From: Minisyncoccia bacterium
GTDB lineage: Bacteria > Patescibacteriota > Minisyncoccia > Phycocordibacterales > UBA918
Direction: 5' to 3'
Assembly (NCBI GenBank): GCA_041736805.1
Contig: JBGSSW010000007.1
Location: 1-62,426, forward strand
DNA: 62,426 bases
The position numbers were made by a program, and so were the translations under genes. The notes under the pieces are model-generated. The model was not told the DNA's origin. It did not search any database and saw only the letters and a program-made list of their open reading frames with translations. This document shows positions 1 through 62,426 of this stretch, one piece after another (position 1 is the stretch's first letter; the number at the start of each line of letters is the position of its first letter).

Positions 1-7077: not shown

Positions 7078-7755
7078 ATGACAGGAACTCTATCAATTGT
7101 CGCTACACCAATTGGAAACATGGAGGATATTACCTTGCGGGCTCTTCGAGTGCTTGGTGCGGCTGATTACGTGCTGTGTGAAGACACCCGCGTGACCGGT
7201 AATTTACTCAAATACCATGGCCTCAAAGCCAAGCTCAAGCGCTACGATGCTCATGCTTCTGAAAGTGTTCACGTGGAAGTTTTAAATGATTTAAATGAGG
7301 GTAAGAGTATTGCTCTGGTAAGTGATGCTGGCACACCAGGAGTAAGTGACCCGGGAGTGATGTTGGTGGCGCGTGTCCGGAGTGAAGCTCCAGACGTTCG
7401 TATTGATGCCATTCCAGGAGCTTCGGCTTTGACTGCCGCCTTCTCCATTGCTGGGATTACCGGCAATAGTTTCGTCTTTCTGGGTTTTGCTCCTCATAAA
7501 AAGGGTAGGCAGACTTTTTTTAGAGAGCTAGCTACTGAAGAGCGTCCAGTGATTTTTTATGAATCCCCGCACCGCGTCATGAAGGCTTTAGAGTCACTCA
7601 AAGGTGAACTGGCTGATGATAAACAAGTGATAGTGGCTAGAGAGTTGACTAAGATGTTTGAGGAGGTGGTGAAGGGGACAGCGACTGAGGTGTTGGAATA
7701 TTTCACTAACCATCCTGACAAGATAAGAGGGGAGTTTGTGGTCTTGATTAGTTAG
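7078..7755 (+). CDS. rsmI: 16S rRNA (cytidine1402-2'-O)-methyltransferase
   Basis: GTLSIVATPIGNMEDITLRALRVL..YVLCEDTR and SDAGTPGVSDPG motifs of the RsmI tetrapyrrole-methylase fold. The start is moved to ATG 7078, downstream of the terminator. Confidence 0.85.
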   Translation: MTGTLSIVATPIGNMEDITLRALRVLGAADYVLCEDTRVTGNLLKYHGLKAKLKRYDAHASESVHVEVLNDLNEGKSIALVSDAGTPGVSDPGVMLVARVRSEAPDVRIDAIPGASALTAAFSIAGITGNSFVFLGFAPHKKGRQTFFRELATEERPVIFYESPHRVMKALESLKGELADDKQVIVARELTKMFEEVVKGTATEVLEYFTNHPDKIRGEFVVLIS

Positions 7756-7815
7756 AAAAAAGTGTTATAGTTTGGATTGGTTTCGTTCAATCTCGCAACT
7801 GTTAAAGGAACAGAA

Positions 7816-8139
7816 ATGCTTCACTTTTGCCGTATCCCTGTTTTGGACGATGATGGACGTCTCATTGGCTCTATTCCAGTCTGGTTTATTGGAGTCGGGA
7901 TTATGTCAGGATTCTTTTTGACAGTCTCGACTTTGTTTGTTGCCGGGTCCTGTTTCCTGGGAGTTATGGAAGTCGGCTGGTTTCAGTCCCTGGGTATTGA
8001 AAGTCGACATCTCATGCCCTTTGGTTTGCTGGCAGTATTTTCTTTTTTCGGTCAGGTGTGGCATCAAAGCGTCATGGAATCGATTGAGGACTATCAGCAG
8101 AAAGCCATGAAGCCGGCAGTCAAATATTGGCCGCGGTGA
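7816..8139 (+). CDS. Hypothetical membrane protein
   Basis: The ORF has 2-3 hydrophobic helices. ATG 7816 is preferred over the TTG at 7777. A terminator lies downstream. It is GC-richer than its neighbours. Confidence 0.4.
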   Translation: MLHFCRIPVLDDDGRLIGSIPVWFIGVGIMSGFFLTVSTLFVAGSCFLGVMEVGWFQSLGIESRHLMPFGLLAVFSFFGQVWHQSVMESIEDYQQKAMKPAVKYWPR

Positions 8140-8173
8140 GTAACAATTGAAGGACTAGACTCCCTAAGGTTTC

Positions 8174-8202
8174 AAAGACCGAACGCCTCGCGTTCGGTCT
8201 TT
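8174..8202 (+). terminator. Intrinsic terminator
   Basis: aaagaccgaacg-cctcg-cgttcggtcttt. Confidence 0.6.
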
Positions 8203-8274
8203 ATCAGATTGACAGCTTAGTTCATAATAGTTACGATTGGGATTGCCTATTGGTCTTTAACTGGAGATTCAAGA

Positions 8275-8592
8275 ATGGATAAACACATGGTAGATTTGAA
8301 TGAAGTTGAGGTCTCCAAGCTCTCAAACGATAAGTTGGAAACTCTGTACCAAGCTGCCAAAAGTGAAGTTAGTCAAGATAGAATTCCACTTTTGCAGCAG
8401 AGCTGTCAAGCCTTGGGTTCGGTCGAGACCTCATTTGTGCTTCTCTATTGTGAAATGAGAAAGCGGGGAATAGTTTCGGCTAGCCACAAACCAAACAAGC
8501 GCCAAGTACCTTTTGATCCAATTTTCAATAGTTTGGAGAAGATGTCACAACACCCACTCTTTTCGAAAAAAAAGCCTCCCAAAACAAAGTAG
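8275..8592 (+). CDS. Hypothetical soluble protein
   Basis: 105-aa ORF with GGAG upstream of the ATG. No recognisable motif. Confidence 0.4.
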   Translation: MDKHMVDLNEVEVSKLSNDKLETLYQAAKSEVSQDRIPLLQQSCQALGSVETSFVLLYCEMRKRGIVSASHKPNKRQVPFDPIFNSLEKMSQHPLFSKKKPPKTK

Positions 8593-8711
8593 TTGCTCTG
8601 GTAACTACCATCAAGAGTCCTAACCAAATCTGGGTAGGGCTTTTCCATTAATTAAAAAGCGTAGAATTGAATTATTTGTGCTTTGTTAAGTAGGTACGGT
8701 ATACTGCCCCT

Positions 8712-8957
8712 ATGTCTAAAGAAACACTCGTCTTTTTTATTGGAATCATCTTAACCCTAGTTCCATTTTTGGGCCTACCAGAAGGTTGGAGACAGTACAT
8801 CGTCGCTTTTTTGGGCGCTTCTTTAATTTTAATTGGTTATATGTTGCGGCGTACTCTATACTTTACTCGTATTGATAAAGGAAATGGTGAAAGGGGAGAT
8901 GATTCATTCGTGGAGACAACCGAACCACTATTTTCTGACCGAGAGCTACAACAATAA
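8712..8957 (+). CDS. Hypothetical small membrane protein
   Basis: 81-aa ORF with two TM helices. TATACT ends 6 nt before the ATG. Confidence 0.45.
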   Translation: MSKETLVFFIGIILTLVPFLGLPEGWRQYIVAFLGASLILIGYMLRRTLYFTRIDKGNGERGDDSFVETTEPLFSDRELQQ

Positions 8958-9052
8958 AGACTATGAATTAAGGATGCTGGGGATGACACTTCCCAACTTG
9001 ACAGTATTGAACAATAGGTTTTTACTATATTCTGCCTTAGTTTTAGGAGTAA

Positions 9053-9250
9053 TTGAAAATGTTAGTTTTATCCAACAACAATTCGATTGAGACGCTGGAA
9101 GCTGAGTTTAGTGATCTAATCCACAATCTTTGCAACCGTGAAGTTGAGGAGGTGATGTCTGGTCAATACGACGGCAGGTCACCAGTGATGCAGAAGGCAA
9201 GTCAGGTTTGGCAACAAATCAAAAAATTGAAGACAACCACAAGTATCTGA
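9053..9250 (+). CDS. Hypothetical small protein
   Basis: 65-aa ORF followed by hairpin 9271-9297. It overlaps the alternative ORF 8833..9090. Confidence 0.3.
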   Translation: MKMLVLSNNNSIETLEAEFSDLIHNLCNREVEEVMSGQYDGRSPVMQKASQVWQQIKKLKTTTSI

Positions 9251-9351
9251 TGGTATAACCAGCAGATACAAGGCCCGACTACTTTGTAGTCGGGCCTCAA
9301 CTGTGGCTAAGCTGCCGCTTTTGGGATGGATAGTAAGGTATCATATAGAGT

Positions 9352-10845
9352 ATGCAAGACGAATCATCCAGGCGACGGTTTTACGCTATAAATCAAGCTG
9401 AAGATACCCCAACGCCAGGAAATGGTGCCTTGATTCCGTATCCCGCTAAGAAGCCATTGTTAGAAAGAAAAAAGGAATCTAATATTAGTCAGTACACGTC
9501 AGTATTTTTACTCCCCTTAGCAGCTTTCGTTTTTATTTTTGCGGCTGGTTTTTTGGGAGTGCAAACTTTTTCATCGTTTAATACTGCTTCAATTCCTAAG
9601 GTTTCATTAAACGAATATGAAACTAGTAATGTTAAGCAACTTAATTATGGTGTTCAGGTAGCCTTGACTCAACCAAATTTTTTCGCCGAAACATTAGAGG
9701 CTTTTGTAGAAGCGGAGACCACTTTTATTGAAGCTGACTTATCCGCTATGCAGTTACGATATTTTGATAAGGGTATTTTAGAATTTAGTGCCAAAATCCA
9801 AGCTAAGGGTGAAAAAGGTTCTTGGTGGCAAACACCAGCTGGACTGTATAAAGTTGAATTTAAGAAGGAAAAATATTTCTCTAGCGTTGGTCAGGTCTAC
9901 CAACCTTGGACTATAGCTTTTCAGGGTAATTTATTTATCAATGGTTGGCCATACTTCGAGAACGGCACTCCAGTGGCAGATGATTACTCTGGCGGGGGTA
10001 TTAGGCTTAGTAATGATGACGCTGAGAAATTATTTAATTTAGTAAAAGTTAATGTTCCGGTTTTAATTCATGAGGATTCTTTGACGGAAGAAGCCTTTAT
10101 TTATGAACCTAAAATTCCTGAACTTAAGACCCCGCATTATTTAATCGCGGATGTTGAAAGTAGTACGGTTTTGGCTTCGAGCGATTTGACCACTGTCGCT
10201 CCTATTGCATCTGTAACAAAATTGATGACAGCCTTGATTGCGGCTGAGTATATCAATCTAGATAGTAAGGTCTTTGTAAATGAGCCGACTTTTGTCCAGT
10301 CTTTGATCCCTCGTCTTGGTGACAGGAGTCGAGTTTCTATGTACAGCTTGCTGCAATTACTTTTAGTTGAGTCATCCAACGAAGCAGCAGAAGTTATCGC
10401 TGCTCAACTTGGTAATGAAGAATTTGTAGCTAAGATGAATCAAAAGGCTTTAGCGTTAGGAATGGTTGACACACACTTTGCAGACACTTCAGGCTTGAGT
10501 GCTGAGAACGCCGCTTCACTTAGTGATTTACTTAGACTGGCTCAATACATTTACACCAACCGTAGTTTTATTTTTGAATTGACAGTCAATCAAAATTTAC
10601 CCTCAGTCCATGTAGGTGGAGAGTTTGGTGAGTTAGTTAATTTTAATAAAGTAGAAGAATTAGATAATTTTATTGGTGGTAAGGTAGGCGAAACTATTGC
10701 TGCCGGCCAAACCTCAGTAACCTTACATAAAATTAAAGTTAAAGGTACCAATAGAGTGGTAGCGATAATTATCTTGGGTTCAGAGAATAGAAACGAAGAT
10801 GTGAGAGAGTTGTTAAATTATGCACAGGAGCGTTTTGGTGGTTAG
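9352..10845 (+). CDS. Membrane-anchored fusion: YkuD-like (L,D-transpeptidase fold, catalytic residues replaced) plus S11 D-alanyl-D-alanine carboxypeptidase
   Basis: TM anchor VFLLPLAAFVFIFAAGFLGV. YkuD-like TPAGLYKV..FINGW..SGGGIRLSNDDAEKLF. Carboxypeptidase motifs SVTK (SxxK), SSN (SxN) and KVG (KTG variant). Confidence 0.8.
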   Translation: MQDESSRRRFYAINQAEDTPTPGNGALIPYPAKKPLLERKKESNISQYTSVFLLPLAAFVFIFAAGFLGVQTFSSFNTASIPKVSLNEYETSNVKQLNYGVQVALTQPNFFAETLEAFVEAETTFIEADLSAMQLRYFDKGILEFSAKIQAKGEKGSWWQTPAGLYKVEFKKEKYFSSVGQVYQPWTIAFQGNLFINGWPYFENGTPVADDYSGGGIRLSNDDAEKLFNLVKVNVPVLIHEDSLTEEAFIYEPKIPELKTPHYLIADVESSTVLASSDLTTVAPIASVTKLMTALIAAEYINLDSKVFVNEPTFVQSLIPRLGDRSRVSMYSLLQLLLVESSNEAAEVIAAQLGNEEFVAKMNQKALALGMVDTHFADTSGLSAENAASLSDLLRLAQYIYTNRSFIFELTVNQNLPSVHVGGEFGELVNFNKVEELDNFIGGKVGETIAAGQTSVTLHKIKVKGTNRVVAIIILGSENRNEDVRELLNYAQERFGG

Positions 10846-10876
10846 AAATTAATTTTTATTAAAGATACTCCTAATT

Positions 10877-12142
10877 TCAAGCATATGGCGTGTGCTTGAG
10901 TCTGTTTTGCCAGCCTTGATAAGTTTCTTCGTCGACCAGGTCTTTGTAAATAGAATCAGCGTAGGGGGTATTTATGATTCGTTCAGACCAAAGTAAGAAG
11001 TGATATTCCATATTAGGGCTACCTCCTTGTGTGACGCCCCTCCAGTATTCTTCGTTCATAAGTCCGCTGCTAGCTCGTAGGTAGTAGTCTTTTAACATTT
11101 TAATTTTTTCCATTAAAATATCATCTTTGTTAGATTCATTGGAGTCATTAGAAAAGCCATAACCATAAGCTTTTAGCATTTCTTCCATAATAGTAGCCCT
11201 ATCCTCTTGGTTGTTTTTTAAACTATAGCCACGAGCAAATCCTATCGGTCTACCTAATATTTTTCCATAATCATATTTGATTTGACCATCAGGAGTAGTT
11301 ATTAATGCTTCGTCTTCATATAATTTTCGGTTTTCTTCATTAAAACTACCAAAAGAATTTTGCCAATTTTCAGTTAGAAGAAATTCTTCTTGGCGAGGGG
11401 CGGTTTCACTACCGTCTTCATCAATCATAAAATGAGTTAACTCATGGTGAATGGTTTGTCTAAAATAATTTTTCTGACCTCTACGACGTATTTCTTCGGC
11501 CGTCTCTCCACTAAGAGTGTCTTTTGAAATGCTATTTTCTTCCAAGCGGAATTCTTTTGATACATGTTGTTCTGAATTCCAGTCGTATACCAAGGTAACT
11601 TCTGATTGAGATTCTCTATGATGGCTATCAATATGACCGTGATTCAAATAACCGCCCACTCGTGGTTCACTTGTCGATTGAGCAGCGACAACTAGATTTT
11701 TTAGACCATACTGTGTAATCATAAAATCTGGGTATTTTCTTAATTCCTCTACAATTGCTTCCAAAGCTTCGACTTGTTTGGTAAGACGGAGCTCACTAAG
11801 GTTATAGAATTGAGCAGAGTTGTCTTTTGGTGTGTAAAAATCTAAGATAACTTGTATGTTATATCGAGTGAGGATTTTATCTTTTAATTCTAAAACAGTC
11901 TCTCTTAATTCTGTTTCATTAATTAGTTCGGTAAAGTCGCGTTTATAGTCATCTAATGTCTTTCCTTCACTGATTTTTTCAGCTTCAATCATTCCTTTTC
12001 CTAAGCCGCTACTTAAGATAGCTACCGCGCCTGCTTGTTTTAGAAAATTTCTTCGCGATGGTTTTTGGGGCTGGTCTGGGGCTACCTCGTTTTGGTTTTG
12101 CGGTTTTGGCCCATTCTTTTCAAAAAAAGATTTAAATTTCAT
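10877..12142 (-). CDS. Secreted HExxH metallopeptidase-like protein with a twin-arginine signal
   Basis: SRRNFLKQAGAVAILSS matches the Tat consensus S-R-R-x-F-L-K. HHELTHF is an HExxH zinc motif. The family is unknown. Confidence 0.65.
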   Translation of the reverse strand: MKFKSFFEKNGPKPQNQNEVAPDQPQKPSRRNFLKQAGAVAILSSGLGKGMIEAEKISEGKTLDDYKRDFTELINETELRETVLELKDKILTRYNIQVILDFYTPKDNSAQFYNLSELRLTKQVEALEAIVEELRKYPDFMITQYGLKNLVVAAQSTSEPRVGGYLNHGHIDSHHRESQSEVTLVYDWNSEQHVSKEFRLEENSISKDTLSGETAEEIRRRGQKNYFRQTIHHELTHFMIDEDGSETAPRQEEFLLTENWQNSFGSFNEENRKLYEDEALITTPDGQIKYDYGKILGRPIGFARGYSLKNNQEDRATIMEEMLKAYGYGFSNDSNESNKDDILMEKIKMLKDYYLRASSGLMNEEYWRGVTQGGSPNMEYHFLLWSERIINTPYADSIYKDLVDEETYQGWQNRLKHTPYA

Positions 12143-12215
12143 AACAGTAGTTTTTATAGGTATAGCCTAACATATTAGATATAAATAAGGTGATATACTA
12201 CACAATAAATCAAAT

Positions 12216-14255
12216 ATGGGTTTTGATCCCGAAAAAATTACTTTCTTTGCAAAGACAGATGCCCGCGGTCAACAGGTAGCTTTTGGTATTAAGGCCAAAG
12301 ACAGACAAAGGCATATGTATGTAGTGGGGAAGACTGGAATGGGTAAGTCTACCTTGCTTGAAAATATGGCGGCGCAAGACATTCAAAACGGTGAAGGGAT
12401 GGCCTTCATTGACCCCCACGGTTCAGCGGCTGAGACACTACTTGATTATGTACCTGAGCATCGTATTAAGGATGTAGTCTATTTTGCCCCCTTTGACCTT
12501 AGTAATCCTATCTCATTCAACGTGATGGAAGACGTTGGTCCAGACAAAAGACATCTAGTGGTGTCGGGTCTGATGTCGACCTTTAAGAAGATTTGGGTTG
12601 ATGCTTGGAGCGCCCGAATGGAGTATATTCTTACCAACGCTTTACTAGCTCTGATTGAGTACCCTGACACCACCTTACTTTCAGTCAATCGACTTTTCTC
12701 AGACAAAGCTTATCGTAAACAAGTAGTAGATTATATTAAAGATCCAGCCGTTAAAGCTTTTTGGACTGAGGAATTTGCCAATTACACTGATCGTTTTGCC
12801 GCCGAAGCTTTGCCAGCTATTCAAAACAAAATTGGCCAATTTACGGGTAACCCTCTAATTAGAAATATTATTGGCCAACCACACTCTAGTTTTGATATTA
12901 GAAAAATAATGGACGAGAAAAAAATTCTCATCATGAACCTGTCTAAAGGTTTGGTGGGGGAAACAAATGCCAACTTACTTGGTTCGATGCTCACCACCCG
13001 TATTTATTTGGCGGCGATGAGTCGAGCCGATTTGCCTGTTGAGAAAATGCGCACCATGCCGAACTTTTATTTCTACGTTGATGAGTTTCAGTCTTTTGCC
13101 AACGCTACCTTCGCCAATATTTTGTCGGAAGCTCGTAAGTACCATTTAAATTTAATTATTGCCCACCAATATATTGAGCAAATGGAAGAAGATGTTCGAA
13201 ACGCTGTGTTTGGTAACGTCGGTACAACTATTTCATTTAGAGTGGGTCCATTTGACGCAGAAGTATTGGAAACGGTTTTTTCACCAAGATTTTTGGCTAC
13301 TGACTTAGTTAATTTAGGCTTCGCTCAAATTTACCTCACCCTAATGATTGATGGAATAGGTTCACCACCATTTTCTGCTGTCACCTTACCTCCAGTTGAA
13401 AGACCGCACATGTCATGTAAGGGGATGGTGATTGCTTCTAGTAGAGAAAGCTATGCCAAAGGACGGGATGAGGTAGAGAAATTAATTGTTGATTTACACA
13501 CTCCTGTTAAAAATGATCCACCGCCGAAAAAAAATGACTATCAGGACAGGAAAAATGAACCACCTAAGCGCAATTTTACTGAAGATAGGATAAACAATAA
13601 AAATTCCACTGTTGATTTTAAAAAGAAGGAGGAACCTCTAAGTTCTTATGATTCACAGCAAGTAAAGCAAGATTTTAAAGAAAAGACTCCAGAACAAAAA
13701 GTATCTAGAGAAGAATCTGTAAAGAAAGAAATTCCTAGAGATAATAATTTTAAAAATAGAACTCAACCAACAAACAATTCAACAGAAAACCTACGCTCAA
13801 TTTTGTCGAAAATTAGTGATAAAGATAAAATTCAAAAAAATAATTCTAATAATACTAACACTAGGCAAAATTTACCTCCAGAACAAAAAAATACCGAACC
13901 TACTAATTTACGAAGTGCTTTAGCAGAAGTATTAAGAAAAGTCGATGCAACTTCGGTTAGAGAATTGAATCAACAACCAAAATCTGAGGTAAAAAATGAA
14001 GTTAAAGAAGAAACCGGATCCTCTAATTATTTTCCAAATATTACTCCTAAGGATGTTTCTCAAACTGAGTCTCTCAAAACTAAAAATCTTGATAGAGAGG
14101 AATTAGAAAAATTAGCAGCCGAAGCGGAAACAGCTTTTAGTCAGCTGGTAGAAGAACCGGTGGCAGATATAAAGATAGACGACCCTTTAGCACCCAAGAA
14201 AATTGAGCGCTTATTTAAGTCGCCAAGCTCAGAAAAGTCGCCTTTTGCGCCATAA
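12216..14255 (+). CDS. VirD4/TraG/TraD-like (T4SS coupling-protein family) P-loop ATPase, no TM segment, with a long K/N/E-rich low-complexity tail
   Basis: Walker A GKTGMGKST and Walker B-like YFYVDEFQSF, with the IIAHQY segment. The C-terminal ~250 aa are low-complexity (PPPKKNDYQDRKNEPPKRN...). Confidence 0.75.
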   Translation: MGFDPEKITFFAKTDARGQQVAFGIKAKDRQRHMYVVGKTGMGKSTLLENMAAQDIQNGEGMAFIDPHGSAAETLLDYVPEHRIKDVVYFAPFDLSNPISFNVMEDVGPDKRHLVVSGLMSTFKKIWVDAWSARMEYILTNALLALIEYPDTTLLSVNRLFSDKAYRKQVVDYIKDPAVKAFWTEEFANYTDRFAAEALPAIQNKIGQFTGNPLIRNIIGQPHSSFDIRKIMDEKKILIMNLSKGLVGETNANLLGSMLTTRIYLAAMSRADLPVEKMRTMPNFYFYVDEFQSFANATFANILSEARKYHLNLIIAHQYIEQMEEDVRNAVFGNVGTTISFRVGPFDAEVLETVFSPRFLATDLVNLGFAQIYLTLMIDGIGSPPFSAVTLPPVERPHMSCKGMVIASSRESYAKGRDEVEKLIVDLHTPVKNDPPPKKNDYQDRKNEPPKRNFTEDRINNKNSTVDFKKKEEPLSSYDSQQVKQDFKEKTPEQKVSREESVKKEIPRDNNFKNRTQPTNNSTENLRSILSKISDKDKIQKNNSNNTNTRQNLPPEQKNTEPTNLRSALAEVLRKVDATSVRELNQQPKSEVKNEVKEETGSSNYFPNITPKDVSQTESLKTKNLDREELEKLAAEAETAFSQLVEEPVADIKIDDPLAPKKIERLFKSPSSEKSPFAP

Positions 14256-14258
14256 AAT

Positions 14259-15677
14259 ATGTCGAAGCTACCCTTACTAATATTATTCATTTTTTTAATA
14301 TTTGTAAGACCAGTTTTGGCGTCTGTCAGTTTCAGTGAAGTAGCCTGGATGGGAAGTGTAGACTCTGCTAATTATGAGTGGATTGAACTTTATAATTCCG
14401 GCACCGAAGCCGTCCCAGTTGAAGGCTGGAGTATAAATGATGGTTTAAATTTAAATATTAACTTAAGCGGTGTAATTGGTTCAAATTCTTATGCTGTCTT
14501 AGAGCGGACTAGTGAGGAGTCTGCTCCTGGGGCAGCGTTTTTAATTTATACCGGGGCTCTGGTAAATACAGGTGTGACTTTGATCTTAAAAAACAATAAT
14601 GGAGATATTGTGGATCAAGTTCCAGGAGGAGAGGATTGGCAAAATATTGGCGGCGATAATACTACTAAAGAAACCGCTCAGTACACTACCTCTGGGTGGG
14701 TAACAGATGTTCCTACCCCAGGAACCAAAAACAATCTTGGCCGAGTGGAGGAAGAGGTTGTTGTTGTGCCTAAAAGTACTACAAATAGTTCTAAAACAAG
14801 TTCTGGGGGCAGTAGCAAAAGTTCTGCCGCTACAGTACCACTTAATAATACTGAGACAAAAATGGTTTTAACTACCGAAATTCAGAGTGTGGCTTATGTT
14901 AACCAGAACGTAGCTTTCAAAGCAAAAGTTAAGGGTTTAGATGAAAACTCAGGCCGCAGAGTGCGCTACGAATGGAATTTTGGCGACTCTTATTATGCTG
15001 CCAGCACAAGCGCAAAACATTCTTACCGCTACCCAGGTACATACATTGTGACTGTTTATGCTAGAAAGGATAAAGAAGAACAAACCGCTCGGCACGAAAT
15101 AACTGTTTTGCCGGTTAATTTTTCTATCACCAAAAATGATCGTGGAGACATCCAAATTAATAACGATGCTCCATATGATGTAGATATTTCTGGCTATGTC
15201 CTTAAAGGGTTGGAAAGCATCATCTTTCCACCGCGAACCGTTATTGTTTCGAAAGGCACTATTACTATTGAAGCCAGGAGACTGAAAGGCCAAACCGAGG
15301 CATTGATTGTCCTGTATGATAATAAAAGAAATTTATTAGCTTCTACCTATGATTCAAAGTATTTAATTGAAAAGGAGTTTGAAGAAAAAGTAAACCTAGA
15401 ATACCCTCCAGTTGTAAATGCTAATTATTACAATAAACCAGCCGTAGACTCAAAGCCAGTGACTAACTTAGAGAATTTTAATTTTCTAGCCACTGAAGCC
15501 GATGCCAATACAGAAACTAAGGAGATTGAAACTGATTTTTCTACTAATTCAGTACAAAAAGAAACCTCAAGTGACGACGAGCCAGCTCAAGAAAGGCGAG
15601 AGCTAAAATGGCCATACCTAGCTTTTATTTCCCTATTGCTAGTTGCTATTGCTGGTATTTTGGTTAGTAAAAGATAG
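14259..15677 (+). CDS. Surface protein: signal peptide, lamin-tail domain (LTD), PKD domain, C-terminal TM anchor
   Basis: LTD signature SFSEVAWMGS..YEWIELYN. PKD signature YEWNFGDS..HSYRYPGTYIVTVYA. C-terminal helix YLAFISLLLVAIAGILV. It starts 3 nt after the previous stop. Confidence 0.8.
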   Translation: MSKLPLLILFIFLIFVRPVLASVSFSEVAWMGSVDSANYEWIELYNSGTEAVPVEGWSINDGLNLNINLSGVIGSNSYAVLERTSEESAPGAAFLIYTGALVNTGVTLILKNNNGDIVDQVPGGEDWQNIGGDNTTKETAQYTTSGWVTDVPTPGTKNNLGRVEEEVVVVPKSTTNSSKTSSGGSSKSSAATVPLNNTETKMVLTTEIQSVAYVNQNVAFKAKVKGLDENSGRRVRYEWNFGDSYYAASTSAKHSYRYPGTYIVTVYARKDKEEQTARHEITVLPVNFSITKNDRGDIQINNDAPYDVDISGYVLKGLESIIFPPRTVIVSKGTITIEARRLKGQTEALIVLYDNKRNLLASTYDSKYLIEKEFEEKVNLEYPPVVNANYYNKPAVDSKPVTNLENFNFLATEADANTETKEIETDFSTNSVQKETSSDDEPAQERRELKWPYLAFISLLLVAIAGILVSKR

Positions 15678-15746
15678 TAATTATTGAATAACACTTACTT
15701 TGAATGTAAAGTTACTCTTTTACTTTTATTGTAGTTATATAGTGAT

Positions 15747-16751
15747 ATGGACAAGAAAAATATTGTTGTCATAGGCGGTGGTACCGGAACACATACAGTT
15801 CTGAGGGGTTTGCGACATTATGTTGATACGCTCAATATTACGGCAATTGTTAACATGTCAGATTCTGGAGGTTCAACTGGCAGGCTGCGTGATGAGTTTG
15901 GCTTTTTACCAATTGGGGATGTAAGGAATGCTCTCTCCGCCTTAGCGTCGGAAGGCGATAAATATGAGGAATTACTCCGGCAACTTTTTCTCTACCGTTT
16001 TCAAAGGGGTTCTGGACTCGAAGGGCATAATTTTGGTAATTTATTTTTGACAGCTCTAACTGATATTCTTGGCAGTGAAGTAGCAGCGATTGACGCAGCT
16101 TCTCATATTTTACAAGTATCAGGACGAGTCATTCCAGTCACTACCGATAACGTACAGTTGGTCGCACAGTACGATGACGGCAGCGTAGTGGAGGGTGAGA
16201 ATAATATTGAGGATGCTATTTTACATAAAGAACACTCTCGATTGACCTCTCTTTGGCTTACTCCGAAGGCAGCTATAAATCATGAAGCTGCTGAAGCCAT
16301 AAGGTCGGCAGATTTAATTATTTTTGGTCCTGGGGATCTTTATACTAGTGTTTTAGCAAACTGTGTTGTTGAGGGTTTTGTAGAAGCCTTAAATGACAGT
16401 AAGGCTAAACTAGTTTATGTCTGTAACCTGATGTCTAAACGTGGTCAGACTGTCGGTATGCACGCAGCTGAACATATAGCAGAAATACAAAGACATATTG
16501 GTCGGAAATTAGATGTAGCACTAATCAACAATGCCACTTTTCCTGAAGATTTGATTCGAAAGTATCAAGAGGAGGGCGATCATCCAATTTTAAATAATTG
16601 TTTTGATGGATTTTGTAAAATTGAAGCCAGGCCACTAATTTCAAAAGAAGCAGTGGTGTTGAGCACTGGGGACGTAGTAAAGAGAAGTTTAATTCGACAC
16701 GACTCAGATGTTTTGGCCGAAGCTTTGATTGGTATTCTCAATACTGATTAA
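15747..16751 (+). CDS. YvcK/CofD-family protein (UPF0052, gluconeogenesis factor-like)
   Basis: VVIGGGTGTHTVLRGL, SDSGGSTGRLRDE and GPGDLYTSVLAN motifs. Confidence 0.85.
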   Translation: MDKKNIVVIGGGTGTHTVLRGLRHYVDTLNITAIVNMSDSGGSTGRLRDEFGFLPIGDVRNALSALASEGDKYEELLRQLFLYRFQRGSGLEGHNFGNLFLTALTDILGSEVAAIDAASHILQVSGRVIPVTTDNVQLVAQYDDGSVVEGENNIEDAILHKEHSRLTSLWLTPKAAINHEAAEAIRSADLIIFGPGDLYTSVLANCVVEGFVEALNDSKAKLVYVCNLMSKRGQTVGMHAAEHIAEIQRHIGRKLDVALINNATFPEDLIRKYQEEGDHPILNNCFDGFCKIEARPLISKEAVVLSTGDVVKRSLIRHDSDVLAEALIGILNTD

Positions 16752-16822
16752 ATTTTAAATTAACAAGTTTTTTTAAAAAAAGTAGTAAATTTCTTAGTTA
16801 GTCGCGGTATACTACTAGTGAC

Positions 16823-18169
16823 ATGGCACGAAATCTTTCACGCGTTGATGCTTCAGAGAATGAGCGTTATAGTCTTGAATACGTACTTGAAAAAGAAAAA
16901 AGAGACAAAGATAATACTCGGTATTTATCTGTGGCTGAAGCCGTAAATGAAGAAGCTGTTTATGAAGTAAAATCAGACCGTGACATCACGCGAATACTTT
17001 TTATTTCACAAGATGAGTCACTCCTCAATCCGGTCCAACAATCCCTAGACGGGTATATTAATTTGTCGGACTTATTCGATGAGGTTCATATTCTTATTCT
17101 AAGACAAGGTATTGAAGCTAAAAATCCGGTTTTACGCTTGGCTAAAAATATGTGGCTTTATACAGCGACCGATAAAAATTGGTGGGAAGTACCATTTAGA
17201 GGGAAAGACTTAGTTGAAGGGCAATTAGTTTTTGCTGAAGGTTTTAGGCCCGATATTATTGTGGCCCGTGATCCATTTGAGTCAGCGGCTTTGGCTATTT
17301 ACTTGGGTAAAAAATTTAGTCGCCCGGTTCAGATTCATGTCTTGGAGGATTATACGAGCGAGGATTTTTTGAAAAAGAATAGGCATAATCGTTGGCGAAG
17401 ATACTTTCCTCGTTTTACTATCCCCAGAGCCATTAGTCTCAGAACGACCACAAGGGGTATGTACGAATTTATCCTGGGTAAGTTTTCGGTGAAAGATATA
17501 TCAATCTTACCACGTTTCAATAATTACGAATCAATGATGTCTATTGAACCGACTTTGGATTTAAAGGCGAAGTATAAACCGTTTCTTTTTATCATGCTTT
17601 ATATAGGACGATTGGATTATCACAGTAGTTTTTTGCATCGAGTGATTGATGCCGCCCGGTCTGGACTTAGAAATCCGCATATTGGTTTAATTGTTATCGG
17701 TGATGGTCCGACAAAAAAAGAATTTGAAGAAAGGGCAAAATCTCTCGGCGTAAGTGAGCAAGTGGTATTCGAAACTCATGTTAGGGATGATGTTCCATAT
17801 CTAAAATCAGCCAATGTTCTATTGGTGCCAGATACTAATACTGAAAGTGAAGAGGTGGTGTTACGTGGCGCAGCTGCTGGGATTCCAATGATAATGGCAC
17901 GTACGCCAATGCGGGAAGATGTTTTTATGGATGGAGAATCAGTCTTTCTCTGTAAGCCAGATGCGATTGATGAATATAGTTTAAAATTAAATATTCTAAT
18001 GAACGATATCCCTTTGCGAGAGCATATGGTTGAATCAGCTCAGGATATAATAAGAAGCAAGTTTCACGAAGATCCGGCAAAGTACCGCGCTGCCTACCGT
18101 TCTTGTATTGAAGAAGTTCTTTTCTTAGGAACAAGTTCAGATGATAAAGTAGAGGAAGTTGATACTTAA
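16823..18169 (+). CDS. Glycosyltransferase, GT-B fold (GT1/GT4-like)
   Basis: C-terminal GT-B segment LLVPDTNTESEEVVLRGAAAGIPMIMARTP. Confidence 0.7.
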   Translation: MARNLSRVDASENERYSLEYVLEKEKRDKDNTRYLSVAEAVNEEAVYEVKSDRDITRILFISQDESLLNPVQQSLDGYINLSDLFDEVHILILRQGIEAKNPVLRLAKNMWLYTATDKNWWEVPFRGKDLVEGQLVFAEGFRPDIIVARDPFESAALAIYLGKKFSRPVQIHVLEDYTSEDFLKKNRHNRWRRYFPRFTIPRAISLRTTTRGMYEFILGKFSVKDISILPRFNNYESMMSIEPTLDLKAKYKPFLFIMLYIGRLDYHSSFLHRVIDAARSGLRNPHIGLIVIGDGPTKKEFEERAKSLGVSEQVVFETHVRDDVPYLKSANVLLVPDTNTESEEVVLRGAAAGIPMIMARTPMREDVFMDGESVFLCKPDAIDEYSLKLNILMNDIPLREHMVESAQDIIRSKFHEDPAKYRAAYRSCIEEVLFLGTSSDDKVEEVDT

Positions 18170-18177
18170 ATTTTAAT

Positions 18178-19035
18178 ATGCGTGCCCAAAGAAAATTAGT
18201 TTCATTTATCGGTCTCGGTTCTCATAATGCCGCCGCTCTTTTGTATTCATATATTAAACTTCATCCCAAAGTTTGTTTACCTGAAAAGGCCTTAGAATTC
18301 TTCAGTGATACAAAAGTGTATAGTCAGGGAATTATTTGGTACGAAAATCAGTTTAAGAATTATGTTGCAGATACTGTTTGTGGAGATTTGGCCAGCAGCT
18401 ATTTGAGTAGTCAGGCAGCCGTCTCACTTATTCCTCGCACCTACCCATCAGCAAAACTTTTGGCGGTAATTGAAAACCCCTTATTAAGTGTTCGGACGGC
18501 TTATGTGGAAGCCAGGCACGCCCGACTGATTTCACCTCAGGTATCATTGGCAATGTTTTTAAAGCAAAATCCTGAAGTCTTAGCCAGGGCAAGATACGGC
18601 CGTCAATTGGGAGAGTATTTTAGTTTTTACTCACCTAACGATTTATTAGTTATTGTGAATTCTGAATTAAAAGCCGACACTCTTGCTACTTTGGCAAGAG
18701 TTTACGAACATATTGGGGTCGATAAAAGTTTTGTTCCATTGATTTTAAGACACCTCATCCCGGATGAAGAGGGGGAGTCAGTCAAGCGTCCGGGAATTAT
18801 AAAACGTATTTTTAGAGGTATTAAAATGTTAATCAAGAATTCTTTTTTATTTATTGCCAAGAAAATGAATCCTCCAGCGCAGTCAGTCGAGGCCGCTTCT
18901 ATTACGGCTAGTAAACTTAATCTGTCTCCGGAGCTGAAAGCTTATCTGCTAAATTATTATCGCCAGGATGTTTTTATGTTGTCACACTTACTTCACCGCA
19001 ACTTAAATGTCGAGTGGGGATTTGAAGTAGAGTAA
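18178..19035 (+). CDS. Sulfotransferase-like protein with non-canonical PAPS-binding motifs
   Basis: Overall sulfotransferase layout: FIGLGSHNAAALLYSYIKLHP in place of PKxGTT, and IENPLLSVRTAY in place of RNPxxRxxS. Confidence 0.5.
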   Translation: MRAQRKLVSFIGLGSHNAAALLYSYIKLHPKVCLPEKALEFFSDTKVYSQGIIWYENQFKNYVADTVCGDLASSYLSSQAAVSLIPRTYPSAKLLAVIENPLLSVRTAYVEARHARLISPQVSLAMFLKQNPEVLARARYGRQLGEYFSFYSPNDLLVIVNSELKADTLATLARVYEHIGVDKSFVPLILRHLIPDEEGESVKRPGIIKRIFRGIKMLIKNSFLFIAKKMNPPAQSVEAASITASKLNLSPELKAYLLNYYRQDVFMLSHLLHRNLNVEWGFEVE

Positions 19036-19091
19036 ACAGTCATTTCTGGGACTTTAACCTTTTTTAACACTTCAGTGTTAAGATTATAGAT

Positions 19092-20036
19092 ATGAAAATA
19101 TTAGTAACTGGCGGTGCGGGCTATATTGGCTCAGCTTGTGTGGATGTACTCGTCGAGGCAGGACACTCAGTGGTTGTTTTTGACAATCTTTCTACTGGGC
19201 AAGCAGATAAGGTGTCGGACAACGCCTTATTGTTAAGGGGGGATTTGGTTGATAAAGCCGCTGTCATGCAACTCTGTTCAGAATATCAATTTGACTCAGT
19301 CATTCATTTTGCGGCTAAAAAGGCGGTGGCTGAGAGTGAAGAAAATCCTTCCTTATATTTTGAAAATAATGTGGTGGGGACGTTCAATTTACTTAATGCT
19401 ATTGACCATTACAAGATTCCTAAATTAATTTTTTCCTCCACTGCTGCAGTCTATACAAATTTTGAAAGTGAGCCTGTAACAGAAACTACCAAGACAGACC
19501 CAGCTAGTGTGTACGGAGCCTCAAAATTAATGGTTGAAGATATGATTAATGCCTATAGAAGAACTGGTAAATTAGAATCTTTTTCCATCTTGCGTTATTT
19601 TAATGTGGCGGGGGATGCTGGTCTAAATTATAAAGAAGAAAAAGCGCAAAATGTTTTTCCAATTATCGCTAGAAGTATAAAAAATGGGGAACCTTTCAAT
19701 ATCTTTGGAACAGACTACGACACTATTGATGGTACCGGGGTACGTGATTACATTCATCTTAGAGATTTGGTTGAGGCTCATGTTTTTGCTTTATTGACTG
19801 AAACTACAGGTACCTATAATTTAGGCACTGGCACCGGTTACAGTGTAAGACAATTGGTGGCTGAGTTTGAACGTCAGCTTGGAAAGAAGGTGCTGGTTGC
19901 TGAACAACCACGGCGAGCAGGCGATGTCGCCGCTGTGGTAGCCGACGCGTCTTTGGCTGAAACTGCCTTAGGATGGAAACCTAAGCTAAATTTAGCAGAT
20001 ATGGTTGAGGACACACTTAGGGTTTACGGAGCTTAA
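19092..20036 (+). CDS. galE: UDP-glucose 4-epimerase
   Basis: ILVTGGAGYIGS Rossmann motif, catalytic YGASK and DGTGVRDYIH. Confidence 0.88.
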   Translation: MKILVTGGAGYIGSACVDVLVEAGHSVVVFDNLSTGQADKVSDNALLLRGDLVDKAAVMQLCSEYQFDSVIHFAAKKAVAESEENPSLYFENNVVGTFNLLNAIDHYKIPKLIFSSTAAVYTNFESEPVTETTKTDPASVYGASKLMVEDMINAYRRTGKLESFSILRYFNVAGDAGLNYKEEKAQNVFPIIARSIKNGEPFNIFGTDYDTIDGTGVRDYIHLRDLVEAHVFALLTETTGTYNLGTGTGYSVRQLVAEFERQLGKKVLVAEQPRRAGDVAAVVADASLAETALGWKPKLNLADMVEDTLRVYGA

Positions 20037-20827
20037 TTTTTCTTAAAAATTAGTTGCAGCCTAGCTCGAAGTAGTCGTATTGAGCTAAAAATCTTGGCTT
20101 GCCGTGCATGGGGATAGTTTTCTTGATGTTTAGAGATAATTTTAGCCACTGCTAAAGCCATTTTTATACCGCGGTCGTTTTGGCTTCCAGCATGAACTCG
20201 GTGAGCTGTGGCCAAAACTGTTAGGTTAGCAAAATAGCCAAGCTTACCAAGTTGTAAAATTAACTCCAGGTCTTCAGCTAGAGTTGGCTGGTATCCGTTA
20301 GTTTGCCTTAGTTTTTCTGTTCGTATTAAAAGACTGGAGTGAGTAAATTGATTTCGGACTAGGATTTTCTCTCTAATCTGGTTGTCATTGGTGGCGAAAG
20401 TGCATTGTCCAATATCTTTACCGTTTTCGTCAATAAGTTTAGCCATTGTCCCGACTACAACATGGCTCTGATTTTTTTCTAGAAAGTCTACTTGTTTAGT
20501 TAGTTTTTCATTATCAAGCCACAGATCATCACTATCTAAGATGGCAACATATTTACCTTTAGGGTAAGTGGCGGATTCCTCTCGACGAGCAAATAATCCA
20601 ACGTTTTGTCTGTGTTTAATATAATTTATCCTTGGCTCAGAAAAGGAATTTACTACTTCTTCGGTATTGTCGCTGGAGCCATCATCAATAATAATTAATT
20701 CCCAGTTTTGGTGGGTTTGAGCTATGACACTAGAAATGGCTTCTCTAATAAAATGAGCTCGGTTGTAGGTGAGCATTAAAATGCTAACTAAGGGACCACT
20801 ATTATTTATTTGGCTAGTTGTATCCAT
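20033..20827 (-). CDS. Glycosyltransferase family 2
   Basis: VSILMLTYNRAHFIREAISSV..ELIIIDDGSSDNT and a DSDD motif. Confidence 0.85.
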   Translation of the reverse strand: MDTTSQINNSGPLVSILMLTYNRAHFIREAISSVIAQTHQNWELIIIDDGSSDNTEEVVNSFSEPRINYIKHRQNVGLFARREESATYPKGKYVAILDSDDLWLDNEKLTKQVDFLEKNQSHVVVGTMAKLIDENGKDIGQCTFATNDNQIREKILVRNQFTHSSLLIRTEKLRQTNGYQPTLAEDLELILQLGKLGYFANLTVLATAHRVHAGSQNDRGIKMALAVAKIISKHQENYPHARQAKIFSSIRLLRARLQLIFKKN

Positions 20828-21669
20828 GTATCAGGAATTAGGTCTTTATCATAAGTTACTTTATCAAACCATGGAGTTGGAGCAATGACAATTTTATCTG
20901 GATTTTGATTTAGCCAGGCTGCCCACCAACTAAAACTACTGTTAGCAATGATATTATGTTTACATTTACTCATTAAAAATAACTCCTCCGCATCCGAATT
21001 TGTAGGCTCAGAAACGAAGACCGTATTGGGGTTGACCTTTATATTATCTTTAACCCACGCTATGTCGTCAGAAAAAACAAAAAATTTTCCATCAAGCACT
21101 TCATTTTGTAACCTATCAATAGCTAACTTGTAATAATTAGCTGAACAGGGTCCAAACTGCTTTTTAATGACAGGCCTTTTTATGTAGTCACCACGTCTTA
21201 TATGAACGGAGATTGAGTTATTGGATTTAATCTGCTCGAGAATATAGTTTCCATATTCAGAACATAGTTTTAGAGTAAATTCAGTTAATAGATTTTCTCT
21301 GATATTTTGAAAAAATAGAGGTGATTGCCAATAACCATCAAGGTAAAGGTCGCCTGTTTGGTTTAGGTAGACATCTTTAAATGAATTTGAGGGGTCGCCT
21401 CCTAAGACCGTTCGGATTCTCTTTTTAATTTTCCTTATTAAACCCTCTGGTTTTTTAAGGACAGCAATCTCGGCTGCGGTCGCGAGATCATTTTTAATGT
21501 TAAATGAATTCAAGCTAAAGGGTCGATATGTATTGCCAATTTCAGAAGCGCGACTAAGATTGGAAGTATCAAGTTTTAGGGTATCAGTATTTTTAATGGC
21601 TAAAGCACGACCAAAGGCATACTGAAACATTTGGTTTCCTAATCCACCCTTAAGATTAATAATAATCAT
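20806..21669 (-). CDS. Alpha-1,2-fucosyltransferase (GT11)
   Basis: GGLGNQMFQYAFGRAL, HIRRGDY and SFSWWAAWL, the three GT11 signature motifs. Confidence 0.85.
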   Translation of the reverse strand: MIIINLKGGLGNQMFQYAFGRALAIKNTDTLKLDTSNLSRASEIGNTYRPFSLNSFNIKNDLATAAEIAVLKKPEGLIRKIKKRIRTVLGGDPSNSFKDVYLNQTGDLYLDGYWQSPLFFQNIRENLLTEFTLKLCSEYGNYILEQIKSNNSISVHIRRGDYIKRPVIKKQFGPCSANYYKLAIDRLQNEVLDGKFFVFSDDIAWVKDNIKVNPNTVFVSEPTNSDAEELFLMSKCKHNIIANSSFSWWAAWLNQNPDKIVIAPTPWFDKVTYDKDLIPDTWIQLAK

Positions 21670-21671
21670 AT

Positions 21672-22415
21672 TTAAATAGGCTTCTTAAACCAGAAACAAC
21701 CGCAGGCATAAGTCTCATTCACTAGCTCCCTCGGGTCGGCGTTTTCGTGAATACCATCTGTCCCTCTTTCTGGAACAAAAGAAAATTCTTCTAGCATCAA
21801 GTTGGGGAACATCGAGATGACTAGCTCGTAGGTATAGATGCGGTGAGCGTTAAATTGAATTACTGCCTCACGACCAACTGGCGTTACAAAAAGTAGTGAC
21901 CCGCCTGGGGCTAGGACACGTGATAGTTCAAGGCAAGCTTTAATATCACCTTGAGGATCAATCGGGTCACCATAACGACCAAGGCCAACGTGCTCAATAG
22001 TATGCAAGCAAGATAAGGAGGAGATGGTATCAGAGGAAAAATGCAGGGCAGTAAGGTCGGCGTGCTTGGTACTTAAGTTACTTAAATTAAGTGGCGCTGG
22101 ACGATAGTCGAAAAATTCTACAGGAATAAAAGCCGAGACAATACCAGGAAAATATAAGCTAGAGGCAATATCGACGTGTTTTTCTGGAGCTATTTGTTTT
22201 ACTTTTCTAGCCGCCCACGCCGTATGGTAGACGTAGTGTCTATCAAAACCAGTGGTGACGGTCTTATCAAATACCTGTGGGAAAAAATCCCTGGTCTCTA
22301 GTCTAAATCTGGGTGTACTGTCGAGCTTTTTAAACTCACGGTAATCAAAAATTACTAAAGGACTAAGGAGGAGGTTTTTTAGCCGCTTGTATATTTGTTT
22401 AGCTAGTTTGTACAT
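21672..22415 (-). CDS. SAM-dependent methyltransferase, DUF268-like
   Basis: LHTIEHVGLGRYGDPIDPQGD and LAPGGSLLF segments are typical of DUF268 class I methyltransferases. Confidence 0.65.
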   Translation of the reverse strand: MYKLAKQIYKRLKNLLLSPLVIFDYREFKKLDSTPRFRLETRDFFPQVFDKTVTTGFDRHYVYHTAWAARKVKQIAPEKHVDIASSLYFPGIVSAFIPVEFFDYRPAPLNLSNLSTKHADLTALHFSSDTISSLSCLHTIEHVGLGRYGDPIDPQGDIKACLELSRVLAPGGSLLFVTPVGREAVIQFNAHRIYTYELVISMFPNLMLEEFSFVPERGTDGIHENADPRELVNETYACGCFWFKKPI

Positions 22416-22487
22416 AATTATTGAGTTTATTTTTTGGTATACAAACTAGATTTTTTAATTATCTCTGTCCTTAACATAAGTGCTATC

Positions 22488-23540
22488 TTAACTCATTATC
22501 TGTCTAATCGCATCCTTAGTTTTGGTCATAAAACTGAAGATAAGGGTGGCATTTTGCCATTTCTTATTAGTAGTTAAAGTCTCATTCCTTAGCACCCCTT
22601 CATTTTGTTTAAAATGATTTTTGTAAATATCCATAAAAGCCTGGGCCTGTTTAGAGAGACTTAAATTATTGAGAATGTATTGTCGAGGGGAGAAGGTAGG
22701 TAAGGTATTCAAAAATATGGTGAGGGAAGATTCAAGTTCATTTTTCTGCTTAAAAATAAGACCACAGCTACTATCAAAATAGGGGACAGCGGTTGCTTCA
22801 GTAAAAGCGAGTTGCTCCGGAGAAAAGATTTCATGTCCAGCTCCTTCCCATTGGCCAAAGTTAGTCACATCCCAAATCAAAGCCGGGACATTGGCAGACA
22901 GAGCTTCCAAAAGGCCGATTCCTTGGCTTTCAGAGCGGCCCACCCAGATAATGGCTTTAGCTTGCTCCAGGTAGGCCAAATAGTCACTTTCACGATATTT
23001 ACCATATCTAATGACCCGATATTTCTCCTGGCGATTTTCTAGAGCCTTACAGATAGCTTCTATGTCAGCGTCTGGCCTTTGCTTGTTATAAACTAGGATT
23101 AAGTCCTTTTTAACCGTTTGCTTGGGAGAAAATTTGTTGGTATCGACACCAACCGGCCAGACTGCACTCGAAATATCTCCACGCCCAGATTTACGCCAAA
23201 ATGACTCCACCCAACTAGCGGGGTGAAGCCAGATTAACTTATCAGTAGCTAGTTCGCTAGGAATTTCCTTTGGCAAGGTATAAATATTTGGCCCAGCCAC
23301 GATGGCAATTTCTGGGGGTAATTTACTAGCCGCCAGTAAAGCTTTGGGGTCGTCGTGAATCCAGAGAGTCTGCGTGGCTGACAAATCGGCATTAACTACA
23401 TAGGGATAACCAAGTTCATCTAGGCCATTAATTAAGTTGGCTACTACCTTGCGTGGCCCTCGGTTATGTTTGGAAACCAGTGAACGGGAAATGATATTAA
23501 GCATGCTTTTGGAAAAGGTGGTCGTAATTATTGGTCTCAA
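22488..23540 (-). CDS. Glycosyltransferase, GT-B-like
   Basis: C-terminal GRSESQGIGLLEALSANVPALIWD. An alternative start at ATG 23504 would overlap the upstream stop as ATGCTTAA. Confidence 0.6.
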   Translation of the reverse strand: MRPIITTTFSKSMLNIISRSLVSKHNRGPRKVVANLINGLDELGYPYVVNADLSATQTLWIHDDPKALLAASKLPPEIAIVAGPNIYTLPKEIPSELATDKLIWLHPASWVESFWRKSGRGDISSAVWPVGVDTNKFSPKQTVKKDLILVYNKQRPDADIEAICKALENRQEKYRVIRYGKYRESDYLAYLEQAKAIIWVGRSESQGIGLLEALSANVPALIWDVTNFGQWEGAGHEIFSPEQLAFTEATAVPYFDSSCGLIFKQKNELESSLTIFLNTLPTFSPRQYILNNLSLSKQAQAFMDIYKNHFKQNEGVLRNETLTTNKKWQNATLIFSFMTKTKDAIRQIMS

Positions 23541-24324
23541 TTAACTTAAACCCAAAAGGAGCTAAAATAGTTTCAACTTTTAAAATTTCAGTAGTTTCTA
23601 TCATAATGCAGGAACCGCGTTTCATCTGGTTGAGTATTTTTTGCATGCCGTACAAGACTGGATGTTCAAAACCCTCAGTGTCAATTTTTACAAAACTTAC
23701 TCTACTTGGATTTAGGTTTAGTAGGATTTGGTCCAATGCCTCCACTTCAACTTTCATTTGTCCCTCTACCCCTTGATCAACTACTCTACCTCCACCCTTG
23801 TGCATCGGGTCAACTGTAAAATACATGGTATCCTTGCCGCCACCTAAGGCGACTTGATGACAGGTTACTTTTTCAGTTAATTTATTGAGGCTGATATTTT
23901 TTTCTAGAACTGAAAAAACTTCTAGATTTGGCTCAAAAGCATGAATGGCTTTATACCAATAGCGAGTAGGTGCAATTACTGAATAAATACCACGATTGGC
24001 TCCAATATCTATCAAGACGTCTTTTTCTAGGGGTCGGGACAACCAATCCCGGATGTCTTTTTCAAAATAGTCAGAGCAGATAGTGGTACTGTCGTCGAAA
24101 GCTTGCACTAAGAAAATACCACTTCTGTTTTTTATTACAAACTGTGACTTGGGCAATTTTAGAACAACCTTGTGAATTGCCCGATTGAAAAATTCATTAA
24201 CCTGCTGCAAAAGTGAAAAAAACTTTGTTAACCAAAAAGCAAAAAAATACTTAAAGGAAGAACCTTCAACTAGAGTGGTTCCAGAGTATTCCTTTTTTAG
24301 GATGAGTAATTTCTTAAGAGACAT
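23497..24324 (-). CDS. FkbM-family methyltransferase
   Basis: IDIGANRGIYS and VKIDTEGFEHPVL. Confidence 0.8.
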   Translation of the reverse strand: MSLKKLLILKKEYSGTTLVEGSSFKYFFAFWLTKFFSLLQQVNEFFNRAIHKVVLKLPKSQFVIKNRSGIFLVQAFDDSTTICSDYFEKDIRDWLSRPLEKDVLIDIGANRGIYSVIAPTRYWYKAIHAFEPNLEVFSVLEKNISLNKLTEKVTCHQVALGGGKDTMYFTVDPMHKGGGRVVDQGVEGQMKVEVEALDQILLNLNPSRVSFVKIDTEGFEHPVLYGMQKILNQMKRGSCIMIETTEILKVETILAPFGFKLIETNNYDHLFQKHA

Positions 24325-24325
24325 T

Positions 24326-26404
24326 TTAGCTCGTGGATTTATTTAATTTTTTTGACCAGAAATAATTTTTAATATATTGGAATAAAATAAATAAACTAGA
24401 GAAGGATAATAAAAATATATATGGTTGTATTGGCATTCGGTAACGGGCGTTACCATTTGGTCCAGCTAGTAAGACGGTAATAATAATCATACAGAATATC
24501 AATAATAATCCCCAAATTTGTTTATCTCCTCGCCATATCCCTACTATAACACTAATAGGCATTAGTATAGTTACAAGGGCCATAAAACCAGCGTCTGTAA
24601 ATGCTAGCAAATTATTTTTGATTAAATCTAAACTAATTCCATTAGAGTATATGTGCTGAATAAGCCAGGGAGTAGCAGAGAAAAACGGTCGACCCAGTTC
24701 AGTTAATTCGTTGTTAAACATCTTTATACCACTAGTTACAAGAGTCAGGATTGAGCGTTCTAAATGGAAGGTTAGGTAGGCGATTTTTTTGCCAGCCAGT
24801 TCATTTTGTATTTGTTTAGATTCAAAAGTACTAGCCTTATGTGAACCAATTTCGTAACCAGCCTCCCTAGTTTCACCCATTAGTTTTTCGGTAATGGTTA
24901 ACCAACCATGTTGAGCTTCAATATCCTTCGCAAGAAACTGTGGAATATAGTAGTAAAGAATATTAAAAGTTCCGGCGGTTGAAAGTGAGGGATGGTTGTA
25001 ATCTCTCGCATTGGCGTGAATCCATGGTGCCAAAATCATAAAAAAAGTGATAGATACTATCCCAGCTGAGATAATTCTTTGCCAAATATTATCTTTACTG
25101 ATGAGAGTGTAAGCAATAATAAAAGGAATGATGTATAGGAATGACGGTCTAATCAAAGTTGCAATCCCTGCTGTCGTGCCGATGGCTATGTACTCTAGAG
25201 TTTCTTTTTTTGGTAGAGTTAGTACTAACCAAAGAGATAAACTAGTAAAAAACATGAAGAGTGTTTCGCTTAATATTTGAGTGTTTAAGAAAGCGGTGGT
25301 TGGGTAAATGATATAGCAGAGAGTGGCTATAAAAGACACTTTGGTATTAGTTAATTTTTGACCAATACTGTAAATAAGTGGAATTGTTGCGAAAGCAATA
25401 ATTATTTGTAGAACGATAATAAAGTAGGGGCTATCTGAAATCGAAAAGGCTCCAGCTAAGAAGATTGGGTAGCCGGGGGTACGTAACCCTCTAGACATCT
25501 CATTATTTGCTAGTAGTGAGGCATCGTTATTTAAGATTGATTTTGCCATATCTACATAGCCAGCTGAGTCACCTCGTTCGTAATAAGAAAAGTTTGGGGA
25601 CATTCCGCTACTATTTACAGCACTAGCATGCCAAAAAAATATTCCAAAATAACTAACTAGAGCGACACACAATAAAGTAATTAGGGCAGTACTTGGGAGG
25701 AATTTTTTAAAAGATACTCTGTGTCCAATTCTTAATATTGCTATAAATCCTTTTAATCCATCCCTCACAACGTCCAATTTACTAATGCGGTCTGGATAAA
25801 AATTTTCCTGCCAGGGTATGGAAATTTCTTTTACAGATAGCCCAGATTGTTCAGCCTTAGTTAGTAATTCTATATCAAAAAACCAACCTTTTTCTTCACA
25901 CGAAGCTAATATTACCTGCCCCCTTTTATTTAGGGCTTTTAGACCACACTGGGTATCTGTAACATCGATACCTAAAATCAGTCGTCGAAATAGATTAAAT
26001 AAACGTGATGAAAATGTTCGAAGGAAAGCTCTTTGAAGTTTAGATGTATCTAATAGTCTAGATCCTATAGCTATATCAGTTCCGGATTCGACTGATTTTA
26101 TTAGTCCCGGTAGTGAACTAGGTGAGGCAGACAAGTCAGCATCAATAAAGCAAAAAATATCATCGCTACAGTGCTTTACTGCTTCCACTACAGCCGCTCC
26201 TTTGCCGCGAGTCTTAACTTCGAGTACAGATACGTTGGGTACTCTTCTTGCAAACTTGACAGTATCATCAGTTGATCCGTTGTCGGCAACAACAATTTTC
26301 CATTGATACTGAGACTCTTTGCGGCAAAAATCATTTATAGTTTTGAGAGTCTGCTCAATTATTGTGGCTTCGTTGTAAGCAGGTATGCAGACCGTGATTT
26401 TCAT
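24326..26404 (-). CDS. Fusion: polyprenol-phosphate glycosyltransferase (GT2, ArnC/DPM1-like) plus a GT-C membrane glycosyltransferase domain (ArnT/PMT-like)
   Basis: The N-terminal ~230 aa carry ITVCIPAYNE..VADNGSTDDT..IDADLS. The C-terminal ~450 aa form about 10 TM helices with the size and pattern of GT39/GT83. Confidence 0.75.
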   Translation of the reverse strand: MKITVCIPAYNEATIIEQTLKTINDFCRKESQYQWKIVVADNGSTDDTVKFARRVPNVSVLEVKTRGKGAAVVEAVKHCSDDIFCFIDADLSASPSSLPGLIKSVESGTDIAIGSRLLDTSKLQRAFLRTFSSRLFNLFRRLILGIDVTDTQCGLKALNKRGQVILASCEEKGWFFDIELLTKAEQSGLSVKEISIPWQENFYPDRISKLDVVRDGLKGFIAILRIGHRVSFKKFLPSTALITLLCVALVSYFGIFFWHASAVNSSGMSPNFSYYERGDSAGYVDMAKSILNNDASLLANNEMSRGLRTPGYPIFLAGAFSISDSPYFIIVLQIIIAFATIPLIYSIGQKLTNTKVSFIATLCYIIYPTTAFLNTQILSETLFMFFTSLSLWLVLTLPKKETLEYIAIGTTAGIATLIRPSFLYIIPFIIAYTLISKDNIWQRIISAGIVSITFFMILAPWIHANARDYNHPSLSTAGTFNILYYYIPQFLAKDIEAQHGWLTITEKLMGETREAGYEIGSHKASTFESKQIQNELAGKKIAYLTFHLERSILTLVTSGIKMFNNELTELGRPFFSATPWLIQHIYSNGISLDLIKNNLLAFTDAGFMALVTILMPISVIVGIWRGDKQIWGLLLIFCMIIITVLLAGPNGNARYRMPIQPYIFLLSFSSLFILFQYIKNYFWSKKLNKSTS

Positions 26405-26407
26405 AAC

Positions 26408-26800
26408 CTATGATTTAGTTATCTCAGTAGTGGTATTTAAAGTGGTATCACCTGCAATATTAATTAAAACTATACCCAAGATGAGTATTACAATACCGAC
26501 ATATTGCAGGGTAGTGAGTTTTTCATCCAATAAATGCCATGCAAAAAAAGTCATGATTAGTAAACTCATTCCAACGTGTACACTGTAGACAATACTAATC
26601 GGTAGAGCTCTAGCGGCTAAATTAAAAAAAACGAAAGATAATGCCAAGCAGAAAATTGAATAGGCAATAGTCCGTGCATAGACAGTCGGAACCCAGGCAT
26701 CGAATAACCCAAGTTGGACGTAGACATTTGAATGTTTGACCAACAGGGCGGCAACGGCATTTAGAGAAAAGGCCATAATCAGCCAAAGATAGGTATACAT
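26408..26800 (-). CDS. Small 4-TM SMR/EamA-like transporter (ArnE/ArnF-like candidate flippase)
   Basis: 130-aa ORF with four hydrophobic helices, 3 nt downstream of the GT2/GT-C fusion. Confidence 0.55.
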   Translation of the reverse strand: MYTYLWLIMAFSLNAVAALLVKHSNVYVQLGLFDAWVPTVYARTIAYSIFCLALSFVFFNLAARALPISIVYSVHVGMSLLIMTFFAWHLLDEKLTTLQYVGIVILILGIVLINIAGDTTLNTTTEITKS

Positions 26801-26899
26801 GGGTGCAATTGTAGCTTATTTTATAAAGGCATTCAATTTGTGATTATTATAAGCCACAATTTAAAAATTAGTCTATATTAATAGGTACTTGTATAGGGA

Positions 26900-27748
26900 T
26901 TAGCGTTTAAGATTTTGGCCCATTAGTTTGTTGGGAGTAAATAGGTACATATGGACGCCGTTTGGTATATGGTCTGTCAAATCGACTAAGCCGGCAGGAG
27001 TATTTCTTTGAATTATGTAACCAAGTCCTAGGAAAAAATTAATTATGTCATCCCAGTTTTGATGGATAAAACTTCGTTCAGAAAAAGTTTTAGCTATTTC
27101 TATAAAGCAAATTGGGCGATGTTTCGTTATAGTTTCCTTTGCTCCTAGCAAAACTTCCCATTCATATCCTTCTACATCAATTTTTATAAAATGAGGAGCC
27201 GGGAGATTGAGTGAATCCAGTGTTTCAACATTAACCTTGAGTGTCGGTAATGAATTTCTATCTAGAAAATTTTTGGTCAGTGAAGAGCCAGAGCCAGATA
27301 AATTAAGTTCCAAGTTATCCTGGCTACTTCCAAGAGCCACGGAATGAGTAATAATTCTATCTGTTACGCCATTAATACGTGAAGATTCTTTTATACATGA
27401 GATATATTCAGGTATAGGTTCAAAGGAATGAACGGTAGCGTTAAATTTTGTTGCTGCCAGTATTCCGTAATAGCCTGTGTTGGCACCGATATCGAAGACT
27501 ATTGGCCTATCCAGTTCGGAAAGAATTTTCATTACAAGCTCCGTATCATCTTTTTCAACCCGACCATTTTGAGCAATGCCATAGGCGATATCTGCACTGT
27601 CATAAACATTACCAACATACCAAAAACCAAGCTCTGACCTGACTGCAGTTTTACCTAGGGTATTGTGCTTATTGGGTGTAAGGTAAAAAAGTTTTTTACC
27701 AGTGATTTTTTCAAACAAGCGGCTGAAGATAGAGAATATTTTTTGCAC
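26900..27748 (-). CDS. FkbM-family methyltransferase
   Basis: FDIGANTGYYG and IKIDVEGYEWEVL. Confidence 0.8.
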   Translation of the reverse strand: MQKIFSIFSRLFEKITGKKLFYLTPNKHNTLGKTAVRSELGFWYVGNVYDSADIAYGIAQNGRVEKDDTELVMKILSELDRPIVFDIGANTGYYGILAATKFNATVHSFEPIPEYISCIKESSRINGVTDRIITHSVALGSSQDNLELNLSGSGSSLTKNFLDRNSLPTLKVNVETLDSLNLPAPHFIKIDVEGYEWEVLLGAKETITKHRPICFIEIAKTFSERSFIHQNWDDIINFFLGLGYIIQRNTPAGLVDLTDHIPNGVHMYLFTPNKLMGQNLKR

Positions 27749-27754
27749 AGTGAC

Positions 27755-28864
27755 TTATCCTAAGTATTTTCCAGCAAATTTTTCGAGTCTTGAGAAGTTT
27801 GCTTTGTACCAGGCTATTGTTTTTTTAATACCTTCTTCAAATGAAACTTTTGGTTTAAATCCAAGCGCAAATAGTTTAGAAGCATCAATGTATTGATCAG
27901 GTATTTCAATGAAATTTGCAGGCTTAGGAATGATAATGGGCTCAATGTCTAGCACTTGTTTCCTTAATATACTTATAAGGGAAGCAACACTTTTTATGCT
28001 CGAACATTCAGCGATATTTGCTAGTTGCTTTGGTGTATAAGAGCCGACATTAAATGCTGGCCAGCCATATGTTTCATTTCCACTGCTAGGCATATTACTA
28101 TGATTAGTACCGTAGTATTCCTCCATTTTCTCTGACATTAATAAGTAGGCATCAATCACATCTTCTACATATATGTACTCACGCAGTACATTTTCATTAC
28201 CGATATTAATCACTGGTGGTTTATTAGACATTAGGCGCATCACTGTGCGGGGTATTAGTCTTGTGAAATTGAGATCACCAGGCCCGTAGATGTTGCTAGA
28301 ACGACAAACCAATACTGGTAGTTTGAACTGGAAGGCATAGGTTTGAGCTATCATATCAGCACAAACCTTAGACGAGCTGTATACATCTAAACCTCGCAAG
28401 GCATAATTTTCTCTATAGGGTAATTTTTCATGACTGTCGTCAGCGTGGTCACCGTATGATTTGTCGGTAGACGCAATAAGGACTCGTGGAATGCCACTAA
28501 CTCGAGCCACCTCAAGTATATTGAGCGTCCCCATGACGTTGTTTTCGATAGTGGACATCGGTGAGTTAGCTGCTGCGCTAACAATAGAAGTCGCTGCCAA
28601 ATGGAAAATAGTATCAATTTGATGGCGGTCACAGATGCGCCTTAGGGCGTCGTAATCAAGTAAGTCACAAAACTCAATATCTGGTTGTCTTGATACTGTT
28701 TCATCTTGTAATAAATCAAGGGTTTTTAAGGGACGATTGTGTCGAATGGTAGCAACGACAACTGCATCCAAAGTAAGTAATTTTTTAATTAAATGAGCAG
28801 CCACAAAGCCGTCAGCACCAGTAATTAAAACTCTTTTCCCAAACCAAAAATTTCCGTTTCCCAT
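27755..28864 (-). CDS. NAD-dependent sugar epimerase/dehydratase (extended SDR, CDP-glucose 4,6-dehydratase-like)
   Basis: FWFGKRVLITGADGFVAAHL, STDKSYG and catalytic YSSSK. Confidence 0.75.
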   Translation of the reverse strand: MGNGNFWFGKRVLITGADGFVAAHLIKKLLTLDAVVVATIRHNRPLKTLDLLQDETVSRQPDIEFCDLLDYDALRRICDRHQIDTIFHLAATSIVSAAANSPMSTIENNVMGTLNILEVARVSGIPRVLIASTDKSYGDHADDSHEKLPYRENYALRGLDVYSSSKVCADMIAQTYAFQFKLPVLVCRSSNIYGPGDLNFTRLIPRTVMRLMSNKPPVINIGNENVLREYIYVEDVIDAYLLMSEKMEEYYGTNHSNMPSSGNETYGWPAFNVGSYTPKQLANIAECSSIKSVASLISILRKQVLDIEPIIIPKPANFIEIPDQYIDASKLFALGFKPKVSFEEGIKKTIAWYKANFSRLEKFAGKYLG

Positions 28865-28865
28865 A

Positions 28866-30116
28866 TTAAATATTAGCTACTATATTTCTTATTTTATCAG
28901 AATACACTACAGGAGAGAAATTATCACCCCCAATCTTTTTTGCTGCGGTCTCCATCTCTGACCACTTTTCAGGGTATTTTTCACGGATTTCAATAAAAGT
29001 GCGCATGTTGCTACTATATTCGTCCACTTTGTCAAAATCAGCAATTAAGGCACATGAGTTATCTAGGTATTCTAGGTGAGCGTTCCAAATATGTGAACGG
29101 TGTGTAAGTATCGGTTTACCAAGCATTAAAGATTCAGCAATGGCAACACCACTTGTTTCACCATCGCGACGAAAGTGAGCCATCGCATCGATACTACTAT
29201 GAAAGCCCCAGACATCCTCTTCCTTGCCAGAAGGAGGAAGAAAATGCACTCGAGGGATATTTTCATCTTTAACAATTTTCTCTAAAATTGGTGGCGGTGA
29301 CATTATTAGATAGTGAGCATTTGGATAATCTTTAGCAATTTTTTGCCAGGCCCGAATACCAATTGGGTCAAAAATACTATCATCATTTCGACCAATACGA
29401 CCATACACAAAATCTGATTCAGGGATGCCAAGTTTTACTCTTAAATTTCCTCTTAATAATGAAATATTTTCTGGAGGTAATTTTGCTAGTGGGGCATAGA
29501 TAGTGACATTACGATTAGGTAATTCACCAGTCCATTTTTCTGCGTGAAGTCGAACGGTATCAGAGATACTTATACACTTCTTCACATTTTTTTGTAAAGT
29601 GGGCGCTCCAAAAATATTGATAAGAATGATTGGAAGGTTGTCTATAACATTCCAAGGATAGTGAGAGTACCCAGGGCTCGCGGTCACTATCAAGTCGATG
29701 TTGTATTCACTTATAGTGTCTTTAATGTGAGGTTTCATATTAGTCAGTCGATGGGGGACGGCTGTCTCGTTTTCACTATAGGAAAAAGGAATGTAAGTAA
29801 TCTTTGAAGACATCGCATTTTTCCGTTCATTAATAGCTGTTTTGTCACCGTACATAAAAAAAACCTTGTACCCATCAGCTAAGGCAGCTGCGATTAGTTG
29901 GAGACATTTTTCAGTACCACCAAATGACAACGCCCCAACATGGTAGATCAAAATATTTTTTATTGGTCTCCTGTCGTGAGGTTGTGTTAAATTAAAATAA
30001 TAATGACTCTCCCAATTAATCATGGCCTTTTTCCACCACCATTCACGCACAATTACCACCAATTTTCGAATTGGCCGAGGTAAAACGTATAATATCCATT
30101 TAACGAAACCTCGCAT
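28866..30116 (-). CDS. Glycosyltransferase, GT-B fold (GT1/GT4-like)
   Basis: C-terminal ETSGVAIAESLMLGKPILTH segment typical of GT4. Confidence 0.65.
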   Translation of the reverse strand: MRGFVKWILYVLPRPIRKLVVIVREWWWKKAMINWESHYYFNLTQPHDRRPIKNILIYHVGALSFGGTEKCLQLIAAALADGYKVFFMYGDKTAINERKNAMSSKITYIPFSYSENETAVPHRLTNMKPHIKDTISEYNIDLIVTASPGYSHYPWNVIDNLPIILINIFGAPTLQKNVKKCISISDTVRLHAEKWTGELPNRNVTIYAPLAKLPPENISLLRGNLRVKLGIPESDFVYGRIGRNDDSIFDPIGIRAWQKIAKDYPNAHYLIMSPPPILEKIVKDENIPRVHFLPPSGKEEDVWGFHSSIDAMAHFRRDGETSGVAIAESLMLGKPILTHRSHIWNAHLEYLDNSCALIADFDKVDEYSSNMRTFIEIREKYPEKWSEMETAAKKIGGDNFSPVVYSDKIRNIVANI

Positions 30117-30121
30117 AATAA

Positions 30122-31042
30122 TTATTTTTTAATTTTATTCTTTAAATCGTTAAGATACAGAATCCATTTTGGCATTACTGTCGGTCTCGGCTTTCTGCCG
30201 ATGTCTTTCACAAACCGCTCATGCAGTTCCTGGATGTGCCAGATTTGTAGTGGTTCAAAATACAGAATGCCATTTTTTGTTATCATATCTGAAACCTCAT
30301 TCTGTCTTTCTGCATAAGTATCAGCAAAAACCTCCATCGAAGGCATGGTAATACCTTCTGTCCATTTTGGATCAACTTCCGCTGATATTATGTTACTAAA
30401 TTGAGCTGGAAAGTATCTATGATTAATACGACGAGGATTGATACCGTTTAGCAATTCAATACACATATACCAAGCCTGCTTTATCTCGGAACGAACCTTT
30501 GCCATATAGTGTAGGTGTAGTATAGGGTAATCTATTTTGATTGAGTTACTGATACTTGGGATGCGACCAGTATGGTCAATAAGTAGTTCTTTTCTTTCAT
30601 AATCAACACTAGACCGGTCATCAATGAAGGCAAAATCTTTTGTACTCTCTTTCCAGACACCGTCTATCCTATGTCTTGAACCGTCTCCGATTAGTTGTCT
30701 CCAATCCGATCTAAAAGAGACTGGCTTTTTATTTCCCAATTCCTTCATCACCTCAACCGCTTTAGGAGAAAGGAGTTCGTCAGCATCAAGACAGATAATG
30801 AGGTTGTTTCCAGGTATCTTACGTGCCTCATCTAATAAGTTCCAGCGTATTTTATTGGAAGCCCCAGTAAAATCATTGTTAAAAAAAGTTACTTTCGGGA
30901 AACGTTTATATATCTCTCTTGATCCATCTGTAGAGTGTTGATCGGCGATTATAATATAATCAGAAAATTGCGAATAATTTTCCAATGAATATGGAAGTAT
31001 CCAAGCTTCATTTTTTACTGGAAGTAGGGTAATTATTTTCAT
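30122..31042 (-). CDS. Glycosyltransferase family 2-like
   Basis: IITLLPVKNEAWILPYSL..ADQHSTDGS..LDADE. Confidence 0.65.
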   Translation of the reverse strand: MKIITLLPVKNEAWILPYSLENYSQFSDYIIIADQHSTDGSREIYKRFPKVTFFNNDFTGASNKIRWNLLDEARKIPGNNLIICLDADELLSPKAVEVMKELGNKKPVSFRSDWRQLIGDGSRHRIDGVWKESTKDFAFIDDRSSVDYERKELLIDHTGRIPSISNSIKIDYPILHLHYMAKVRSEIKQAWYMCIELLNGINPRRINHRYFPAQFSNIISAEVDPKWTEGITMPSMEVFADTYAERQNEVSDMITKNGILYFEPLQIWHIQELHERFVKDIGRKPRPTVMPKWILYLNDLKNKIKK

Positions 31043-31043
31043 G

Positions 31044-31745
31044 TTATTTATCTATAACTCGACAATTTTCTTGTTCTTGTAATGGGTTTTTACCACCTGA
31101 TAAAGTGCCGTCTCGCTTTGCAAAGACACCAGAATTTATATCTGACTTTACCATTGAGTCTGATATTTTTGCCACCCTAACACACCAATCATAATCACCA
31201 GCAATACGAAAAGACTCATCGTAGGGACCGACTTTTTCAAAGAGTGATTTTGTGAATAAATAGAATGGCCCACAGTGCATCTCCTTTGAAAAAATTTCTC
31301 GATTAAATGTCGGTGGATTAATTAGGACTTTTTTTACGAGTATGTCCACACCAAACATTTTAATATAACGTTTGTAGGTAAAAGGGAAGTAGACAAGTTC
31401 TGCTCCTTGTTCTATTTTTTCTAAACCAGCTTTAATCGCCCTGGCGTTACGTACATCATCAACATTCCATGAAGTTATAACATTAGCGTTGGCGGCTCTA
31501 ACCCCACGGTTCCAAGAAGCATAAAAAGACTCTCTCGGTACTATGTGAAGATTGAACCAAGACTCTTTTTTTAATTCATTTAGAATCTTCAATTCTGCTT
31601 CAGACGGTTCATTTGCTATAGCATTTACTTCAAACTTTAAACCAATCTCGTCTGCTTCATGAGCAAAATCATAGAGACTTTTTTGCCAACAGAGCAAAAA
31701 CTTTTCCGTCTTGTATAGTGAGCTGGTGATTGAAATTGAGGGCAT
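31044..31745 (-). CDS. Glycosyltransferase family 2-like
   Basis: N-terminal SITSSLYKTEKFL and a NVDDV acidic motif. GT-A-sized at 233 aa. Confidence 0.55.
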   Translation of the reverse strand: MPSISITSSLYKTEKFLLCWQKSLYDFAHEADEIGLKFEVNAIANEPSEAELKILNELKKESWFNLHIVPRESFYASWNRGVRAANANVITSWNVDDVRNARAIKAGLEKIEQGAELVYFPFTYKRYIKMFGVDILVKKVLINPPTFNREIFSKEMHCGPFYLFTKSLFEKVGPYDESFRIAGDYDWCVRVAKISDSMVKSDINSGVFAKRDGTLSGGKNPLQEQENCRVIDK

Positions 31746-31754
31746 GTTTAGAGT

Positions 31755-32582
31755 TTATGGAATGGCTATAAAGGTATCATCTTGCTGCATCAACGAGTGT
31801 AGATTTTCAAGAGTACATTCAACTTTTTGTAAATTATAGATTTTATATCCTAATTCCTTTAAGAATAAAATAGTCTCTTCAGCTGTATGTTGGTAATTTT
31901 TTAAATTAAGTGGATTAAGTTCAAAATATATTACTGGCTTTAGGTTTGTAAGTGTCTTTTTTGCACCTTTAAAAGCAAGTAACTCTCCACCTTCGATATC
32001 AATTTTAATTACATCAACCTTATTTATATTATATCGCGATAGAAAACTATCGAGAGTTATGGCTTCTACAGGAATAACTCTACTTTTTTGGACTACGCGG
32101 CCTGTTCCAATTAAACCATCTCCAACACCATCAACAGCATTTTCATAGGTAACAAACGAAGTCAGACCTTCATTATTACTGACGGCATAGTGAAAGAGAT
32201 GAATTTTATCTTCAAGTTTGTTTTTTGTAATTGTTAGTCCGAAAAGCGAACGCTGTAGTAGGCCTGGCTCTAAGGCGTATGTTTGTGTATCAGGTGCGTT
32301 TTGAGATATATATAATGAAATTAAACCTATATTTGCACCAATATCAACGAATACAGGATTCTTTTTGCTTTTTAGACGAGTGACTATTTCAAGACAAAGA
32401 CTTTCCTCATAAATTGATTTTGGTGACAAAAAACGAATTCTATCAACAATACCTGGACCTTTAATATAGAAAAGATTCCACCCCAGATAATGACGATTAG
32501 TGACTTGCGGGGTAATTTTTTCTAATGAACGATAGACAAAGTGTCGAATCTTTCGGAGAATTAATCGTATCAATTTTTCCAT
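31755..32582 (-). CDS. FkbM-family methyltransferase
   Basis: VDIGANIGLISL and IKIDIEGGELLAF. Confidence 0.8.
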   Translation of the reverse strand: MEKLIRLILRKIRHFVYRSLEKITPQVTNRHYLGWNLFYIKGPGIVDRIRFLSPKSIYEESLCLEIVTRLKSKKNPVFVDIGANIGLISLYISQNAPDTQTYALEPGLLQRSLFGLTITKNKLEDKIHLFHYAVSNNEGLTSFVTYENAVDGVGDGLIGTGRVVQKSRVIPVEAITLDSFLSRYNINKVDVIKIDIEGGELLAFKGAKKTLTNLKPVIYFELNPLNLKNYQHTAEETILFLKELGYKIYNLQKVECTLENLHSLMQQDDTFIAIP

Positions 32583-33442
32583 ATAATTTTAAGGTTTTTA
32601 TACTTCCAGATTAAGTGGATCAAAATTCTATTAGAGTAAAAAAGGTATTTATTTTTACTGTTTGAATGAAGGGAATTAATTTGTGTGTACTCGAGTTTGT
32701 CTGCTTGTAGACGGCTATGCCATATACGTTGTGTTGGAGTTTTATTTTTCCCAGAATTAGCATAATTATCGTGAGACAATACATTAAGTTGGTCGTCAAA
32801 TTGAAGACGGAAGAATAGATTTAATAAACTTTGGTCATGACGAAAGAATCTACATTGGCGAATAAATATATTCTTATCCTTTCTTTTGTTTCTCCATAAA
32901 TTATCTGGAGAAAATCCTAACGATAGTCCATTATAAGCAGCTGCATACGATTTTCCTAAAGTTTCTACTATGATGTTAGTATTTTTAAATCCAAAAATAC
33001 CTGCACTGAAACCTGTTAGCTCATTATAAGAGTCTGGTACAGAAAACATCACTTTGTACTCATTAGGAATAAGGTCTCCCAAAGTTACTCCTACATCAAT
33101 CATGAGATAGTCATTTCTTTCAATAATTTCGAAATCTTCATCGAGTGGCTTTAAGACTTGACAGCCGGCATCAAGATAGAAGTTTAAATCTGCGGGTGGG
33201 TGGGCAAAAATATAAGTTTTCCAAGTATAGCAAGCACGCCAATGTGGACAGAAATGTGGCATTGAGATAACTGTGACACCTTCAATCTGTTCGAGTTCAC
33301 GTCTAAAGGTATAAAAAAGACCAAGGTCGTACACATATATAGGTGGATGTTCGGGGTAATTTACTTTAATAGAAGTCAGTAAATTTATGACAGAAGGGAA
33401 GAATTTATTTGAACAAGAAGTGATTAGAGCCTTTGATTTCAT
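32570..33442 (-). CDS. Hypothetical protein, possibly a GT-A nucleotide-diphospho-sugar transferase
   Basis: 290-aa ORF in the glycan locus with an N-terminal beta-alpha-like ITSCSNKFFPSVINLL and YLDAG. Weak assignment. Confidence 0.4.
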   Translation of the reverse strand: MKSKALITSCSNKFFPSVINLLTSIKVNYPEHPPIYVYDLGLFYTFRRELEQIEGVTVISMPHFCPHWRACYTWKTYIFAHPPADLNFYLDAGCQVLKPLDEDFEIIERNDYLMIDVGVTLGDLIPNEYKVMFSVPDSYNELTGFSAGIFGFKNTNIIVETLGKSYAAAYNGLSLGFSPDNLWRNKRKDKNIFIRQCRFFRHDQSLLNLFFRLQFDDQLNVLSHDNYANSGKNKTPTQRIWHSRLQADKLEYTQINSLHSNSKNKYLFYSNRILIHLIWKYKNLKIIWKN

Positions 33443-33445
33443 AAT

Positions 33446-34726
33446 TTATTTGGGTACAGTATGAATGATTTTTTTATAACTGTACACACCAATTAGGAAA
33501 GACAACACGATAAAGCTTGATAGTACAGTGGAAATTGCTGCACCACTGGCTTGGTATTGAGGAATAAGTATAAGATTGCTTATTACATTCACGACCATTC
33601 CTAGTAATGCTGATATAAAAAGTAGTAAACGCGCATTTTCTGCTAAGAGAATTTGATTAGCAATTATAATAATAAAAGTAGGCAATATGGTCCAGACATA
33701 AATTTGTAGAATTGGAATTGCTCCAGTAAAACCATATCCATATATAGTAGTAATAATTTGAGGAGCTAATATATGGATTAATAAAGTTAGCACAGCCCCA
33801 ATTGAAAAAACTAGTCCAAACAGTGCGACTAAGCGCTTTTTGTACATAGACATTGAATGAGACCTAGACAAAACAATAGCTGGAAAGAGTGAGCCAGCAA
33901 TGACAGTAGGAACAAAGTACCAAAGCTCAGTAAGTCGTACCGCTGAGTCATAAAGACCCACAGCGGTAGAGTCGATGATGTTTTTTAACATTACTTGGTC
34001 AATGCGAGAGTATATAACCGCACAAGCACTAGACAAAATAAATGGCCAAGCGTCATAGATAAGATTTTTGGCCACTGTCTTATCAAAGGAAAGATCAGAA
34101 ATTTTGCCAAATGTCTTTACGTGTAAAACTAAAAATGCCACAGCATACATAATCGATTCAGCGAGTAAGATGATTGCTAGATAAATAACCCCACCACCCA
34201 AAAGCATAGTTAGTATTTTGGCAATATTGAGAATAAACGTAATTACTACTGATGCTATGGAGATACTCTTATTTTGGACAATTGCTCCAAACTCAGTAGT
34301 GATGATATTAAAAGCGGTAAAAATAAATGAGGTAGAAAGTATGCAAACCAAGATAAATGACACGTCTTTCGGAGAAAACAAAAGTGCGGAAGTTGTGACT
34401 ATAATAACGGCTAATACCCCTGTACAGAGTTTTATAAATAAAGCCGTACCCATTAACTGATTCCTTTGTTCTGGGTATTTGATTAGTTCTCGATAGAGAA
34501 CAGCATCAATACCAAATGAGGCAATAAAAGAAAAAAGACCTGTAAAACTAATGGCGTAACTGAGTTCGCCGAAATTTGTCGGACCTAAGTTTCGGGCAAT
34601 ATATAGCGTGGCAATAAAGCTTATTGCCATCGTTGAGAATTTTCCAATCAGTACCCAGCCAGTATTCTTTGCGTACTTTTTAAAACCTATATGATTGCGA
34701 GCTTCTTTGTATAGAGTTTTTAGAGA
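33446..34726 (-). CDS. wzx: Wzx-type oligosaccharide flippase (MOP superfamily)
   Basis: About 12-TM protein with the GWVLIGKFSTMAISFIATLYIARNLGPTNFGELS N-terminal pattern. The start is set at the internal ATG (MSLKTLYK) to avoid overlap with the upstream gene. Confidence 0.75.
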   Translation of the reverse strand, partial: SLKTLYKEARNHIGFKKYAKNTGWVLIGKFSTMAISFIATLYIARNLGPTNFGELSYAISFTGLFSFIASFGIDAVLYRELIKYPEQRNQLMGTALFIKLCTGVLAVIIVTTSALLFSPKDVSFILVCILSTSFIFTAFNIITTEFGAIVQNKSISIASVVITFILNIAKILTMLLGGGVIYLAIILLAESIMYAVAFLVLHVKTFGKISDLSFDKTVAKNLIYDAWPFILSSACAVIYSRIDQVMLKNIIDSTAVGLYDSAVRLTELWYFVPTVIAGSLFPAIVLSRSHSMSMYKKRLVALFGLVFSIGAVLTLLIHILAPQIITTIYGYGFTGAIPILQIYVWTILPTFIIIIANQILLAENARLLLFISALLGMVVNVISNLILIPQYQASGAAISTVLSSFIVLSFLIGVYSYKKIIHTVPK

Positions 34727-34733
34727 CATGAAA

Positions 34734-35393
34734 TCAACACTTTTGGAAAACAGAAAGTGAATCACCTACTTCAATAAACTTAAGCCGGTTGTCTTTTTTT
34801 AACTCTTCCACAAACTGTACACAGCCAGGCCAGCCCTCAAACACTATTTCTCCAGCAATTGTAACGGGAGCTGAATCATGGAATCCTATGTACCCGTTTT
34901 CTTTTATCAATGGAAGCCAATCTTCTAAATCTTGTTTAACAGCCTCATATGTATGGTCGCCATCAATAAAAATAAAATCGAAAGGGTGTGTCCAATCCTT
35001 TGCAAGGTTGTAGCTAAAATCCTTAAAGAAAATGAATTGAGGATAAAACGAAAGGTTTCGCATTATTTTATCTTCACTTCCGATTAGTTTCTTGTTCATA
35101 CTATCTGGAATAAGAGGATCAATACCATATATTGGCACGTTGGCAGCTTGAGCAATTTCTTTAGTGGTACCACCGTCTAGTATGCCGATTTCAACAATAC
35201 CAAGGGTAGCTTTGGCAGCGTATTTTTGTAGTAAATTCTTTTCATTGTCTGTTGTCCATCTGGTACCATTTAGTCCGGTATCAATTTTTTTGACAAAAAC
35301 ACTCATAAGCATACTTTTAAGTATACCCATCAATTTAATTGGGTCGGTAAAAAGAAGCTTGAGTTTATATTTCGTTTTATTAATGAAATTCAT
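34734..35393 (-). CDS. Class I SAM-dependent methyltransferase (Methyltransf_24/CmcI-like)
   Basis: GIVEIGILDGGTT and FIFIDGDHTYEAVKQDLE. Confidence 0.7.
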   Translation of the reverse strand: MNFINKTKYKLKLLFTDPIKLMGILKSMLMSVFVKKIDTGLNGTRWTTDNEKNLLQKYAAKATLGIVEIGILDGGTTKEIAQAANVPIYGIDPLIPDSMNKKLIGSEDKIMRNLSFYPQFIFFKDFSYNLAKDWTHPFDFIFIDGDHTYEAVKQDLEDWLPLIKENGYIGFHDSAPVTIAGEIVFEGWPGCVQFVEELKKDNRLKFIEVGDSLSVFQKC

Positions 35394-35411
35394 AAATTTA
35401 AAATTTTCTAA

Positions 35412-36488
35412 TTATTTGTTCTTGTAAGTGGCAATAAAATTTTCCAATTCTTCAGGTGTCCCCATAACATGATTTTTATTAACCATAACAGGCCTTATTT
35501 TTTTACCAGATTTTAGTAATTCATTATACAAGGGAGCAACGTAATACTCAGACCCAGACTTTTCTTTTTTGTTGATTGCTTTTTCAGCAGCAAGAACAAA
35601 ATCTCTTCCCCGTCTGAAGTAGTACATTCCGGTTGAGGCAAAATTTGAGATAACTTCCTTTTCAGCAGTCTTAATTCCGTACCCGTACTCATCAACACTA
35701 ATGTAACTATATTTTGGTTGATCAGATTCAAAACAAGTAAGGATTCCATCTGGATTTTCCGTTTCAATCATTTCCCAAATTGGAGCAATTGCGTAGGTGT
35801 CACAATTGTAGATAAATAATTTATTATAATTATTTATATATCCTTTTGCTGTTAGGCAGGTGGCCGATTGTCCTTCTTTAACACTACTTATCTTTATAAC
35901 TGTAGTATTACGACCAAAAAAATTGGTTAATTTTTCTCCGAGGTTATGTTCCTTATCATGAGATTCTAGGATTACGAATATTAAATTGTACTTTTTTAAT
36001 TTAGGCAAAAAATCAAATGACTTCATTGCCCATTTAATCATTGGCTCGCCCAGAACATCTATCAGAGGTTTAGGTTCCTTGTATCCAGCTTTGGCAAACC
36101 GAGAACCAAGTCCTGCCATTGGAATTAAGATGTTTACTTTCTCTGTATTAAAATCTTCTGTTGATATGTCGTCCCAAGCCGTAAATTGGTGTGCCAAATC
36201 ATCTATATATATATCTGCATAAGGTTTACCAAAATAAATTTCGTCATAAGGTACATCGTGCTGTCCTAACCAGTCTAAAGTAGTCTTGCCGATTTTTGCC
36301 ATTACTTTTCCTTGGTCCCCACCGCAGGTTTTCATGTGCCTGGCTGTTTGCAAGATGACGTAGTGACCAGCCTCCTTTAGGGCTTTTATTTTAGAAACAG
36401 CGTTCTCATTTGTTTTTAAATTAGAATAGGTTTGACCATCTTTCTTTAACTCAGAGATTGTTCCATCAATGTCAATCATTATTCTCAT
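35412..36488 (-). CDS. Fusion: HAD-superfamily phosphatase plus sugar-phosphate nucleotidyltransferase
   Basis: HAD motif I MIDIDGT and a late IYIDD. Nucleotidyltransferase motif IPMAGLGSRFAKAGYKEPKPLI. Confidence 0.75.
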   Translation of the reverse strand: MRIMIDIDGTISELKKDGQTYSNLKTNENAVSKIKALKEAGHYVILQTARHMKTCGGDQGKVMAKIGKTTLDWLGQHDVPYDEIYFGKPYADIYIDDLAHQFTAWDDISTEDFNTEKVNILIPMAGLGSRFAKAGYKEPKPLIDVLGEPMIKWAMKSFDFLPKLKKYNLIFVILESHDKEHNLGEKLTNFFGRNTTVIKISSVKEGQSATCLTAKGYINNYNKLFIYNCDTYAIAPIWEMIETENPDGILTCFESDQPKYSYISVDEYGYGIKTAEKEVISNFASTGMYYFRRGRDFVLAAEKAINKKEKSGSEYYVAPLYNELLKSGKKIRPVMVNKNHVMGTPEELENFIATYKNK

Positions 36489-38110
36489 ATTGTGGTTTTA
36501 TTAAGTAACTGAATTCCAGTTAAAAACATCGCTTTTTGTCGTTCTGGCGCGTCGTCATGCAGTGGAATCATTGATATAAAAAGCAATCCTTCAATTAATT
36601 TTATTACGTCTAAGTCGTAACCTCTTTTAACAAGCGATTCATCAAAATAGTTACCGATAGTTTGGTGCTGAGGTTCAATATAAACAGAAAAATCGTATTT
36701 ATTATTACTTTCTTCTAAGTCAAATAAATCGCTGATAATAAAATCATAATGACTTAAAAAGCTGTGCCTCAACTTTGCTAGGTCATAATTATGGTCTCCA
36801 TATACAGAAGTACCGCCAAAGTTTCCTCTAGGGTCAATCATTTTAAAAATACGACTATGTGGGTCAAATAATATGTTACTTAGACAAGGGTCGCCGTGCA
36901 CGAAAGTGCTACTGGAGTTTTTGTAGATATATTTAGTTATTGCATCTAGCTTATCTTCAAAGTATTTCCAACCCTTAAATTTCTCTCCGTTAATAATAAT
37001 ATTATCGGTGGATAATTTTTGTGCCCAAGATGAGCTTTGTTTTAGCTGCTGTATTCTTTGGAGAGTCTTATTTTTGTATATCTCTTCATAAAATTCAAAT
37101 GGTATATCAGATTTGTATTCTTTGAATAGAGCTAATATGTCAAATAATCTATCAATAATAATAAACCACATTCTTTCATCAAGATGATTGAAGACGAAGT
37201 AATCAGCCAATGTTTGGTAACCATAATATTCAATTGTGTAGTCGACTCGAGCACCATCAAGGTTATAGTCCAACATTCTTGGACTAAAGATTTTTAACTC
37301 ATTGGGGACATTTTTATACCAATTGATTTCATCTAGCAGTTTTTCTTTCTTTGTTCCGGTCTTAGTTATTGTTCCGTAAAGATCGTTATATATTACTGTG
37401 TTAAAGCTTCTGGTTTTTATGAAATCAATTTTTGCGCTGTAATAATTTTCAATGTTTCCACAATCATAATAGTCAGTTGCAGGCACTAAAGTAAAAGGGT
37501 GAGGATATTTCTCCAGCATGTCGTGTATCTCTATCACTTCTTTATTTGATACTAGATTAGACAAAATATTGGTAAATTGATTTATGTCATTAAGAAAATA
37601 AAGTCCAGCTAGAACTTTGCCTGAGCTATTGTACACATCTGGTTTATTGATGAAGGAGAGTCCCGCATTAGTTTCCTCGACAAAACACCACTTCTTTGAT
37701 GATTCGTATTTACTCGCAGTGACCAGAAAATTATCACTAAAATCCAAAGGCCCTTTGTATATAGTGTCTCCTAAGTAAATGAGGACCGATTTATCCTGGC
37801 TTAAATTTTTTAGAGCTAAATAAATTGAATAACCAATACCTCGGCTATATTGAGTGTTTCTTTCTATATTGATATTAAGCCGCTTTCCAAATTTTTTAGA
37901 AATGTAGTTTTCGGTGTGTTTGTCGGTATCGCTAAGTATTACCGAAACATTCCTTATTTCACGACTAATAAGATCATCCAAGATGTAACCGATTATAGGC
38001 TTACCATTGATAGGTAGCATGGTATCGGGTAAGTCAGTATGAATCAGTAGGTTATTAGTAGGCTTACCAGCCGCAGGGATGATTACATGTAAATCAAGAG
38101 GATTTGGCAT
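36485..38110 (-). CDS. Fusion: nucleotidyltransferase plus APH/choline-kinase-fold kinase
   Basis: N-terminal VIIPAAGKPT..LPINGKPIIGYILDDL. C-terminal Brenner motif VHGDPCLSNILFD followed by MIDPRG. A 4-nt ATGA overlap joins it to the next gene. Confidence 0.75.
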   Translation of the reverse strand: MPNPLDLHVIIPAAGKPTNNLLIHTDLPDTMLPINGKPIIGYILDDLISREIRNVSVILSDTDKHTENYISKKFGKRLNINIERNTQYSRGIGYSIYLALKNLSQDKSVLIYLGDTIYKGPLDFSDNFLVTASKYESSKKWCFVEETNAGLSFINKPDVYNSSGKVLAGLYFLNDINQFTNILSNLVSNKEVIEIHDMLEKYPHPFTLVPATDYYDCGNIENYYSAKIDFIKTRSFNTVIYNDLYGTITKTGTKKEKLLDEINWYKNVPNELKIFSPRMLDYNLDGARVDYTIEYYGYQTLADYFVFNHLDERMWFIIIDRLFDILALFKEYKSDIPFEFYEEIYKNKTLQRIQQLKQSSSWAQKLSTDNIIINGEKFKGWKYFEDKLDAITKYIYKNSSSTFVHGDPCLSNILFDPHSRIFKMIDPRGNFGGTSVYGDHNYDLAKLRHSFLSHYDFIISDLFDLEESNNKYDFSVYIEPQHQTIGNYFDESLVKRGYDLDVIKLIEGLLFISMIPLHDDAPERQKAMFLTGIQLLNKTTI

Positions 38111-38240
38111 GGATTAAATTATATAGGATTAATTAACAATATCTACCTATGCTTTATATAACGGAGGCAATGGGAGATGTGTACCTTGCTTTGTCGACTT
38201 TGTATGCTGTAATACTAGCCGATTAAACTTTCTAAATAGT

Positions 38241-39428
38241 TTATTTCGAGTTTAGCTTCTTTAAGTAAGGAAGAATTCCATACTTTTCTAAAATTGGCCT
38301 AAAAAATAACTTGGTTTGGAATCTCAGGTTCTTCATATTTAATCCTAGGTTTAATATACTCCAAGGATTCACTATTTTTTCAAAATGTCTTTTTGAACAT
38401 AAGTTTAGTCTTTCATGATTGATTGAAGGAGCAACAACGATTTCTTCAATGCGTTCTTTCCAGAAAAGTGGAATTTCACTTAGGGATATCTTTAAATCCG
38501 TACCATATTTATTGTCTCTAAAACTAAAGTTTTTAGCGCAAGGATTTATATTGGTATAGCCGATTTTATTTTCGCTAAATCCGTAAGCAATTTTTATTTT
38601 ATTTTCAAAAAAACCAGGTGGAATAAAAAGTACAGGTTCAATATCAGAACTAATTTCATTTATACTTCCTTGCATATGTTCATAGCCGTCAAAATGTGCA
38701 CACAGCTTTTTTTTAGGTACAACCAGTATGTGGTTTTCTAGTGGAACATCATTTATGTCTTCAAGTCTTCTTATTGGACCGTCAGTTTTATTTGTTGAGT
38801 TGAACAATTTCTTCATAGTGTCTATGTGAAGAATTTGAATCGAATTGAAATCGCCATAAGGACGATTAAAAATTATTAAGTCCTTATCTTCTTCCAGTAG
38901 CGTGGTGTCATTACCGAAATATATATGGTTGGCACTTTTTGGCCGACTAGCCTGAAAATATTCACTATAGTGTGAGTATATTACAGATACAAAAGGGAAC
39001 TGGACCATTAATTTTTCTGCTTTTGACAGCAGTTTCTCTATGTATCCGATATCTGAGGGGTGGCTAATTAGTAAAGGATGGTCATTGTTTGGTGAATAAA
39101 ATATCCAAGGGTCATCCATTTTTTCTAATACTTTAAGTGATTCTAGATAATCACCTTTAGAATCACTTCGCTCGTGTTCGATTATGGCTTTAGGGAAGAG
39201 TTTTTTTATATAGTCATCAAAATCAGGAACAAGTGACTTGTCTTCAATTTCATATTTAATATAGACATTTGACCAAGGGTAAACGGAATAACTAGAGAGA
39301 GTATATTTAACAATATCAATCTTTTTAGGCATAGAGTAAATACTACTTTTACTTCTGACATTATCAGGTATAGGTCCTTTTTTTGTTAAAGGTGTGTCTG
39401 TAATAAATGTATCAAAATATAAAATCAT
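38241..39428 (-). CDS. Hypothetical protein in the glycan locus, no recognisable domain
   Basis: 395-aa ORF, co-oriented, 6 nt downstream of fcl. No motif that I can assign. Confidence 0.6.
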   Translation of the reverse strand: MILYFDTFITDTPLTKKGPIPDNVRSKSSIYSMPKKIDIVKYTLSSYSVYPWSNVYIKYEIEDKSLVPDFDDYIKKLFPKAIIEHERSDSKGDYLESLKVLEKMDDPWIFYSPNNDHPLLISHPSDIGYIEKLLSKAEKLMVQFPFVSVIYSHYSEYFQASRPKSANHIYFGNDTTLLEEDKDLIIFNRPYGDFNSIQILHIDTMKKLFNSTNKTDGPIRRLEDINDVPLENHILVVPKKKLCAHFDGYEHMQGSINEISSDIEPVLFIPPGFFENKIKIAYGFSENKIGYTNINPCAKNFSFRDNKYGTDLKISLSEIPLFWKERIEEIVVAPSINHERLNLCSKRHFEKIVNPWSILNLGLNMKNLRFQTKLFFRPILEKYGILPYLKKLNSK

Positions 39429-39434
39429 AGATAT

Positions 39435-40361
39435 TTAAGAGTTTGAACAATACCACCCGTAAGTTTTTTTAATGCCACCTTCTAGTGTTACTTTGTGTTT
39501 GAAACCAAGTGAATGAAGTTTACTGACATCAAGTAGTTTTCTTGGTGTTCCGTCGGGTTTGCTTTTGTCCCATTTAAGTTTGCCATTATATCCAATTACC
39601 TTTGCAATTGTCTCGGCTAGTTCTTTAATTGTAATATCTTCTCCTGTGCCAATATTTATTATTTCATACCCATCGTAAGTATTCATTAGCTGAATACATG
39701 CTTCAGCTAAGTCGTCGACGTATAAAAATTCCCGCCTTGGTGTACCACTACCCCAGAGAGTCACATCCTCCGAATTATTTTCCTTGGCTTCGTGGAAGCG
39801 TCTTATGAGGGCAGGGAGGACGTGTGAGGTTTCCAAATCAAAGTTGTCGTTTGGTCCATAAAGGTTAGTAGGCATGACACTAATAAAATTACTCCCATAT
39901 TGCTTACGATAACTTTGACACATAATTATTCCGGCTATTTTGGCTATAGCGTAAGCGGCGTTGGTCGCTTCAAGCGGACCTGTCAATAGAGACTCTTCTT
40001 TAATTGGTTGGGGAGCGAGTTTGGGATAGATGCAAGAACTACCTAAGAAGAGAAGTTTTTTTACTCCTGATTGGTGGGCGGCGTCAATCAAGTTGGTTTG
40101 AATAATAAGATTTTCCCGAATAAAATCCGCCGGATAAGTTTTGTTGGCCATGATGCCGCCCACCTTAGCAGCTGCTAAAAACACATATTCTGGTTTTTCT
40201 GCTACAAAGAAAGCATTTACTGCTTTTGTGTCGAGTAGATCAAGCTCAGTCCTTGTTCGGGCCAATAGGTTTGTATATCCAGCCGCGGTCAAATTTCTAA
40301 CAAGTGCAGAACCTACTAAACCACGATGTCCGGCAATGTAAATTTTTGAGTCCGGTTGCAT
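39435..40361 (-). CDS. fcl: GDP-L-fucose synthase (GDP-4-keto-6-deoxymannose 3,5-epimerase/4-reductase)
   Basis: [15 protein letters not shown], catalytic YAIAK and [11 protein letters not shown]. Confidence 0.88.
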
Positions 40362-40477
40362 ATTGCTGCTTATGATACCACTTATGTAACTAGCTTAAGT
40401 TAAAGGGAGTTACTTGCTTTTTTCAGTAATTTATGCTATAATAAAAAAGTAAATCAACCCGTTCTTTAGGAGAACCC

Positions 40478-41083
40478 ATGAACGCAGTAAAAGGTTTGGC
40501 CGCATCCATATACGACCACTTCTGCAGCCAGTACACCAAGGCACCGGTGGCAGCAGATGTCGCTTTCGTCTTTGGAAGAAATGACCTCTCTCTCGCCTCT
40601 GCCGCCAGCTGGCTGTGGCGCGGTGGATTTGTGAAAAACATCCTGGTCACAGGCGGCGTCGGCAAGGACTCCGGCAACCTGTTGATTCCCGAAGCCGATT
40701 TCCTGGCAGAGCACATTCACGGCGGTGGAGTGCCAAGTAGCTCGATCTTCGTCGAGCCCAAGGCCACCAATGGTGGCCAGAACACTCGTCTGGGAATGAA
40801 GATGGTTCGGAGGGCGGAAATTCCGCACAAGAAGATTATTCTGGTGGGTCACGCCACCAACCTGCTTCGACTCTTCGCGGCCCATACCTACATTTCTCGC
40901 GAAGAGCTGGGAATCGATAGTGTCGAGTACCAACTCTTTGCGCCGCGCTACGAGCTGAAGGAAGGAGATGAGGAAGTCCTCATCTGTGAGTACAAGCGCT
41001 TGCTTGAGTGGCCCACCAAGCAGTGGGCAGACCGAATCGATCTTCCGCTCGCTTTGACCGACGAACTGATGGTCTTGCAATAA
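40478..41083 (+). CDS. DUF218 (YdcF-like) family protein in a GC-rich, opposite-strand island
   Basis: 201-aa ORF with AGGAG 5 nt before the ATG and TGcTATAAT upstream. GC is strikingly higher than in the neighbours. Minus-strand ORFs here are shadows. Confidence 0.75.
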   Translation: MNAVKGLAASIYDHFCSQYTKAPVAADVAFVFGRNDLSLASAASWLWRGGFVKNILVTGGVGKDSGNLLIPEADFLAEHIHGGGVPSSSIFVEPKATNGGQNTRLGMKMVRRAEIPHKKIILVGHATNLLRLFAAHTYISREELGIDSVEYQLFAPRYELKEGDEEVLICEYKRLLEWPTKQWADRIDLPLALTDELMVLQ

Positions 41084-41115
41084 AGTGTCAGCTCCCGCTC
41101 TTTAGGAGGCACAGT

Positions 41116-41145
41116 AGGCCCCCAATCTTTAAGATTGTGGGGCCT
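41116..41145 (+). terminator. Hairpin terminator after the GC-rich DUF218 gene
   Basis: aggcccccaatctt-t-aagattgtggggcct (one bulge), followed by an A/T-rich tail. Confidence 0.5.
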
Positions 41146-41163
41146 AAATAATTTTTATATTGA

Positions 41164-41877
41164 CTATTTTCGTTTGAAACAGTAGCCAACCAGACTAATG
41201 CCAACAGGCATAGATAGATTTCTTTTAATTAAAAAGTTATCAAACTTTAAAAGGTGGTAGAAGATAGTGTTTAACCAAGTTGGTACATTACCTTGGTCAA
41301 CTTTAGGTTTAGAATTTTTATTTAGTAGACGAGAAATTGCCATCGGGATGAATAGTAGAGTGTTCCAAAAGAAAATATTTGTTTCAAAATTTTCTAAAAG
41401 AGAGCTGATAGTTTTTTTGTTGTATCTTCTGAAGTGTTGCAGGGCAACGTCGTGACTACTAAATAGGAATTGGAAGGCGGGAACAGTAAAGACCAAAACT
41501 CCGTCTTTTTTAAGGACGCGATGAACTTCACTAGCGGCTTTGACATGGTCATCAATATGCTCAAAGACATCACAAGATACTACTACGTCAAAAAAACCAT
41601 CCTCGTAGGGCAGTGTGCAAGCATCGGTAACTTTTTTTTCTAGATACAATTTGGCATCAATGACAGAGAGAGATTTTTCATCGACGTCAGTTATATAGTT
41701 TTGACCATACCTACTAAGAACATCTAAGTCGTCTCCTGTGCCTACACCAATACTTAAAATTTTTAATTGTTTACTATCACCACAAGTCTTCTTCATTAAA
41801 GAGTCTATCAGCTCTTTTTTAGCTTTAAACCAAAAATGTTCGTTCGTTTGACCAGCTTCAAAATCTTTGTAGTCCAT
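41164..41877 (-). CDS. Class I SAM-dependent methyltransferase
   Basis: ILSIGVGTGDDL and DVVVSCDVFEHIDD. Confidence 0.75.
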   Translation of the reverse strand: MDYKDFEAGQTNEHFWFKAKKELIDSLMKKTCGDSKQLKILSIGVGTGDDLDVLSRYGQNYITDVDEKSLSVIDAKLYLEKKVTDACTLPYEDGFFDVVVSCDVFEHIDDHVKAASEVHRVLKKDGVLVFTVPAFQFLFSSHDVALQHFRRYNKKTISSLLENFETNIFFWNTLLFIPMAISRLLNKNSKPKVDQGNVPTWLNTIFYHLLKFDNFLIKRNLSMPVGISLVGYCFKRK

Positions 41878-41943
41878 ACTAATTTAAAATCATGTTAAAA
41901 GTTCGTTTGATTCTATACTACAGTAATTATACATACTAGTTAT

Positions 41944-42999
41944 TTAATAAAGAATTGGTTGATTATTTTTTACTAACTCAAAATCATGTTTAACCATTCG
42001 TTTAGCTAGTTCAGAAAATTTAATATTAGCTTGCCAACCAAGCTTTTCTTTTGCTTTACTAGGATCACCTAGTAGGAGATCAACTTCAGTTGGTCTGAAA
42101 TATTGGGGATTTATTTTAATAATTTGTTTGTTAGTCTTACTATCTATACCAACTTCGTCTACACCTTTTCCTTGCCAAGCTAAGTCTATCTTTAGTTCTG
42201 CACAAGCCGCTTCAATAAATTCTCTGACACTGTGAGTTTCGCCGGTAGCAATGACAAAGTCTTCCGGAGTGTCTTGCTGTAGCATTCTCCACATTGCTTC
42301 AACGTATTCTGGTGCGTAGCCCCAGTCTCTTTTAGCATCAAGATTCCCAAGTTCTAGTACCTCCTGTTGACCTAGTTTTATTTTGGACAGTCCAATGGTA
42401 ATTTTGCGAGTCACAAAATTATATCCCCTCCGTTCACTTTCGTGATTGAAGAGGATACCATTACAAGCAAACATACCGTAAGCCTCGCGATAGTTTTTAA
42501 TTATCCAAAAGCTGTATAGCTTGGCGACACCGTATGGGCTGCGGGGATAAAAGGGAGTAGCTTCACTTTGAGGTGTTTCCATTACTTTTCCATAGAGTTC
42601 TGAAGTGGAAGCTTGATAGAGCTTGGTTTGGTTTGTTAAACCAAGAGAGCGGATGGCTTCAAGAAGTTTTAAGGTACCTAACGCATCTGTCTCAGCTGTT
42701 ACTTCAGGAATCTCAAAAGAAATTTTTACGTGACTTTGGGCAGCTAGATTATAAATCTCATCAGGTCTAATGGTATGGATAAGATTAGTTAGACCGACAG
42801 AGTCTGTTAAGTCTCCGTAATGAAGGAATAGCTTTTTGTTAAGAATTTTTGGGTCATTGTATAAATGGTCGATTCGCCATGTGCGTATAGAACTCGACGG
42901 TCGCTGGATGCCGTGTACCTCATAACCCTTGGCTAAAAGTAGTTCAGCCAAATAAGAACCATCCTGTCCAGTGATACCAGTTATCAGTGCTTTTTTCAT
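41944..42999 (-). CDS. gmd: GDP-mannose 4,6-dehydratase
   Basis: [31 protein letters not shown] and a YGVAKLY catalytic region. The start is set at the internal ATG that begins the conserved N-terminus. Confidence 0.9.
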
Positions 43000-43107
43000 A
43001 GTTTTATATTCTAACAGATTGAAATCAAAATAGGTTACAAAGCCCAAAATATTTTTTGTGAAATTCTTGAAAGTAACTAAATTTTACTACTATTAGTAAT
43101 AGTAATT

Positions 43108-43836
43108 ATGAAAAAAGAAAATAAACAGAAGACGATTGTTATCTCGGGGGGATTTGACCCAATTCATCCTGGACATATTGCCATGATTGAATCGGCGGCA
43201 GAGTACGGTGAGGTACATATAATAGCTAATAGCGACGAGTGGTTGGTCCGCAAGAAGGGTTTTTTCTTCCAGCCTTGGGCAGACCGCAAGAAGATACTCG
43301 AAGCGTACACCCCTTATGTTTATGGTGTCGATGATAGTGACGGCACTGTCTGTGAAGCTCTACGGAGAATCAAGCCTGATTATTTTGGTAATGGTGGAGA
43401 TAGAAAAAAAGACAACACTCCGGAACTGGACGTTTGTGAAGAATTGGGAATTGAACCGGTTTTTGAACTGGGAGGAGGGAAATATAGTTCTAGCTCAGCT
43501 ATTAATGGGCAGCAGCGAGTTGCGACTCGTTGGGGTTGGTACGACGTGATTTTGGATATGCCGAAACTAAAAGTGAAGATGCTGCATATTGAAGCTGGCA
43601 AAACTCTATCTTTGCAGCGTCACGAGAAAAGAAGTGAATTCTTTTTTATGCCCAATGGGGAAGTGCAGATTAATTTACCAGGAGTTTGGCATGCGCCAAC
43701 TGCGCCACTTAATATGGATTTAAATATTCTTGAAGTACAGATAGGTGAATCAGAAGAACATGATATTGAGAAGATTTCTGAACAATCAGAAGAGTTTGCT
43801 AAAGAGGTGGAGAAGAAGATTCATTTGAATAAGTAA
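43108..43836 (+). CDS. Fusion: cytidylyltransferase-like nucleotidyltransferase plus cupin (type II phosphomannose isomerase-like)
   Basis: N-terminal SGGFDPIHPGHIAMI (HxGH). C-terminal RWGWYDVILD..KVKMLHIEAGKTLSLQRHEKRSEFFF. Confidence 0.7.
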   Translation: MKKENKQKTIVISGGFDPIHPGHIAMIESAAEYGEVHIIANSDEWLVRKKGFFFQPWADRKKILEAYTPYVYGVDDSDGTVCEALRRIKPDYFGNGGDRKKDNTPELDVCEELGIEPVFELGGGKYSSSSAINGQQRVATRWGWYDVILDMPKLKVKMLHIEAGKTLSLQRHEKRSEFFFMPNGEVQINLPGVWHAPTAPLNMDLNILEVQIGESEEHDIEKISEQSEEFAKEVEKKIHLNK

Positions 43837-43852
43837 GTGGTTGAGAGGGGGG

Positions 43853-43885
43853 AAAAGAGGGGCGGCCGTAGGCCGCCCCTCTTTT
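43853..43885. repeat. GC-rich palindromic hairpin, copy 1 (terminator-like)
   Basis: aaaagaggggcggcc-gta-ggccgcccctctttt. The 25-nt core gaggggcggccgtaggccgcccctc is identical to 44931-44955. Confidence 0.85.
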
Positions 43886-43911
43886 TAGCTTGGTGTTATA
43901 ATGTGTTTACT

Positions 43912-44814
43912 ATGCCTAAAAAATCTATTACAAAAAAAGATGAATTTGTAATTTATCAAGCCAAGTCAGGAGCCCTAGAGTTACGAGGTGATTTTGTTAA
44001 TGATACGGTTTGGGCCACACAAGCTCAGATGGCAGAAGTTTTTTCTGTTGACGTACGTACTATAAATGAACATTTAAATAATATTTATAAAACAAAAGAA
44101 TTATTAAAAAATTCAACTATCCGGAATTTCCGGATAGTTCGCAAAGAAGGTAATCGAGACGTCGAGAGAAATATACTGTACTACAACCTCGACGCTATTA
44201 TTTCAGTCGGATACCGTGTCAATTCTAAGACAGCTACAAACTTTCAAATTTGGGCCACGAAAACCCTAAAACAACACATTGTTCAAGGTTACACCATAGA
44301 TCCAAAGCGAATCACGAAAAACTACGAAGCCTTTATGGAGTCAGTGAGTAAAGTACAGTCCTTGCTGCCTGTTAGTAATGAAATTGATTCAAAATCGGTT
44401 TTAGAATTGGTTAGGTTATTTGCTGACACTTGGTTTTCTCTTGATGCCTATGACAAGGAAACTTTGGCACCTGCCAAGATGAGTAAAAAGAAAGTTCGTC
44501 TTACAGCTAAAGAACTACAGGAAAGTATTTCTATTTTGAAGCAAGAACTTGTGGTCAAGAGAGAAGCGACTGAAAATTTTGCCCATGAACGAAATCGTGA
44601 AAGTGTAGAGGGGATTGTCGGTAACGTCATGCAAAGTTTTTCTGGACAAGAATTATATCCAACCATTGAGTCTAAAGCTGCTCACCTCATGTACTTCATT
44701 ATTAAGAATCATCCATTTATAGATGGAAATAAACGGTCAGGGGCTTACGCCTTCATTTGGTTCTTACATAAGGCTAAAGTACTAAACACCAAGCAACTAA
44801 CACCAAGCAACTAA
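43912..44814 (+). CDS. RhuM-family N-terminal domain fused to a Fic/Doc (death-on-curing) domain, 3'-truncated by a frameshifting duplication
   Basis: RhuM-like FVIYQAKSGALELRGDFVNDTVWATQAQMAEVF..LDAIISVGYRVNS. Fic motif HPFIDGNKRSGAYAF. The reading frame resumes in another frame and runs to 44903. Confidence 0.75.
   Translation: MPKKSITKKDEFVIYQAKSGALELRGDFVNDTVWATQAQMAEVFSVDVRTINEHLNNIYKTKELLKNSTIRNFRIVRKEGNRDVERNILYYNLDAIISVGYRVNSKTATNFQIWATKTLKQHIVQGYTIDPKRITKNYEAFMESVSKVQSLLPVSNEIDSKSVLELVRLFADTWFSLDAYDKETLAPAKMSKKKVRLTAKELQESISILKQELVVKREATENFAHERNRESVEGIVGNVMQSFSGQELYPTIESKAAHLMYFIIKNHPFIDGNKRSGAYAFIWFLHKAKVLNTKQLTPSN
44787..44814 (+). repeat. Exact 14-bp tandem duplication (caccaagcaactaa x2) that creates a premature stop
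   Basis: 44787-44800 equals 44801-44814. Removing one copy restores ..KQLTVLTILIAESNPKDKEKMVSLVLALITKR*. Confidence 0.9.
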
Positions 44815-44919
44815 CAGTCTTAACTATTTTGATTGCAGAAAGTAATCCTAAAGATAAAGAAAAAATGGTATCGCTTGTTTTGGCTTTGATTACTAAGAGG
44901 TAATAAGTTGGCTAAATGA

Positions 44920-44966
44920 AAAGGTAAAAGGAGGGGCGGCCGTAGGCCGCCCCTCCTTTTACCTTT
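44920..44966. repeat. GC-rich palindromic hairpin, copy 2 (22-bp stem, terminator-like)
   Basis: aaaggtaaaaggaggggcggcc-gta-ggccgcccctccttttaccttt. Confidence 0.85.
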
Positions 44967-45032
44967 AAAGCGATATTTTTTACAATCGTCTAGATTATAG
45001 TCCTTTTTGAAATATGGTATATTTGCAGCCAT

Positions 45033-47222
45033 ATGAAAGATTTTTTGAAAGTGGTGGTTTACGGCGGTTTATTTATAATTCCATTTTTAACGTTGTATGT
45101 AGCGAATGATTATTTCTTCCCCTATATTACCGGTAAGAATTTTGCTTTCCGTATCATTGTTGAAATAATTTTTGTTGCTTGGGGTGTCTTGTGTCTGCTT
45201 GATACTAAGTATCGTCCCAAGTTCTCTTGGGTCTTAGTTAGCTTCAGCATTTTCTTGATTGTGATGTTTTTTGCTAATCTCTTCGGTAAACATCCTTCCT
45301 CTAGTTTTTGGAGTAATTTTGAACGGATGGATGGTTACGTTACAATCGCGCACATCTTTCTTTACGCTGTCGTCCTTGGTAGTGTTCTTACTACTAAAAA
45401 AATCTGGTCAAGTTATCTCTACGCCACTCTCCTGGCAGCTACCATTACGGCCCTCTATGGATTGGCACAATATACTGGGGTAGTAGAAGGCTTTGAAAAT
45501 CGACGTATCGAAAGTTATCTAGGTAACGCCGCCTACTTCGCCATCTATATGTTCTTCCATATCTTTATTGCTTTTTGGATGTTTGTGGAGAGTAAGGTGA
45601 CGCTACATCGTGTCGTCTTTGGCTTACTAGCTATTTTGTTTACCTATACTTTATTTCAGGCTGGTACCCGTGGTACTGCTCTAGGCTTGATGGTTGGTAT
45701 TGCTGCCATGGTGACATACATCATACTTTTTGGGTCCAAGTACAAAGAGTTTCGTCGTTACGCCGTTGGAGCCTTTGTTTTATTGATAATCGGGGTTGGA
45801 GTCTTTGTGATTGGTAAGGATAGTGATTTTATCCAAAGTAACGGAAGTCTAGCTCGTATTGCTAACATAAATCTCTCTTCAGACCTAAAGGTGCGCGGCA
45901 CTATTTGGATGATGGCTTGGGAAGGAGTCAAAGAGCGTCCGGTCTTGGGATGGGGTCAGGGTAATTTCAATTATGTCTTTAACGAACAATACCAACCCTT
46001 CTTGTTTGATCAAGAGCAATGGTTTGATAGAGCACACAATATTATCTTCGATTGGTTAGTTGCTGGCGGTTTTATAGGTCTCATTTCTTACCTGGGTATT
46101 TTTGCGGCCTGTCTTTATTACCTACTCATTTTACCTTTCATTAAAAAAGATGATGAAACGTTCAATGTGTTGGAGAGGGGTGTACTTTTCGGTATTTTGG
46201 TAGGGTACATGACCCACAACTTGGTGGTGTTTGATAACATCGTCAGCTATATGTTCTTCGGACTTATTTTGGCTCTGATTCATAGTCGTGCTGGTGTTGT
46301 CATGCCGAAGGTGGAAAAATTCAAGATGGATACTAATCTGGTTAAGCAATTCGTTGCCCCAGTAGCAGCGGTTGTAGTCTTTGCTTTTATCTATACAATG
46401 CAAATTCCTAACATTAAAGCCGCTTCCGATATTATTGATGGCTATCGGGCAACTACCATAGAAGACAAACTAGCCGCTTTTGAAAGAGCAGCTGGAAGAA
46501 ATTCATTTGGTAAACAAGAGATTTCTGAGCAAATTGCTCAACAGGCGATGTCTATTGTTAGAGACGAAAAAATCCCGCTCGAGATGAGGCAAAAGTTTGT
46601 TAATTTAGCCGAGTCAGAATTACTGGCTTTAGCCAAAGAAAAGCCTGGAGATGCTCGGATTCATGTTTTCATCGGCTCGTTTTATCGAGCGGTAAATGAA
46701 CTAGAAAAAGCTGGCGAACAGATGGCTATTGCTCGTCAGCTTTCACCAAATAAGCAATCAATTATTTCCCAGCAGGCAATTGTTGAATACAGCAAAGGAA
46801 ATATGGAGGCCGCTCGCGACTTGTTTAAAGAAGCTTTCTTGTTAGATGAAAGAAACTACGAAGCGCGTGAGTACTACGCTGCCTTACTATTCTTGACCGG
46901 TGAGGGAGAAGCCGCAAAAGCATTGGCGATAGATGAAACCGCTATCAATCGTTTCGCAGTAAATGATTTTGTCATGGGTTCGGTCAAACAAGCCGGAGAC
47001 AATGCTTTTATGGTTGAACTATACAAAGCCAGGATTATCCAACAACCAGATATTGAACAAAATCGAGCTTCTTTAGCTTTCTTGTATTACGAACTAGGAC
47101 AAACCGACTTAGCCTCTGCAACCTTGCGGGAAGCAGCTAGTGTCAAGCCAAGCTTTGCCAAGACTGCGACTTGTATTGCTGACAATATTGATGCCGGTAA
47201 AGCACCAGAAGAAGGTTGTTAG
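45033..47222 (+). CDS. O-antigen ligase/polymerase-like (Wzy_C) polytopic membrane protein with a C-terminal TPR domain
   Basis: About 12 TM helices in the N-terminal ~450 aa, with a QAGTRGT loop motif. The C-terminal ~270 aa are TPR-like helical repeats. Confidence 0.8.
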   Translation: MKDFLKVVVYGGLFIIPFLTLYVANDYFFPYITGKNFAFRIIVEIIFVAWGVLCLLDTKYRPKFSWVLVSFSIFLIVMFFANLFGKHPSSSFWSNFERMDGYVTIAHIFLYAVVLGSVLTTKKIWSSYLYATLLAATITALYGLAQYTGVVEGFENRRIESYLGNAAYFAIYMFFHIFIAFWMFVESKVTLHRVVFGLLAILFTYTLFQAGTRGTALGLMVGIAAMVTYIILFGSKYKEFRRYAVGAFVLLIIGVGVFVIGKDSDFIQSNGSLARIANINLSSDLKVRGTIWMMAWEGVKERPVLGWGQGNFNYVFNEQYQPFLFDQEQWFDRAHNIIFDWLVAGGFIGLISYLGIFAACLYYLLILPFIKKDDETFNVLERGVLFGILVGYMTHNLVVFDNIVSYMFFGLILALIHSRAGVVMPKVEKFKMDTNLVKQFVAPVAAVVVFAFIYTMQIPNIKAASDIIDGYRATTIEDKLAAFERAAGRNSFGKQEISEQIAQQAMSIVRDEKIPLEMRQKFVNLAESELLALAKEKPGDARIHVFIGSFYRAVNELEKAGEQMAIARQLSPNKQSIISQQAIVEYSKGNMEAARDLFKEAFLLDERNYEAREYYAALLFLTGEGEAAKALAIDETAINRFAVNDFVMGSVKQAGDNAFMVELYKARIIQQPDIEQNRASLAFLYYELGQTDLASATLREAASVKPSFAKTATCIADNIDAGKAPEEGC

Positions 47223-47240
47223 GCTCGTGCAGCTATATGT

Positions 47241-48269
47241 ATGGCCTTAGTCATCCAAGAAAATATTCCTTTAAACCAATACACAACCTTTAAAACTGGC
47301 GGAGCAGCTAGATATTTTGTGGAGGTGAAGTCAGAGGAGGAGGTAAAAGAGGCAGGGCGTTTTTCGGATCAAAAAGCCCAGCCTCATTTAAACATCGGTG
47401 GTGGTTCAAACCTACTGATTTCCGACGAGGGTTTTTCTGGTCTTGTCATCTTAAATTCCCTCAAAGGTCGAACTTATACGGAAGAGCCAAATGGCGAAGT
47501 CATATTAGTTGTTTCTGCTGGAGAGATGTTTGATGACGTAATTGCAGAAACGGTTGTACTTGGATATTGGGGTCTAGAAAATTTATCGGGTATACCAGGG
47601 ACAGTGGGAGCTACACCAGTCCAAAATGTTGGAGCGTATGGAGTGGAGGTAGCTGAACTAATTTCATCAGTTGAAACTTACAATTTCACTACTCATGAAA
47701 AAAAAGTTTTTACTAAAAAAGAATGCGAATTTAATTATCGTGAGTCATTTTTCAAAAAAGAAAATGGAAAAAACTTTTTTATCACTAAAGTAAATTTAAA
47801 ATTAAGTAAAGAAAAAACTCCAAAACTTTTCTACGCTGACCTAAAAAATAAATTTTTAGCTAGTACACCGACTCAAGAAGAGATAAGAAAGACAGTGATT
47901 GAAATTCGTGCTCAGAAATTTCCTGATTGGAAAGTGTATGGCACCGCGGGTTCATTTTTTAAAAATCCAATCATCGAGGCGGAGCAATTAGTTGACTTAT
48001 TATTACAATATCCCGAACTACCTCACTATGAAGCGGGGGCAGGTATGGTCAAAATACCCTTAGGATACGTGCTAGATAAGCTATGTGGACTAAAGGGCTA
48101 TCGCAACGGCAAGGTAGGTCTTTTTAAGGAACAGGCTTTAGTGTTGGTAAATTATAGTGATGCAACTTCAGAGGAGATAAAAAATTTCGCTACTAAAATA
48201 GCTGAAAAAGTTTTTACAAAAACAAAAATCATCATTACGCCAGAAGTTAGATTTATAGAATTTAATTAA
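47241..48269 (+). CDS. murB: UDP-N-acetylenolpyruvoylglucosamine reductase
   Basis: PLNQYTTFKTGGAARYF, GGGSNLL and GSFFKNP motifs. Confidence 0.88.
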   Translation: MALVIQENIPLNQYTTFKTGGAARYFVEVKSEEEVKEAGRFSDQKAQPHLNIGGGSNLLISDEGFSGLVILNSLKGRTYTEEPNGEVILVVSAGEMFDDVIAETVVLGYWGLENLSGIPGTVGATPVQNVGAYGVEVAELISSVETYNFTTHEKKVFTKKECEFNYRESFFKKENGKNFFITKVNLKLSKEKTPKLFYADLKNKFLASTPTQEEIRKTVIEIRAQKFPDWKVYGTAGSFFKNPIIEAEQLVDLLLQYPELPHYEAGAGMVKIPLGYVLDKLCGLKGYRNGKVGLFKEQALVLVNYSDATSEEIKNFATKIAEKVFTKTKIIITPEVRFIEFN

Positions 48270-48495
48270 AAAAATATTTTTTAAAATATTTTTTTAATTA
48301 AATTCACTGTAAAAAAATTATAAATTTTTTTACAGTGAATTTCTTATCCACAAATTTTTTTTCAAAAAGTGATTGTATAAATATTTTTTACGAGAGATAA
48401 TATATATAAGCAAAAAATCTTCTCTCACGATTTGTTCTTTACATCGAGAAGGTCTTGCGGTCGAACTTTATTCACTAATACTCTCATCACATTTT

Positions 48496-48642
48496 ATGGC
48501 AACAAAGAAGAAGGCTGCTAAGAAAGTAGCAAAGAAGGCCGTCAAGAAAGTAGTAAAGAAGAAGGCTGCTAAGAAAGTAGCAAAGAAGGCCGTCAAGAAA
48601 GTAGCAAAGAAGGCTGCTCCAAAGAAGAAGGCAAAAAAGTAA
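48496..48642 (+). CDS. Histone H1-like Lys/Ala-rich small basic protein
   Basis: MATKKKAAKKVAKKAVKKVVKKKAAKKVAKKAVKKVAKKAAPKKKAKK, with a 51-nt unit repeated at 48504 and 48555. The track's N-terminal extension from 48373 is not convincing. Confidence 0.6.
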   Translation: MATKKKAAKKVAKKAVKKVVKKKAAKKVAKKAVKKVAKKAAPKKKAKK

Positions 48643-48755
48643 TCAAAGCAGACGGAACGTTCCATCTGCCGATTAGATTAATAGCTTAATCGCCCCTCGG
48701 GGCGATTTTGCTTTTTTTTGTAATTATATGTGAGAGCGTATATACTAGGCGCATT

Positions 48756-51281
48756 ATGTCATTCCTAGATAAATTCTTTGGTCCTACCTATGAAAAAGAG
48801 CTTAAAACTGTAGCTCCAGTTGTGGTTGCTATCAACGCACTTGAGGAGACTTACGCCAGCTTTTCAGCCGCAGGGATTATCGAAAAGACTACTGAGTTAA
48901 AAGGACGTATTTCTAAGGGTGAGACTCTAGATGATGTTTTGCCAGAGGCCTTTGCCCTTACTCGTGAGGCTGCCAAGCGTACTCTTGGCTTGAGACACTA
49001 TGATGTGCAATTGATTGGCGGTATTATTCTCCATCGTGGAAATATTACTGAGATGAGAACAGGGGAAGGAAAGACTTTGGTAGGTACCTTACCAGCCTAC
49101 TTAAATGCCTTAACTGGTAAAGGAGTTCATGTTGTAACAGTCAACGACTACTTGTCCAGACGTGATGCCGTGTGGATGGGTCAAATTTATGCTGCTCTTG
49201 GTTTATCTATTGGTGTCATCAATCACGATGCTTCTTTTTTATATGATGCCAATCACCAAGAGGCTGATGCCTTGCGAGATGAAGTTGGTTCTTACAAGGT
49301 GGTTTATGATTTCCTTCGTCCTTGTACTCGCAAAGAAGCTTATGAAGCCGACATTACTTACGGTACTAACAGTGAATTTGGCTTTGATTTCTTGCGCGAC
49401 AATATCGAATACGAAGCTGAACACTTAAGACAGCGAGGACACAATTACGCCATTGTCGACGAAATTGACTCTATCTTAATAGACGAAGCGCGTACCCCGT
49501 TAATTATTTCCGCTCCCGCCAATGATTCAGAAAATCTCTATGGAGTTTTTGCTGAGATTGCCAATAACCTAAAACCAGAAGAACACTATAATATTGATGA
49601 AAAATTAAAGAGCGCCACTCTAACAGACGCTGGAATTGAAGCCGCAGAGAAAATGCTTGGAATAGATAATATTTATACTGATAAAGGGATTAAGTATGTA
49701 CACCATCTAGAGACGGCTGTTAGAGCCAAGGCACTTTTTACTAAAGATAAAGAGTACGTAGTTCGTGATAATGAAGTGGTTATTGTGGATGAATTTACTG
49801 GGCGTTTACAACCGGGACGTCGCTGGTCTGATGGTCTTCACCAAGCGGTAGAGGCCAAAGAAGGAGTTTCTATTCAGCGTGAATCCAAGACTTTTGCTTC
49901 AATTACTTATCAGAATTATTTCCGTATGTATACGAAGTTATCAGGTATGACAGGGACGGCTCTCACCTCACAGGAGGAGTTTTTTACTGTCTACAAGCTA
50001 GAAGTAATCCCGATTCCAACCAATCGCAGTATTGCCAGGACAGACCATACTGACCTTATTTATCAAAACGAACCCGGCAAGTTTAAAGCCATCATCTCCA
50101 AGGTAAAGGAGGTCCATGCTAAAGGTCAACCAATCCTAATTGGGACTGCTTCAATTGAATCAAACGAAAGACTTTCAACTGCCCTAAATCAGGCCGGAGT
50201 ACCACACGAAATGTTGAACGCCAAAAATCATGAACGGGAAGGAGAAATTATTGCTGCCGCAGGACGGGTTGCCGCTGTCACTTTAGCCACCAACATGGCT
50301 GGTCGTGGTGTAGACATCAAACTGGGAGGTCCAGAAGCTACCAAGGAGCAATCTGAGGCGGTAAAGGCCTTGGGAGGTCTATTTGTGCTTGGTACAGAGC
50401 GACATGAGGCCAGACGTATAGATAATCAGCTCCGAGGTCGTTCAGGCCGTCAGGGAGACTCTGGAGAGACACAGTTTTATGTTTCCATGGAAGATAGTCT
50501 GATGCGAGTCTTTGGTGGGGAACGGGTCAAGAACTTAATGGGGACCTTTGGTATCCCAGAAGACCAACCAATCGAAATGAAAATGTTGGCCAACACCCTC
50601 GAAAGCGCACAGACAAGAATCGAAGGATTTCACTTTGATTCCAGAAAACAAATTTTGGCTTATGATGATATTTTGAATCAACAACGTATGGCAGTCTATG
50701 CTCGTAGACACAAATTACTTGTTCACGATGAAAAGGAAATAAACACCATTCTAGATGAAGTTAGGGGAGTTAGTGAAGAGGTGTCTAGTTCTATTGATAG
50801 CAAAATCGCCGAATTAGGTGAGTCAGCTTTTCTAGATTTATTCCGTAAGATGTCTTTACAGATGATTGATACTCTTTGGGTTGAACATCTTGAAGTAATG
50901 TCTTATACCCGCTCAAGTGTAAACCTCCGCGCTTATGGTCAGCGAGACCCATTGGTTGAGTACCGTAAGGAAGGTACTAGACTCTTCAAAGAAATGCAGG
51001 AAGTTATTTTGTGGCGGATTGGTGAACTTATTCCAAAACTTCAGACAGTCTTAGTTGAAAGAGAAGAAGCCTTAATGAAAAAAATTACCGAAGAGGCTCA
51101 AGCTGCAGCTGGGGAAACAGAGGGAAGTAAAGGTTCAAATCAACCGGCCCAAAACAAACAAGTTTACGGACGCAATGATTTTGTTACTATTACTGACGGC
51201 AAGGTCACCGATACGGTAAAATACAAAAAAGCTGAAGCTTTGCTAGCTACTGGTTCGTGGAAAATTGTTACTAAGTCTTAA
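48756..51281 (+). CDS. secA: Preprotein translocase ATPase SecA
   Basis: MSFLDKFFG.., MRTGEGKTLV, DEIDSILIDEARTPLIIS and LRGRSGRQGD motifs. Confidence 0.93.
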   Translation: MSFLDKFFGPTYEKELKTVAPVVVAINALEETYASFSAAGIIEKTTELKGRISKGETLDDVLPEAFALTREAAKRTLGLRHYDVQLIGGIILHRGNITEMRTGEGKTLVGTLPAYLNALTGKGVHVVTVNDYLSRRDAVWMGQIYAALGLSIGVINHDASFLYDANHQEADALRDEVGSYKVVYDFLRPCTRKEAYEADITYGTNSEFGFDFLRDNIEYEAEHLRQRGHNYAIVDEIDSILIDEARTPLIISAPANDSENLYGVFAEIANNLKPEEHYNIDEKLKSATLTDAGIEAAEKMLGIDNIYTDKGIKYVHHLETAVRAKALFTKDKEYVVRDNEVVIVDEFTGRLQPGRRWSDGLHQAVEAKEGVSIQRESKTFASITYQNYFRMYTKLSGMTGTALTSQEEFFTVYKLEVIPIPTNRSIARTDHTDLIYQNEPGKFKAIISKVKEVHAKGQPILIGTASIESNERLSTALNQAGVPHEMLNAKNHEREGEIIAAAGRVAAVTLATNMAGRGVDIKLGGPEATKEQSEAVKALGGLFVLGTERHEARRIDNQLRGRSGRQGDSGETQFYVSMEDSLMRVFGGERVKNLMGTFGIPEDQPIEMKMLANTLESAQTRIEGFHFDSRKQILAYDDILNQQRMAVYARRHKLLVHDEKEINTILDEVRGVSEEVSSSIDSKIAELGESAFLDLFRKMSLQMIDTLWVEHLEVMSYTRSSVNLRAYGQRDPLVEYRKEGTRLFKEMQEVILWRIGELIPKLQTVLVEREEALMKKITEEAQAAAGETEGSKGSNQPAQNKQVYGRNDFVTITDGKVTDTVKYKKAEALLATGSWKIVTKS

Positions 51282-51291
51282 CCCAAATAAT

Positions 51292-51627
51292 ATGAAGTTA
51301 ATCACTCGTTTACTACTGGTAGCTCTTGTCCTTCTGGTGGTAGCAGAATTTATTCCCGGGATAACGGTAGATGGATTTTACCCAGCTCTAATTGCCTCTA
51401 TTACTATCGGACTACTCAACCTATTCGTTAAACCGATAATTTTTATCCTAACTTTACCTATCAATATCCTCACTTTAGGACTATTCACCTTTGTCATTAA
51501 TGCTTCATTATTCTGGTTTGCGGGCACCTTTATCCAAGGCTTTTCAGTAGCCAGCTTCTGGTATGCGCTACTGGGTTCAATTATAGTCTCGGCTGTCAGT
51601 TCACTAGCTATAAAACACATCAAGTAA
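51292..51627 (+). CDS. DUF360 / phage-holin-4_2 family membrane protein
   Basis: 111 aa with 4 TM helices. The FVKPIIFILTLPINILTLGLFTFVINA segment is typical of PF04020. Confidence 0.7.
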   Translation: MKLITRLLLVALVLLVVAEFIPGITVDGFYPALIASITIGLLNLFVKPIIFILTLPINILTLGLFTFVINASLFWFAGTFIQGFSVASFWYALLGSIIVSAVSSLAIKHIK

Positions 51628-51693
51628 GTATCGCTATATTTTATTAGTTATTCTGGTTGACAGAAGTAGCTACAATCAAAACAAAAAACACAA

Positions 51694-51722
51694 AGACAAA
51701 ACCGCCCAGGGCGGTTTTGTCT
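51694..51722 (+). terminator. Hairpin terminator
   Basis: agacaaaaccgccc-a-gggcggttttgtct. Confidence 0.55.
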
Positions 51723-51884
51723 TATCTAGTAACACAAGACCCCAAAGCCTTGCTGTGTACACTTTGCTTCGTTCCTCACCCCAAATTGCTGCCCTTTGCA
51801 AGAGTGGTAGCAAGGCTTTGAGTAGGAACAAATGACTTACTACTTTCTGTACAGGCATGGGTATTTGTGTTATTACTATTGTCC

Positions 51885-52853
51885 ATGTTTGTAGATCAAC
51901 TAACAATTTATGCCAAGGCCGGAAACGGTGGGGACGGAGTAGCTCGTTGGCGACACGAAAAGTTTCGACCATTGGCCGGCCCGGCTGGAGGCAACGGTGG
52001 CAAAGGAGGAGACATTATTTTGCGGGCTGTTCGTGACGTAAACCTCTTAGCCAAATACACTGGCTCGAAAGAATTCGAAGCTCTTGGTGGCGGACACGGG
52101 GAGAGCGGCAGTCGTCATGGTAAGAATGCCGAAGATTTAATTATTGACGTACCAGTCGGGTCCACAGTTACAGATAAGGAAAGAGTTCGTGTGTACGAAC
52201 TTATGGAAGAGGGGCAGACAGAAAGAGTTTTTAAGGGAGGGGGAGGAGGGCTGGGAAATGAACACTTCAAGTCCGCCACCAACCGCTCTCCAGAAGAAGC
52301 GACCAAGGGAAGATTGGGAGAAGGAGGGGAGTTGGAAATCGCCCTATCTCTGGTGGTTGATGTCGGACTGATTGGTATGCCCAATGCCGGCAAGTCAACT
52401 TTGCTAAATACTTTCACCAATGCTCACTCCAAAATTGGCGCTTTTCCTTTCACTACTACGCAGCCACACTTAGGTGATTTTTATGGATACGTAATTGCAG
52501 ATATTCCGGGATTGATAGAGGGAGCAGCAGCAGGAAAGGGTCTCGGACATACCTTCCTAAGGCACGTTACTCGTACCAAAATGCTCCTCCACCTTGTCTC
52601 TTTGGAGACTGAGGACGCTTTAGAACGCTACAAAACGATTAGAGAGGAGCTAGGGGCCTTCAGTAAAGAGCTTACAGACAAAGAAGAGTGGATTATTTTT
52701 ACTAAAAAGGACCTTGTAAATGAAGACTATTTAAAGAGCGCCCTAAAAGATATTGACAAAAATGAGAATCGTGTGTTTGTAATCTCGGTAGAAACTGGTG
52801 AAGGTGTCAAAGAGTTGGCTGACGAGCTTGTGAAGACACTCAGACAGTCGTAA
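51885..52853 (+). CDS. obg: GTPase Obg (short form, ends just after the G domain)
   Basis: MFVDQLTIYAKAGNGGDG, GGNGGKGGD, GMPNAGKST and DIPGLIEGA. Confidence 0.88.
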   Translation: MFVDQLTIYAKAGNGGDGVARWRHEKFRPLAGPAGGNGGKGGDIILRAVRDVNLLAKYTGSKEFEALGGGHGESGSRHGKNAEDLIIDVPVGSTVTDKERVRVYELMEEGQTERVFKGGGGGLGNEHFKSATNRSPEEATKGRLGEGGELEIALSLVVDVGLIGMPNAGKSTLLNTFTNAHSKIGAFPFTTTQPHLGDFYGYVIADIPGLIEGAAAGKGLGHTFLRHVTRTKMLLHLVSLETEDALERYKTIREELGAFSKELTDKEEWIIFTKKDLVNEDYLKSALKDIDKNENRVFVISVETGEGVKELADELVKTLRQS

Positions 52854-52930
52854 AATAAACGCTATTAGGATGCTCTTTTTTCTGAGTAATCACTGATACT
52901 TTTTTAATTCATAAAATCAGTACATTTTAT

Positions 52931-54364
52931 ATGAGCAAAATCTACAAAACTACCATTGGACTTGAGGTTCACGCCGAACTAAAGACAAAAAGTAAGATGT
53001 TTTGTGGGTGCAAAAATGATCCGCATGAAGGCGAACCCAACTCATATATTTGTCCGGTTTGTTTAGCACACCCTGGGTCACTTCCAGTTCCAAATGAAGA
53101 GGCAATTGCCATGGTCCTACTTTTTGGAGAAGCAGTAAATGCTAAACGAGCCACCTATTCTGAGTTCGATAGAAAGAATTATTTCTATCCCGATATCCCA
53201 AAAGCCTATCAGATTAGTCAGTACGCTTTTCCATTTTTAACTGGTGGAAATCTCAAAGGAGTGGAGCTAACACGAGTCCACCTAGAAGAAGATACCGCTA
53301 GAAGTCAGCACGAGCATGACGGTGTCAGTTTGGTAGATTTTAATCGAGCGGGGGTGCCACTGATGGAACTAGTTACCGAACCGGTAATTCATGACGCTAA
53401 GACAGCCGGAGACTTTGCTCGGGAACTTCAACTTTTACTACAGACTTTAGACATTTCTAATGCTCAAATGGAAAGGGGAGAAATGAGAGTCGAAGCCAAT
53501 ATATCTGTCAGTAGTACCAATGAACTAGGTACAAAAGTTGAGGTCAAGAACCTAAATTCCTTCAAGTCGGTAGAGAGTGCCATTGCTTACGAAGTAGAGA
53601 GGCAAATCACTTTGATTGAGCGGGGGGAGACTATAGCTCAAGAAACCAGAGGTTGGGACGAGGTCAAATTACGTACTTACTCACAACGCTCAAAGGAGAC
53701 CGCGAAAGACTACCGATACTTTCCAGACCCAGATATTCCAAAGATAAATACGGAAACTTACCAATACTTCTCTAAGACTCGTCTATCCGAGATAATTCCT
53801 GAATTACCTAATAATAAAAGACTAAAATACGAAAATATCGGCATACCGGGTAATCAGTCTGAATTGATAATAGCTACTAAAGCCCTTGATGGGTACTTCA
53901 CTTTCTTGTTTGAAAAATTTTCTGAAAGTAATGTGACCGTCTTGAAGTTGTCAGCCAATTATTTAACTTCAGATGTTCTGGCCGAGCTGGCCGGAGAAGA
54001 GAATCTGGTACCAACTTTGTCAAATGAGAATTTCGCTGAATTAATATTGATGGTAAGTGAAGCGAAGATTAATTCTCGTGTGGCTAAAGACCTACTAAAG
54101 GAGCTTTTATTTGCTGACGACAGCCCTTTGGCTATAGCTAAAGAGAGAGGCCTGCTGCAGTCTTCAGATCCAGCCGCCTTGCTTGCTGTAGTAACTGAGT
54201 TAATTAGTGAGAATACAACAGTTGTCACCGAATACTTTGGCGGCAAGGAAGCTTCATTACAATTTTTGGTCGGACAGGGGATGAAGAAGACGCGCGGGAC
54301 AGCCAACCCAACTGTACTTTTGGAGGTCATAAAGGATGAGTTAGCTAAGACGAGAAAAGTTTAA
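52931..54364 (+). CDS. gatB: Asp/Glu-tRNA(Asn/Gln) amidotransferase subunit B
   Basis: IGLEVHAELKTKSKMFCGC, LEEDTA and VEVKNLNSF motifs. Confidence 0.92.
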   Translation: MSKIYKTTIGLEVHAELKTKSKMFCGCKNDPHEGEPNSYICPVCLAHPGSLPVPNEEAIAMVLLFGEAVNAKRATYSEFDRKNYFYPDIPKAYQISQYAFPFLTGGNLKGVELTRVHLEEDTARSQHEHDGVSLVDFNRAGVPLMELVTEPVIHDAKTAGDFARELQLLLQTLDISNAQMERGEMRVEANISVSSTNELGTKVEVKNLNSFKSVESAIAYEVERQITLIERGETIAQETRGWDEVKLRTYSQRSKETAKDYRYFPDPDIPKINTETYQYFSKTRLSEIIPELPNNKRLKYENIGIPGNQSELIIATKALDGYFTFLFEKFSESNVTVLKLSANYLTSDVLAELAGEENLVPTLSNENFAELILMVSEAKINSRVAKDLLKELLFADDSPLAIAKERGLLQSSDPAALLAVVTELISENTTVVTEYFGGKEASLQFLVGQGMKKTRGTANPTVLLEVIKDELAKTRKV

Positions 54365-54428
54365 TTTATATACACATATCGGCTACTTTAAGACTTGCCT
54401 GTAGCGAGAGTCTGCTATAATGGTGGTA

Positions 54429-55355
54429 ATGAAAGAGGTAACTATCAATGGAGTTGAATATCAGCCAGCCTCTCTTTTGGCTAAGCAGTTTAGATATACT
54501 ACCGATTACATTGGTCAGCTTTGTCGCTCTAAAAAAGTAGAGGCACAACTAGTAGGGCGTAGCTGGTATGTTAATCCAGCCTCTCTTACCAATCACAAAA
54601 AAGGTCGTTATGTAAAATCTCCTTTAGGCGAGAAAACATCAGATTATACTTACGAAGTAAAGTTATCTCGTCTAGACGTGGAACCTGTGATATCAAAAAA
54701 CTCAGTCAAAATGTCTAGTGAAGTAGCGATAAACAAAAACTTTTCTAAGCGAATGGATTGGAAACCTCTTAAGTACGAAGTCGATGCAGCTGATTTGCTG
54801 CCGCAATTTCAGATTAATTCTAATCCAAGCAAAATTAAGGTTGATTTGGCTGACTCAATTGAACTATCGATTAAAGAAACTTCGAAACCAACCGTCTTAG
54901 AAGCTGAAGAATTACCGACGGTTTCACTAAAGGGTAAGCTAAAAGTAGCTTCTCTAGAGCAGGATTTTGATGCCAAAGAGGAGGTTTTATTAGAAGAAGT
55001 GCCTTTACCGCCCCTACCAAGACCCGTTAGAGTTGCTAAAAAGCCAATTCACTTAAGTCTGCCGACTAGAATGTCGGTAAAAAGAGTCGAGGAGGAGAAA
55101 AATTACAATAAATCTTCACCCCAGGTAGTATCAGCTTCTCTTTTTGTACCTAAAAGTGTTTTGAAAAATGAAGTTGAAGAGGAGAATGGAATTGAGTTTG
55201 TTCAAGTCTCTTTAATTACTACTACAGGCTTACTGCTAGTGTGTCTACTTTTAATATTTTTTGCTGAGAGTAATATCTACGCCGATGCTTCTTCATACAC
55301 TTGGGGGATAGATTTTTCGACAAGGTCTTTGACGGCTTTAGTGTCTCTTTTTTAA
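54429..55355 (+). CDS. Membrane-anchored HTH protein (excisionase/MerR-like N-terminal HTH, C-terminal TM helix), paralog 1
   Basis: INGVEYQPASLLAKQFRYTTDYIGQLCRSKKVEAQLVGRSWYV, and a TM helix LITTTGLLLVCLLLIFF. TGcTATAAT (54413-54421) overlaps the track's ATG 54420, so ATG 54429 is preferred. Confidence 0.65.
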   Translation: MKEVTINGVEYQPASLLAKQFRYTTDYIGQLCRSKKVEAQLVGRSWYVNPASLTNHKKGRYVKSPLGEKTSDYTYEVKLSRLDVEPVISKNSVKMSSEVAINKNFSKRMDWKPLKYEVDAADLLPQFQINSNPSKIKVDLADSIELSIKETSKPTVLEAEELPTVSLKGKLKVASLEQDFDAKEEVLLEEVPLPPLPRPVRVAKKPIHLSLPTRMSVKRVEEEKNYNKSSPQVVSASLFVPKSVLKNEVEEENGIEFVQVSLITTTGLLLVCLLLIFFAESNIYADASSYTWGIDFSTRSLTALVSLF

Positions 55356-55394
55356 CTTAAGTTATCAACATTAATTCTCTGCTGATATGGCCGT

Positions 55395-55418
55395 TTTAGC
55401 TTTATAATTAAAGCTAAA
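55395..55418. promoter_or_regulatory. 9-bp inverted repeat centred on a TATAAT box (candidate operator/promoter)
   Basis: tttagcttt-ataatt-aaagctaaa. TATAAT at 55403-55408 lies 15 nt upstream of ATG 55424. Confidence 0.4.
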
Positions 55419-55423
55419 GCAGT

Positions 55424-56248
55424 ATGTCGACACAAATTGAAATTAACGGTAAAACCCTCCTTCCTATCAAAGAGGCGGCGAAACTAGTTTCCTACACCAA
55501 AGACTATGTTGCCCGTCTGGCCCGTGAACAAAAAATTGTCGCTTCACAAGTGGGGCGACAGTGGTTTGTCGATTTGGTCTCACTCAAGAATTTTGCTGAA
55601 GTATCACAGCTAGAGCTTTCAGTTCGTAAACAGATACTTAGTCAAGAAAGAAAAAAGGAGCAGTCGGTTAAACAGGCTTTGAGTGAGGTTCATCAGTCAA
55701 CGCATAATAAGTTTCGGAGAGTAAAAATCCAAGCCCAGTTAGCGGCGGTGTTTGTCCTCGGATTTGGTTTATTGGCCGGAGCTAGTATTTATACCACTAG
55801 CTTATTTTTTCCAATTCAGTCATCTAGCTTGGCGCGCATTGGGGCCACTAGTCCAGAAATGTTTTTAAATAAAAATTACCATAGTCAGGAAATAGCTACT
55901 CCAACCGGAGTGGTGAATGAAGTGAATGATTATAAAATCGCTGAACCACAAACCACTACGCTTTATAATTCGGTTTTAGAGTACCCACTTTTTACTGATG
56001 AAGCTGAGACAAGAGCAATGTCACTAGGAAATTCTGAAGGTATTTTCTTACTGGCTCGCAATGGTGAAGTGAGAAGTGTTGAGGAAGTAGAAGGATTATT
56101 TTCTGATGAAGTAGTAGTAAGTTTTTCTGATGAAAGTAATGGCGTGATTACTTTTACGAAAGAGGAAGGGGAAGTAGTTGAATTTCCGTTTGTGTCGGTG
56201 CCGGTAAAGGAGACTGATAATAAAGGTTTTTCTGACCAGACTGAATAA
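55424..56248 (+). CDS. Membrane-anchored HTH protein, paralog 2 (central TM helix)
   Basis: INGKTLLPIKEAAKLVSYTKDYVARLAREQKIVASQVGRQWFV aligns with the paralog-1 HTH. TM helix LAAVFVLGFGLLAGASIY. Confidence 0.65.
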   Translation: MSTQIEINGKTLLPIKEAAKLVSYTKDYVARLAREQKIVASQVGRQWFVDLVSLKNFAEVSQLELSVRKQILSQERKKEQSVKQALSEVHQSTHNKFRRVKIQAQLAAVFVLGFGLLAGASIYTTSLFFPIQSSSLARIGATSPEMFLNKNYHSQEIATPTGVVNEVNDYKIAEPQTTTLYNSVLEYPLFTDEAETRAMSLGNSEGIFLLARNGEVRSVEEVEGLFSDEVVVSFSDESNGVITFTKEEGEVVEFPFVSVPVKETDNKGFSDQTE

Positions 56249-56253
56249 TTTTT

Positions 56254-59200
56254 ATGATTACTAGTTCTCACAACCATTTCCGAAATACTCTAGTTGCTAC
56301 TTTGGTAGCAGCGTTGGCGGTGGTGTTATTTAGTATTCCTCTCTCTGGCTTGGCCGCGGCCAACCCGCAAATCAACTACCAAGGTAAACTAACTAACGCT
56401 TTGGGAGTAGCAGTACCAGACGGAACCTACAACATGAATTTTTGGCTGGTCGCTTCCGGTACCGCTGCCACCTCAACTGCCGTCTGGGCCGAGACTCTAA
56501 TTGGTGGAAACCGGGTGCAAGTTACCAACGGACTTTTTTCAGTTATGCTTGGTTCGACGACAGCTTTGACAGGAGTTGATTTTAATCAGACGCTTTTCTT
56601 GGGAGTTGAGATTGGTGGTACTTCGACACCAGTGTGGGATGGGGAAATGAGTCCACGTAAAATCCTTGGTACCGTGCCGGCCGCTTTTGTCGCCAATTAT
56701 GCTGCCACGGCTGGAGCAGCAAGTAGCTCAGATTCTTCGACTCTACTTGGCGGCGTCGCTTCATCTTCTTTCCTTCGCTCTGACGCCGCTGACACCATGG
56801 AAGCCACCAGTTCTTCACCACTTCTGACTCTCATCCAAAATGGAGTGGGAGCGGTCGCTCGTTTCTTTAGTGGGGTCACTGAAGTCTTCACGATTTTGAA
56901 TAATGGCAACGTCGGAGTGGGTACTAGTACACCAGGCTATAAACTGTCAGTGGTGGGCGATGCTCGTATCACCGGTACTAGTACTTTGGCTACCACTACA
57001 ATTTCCAATCTTAATCTCGGTACTGCTCTCTCGGCAGTAAATGGTGGTACTGGACTTTCTTCAGTCACTCAAAATCAACTTTTAATTGGCGGAGCTGGAA
57101 ATACTTGGTCGCAAATTGGTACTTCTTCTTTAGGACTTGGCAATAATACTTTCCTAGGTCTTTCTGATACTCAAGCTTCCTTTACCGCCAATCGCCTAGT
57201 CTTTACCAACAGTGGAGCGACCGCACTGACCGACTCATCAAGCCTAGTCTTTGACGGCACCAACTTCGGTCTTGGTAGTAGCACCCCTTCTTCTCGCCTC
57301 ACAATCCAAGGTGCCGCCGGCGGAGCCGATGTACTAAAGATTGCTTCCTCAACCGGCAGCACCACCCTCGCGATGCTGGCAAATGGCAACCTAGAGCTTC
57401 CTGGACAGCTGATATCGACGGGAATAAATTGGACTGCTAGAACAGCGGCTTCGTCGACTGTTGTCTATACCTCCGTCACCTACGGCAATGGCACTTTCGT
57501 CGCGGTGGGAATTGGCTACGCCATGTATTCTGCCGATGGTATCAATTGGGCGACAAGTACGATTCCGGAAGCCAACAGCTGGCAATCCGTCACCTACGGT
57601 AATGGTTTGTTTGTGGCGGTAGGGAGCAGCGGCACCAACCGCGTCATGACTTCACCTGACGGTATCACTTGGACTGCCCGCTCCGCTGCTGAAGCCACCA
57701 GTTGGACCTCCGTCACCTACGGCAATGGTCTCTTTGTGGCGGTAGCAATCGGCGGTACCAACCGGGTCATGACTTCACCAGATGGTATCACTTGGACCGC
57801 GCGCTCAGCGGCTGAAGCCAATCAATGGTACTCTGTCACCTACGGTAATGGTCTCTATGTCGCTGTTTCAATCGACGGTACTAACCGGGTCATGACCTCA
57901 CCAGACGGCAGCACTTGGACCGCGCGCTCTGCCTCCGAAGCCAACTTATGGTACTCCGTCACCTACGGCAATGGTCTCTATGTGGCTGTCTCATATGACG
58001 GCACCAACCGCGTCATGACCTCACCAGACGGCAGCACTTGGACCGCGCGCTCTGCCGCCGAAGCCAACCAATGGCAATCAGTCACCTACGGCAATGGTCT
58101 GTTTGTGGCTGTTGGCGGAGGCTGTAGTACTGCTTGCGTCATGACCTCACCAGATGGTATCACTTGGACGGCCCGTACAGCTTCTGTAAACAATTCTTGG
58201 TCCTCCGTCACCTACGGTAATGGTCTCTATGTGGCTGTCAGTTATTTTGGTTTTGGAGAAGATCTTATCATGACCTCTCCTGACGGTATTACTTGGACTG
58301 TCCACACAGCTACTGGGGACAATATATGGCGTTCCGTCACCTACGGTAACGGCACATTTGTGGCAGTGTCAGCAGACGGCACCAACCGCGTCATGACAAG
58401 TAAAGATAATACTTTGGTTTTTTCTAGTACTTCAGCACAGACTATCAGTGGCAACCTAACGGGTTCGTCACAGCTAAGAAAGGTTATCTTTAGTGGGTCT
58501 GGCAGTAAGACTTTTGCCAGCAGTTCAGCTTCCACAACTGATTTCAGTATTATCAGTACTAGCAGTACCGTCGTAGCGCCAAGTAATCTAGAGATTAGAG
58601 GTAACTACAGCAATGATGGTACTTTCATAGCCGGAAGTGGTACTACTACTTTTAATGGTTCTAGCTTACAAACTCTAACCGGTAATTTAAACAATAATTC
58701 AGTCAGCACTTCTTCTTTCAGTAATATTGTCTTTACCGGTGGGGGAGACAAAAAGCCGCTGGCTCCACTACAAGCGACTGGTAACTTCATCATTTCTACT
58801 TCCACTTTTCTCGCTTCTTCCACGCTAACGATAGGTGGTAACTTCACCCAAAATGGTACGTTCCAGATTGCTGCGACTTCTTCGAGTGCGTGGACCGCGC
58901 AGTCTGCCACCGAAGCCAACGCCTGGCAATCCGTCACCTACGGCAATGGTCTTTTCGTCGCTGTCTCAAGCGACGGCACCAACCGCGTCATGACTTCACC
59001 CGAGGGCAGCACTTGGACCGCACGCAGTGCAGCAGAAAATAATTATTGGACCTCCGTCACCTACGGCAATGCTCTCTATGTAGCTGTTTCAGCTGACGGC
59101 ACCAACCGCGTAATGACCTCCCCCGATGGTGTTACTTGGACCGCTAGGTCGGCGGCACAAAACAATTCTTGGTCCTCCGTCACCTACGGCAACGGTCTGT

Positions 59201-62200
59201 TTGTGGCTGTCTCATATGACGGCACCAACCGAGTTATGACTTCACCTGATGGCATCACTTGGACCGCTCGCTCTGCCTCTGAAGCCAACTACTGGTACTC
59301 TGTCACCTACGGTAATGGTCTCTTCGTCGCGGTCTCAGGAGACGGCACCAACCGCGCCATGACTTCTCCTGACGGCATCACTTGGACCGCGCGCAGTGCC
59401 GCGCAAGCCAACACCTGGCGTTCCGTCACCTACGGTAATGGTCTCTTTGTGGCGGTGTCAATTTATGACGATGGTTATTCTGTTGTTATGACTTCATCCG
59501 ATGGTATAAATTGGACCACTCGCTTGGCCGCTGAAGCGAACTCTTGGACCTCCGTCACCTACGGCAATGGCTTATTTGTAGCGATAGCAGAGGATGGAAC
59601 CAATCGCGTCATGACCTCGGGAGATGGTATTACCTGGACCGCACGCGCGGCAGCTGAAGACAATTATTGGTCCTCAGTCACCTATGGCAATGGTTTGTTT
59701 GTGGCTGTCTCATATGACGGCACCAACCAGGTCATGACCTCCTCTGAACTATCATCTGTATCTTTAAACGGCACCACCACCCAAACTCTCTCTGGTACCA
59801 TGGTCGCTACTTCCACTCTACCAAACGTAGTTTTCAGTGGAGCGGGCACTAAGACCTTCAATAGCAACGCCTCAACTACTGCTGTAACTATAGCTACTTC
59901 TTCTGGAGTAGTGACTGCTCCGACAAGGATGACTATAAATGGTGATTTAACTAACAAAAGTACTTTTATTGCTAGTAGCGATATTTATTTAAATGGTAAT
60001 TATATAAACACCGGTATTTTCACTGCTCCAACCAACCTATATCTGACTGGAGCCAGCCAATCTGCTACTGGAACGATGACCGGAAGTAGTGCATTCAATA
60101 ACCTCACTCTCTCTGGTAACGGTAACAAGACTTTATATAATGATGCGTCCATTAGTAACTTAACTATCGGGAGTGGAGTAAACTTTAGTGCCCCAAGTGA
60201 ACTTTCTGTGACTGGTAACTATACTAATAACGGAACAAGTACTAACATAGGTGCTGTATGGAATTCTTATTCAGCATCAATAGCTGGGGACTGGAACGCT
60301 GTCACCTACGGCAATGGTCTCTATGTGGCGGTGGGGTTTGACAATGATTTGTCATTGGGTCGCATTTCAACTTCTTCAGACGGCATTAATTGGACCGGGG
60401 GTACTTCTGTCGTTAATAGACAATGGTCTTCTATCACCTACGGCAATGGTCTCTATGTGGCGGTTTGCTCTGATAATGATAATTATGATGGTGATTGTGA
60501 CGTGGTAATGACTTCTTCGGACGGTATTACTTGGGCAACTAGCTCTGCTTCAGAAACTGCTCCTTGGCGCGCTGTCACCTACGGCAATGGTTTGTTTGTC
60601 GCAGTGGCAGTCTCAGGCACCAATCGCGTCATGACTTCACCGGATGGTATCACTTGGACGGCTCGCTCCGCCGTGGGCAATGATGATAATTGGACCTCGG
60701 TCACCTACGGCAATGGTCTCTATGTGGCGGTCAGTAGATTTGGCGACCGTGTCATGACTTCACCAGATGGCACCACTTGGACGGCTCGCTCGGCCGCTGG
60801 TGATGATGACTTTTGGAATTCCGTCACCTACGGCAATGGTCTGTTTGTAGCGGTCAGTGAATTCTATGCTAACGATATAGTTATGACCTCCCCTGACGGT
60901 ATTAATTGGACGCCTCGCAGTGTAGTTTCTAGTGCTGATGTTTGGTTATCCGTCACCTACGGCAATGGTCTCTATGTGGCGGTAGCAGAGAGTGGCACTA
61001 ACCGCGTCATGACCTCACCAGATGGTGTTTACTGGATTTATCAGTCAATTTCTGAAAATGATAATCAATGGTTATCCGTCACCTATGGCAATGATCTGTT
61101 TGTGGCCGTCTCAAATAACGGTACTAACCGTATCAAAGTGTCTCCAGTCTCTACCACCACCTTCTCCGGCGCTTCATCACAGACTGTGAGTGGAACATTA
61201 AGTGGGGCTAGTGCTTTCGGTAATGTCGCTTTCACTGGTGCTGGTACCAAAACCTTCAACAACTTAGCCTCTACTTCTAATTTATACCTAAACACTACCG
61301 CCACCACTACCTTCACCCAAGCCCTCTCAGTGTCAGGTAATCTAACTGCCGAAGCCAACGCTAAACTTGCTCTTGCTGAAAGTGCTACCACTACCGTTAG
61401 AGGTAACTTAAATCTCTTAGGTACCAGTACCGCTCCAGTCCTCTTGGTCTCTGAAACAGAAGGTCAAAAAGCTAACTTTGTGCTACTTGGTTCTTCCACT
61501 GTGTCATACACCACCATCAAAGACTCTAATGCTTGCGGTAGTACTGGAGGGCCTATCAATGTCTTTGGTGGTAACAACACCGACGGAGGTAACAACACCT
61601 GTTGGACCTTCACTGCTCCACCAGGCGACTTCACCGTCACTGGTATCTTATACGAAGCCGACCGCCTCACTCCGTACGCCACCTCTACCACCATCAAAAT
61701 AGCTGTCGCTACTTCATCTATCGCTACTTCAACCGTCAGTACATACAGCACCACCACAATCGCTAGTACCGGCGCCTTCTCCTTTGATATCACAGTCGGA
61801 GCGGTAGCGACGGGTACTCCAATCACCATCTTCACTGATGGTAGTGCGGTTATCAAAGCGGTGACTGTCACGAAGACTAGTGGTACTAGTACGCTCTCTA
61901 ACCTACCTTTATATAAAAACCACGTCCTGGTCACCAATCAAGGGACTGGTACCACTACTAAAGCTTCCGACCTCATCCGCTTTGACAGTACCAAAGACTC
62001 TGACATAGAGTTCACCGCTTCTTCTACTTTAGGTAGACTCACCGTCAACTCTGGACAAACCCTCCTCGTGGCTTCAGGGACTACTTTCCAAAACGACTAT
62101 CCAACCTATACTCATACCCTTGAGATAGCGACTACCTCTACTATGCTCGCGTCTTCGACGCTCGCCCTCACAGGTAACTACCAAAACAACGGTACCTTCC

Positions 62201-62426
62201 TGACCAACAATGCTTCTTCGAGTGCGTGGACCGCGCGCTCCGCCTCCGAAGCCAACAGCTGGATCTCCGTCACCTACGGCAATGGTCTGTTTGTCGCTGT
62301 CTCAAGTAACGGCACCAACCGCGTCATGACTTCACCAGACGGCAGCACTTGGACCGCTCGCGCCGCCGCTGAAGCCAACACCTGGCAATCCGTCACCTAC
62401 GGCAATGGTCTGTTTGTCGCTGTCTC
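56254..62426 (+). CDS. Giant surface protein (partial, more than 2,057 aa; 3' end beyond the window): signal/anchor, tail-fibre-like region, at least 4 Asp-box beta-propeller modules with T/S/N-rich linkers
   Basis: I read the frame starting at 56254 codon by codon to 62426 and found no stop. N-terminal LVATLVAALAVVLFSIPLSGLAAA. 24 copies of W-x-S-V-T-Y-G-N-G-L-[FY]-V-A-V...T-S-P-D-G-x-T-W. It is absent from the ORF track only because it is unterminated. Confidence 0.85.
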   Translation, partial: MITSSHNHFRNTLVATLVAALAVVLFSIPLSGLAAANPQINYQGKLTNALGVAVPDGTYNMNFWLVASGTAATSTAVWAETLIGGNRVQVTNGLFSVMLGSTTALTGVDFNQTLFLGVEIGGTSTPVWDGEMSPRKILGTVPAAFVANYAATAGAASSSDSSTLLGGVASSSFLRSDAADTMEATSSSPLLTLIQNGVGAVARFFSGVTEVFTILNNGNVGVGTSTPGYKLSVVGDARITGTSTLATTTISNLNLGTALSAVNGGTGLSSVTQNQLLIGGAGNTWSQIGTSSLGLGNNTFLGLSDTQASFTANRLVFTNSGATALTDSSSLVFDGTNFGLGSSTPSSRLTIQGAAGGADVLKIASSTGSTTLAMLANGNLELPGQLISTGINWTARTAASSTVVYTSVTYGNGTFVAVGIGYAMYSADGINWATSTIPEANSWQSVTYGNGLFVAVGSSGTNRVMTSPDGITWTARSAAEATSWTSVTYGNGLFVAVAIGGTNRVMTSPDGITWTARSAAEANQWYSVTYGNGLYVAVSIDGTNRVMTSPDGSTWTARSASEANLWYSVTYGNGLYVAVSYDGTNRVMTSPDGSTWTARSAAEANQWQSVTYGNGLFVAVGGGCSTACVMTSPDGITWTARTASVNNSWSSVTYGNGLYVAVSYFGFGEDLIMTSPDGITWTVHTATGDNIWRSVTYGNGTFVAVSADGTNRVMTSKDNTLVFSSTSAQTISGNLTGSSQLRKVIFSGSGSKTFASSSASTTDFSIISTSSTVVAPSNLEIRGNYSNDGTFIAGSGTTTFNGSSLQTLTGNLNNNSVSTSSFSNIVFTGGGDKKPLAPLQATGNFIISTSTFLASSTLTIGGNFTQNGTFQIAATSSSAWTAQSATEANAWQSVTYGNGLFVAVSSDGTNRVMTSPEGSTWTARSAAENNYWTSVTYGNALYVAVSADGTNRVMTSPDGVTWTARSAAQNNSWSSVTYGNGLFVAVSYDGTNRVMTSPDGITWTARSASEANYWYSVTYGNGLFVAVSGDGTNRAMTSPDGITWTARSAAQANTWRSVTYGNGLFVAVSIYDDGYSVVMTSSDGINWTTRLAAEANSWTSVTYGNGLFVAIAEDGTNRVMTSGDGITWTARAAAEDNYWSSVTYGNGLFVAVSYDGTNQVMTSSELSSVSLNGTTTQTLSGTMVATSTLPNVVFSGAGTKTFNSNASTTAVTIATSSGVVTAPTRMTINGDLTNKSTFIASSDIYLNGNYINTGIFTAPTNLYLTGASQSATGTMTGSSAFNNLTLSGNGNKTLYNDASISNLTIGSGVNFSAPSELSVTGNYTNNGTSTNIGAVWNSYSASIAGDWNAVTYGNGLYVAVGFDNDLSLGRISTSSDGINWTGGTSVVNRQWSSITYGNGLYVAVCSDNDNYDGDCDVVMTSSDGITWATSSASETAPWRAVTYGNGLFVAVAVSGTNRVMTSPDGITWTARSAVGNDDNWTSVTYGNGLYVAVSRFGDRVMTSPDGTTWTARSAAGDDDFWNSVTYGNGLFVAVSEFYANDIVMTSPDGINWTPRSVVSSADVWLSVTYGNGLYVAVAESGTNRVMTSPDGVYWIYQSISENDNQWLSVTYGNDLFVAVSNNGTNRIKVSPVSTTTFSGASSQTVSGTLSGASAFGNVAFTGAGTKTFNNLASTSNLYLNTTATTTFTQALSVSGNLTAEANAKLALAESATTTVRGNLNLLGTSTAPVLLVSETEGQKANFVLLGSSTVSYTTIKDSNACGSTGGPINVFGGNNTDGGNNTCWTFTAPPGDFTVTGILYEADRLTPYATSTTIKIAVATSSIATSTVSTYSTTTIASTGAFSFDITVGAVATGTPITIFTDGSAVIKAVTVTKTSGTSTLSNLPLYKNHVLVTNQGTGTTTKASDLIRFDSTKDSDIEFTASSTLGRLTVNSGQTLLVASGTTFQNDYPTYTHTLEIATTSTMLASSTLALTGNYQNNGTFLTNNASSSAWTARSASEANSWISVTYGNGLFVAVSSNGTNRVMTSPDGSTWTARAAAEANTWQSVTYGNGLFVAV
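57421..58401 (+). repeat. Propeller module 1: 8 tandem 41-aa (~123-nt) Asp-box blades
   Basis: VTYGNG anchors near 57478, 57591, 57714, 57838, 57961, 58084, 58210 and 58339. Confidence 0.85.
58888..59745 (+). repeat. Propeller module 2: 7 blades
   Basis: VTYGN[GA] anchors near 58936, 59059, 59182, 59305, 59431, 59560 and 59680. Confidence 0.85.
60259..61135 (+). repeat. Propeller module 3: 7 blades (more diverged, with loop insertions)
   Basis: [VI]TYGN[GD] anchors near 60304, 60436, 60580, 60703, 60826, 60955 and 61081. Confidence 0.8.
62221..62426 (+). repeat. Propeller module 4: first 2 blades, continues past the window
   Basis: Anchors near 62272 and 62395. The entry segment is identical to that of module 2. 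Confidence 0.8.

What the first reader, a model, noticed from the sequence alone, without database searches (positions are those of the whole stretch)
56254..62426. Giant unterminated surface-protein gene, missing from the ORF track, built from at least four tandem Asp-box beta-propellers
The frame opening at ATG 56254 starts 6 nt after the preceding stop. I read every codon to the window end and found no stop, giving more than 2,057 codons. The track lists only short antisense ORFs here, presumably because the real ORF has no stop inside the window.

Architecture:
- A hydrophobic signal/anchor.
- An INYQGKL...PRKILGTVPAAFVA domain.
- Tail-fibre-like GNVGVGTSTPGYKLSVVG segments.
- Blocks of 8, 7, 7 and at least 2 copies of a 41-aa unit: W-x-S-V-T-Y-G-N-G-L-[FY]-V-A-V-S-x-D-G-T-N-R-V-M-T-S-P-D-G-x-T-W-T-A-R-S-A-x-E-A-N.

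The S-P-D-G-x-T-W part matches the Asp-box/BNR signature S-x-D-x-G-x-T-W. Seven or eight units per block is the blade count of a closed propeller.

The gene is visibly GC-richer than the rest of the window. For a CPR cell, presumably an episymbiont, a string of propellers on a stalk is a plausible host-attachment or glycan-binding organelle. I do not recognise this exact repeat as a named family.
Basis: partly seen in the sequence, partly recalled or inferred. Interest (0 to 1): 0.85.

Follow-up and report, generated by a model that had tools for sequence, protein, structure and literature searches.

The report
Giant propeller-studded surface fibre gene
A real gene of more than 2,057 codons, cut off by the contig end, in a Patescibacteria (CPR) genome encodes a secreted fibre carrying at least four copies of a very common beta-propeller also found in phage tail proteins; it probably grips other cells, and it is a typical member of a large uncharacterised family, not a new kind of protein.

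Summary
- ATG 56254 opens a 2,057-codon frame with no stop to the window end.
- Repeat blocks of 8, 7, 7 and at least 2 units are present.
- GC is elevated in the gene.

**What it is.**
- One 7-unit block models confidently (pLDDT 94.7) as a closed 7-bladed propeller with velcro closure.
- The motif S-P-D-G-x-T-W is the short Asp-box, not the canonical S-x-D-x-G-x-T-W.
- The closest solved fold is Ycf48.

**The repeat is not unnamed or rare.**
- Pfam EPTP and DUF6242 both score above their cutoffs.
- 15,938 representative clusters match at E ≤ 1e-30.
- The same propeller sits in Bacteroidota T9SS giants, giant-virus fibres and at least 491 viral-contig stretches. Non-propeller segments of sampled viral carriers hit PHROG tail, tail-fibre or minor-tail families.

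**Gene family and context.**
- The gene belongs to a Patescibacteria-specific fibre family: signal peptide, then a conserved N-terminal head with no Pfam or PDB match.
- It is chromosomally syntenic in two relatives, whose copies are 2,498 and 3,236 aa.
- Two HTH–transmembrane genes precede it, an arrangement conserved in 42 of 71 species loci.

**Reading.** It is most likely a modular surface adhesin built from swappable, phage-type binding propellers. It is a new member of a known kind. The 3' end could not be recovered.

The parts
54420..55355 (+). Upstream gene A, 311 aa. It has an N-terminal excisionase-like HTH motif and a C-terminal transmembrane segment (about aa 263-292).
   Evidence: Translation. 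The motif scan finds the same type of ORF upstream of head-bearing giant genes in 42 of 71 Patescibacteria species loci. Syntenic in L002 and L003. No Pfam hit at E ≤ 0.1.
55424..56248 (+). Upstream gene B, 274 aa. It has an N-terminal HTH_17-like domain, a transmembrane segment (about aa 104-130) and an extracytoplasmic C-terminal domain. Its stop is 6 nt before the giant gene's ATG.
   Evidence: Translation. Pfam HTH_17 at E = 9.6e-5, 23 bits, below the cutoff of 27; one ortholog reaches 30 bits. An HTH-motif ORF lies within 150 nt upstream in 20 of 71 loci. No terminator-like site between B and the giant gene.
56254..56361 (+). Signal-peptide-like N-terminus, aa 1-36. It has a basic n-region, a hydrophobic core TLVATLVAALAVVLFSIPL, and a predicted A-x-A cleavage site (…LAAA|NPQ).
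   Evidence: Read from the sequence. Orthologs have the same Ala-rich site just before the conserved N[PQ][QE]INYQG. No signal-peptide predictor was available, so this is inferred.
56362..56676 (+). Conserved N-terminal 'head' domain, aa 37-141 (NPQINYQGKL…PRKILGTVPAAF). It is a compact all-beta domain that defines a Patescibacteria-specific family.
   Evidence: AF2 model m35400fce27ab has pLDDT above 90 over residues 1-105. No significant PDB fold match: best E = 0.036, TM at most 0.44. No PDB sequence match. 177 homologs; every named one is a Patescibacteria-group hypothetical protein, and none has a Pfam domain. Found in 161 species genomes.
56677..57420 (+). Ser/Thr/Gly/Ala-rich fibre-like region, aa 142-389, with two G-[VL]-G-[TS]-S-[TS]-P motifs (aa 221 and 339).
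   Evidence: Motif positions. 71% identical to P0003 and P0010. No Pfam or PHROG match. Its fibrous nature is inferred.
57424..58404 (+). Propeller 1, aa 391-717. It has an N-terminal velcro strand (INWTAR), 8 units, and a last unit truncated after strand 3. Inferred to be 8-bladed.
   Evidence: Unit map. Colinear with P0003 and P0010 to about aa 670. The 8-blade closure is inferred by analogy with block 2 and was not modelled.
58405..58887 (+). Linker 1, aa 718-878. It has repeated F-[ST]-G-x-G-x-K-T-F and G-N-[FY]-x-N-x-G-T-F motifs and is probably a beta-strand-repeat spacer.
   Evidence: Motif counts. Homologous spacers occur in P0007, P0102, P0036 and P0101. No Pfam or PHROG hit.
58888..59742 (+). 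Propeller 2, aa 879-1163. It is a closed 7-bladed beta-propeller with 1+3 velcro closure and one short Asp-box per complete blade.
   Evidence: AF2 with alignment A1 gives pLDDT 94.7 and pTM 0.92. The model has 29 strands: 6 complete four-stranded blades, plus a seventh made of 3 strands and the N-terminal strand. Foldseek against PDB: Ycf48, TM 0.70. Foldseek against BFVD: phage and giant-virus proteins, TM 0.91-0.96 at 40-56% identity.
59743..60255 (+). Linker 2, aa 1164-1334, the same motif type as linker 1.
60256..61143 (+). Propeller 3, aa 1335-1630. It has 7 units and is the most divergent block, with long insertions in loop 2-3.
   Evidence: 60% identical to block 2 in alignment A1.
61144..62223 (+). 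Long spacer, aa 1631-1990. It has beta-strand repeats and a Cys-containing segment (…KDSNACGSTGGPINVFGGNNTDGGNNTCW…).
   Evidence: Translation. Homologous segments occur in P0036, P0032, P0026, P0082 and P0007. No family hit.
62224..62426 (+). Start of propeller 4, aa 1991-2057: the velcro strand, one complete unit, and part of a second. It is cut by the end of the window.
   Evidence: The contig ends inside the repeat. The Logan contig likewise ends just before propeller 1, and many species contigs end within a few kb of the start of such genes.

Best explanation
The gene encodes a Sec-exported, giant modular cell-surface fibre of a Patescibacteria (Paceibacteria-type) cell.

**Layout**
- After the signal peptide comes a lineage-specific, highly conserved 'head' domain.
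- Next comes a Ser/Thr/Gly-rich fibre segment.
- Then at least four rigid 7- or 8-bladed short-Asp-box beta-propellers are strung on beta-strand-repeat spacers.
- The missing C-terminus is probably 450-1,200 aa more, judging from the 2,498- and 3,236-aa orthologs. In those orthologs the protein ends in a conserved Cys-containing module and a long Pro/Glu-rich acidic tail.

**Proposed mechanism**
- The propellers are the working parts. Each is a closed disc whose bottom face (the GNG turn and the s-Asp-box hairpin) is nearly invariant and structural.
- The top face (loop 2-3, loop 4-1 and the residue after the blade's Trp) carries nearly all substitutions and all indels. This is the usual ligand-binding face of Asp-box propellers.
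- The same propeller is used by phages in tail, tail-fibre and minor-tail proteins, by giant viruses on collagen-like fibres, and by Bacteroidota in T9SS-secreted giants.
- It is therefore most likely a portable module for binding cell-surface ligands (glycan or protein).
- In an epibiotic CPR cell, several such modules on one stalk would give multivalent, possibly multi-specific, attachment to a host or substrate.
- The number of propellers is swapped rapidly between otherwise syntenic orthologs.

**Shown**
- The ORF and its repeat architecture.
- A high-confidence predicted 7-blade fold for block 2.
- Family distribution, synteny and the phage tail context.

**Inferred**
- Export and surface location.
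- The binding function and the ligand.
- The 8-blade state of block 1.
- The nature of the C-terminus.
For: **ORF and architecture**
-.

**Propeller fold**
- The 7-blade model has pLDDT 94.7 and pTM 0.92.
- Ycf48 is the best PDB match, at TM 0.70. The block profile also matches Ycf48 by sequence at E = 0.008.
- The s-Asp-box is present in 19 of 20 units. All indels fall in loop 2-3, and variation is confined to top-face elements. Quistgaard & Thirup (PMC2716378) state that the top face is the variable, functional one.

**Use in viruses**
- Viral structural twins reach TM 0.91-0.96 at 40-56% identity. They include a phage protein with an intramolecular-chaperone domain and a Hokovirus collagen-repeat protein.
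- At least 491 viral-contig stretches encode the propeller.
- Six of 8 non-propeller segments from sampled viral carriers hit PHROG tail-category families, including phrog_376 'tail protein' at E = 3.5e-51.

**Use in bacteria**
- Single blocks are up to 75% identical to blocks in Bacteroidota proteins, including P0092, which carries a T9SS sorting domain.

**Chromosomal, not phage, context**
- The order Wzy/TPR, MurB, SecA, small membrane protein, Obg, GatB, HTH-TM A, HTH-TM B, giant gene is conserved in L002 and L003.
- The rest of the window is envelope biogenesis, with no phage structural genes.

**Modular evolution**
- Orthologs are colinear only over aa 1-670 and carry 4, 2 and at least 4 propellers.

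**Family membership**
- The head domain occurs in 161 species genomes, nearly all labelled Patescibacteria.
- 31 complete ORFs range from 461 to 3,367 aa, and most of the longer ones listed end in Pro/Glu/Thr-rich tails.

**Literature**
- Very large proteins of Patescibacteria are preferentially surface-targeted and are proposed host-recognition candidates (PMC13059738).
Against: - No experiment or proteomic evidence exists for expression, export or surface display.
- The signal peptide was judged by eye.
- No anchoring device was identified. The orthologs' C-termini have no hydrophobic anchor or LPXTG.
- The C-terminus of this gene is missing and could not be recovered.
- No member of this propeller family has a demonstrated ligand.
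- The nearest solved relative, Ycf48, binds a protein partner inside the cell envelope and is not an adhesin.
- Only 4 of 76 head-bearing ORFs in species genomes carry propellers, so propellers are optional for whatever the fibre family does.
- Only the first 1.1 kb of the gene is confirmed by an independent assembly.
Confidence: 0.65

Rival explanations
1. Contact-sensing apparatus rather than a passive adhesin. In this reading the fibre's conserved head docks on the extracytoplasmic domain of the adjacent HTH-TM protein or proteins. Ligand binding by the propellers is relayed across the membrane to the cytoplasmic HTH domains, which regulate transcription. This would resemble a ToxR-like membrane-tethered regulator with a giant antenna.
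For: - Two HTH-TM genes lie immediately upstream on the same strand. The second ends 6 nt before the giant ATG, with no terminator-like site between them.
- The arrangement is conserved in 42 of 71 species loci, while the motif occurs in only 77 of 1,488 ORFs in those loci.
- In P0107 the same HTH motif is fused to the N-terminus of a propeller-bearing giant protein.
- There is a loose analogy with EsrA: a surface filament with a terminal propeller, thought to sense epibionts and feed a signalling cascade in Actinobacteria (PMC13622651).
Against: - The HTH assignment is weak. Pfam HTH_17 gives 23 bits for the window protein against a cutoff of 27, and nothing for gene A.
- No DNA-binding or interaction evidence exists.
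- The association could equally reflect anchoring, assembly or simple co-regulation.
- This reading is not exclusive of adhesion.
Confidence: 0.15
2. Phage-derived element. The gene would be a prophage, phage-tail-like-particle or eCIS tail fibre, not a cellular surface protein.
For: - The propeller is abundant in viral contigs and in proteins with PHROG tail annotations.
- A Parcubacteria relative, P0107, carries Peptidase_S74 and is named a tail fiber domain-containing protein.
- eCIS fibres combining beta-propeller lectins with collagen shafts have been described (PMC12923769).
Against: - The gene has a Sec-type signal peptide.
- It sits in conserved synteny with SecA, Obg, GatB and MurB in three genomes.
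- The window contains no phage, sheath, baseplate or capsid genes.
- PHROGs gives no hit to the non-propeller parts.
- The orthologs lack Peptidase_S74.
Confidence: 0.05
3. Enzyme. The propellers would be catalytic Asp-box glycosidase domains (sialidase or GH74-like) that degrade host envelope polysaccharide.
For: - Most characterised Asp-box propellers are glycosidases (PMC2716378).
- One BFVD match at rank 41 is named beta-1,4-xyloglucan hydrolase.
Against: - The blades are near-identical copies of one 41-aa unit. That leaves no differentiated active-site constellation.
- No glycoside-hydrolase, BNR or sialidase Pfam hit was found at E ≤ 1.
- The best structural match is the non-catalytic Ycf48, followed by designed symmetric, Kelch and WD40 propellers.
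Confidence: 0.05
4. Partly an assembly artefact. The ORF is real, but the order or number of propellers in 57.4-62.4 kb is mis-assembled (collapsed, expanded or chimeric), because short reads cannot resolve 123-nt repeats.
For: - The contig ends inside propeller 4.
- An independent short-read assembly breaks just before propeller 1.
- 45 of 76 head-bearing ORFs in species loci run to the end of the contig or the fetched locus.
- No second assembly covers the region beyond 57345.
Against: - No exact repeat of 50 nt or more exists in the gene, and units differ by about 5-49% over their first 60 nt.
- The frame stays open through all junctions.
- Each block has proper velcro start and end features.
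- Orthologs on contigs of 135-271 kb show the same multi-propeller design.
Confidence: 0.07

Closest known systems
Ycf48 / HCF136, photosystem II assembly factor (PDB 5OJR, 2XBG, 8AM5)
   Same: A 7-bladed propeller with Asp-box-type hairpins in loop 3-4. It is the best PDB fold match (TM 0.70, E = 1e-11). It is also the only PDB sequence matched by the block profile at E < 0.1 (E = 0.008).
   Different: - Only about 15% identical.
- Ycf48 is a single-domain lipoprotein of oxygenic phototrophs with differentiated blades and canonical 8-residue boxes (S-Q-D-G-G-Q-T-W in the aligned stretch).
- Here the blades are near-identical, the box is the 7-residue short form, and the propeller is reiterated in a giant secreted protein.
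Asp-box (BNR) and short Asp-box propellers, as defined by Quistgaard & Thirup 2009 (PMC2716378)
   Same: - The hairpin motif lies between strands 3 and 4.
- The bottom face is conserved and the top face variable.
- The sequence fits the s-Asp-box S/t-x-D/n-x-x-x-W/f/y in 19 of 20 units.
   Different: - No unit has the canonical S-x-D-x-G-x-T-W, and Pfam BNR does not match.
- Classical Asp-box propellers are irregular and often catalytic. This one is highly regular and shows no enzyme signature.
Pfam EPTP (PF03736), the EAR/epitempin repeat of metazoan LGI1 and ADGRV1
   Same: - The whole-protein score is 121.8 bits against a cutoff of 21.
- Most relatives carry a precomputed PF03736 hit.
- Both form 7-bladed propellers of roughly 40-45-aa repeats.
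   Different: - The score is a sum of many weak per-repeat matches.
- No LGI1 chain is matched by the block profile in PDB at E ≤ 10, and none appears in the Foldseek top 50.
- The context is a prokaryotic giant fibre, not an LRR-EPTP synaptic ligand.
DUF6242 (PF19755), for example Bacteroides thetaiotaomicron Bt3727, which co-purifies with BamA (bioRxiv 10.1101/2025.01.31.636011)
   Same: - The score is 48.7 bits against a cutoff of 29.
- Viral twins of the propeller are named DUF6242 proteins in UniProt.
   Different: - Only the C-terminal part of the 217-position profile (about 124-217) is matched.
- DUF6242 proteins are smaller Bacteroidia lipoproteins, and their function is also unknown.
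Phage tail, tail-fibre and minor-tail proteins and giant-virus fibre proteins carrying the same propeller (BFVD A0A6J7WX40, A0A1V0SF56, M1PQ47; IMG/VR loci L084-L163)
   Same: The same propeller at 40-80% identity and TM up to 0.96, attached to fibrous shafts (collagen-like or tail-fibre N-termini).
   Different: - Viral carriers are smaller (median 786 aa) and usually have a single propeller.
- They lack the CPR head, the signal peptide and the HTH-TM partners.
Bacteroidota T9SS-secreted multi-propeller giants (for example P0092; also the Saprospiraceae HYR-domain protein P0067)
   Same: Tandem copies of the same propeller, with blocks up to 75% identical, in secreted proteins of 2,000-3,500 aa.
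   Different: - P0092 and several other Bacteroidota relatives are exported and anchored through a C-terminal Por_Secre_tail.
- Their companion domains differ (fn3, CHB_HEX_C, Reelin subrepeat, MBG, HYR).
- They have no CPR head.
Giant surface proteins of Patescibacteria proposed as host-recognition factors (PMC13059738)
   Same: Proteins over 1,500 aa, with a signal peptide or TM segment and adhesion-type domains, in an epibiotic lineage.
   Different: - Those described carry fn3, Ca-stabilised adhesin repeats, fibrinogen C, ConA and integrin domains.
- The head plus short-Asp-box propeller design and the HTH-TM cassette were not found described in the papers searched.

Membership tests
Canonical Asp-box / BNR propeller | Repeated 8-residue motif S-x-D-x-G-x-T-W | tested here: not met
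   None of the 20 complete units matches [ST]x[DN]xGx[TS][WFY]. The definition comes from PMC2716378.
Canonical Asp-box / BNR propeller | Match to Pfam BNR (PF02012) or related sialidase-clan models | tested here: not met
   hmmscan of the whole protein at E ≤ 1 returns only EPTP, DUF6242 and a chance Pox_A28 hit.
Canonical Asp-box / BNR propeller | Motif forms the hairpin between the outer strands 3 and 4 of each four-stranded blade | tested here: met
   In model m8edbadf7105f, S-P-[DE]-G-x-T-W lies between strand 3 (RVMT, for example E41-44) and strand 4 (WTA, E51-53) in every complete blade.
Short Asp-box (s-Asp-box) propeller | 7-residue motif S/t-x-D/n-x-x-x-W/f/y | tested here: met
   19 of 20 units match. 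The exception has Glu in place of Asp (SPEGSTW).
Short Asp-box (s-Asp-box) propeller | Type 7:7 hairpin geometry with a conserved water and side-chain network | not testable with these tools
   Model coordinates cannot be inspected here. Only DSSP strings are returned.
Asp-box propellers in general | Bottom face (loops 1-2 and 3-4) conserved; top face (loop 2-3) variable | tested here: met
   The per-column entropy of the 20 units shows the GNG turn and the s-Asp-box as nearly invariant. All indels and most variation lie in loop 2-3, loop 4-1 and position 2.
Pfam EPTP (PF03736) / EAR repeat | Whole-protein score at or above Pfam's gathering cutoff | tested here: met
   121.8 bits against a cutoff of 21, E = 1.1e-35. 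Only 2 stretches pass on their own.
Pfam EPTP (PF03736) / EAR repeat | Detectable relationship to the founding LGI1-type EPTP propellers | tested here: inconclusive
   The block profile finds no LGI1 chain in PDB at E ≤ 10. No LGI1 entry appears in the Foldseek top 50. That LGI1 EPTP structures are in the PDB rests on my own knowledge.
DUF6242 (PF19755) | Whole-protein score at or above the cutoff, covering the profile | tested here: inconclusive
   48.7 bits against a cutoff of 29. The best stretch covers only profile positions 124-217 of 217.
Ycf48 / HCF136 (PSII_BNR) | 7-bladed propeller fold | tested here: met
   TM 0.69-0.71 to 5OJR and 2XBG over about 310 columns.
Ycf48 / HCF136 (PSII_BNR) | Family-level sequence similarity and a phototroph lipoprotein context | tested here: not met
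   Only E = 0.008 with a profile, at 15% identity. No PSII_BNR Pfam hit. The organism is a Patescibacteria bacterium.
Tail-fibre / endosialidase-type proteins with an intramolecular chaperone (Peptidase_S74) | C-terminal Peptidase_S74 auto-processing domain | not testable with these tools
   The C-terminus lies outside the window. The syntenic orthologs P0003 and P0010 lack it. The more distant P0107, P0039, P0029 and P0064 have it.
Patescibacteria head-bearing fibre family (defined here) | Signal peptide followed directly by the N[PQ][QE]INYQG… head domain | tested here: met
   Window aa 37-171 is 63-84% identical to the six other members of alignment A3. The head was found in 161 species genomes.
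Patescibacteria head-bearing fibre family (defined here) | Pair of HTH-TM genes immediately upstream on the same strand | tested here: met
   Window 54420-55355 and 55424-56248. Present in 42 of 71 loci.
Patescibacteria head-bearing fibre family (defined here) | Conserved C-terminal Cys-containing module plus a Pro/Glu-rich acidic tail | not testable with these tools
   Seen in P0003, P0010, P0090, P0057 and P0049, and in most of the longer complete ORFs listed. The window ends before this point.
Sortase-anchored (LPXTG) or T9SS-sorted adhesins | C-terminal LPXTG with a hydrophobic anchor, or a Por_Secre_tail | not testable with these tools
   The C-terminus is missing. The orthologs' C-termini end in acidic Pro/Glu tails with no hydrophobic segment. 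Por_Secre_tail is present only in Bacteroidota relatives.

The most novel reading that the evidence does not exclude
The giant gene and the two HTH-transmembrane genes upstream may form a Patescibacteria-specific three-gene surface organelle that I did not find described.
- In this reading the conserved head docks the fibre onto the membrane HTH-TM proteins.
- Phage-type short-Asp-box propellers are exchanged horizontally as plug-in specificity modules. The higher GC3 of propellers 1 and 2 and up to 75% identity to Bacteroidota blocks are consistent with that.
- Contact with a host surface is relayed to the cytoplasmic HTH domains.
- Epibiotic CPR cells and phages would then be drawing on one shared pool of receptor-binding domains to recognise bacterial surfaces.
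Probability: 0.2. Interest if true: 0.7.

Novelty: new member of a known kind. Interest (0 to 1): 0.45.

Why it matters
**The gene as a candidate**
- How ultrasmall CPR/Patescibacteria cells recognise and hold on to their hosts is largely unknown outside a few cultivated Saccharibacteria.
- This gene is a concrete, well-delimited candidate for that role.

**Leads that go beyond this one gene**
1. The propeller is one of the commonest uncharacterised modules in prokaryotic and viral surface proteins. About 16,000 representative clusters match at E ≤ 1e-30. It is shared between CPR fibres, Bacteroidota secreted giants, phage tail proteins and giant-virus fibres. Finding a ligand for one member would inform thousands.
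2. The conserved head plus HTH-TM cassette defines a testable Patescibacteria-wide unit.

**Practical point**
- These genes systematically break short-read assemblies.
- They are therefore under-represented or fragmented in MAG annotation.

Tried and rejected
**Attempts to recover the 3' end or a second assembly**
- Exact DNA scans with a 50-mer (62081-62130) in genome contigs and metagenome contigs found nothing.
- A 36-mer from linker 2 in metagenome contigs also found nothing.
- Looking up the upstream neighbour gave only a 4.1-kb Logan contig, which stops before propeller 1.

**Family and structure searches that gave nothing useful**
- NCBIfam: no hit.
- PHROGs on the head and fibre region, both linkers and the long spacer: no hit. 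On the propeller it gave only weak families of unknown function.
- phmmer of the whole protein against PDB: nothing.
- The head profile against PDB sequences gave only a chance baseplate hit at E = 0.35.
- The head model against PDB folds gave only generic beta-sandwiches, with E at least 0.036.

**Ideas considered and rejected**
- Recent horizontal transfer as the main cause of the high GC. Most of the excess is GC2, from the Thr/Ser/Gly/Ala-rich composition, and the orthologs share it. A residual GC3 excess in propellers 1 and 2 remains unexplained.
- A Peptidase_S74 tail-fibre C-terminus for this lineage. The orthologs show no similarity to the S74 region of P0107.
- A prophage context. The neighbours are housekeeping and envelope genes.

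**Other notes**
- Alignment A2 was a throwaway.
- One search failed on a missing file and was rerun.
- My first HTH regex had an off-by-one error and returned zero hits. It was corrected.
- Literature searches for EPTP in bacteria, for DUF6242, and for giant or tail-fibre-like proteins in Patescibacteria found no characterisation of this propeller or cassette.

Full report
**Observation**

The frame opening at ATG 56254 runs for 2,057 codons to the last base of the window without a stop. The start is unambiguous. An in-frame stop lies three codons upstream, and the ATG follows the stop of the preceding gene by 6 nt. From the gene's base composition, the chance of such an open frame is about 1e-39.

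The ORF listing does not report ORFs that run off the source. Its list of ORFs of at least 150 aa shows only one antisense ORF in this region, 61464-61937, which explains the 'missing' gene.

Anchoring on [VI]TYGN finds 24 units, mostly 41 aa apart, in blocks of 8, 7, 7 and at least 2. Tandem Repeats Finder sees the matching 123-nt and 246-nt periods at 72-84% identity. The gene is at 0.48-0.50 GC, against 0.34-0.45 elsewhere.

**Is it assembled correctly?**

Units are 51-95% identical at the DNA level over their first 60 nt, mostly 55-93%. No exact repeat of 50 nt or more exists within the gene, so this is not a simple collapsed array.

A Logan assembly of run SRR28170465 reproduces window 53198-57345 with no mismatch, but it ends just before propeller 1. 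The window itself ends inside propeller 4. In 45 of 76 related genes from species genomes, the ORF runs to the end of the contig or the fetched locus. These genes evidently break short-read assemblies.

Three exact-match scans of public collections did not find a second copy of the interior or of the 3' end. The block order beyond 57.3 kb therefore rests on one assembly. It is supported indirectly: the frame stays open, each block has proper start and end features, and orthologs on contigs of 135-271 kb share the design.

**The repeat block is a propeller**

I aligned block 2 (aa 872-1168) with block 3 and 24 homologous blocks (A1). AlphaFold2 gave a model with pLDDT 94.7 and pTM 0.92. It has 29 strands: six complete four-stranded blades, plus a seventh made of three C-terminal strands and the N-terminal 'W-T-A-Q' strand. 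That is a 7-bladed ring with 1+3 velcro closure.

Every block in the gene begins with such an extra strand and ends with a unit truncated after strand 3. By analogy, block 1, with 8 units, should be 8-bladed.

**Which kind of propeller**

Foldseek against the PDB puts Ycf48, the 7-bladed photosystem II assembly factor, first at TM 0.70 and 15% identity. Designed, Kelch and WD40 propellers follow. A profile of the block also finds only Ycf48 among PDB sequences at E < 0.1 (E = 0.008).

Quistgaard & Thirup (PMC2716378) define two forms:
- The Asp-box is S-x-D-x-G-x-T-W in the loop between strands 3 and 4.
- The shorter 's-Asp-box' is S/t-x-D/n-x-x-x-W/f/y.

They also describe a conserved bottom face and a variable, functional top face. 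In the window, none of the 20 complete units has the canonical box, and 19 of 20 have the short one (S-P-D-G-x-T-W). The motif sits between strands 3 and 4 of the model. All indels and most substitutions fall in loop 2-3, loop 4-1 and the residue after the blade's Trp.

Pfam BNR does not match.

**Is it a named family?**

- Pfam EPTP (PF03736) scores 121.8 bits against a cutoff of 21.
- DUF6242 (PF19755) scores 48.7 bits against a cutoff of 29.

The EPTP score is the sum of many weak per-repeat matches. I found no direct link to LGI1-type EPTP structures. I therefore treat the Pfam label as a catch-all, not as evidence of an LGI1-like function. DUF6242 is itself uncharacterised; its one mention concerns Bt3727, which co-purifies with Bacteroides BamA.

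The family is very large. An exhaustive profile search of 1.84 billion representatives finds 46,340 clusters at E ≤ 0.001 and 15,938 at E ≤ 1e-30. Some proteins carry up to 21 matched propeller stretches in about 7,000 aa.

Named relatives come from two groups:
- Patescibacteria, Parcubacteria and Saccharibacteria.
- Bacteroidota (Cyclobacteriaceae, Flavobacterium, Saprospiraceae), some of them with T9SS sorting domains.

Single blocks are up to 75% identical to Bacteroidota blocks.

**Viral connection**

Against predicted viral structures the model finds near-twins at TM 0.91-0.96 and 40-56% identity. They include:
- a Hokovirus collagen-repeat protein;
- an uncultured phage protein with an intramolecular-chaperone domain;
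- phage 'DUF6242' proteins.

IMG/VR contains at least 491 stretches encoding the propeller. The 63 complete viral ORFs have a median of 786 aa and usually one propeller. Six of 8 non-propeller segments, taken from six sampled carriers, hit PHROG families in the tail category, including tail protein (E = 3.5e-51), tail fibre, tail spike, minor tail and central tail fibre J.

**The gene family and its genomic setting**

Outside the propellers, the closest relatives, P0003 (3,236 aa) and P0010 (2,498 aa), share aa 1-670 colinearly at 68-70% identity and then diverge. They carry 4 and 2 propellers.

Both are syntenic with the window. The shared order is:
- Wzy/TPR
- MurB
- SecA
- a small membrane protein
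- Obg
- GatB
- two unknown genes
- the giant gene

In both relatives a second, unrelated giant gene of 3,544-3,830 aa follows. The rest of the window encodes Mur ligases, a PBP/L,D-transpeptidase, a polysaccharide cluster and similar genes, with no phage structural genes. This is a chromosomal gene, not a prophage tail fibre.

The N-terminus looks like a Sec signal peptide, with an Ala-rich cleavage site directly before an invariant N[PQ][QE]INYQG. This is my reading of the sequence; no predictor was available.

The following 'head' (aa 37-141) has these properties:
- It folds as a confident all-beta domain.
- It has no significant PDB relative by fold or by sequence.
- It has no Pfam family.
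- It has 177 homologs. Every one that carries a name is a Patescibacteria-group hypothetical protein, almost all marked partial.
- It is found in 161 species-level genomes, almost all labelled Patescibacteria.

Complete genes with this head are 461-3,367 aa long, and most of the longer ones listed end in Pro/Glu/Thr-rich tails. Only 4 of 76 carry propellers. The window gene thus belongs to a small propeller-bearing branch of a large CPR fibre family.

**A conserved partner pair**

The two genes upstream (311 and 274 aa) each start with an excisionase-like helix-turn-helix motif and contain one transmembrane segment. Pfam HTH_17 is just below its cutoff for the window copy and above it for one ortholog.

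The same arrangement precedes head-bearing giant genes in 42 of 71 species loci. The motif occurs in only 77 of 1,488 ORFs in those loci. In P0107 it is fused to the N-terminus of a propeller-bearing giant protein. I interpret these proteins as membrane partners of the fibre, for anchoring or signalling. That is an inference.

**GC content**

GC2 is 0.56 in the gene, against 0.33-0.40 in neighbours. This reflects a composition that is 49% Thr, Ser, Gly and Ala. The orthologs show the same excess over their flanks.

Propellers 1 and 2 do have a higher GC3 (0.56-0.59) than the linkers (0.32-0.38) and the neighbouring genes (0.29-0.44). That is compatible with recent acquisition or with gene conversion of the propeller cassettes, but it remains unexplained.

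**Interpretation**

The best-supported reading is a Sec-exported, modular surface fibre whose propellers are ligand-binding modules of the kind phages use for host recognition. They would give an epibiotic CPR cell multivalent attachment.

The function is inferred from three things: the architecture, the pattern of top-face variation, and the contexts in which the same module occurs. No member of this family has a demonstrated ligand.

Rival readings are listed with their tests:
- a contact sensor coupled to the HTH-TM proteins;
- a phage-derived fibre;
- a glycosidase;
- partial mis-assembly.

Very large surface-targeted proteins are already proposed in the literature as host-recognition candidates in Patescibacteria (PMC13059738). 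The finding is therefore a well-characterised new member of a known kind, not a new kind. The most novel element is the conserved head plus HTH-TM cassette, together with the sharing of a receptor-binding-type propeller between CPR cells and viruses.

Noticed in passing
window 54420-56248 (+); also L004-L083: Two paralogous genes precede the giant gene. Each has an N-terminal excisionase-like HTH motif and one transmembrane segment. The pair or a single copy precedes head-bearing giant genes in 42 of 71 Patescibacteria species loci, and the motif is fused to a giant propeller protein in P0107.
   Followed up: partly
L002 20094-29711 and L003 17514-27497: In both syntenic orthologs a second giant gene follows within 17-380 nt. 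The called products are 3,830 and 3,544 aa, with an N-terminal hydrophobic segment and sequences unrelated to the first gene and to each other at the N-terminus. The same probably lies beyond the window end.
   Followed up: partly
window 57424-59742 versus 58405-58887 and 59743-60255: Propellers 1 and 2 have GC3 of 0.56-0.59. The linkers between them have 0.38 and 0.32, and neighbouring genes have 0.29-0.44. This heterogeneity within one gene is unexplained; cassette acquisition or gene conversion are possibilities.
   Followed up: partly
window 1-209 and 2206-2280: The window opens with the last about 220 model positions of a bacterial 16S rRNA gene (+). No 23S gene follows. The only tRNA is tRNA-Ile(GAT), on the opposite strand about 2 kb away. 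The rRNA genes therefore appear unlinked.
   Followed up: no
window 24326-39428 (-): A low-GC block (0.34-0.37) of same-strand genes encodes a surface-polysaccharide cluster: GT2/PMT_2, an FkbM methyltransferase, an NAD-dependent epimerase/dehydratase of the GDP-mannose-dehydratase type, a Polysacc_synt flippase, and an NTP-transferase/APH fusion. Several ORFs have no Pfam hit.
   Followed up: partly
window 12216-15677 (+): A TrwB-like coupling-protein homolog (679 aa) is followed by a 472-aa protein with a Lamin Tail Domain and a PKD domain, another candidate surface protein.
   Followed up: no
window 43837-44814 (+): A 325-aa protein combines a RhuM virulence-family domain with a Fic/DOC domain.
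   Followed up: no
window 40466-41083, both strands: Two ORFs of about 200 aa overlap almost completely on opposite strands (40466-41080 minus, 40478-41083 plus). Which one is real was not resolved.
   Followed up: no
L012, L019, L045 (genome contigs): In three species genomes the head-bearing gene is interrupted by masked runs, which translate as X. In L012 and L019 the runs lie inside the propeller-coding part. Their propeller counts are therefore minimum values.
   Followed up: no
window 51265-51627 (+): A 120-aa multi-pass membrane protein lies between SecA and Obg and overlaps the SecA stop. It is the positional counterpart of the Phage_holin_4_2-family gene in L002 and L003.
   Followed up: no
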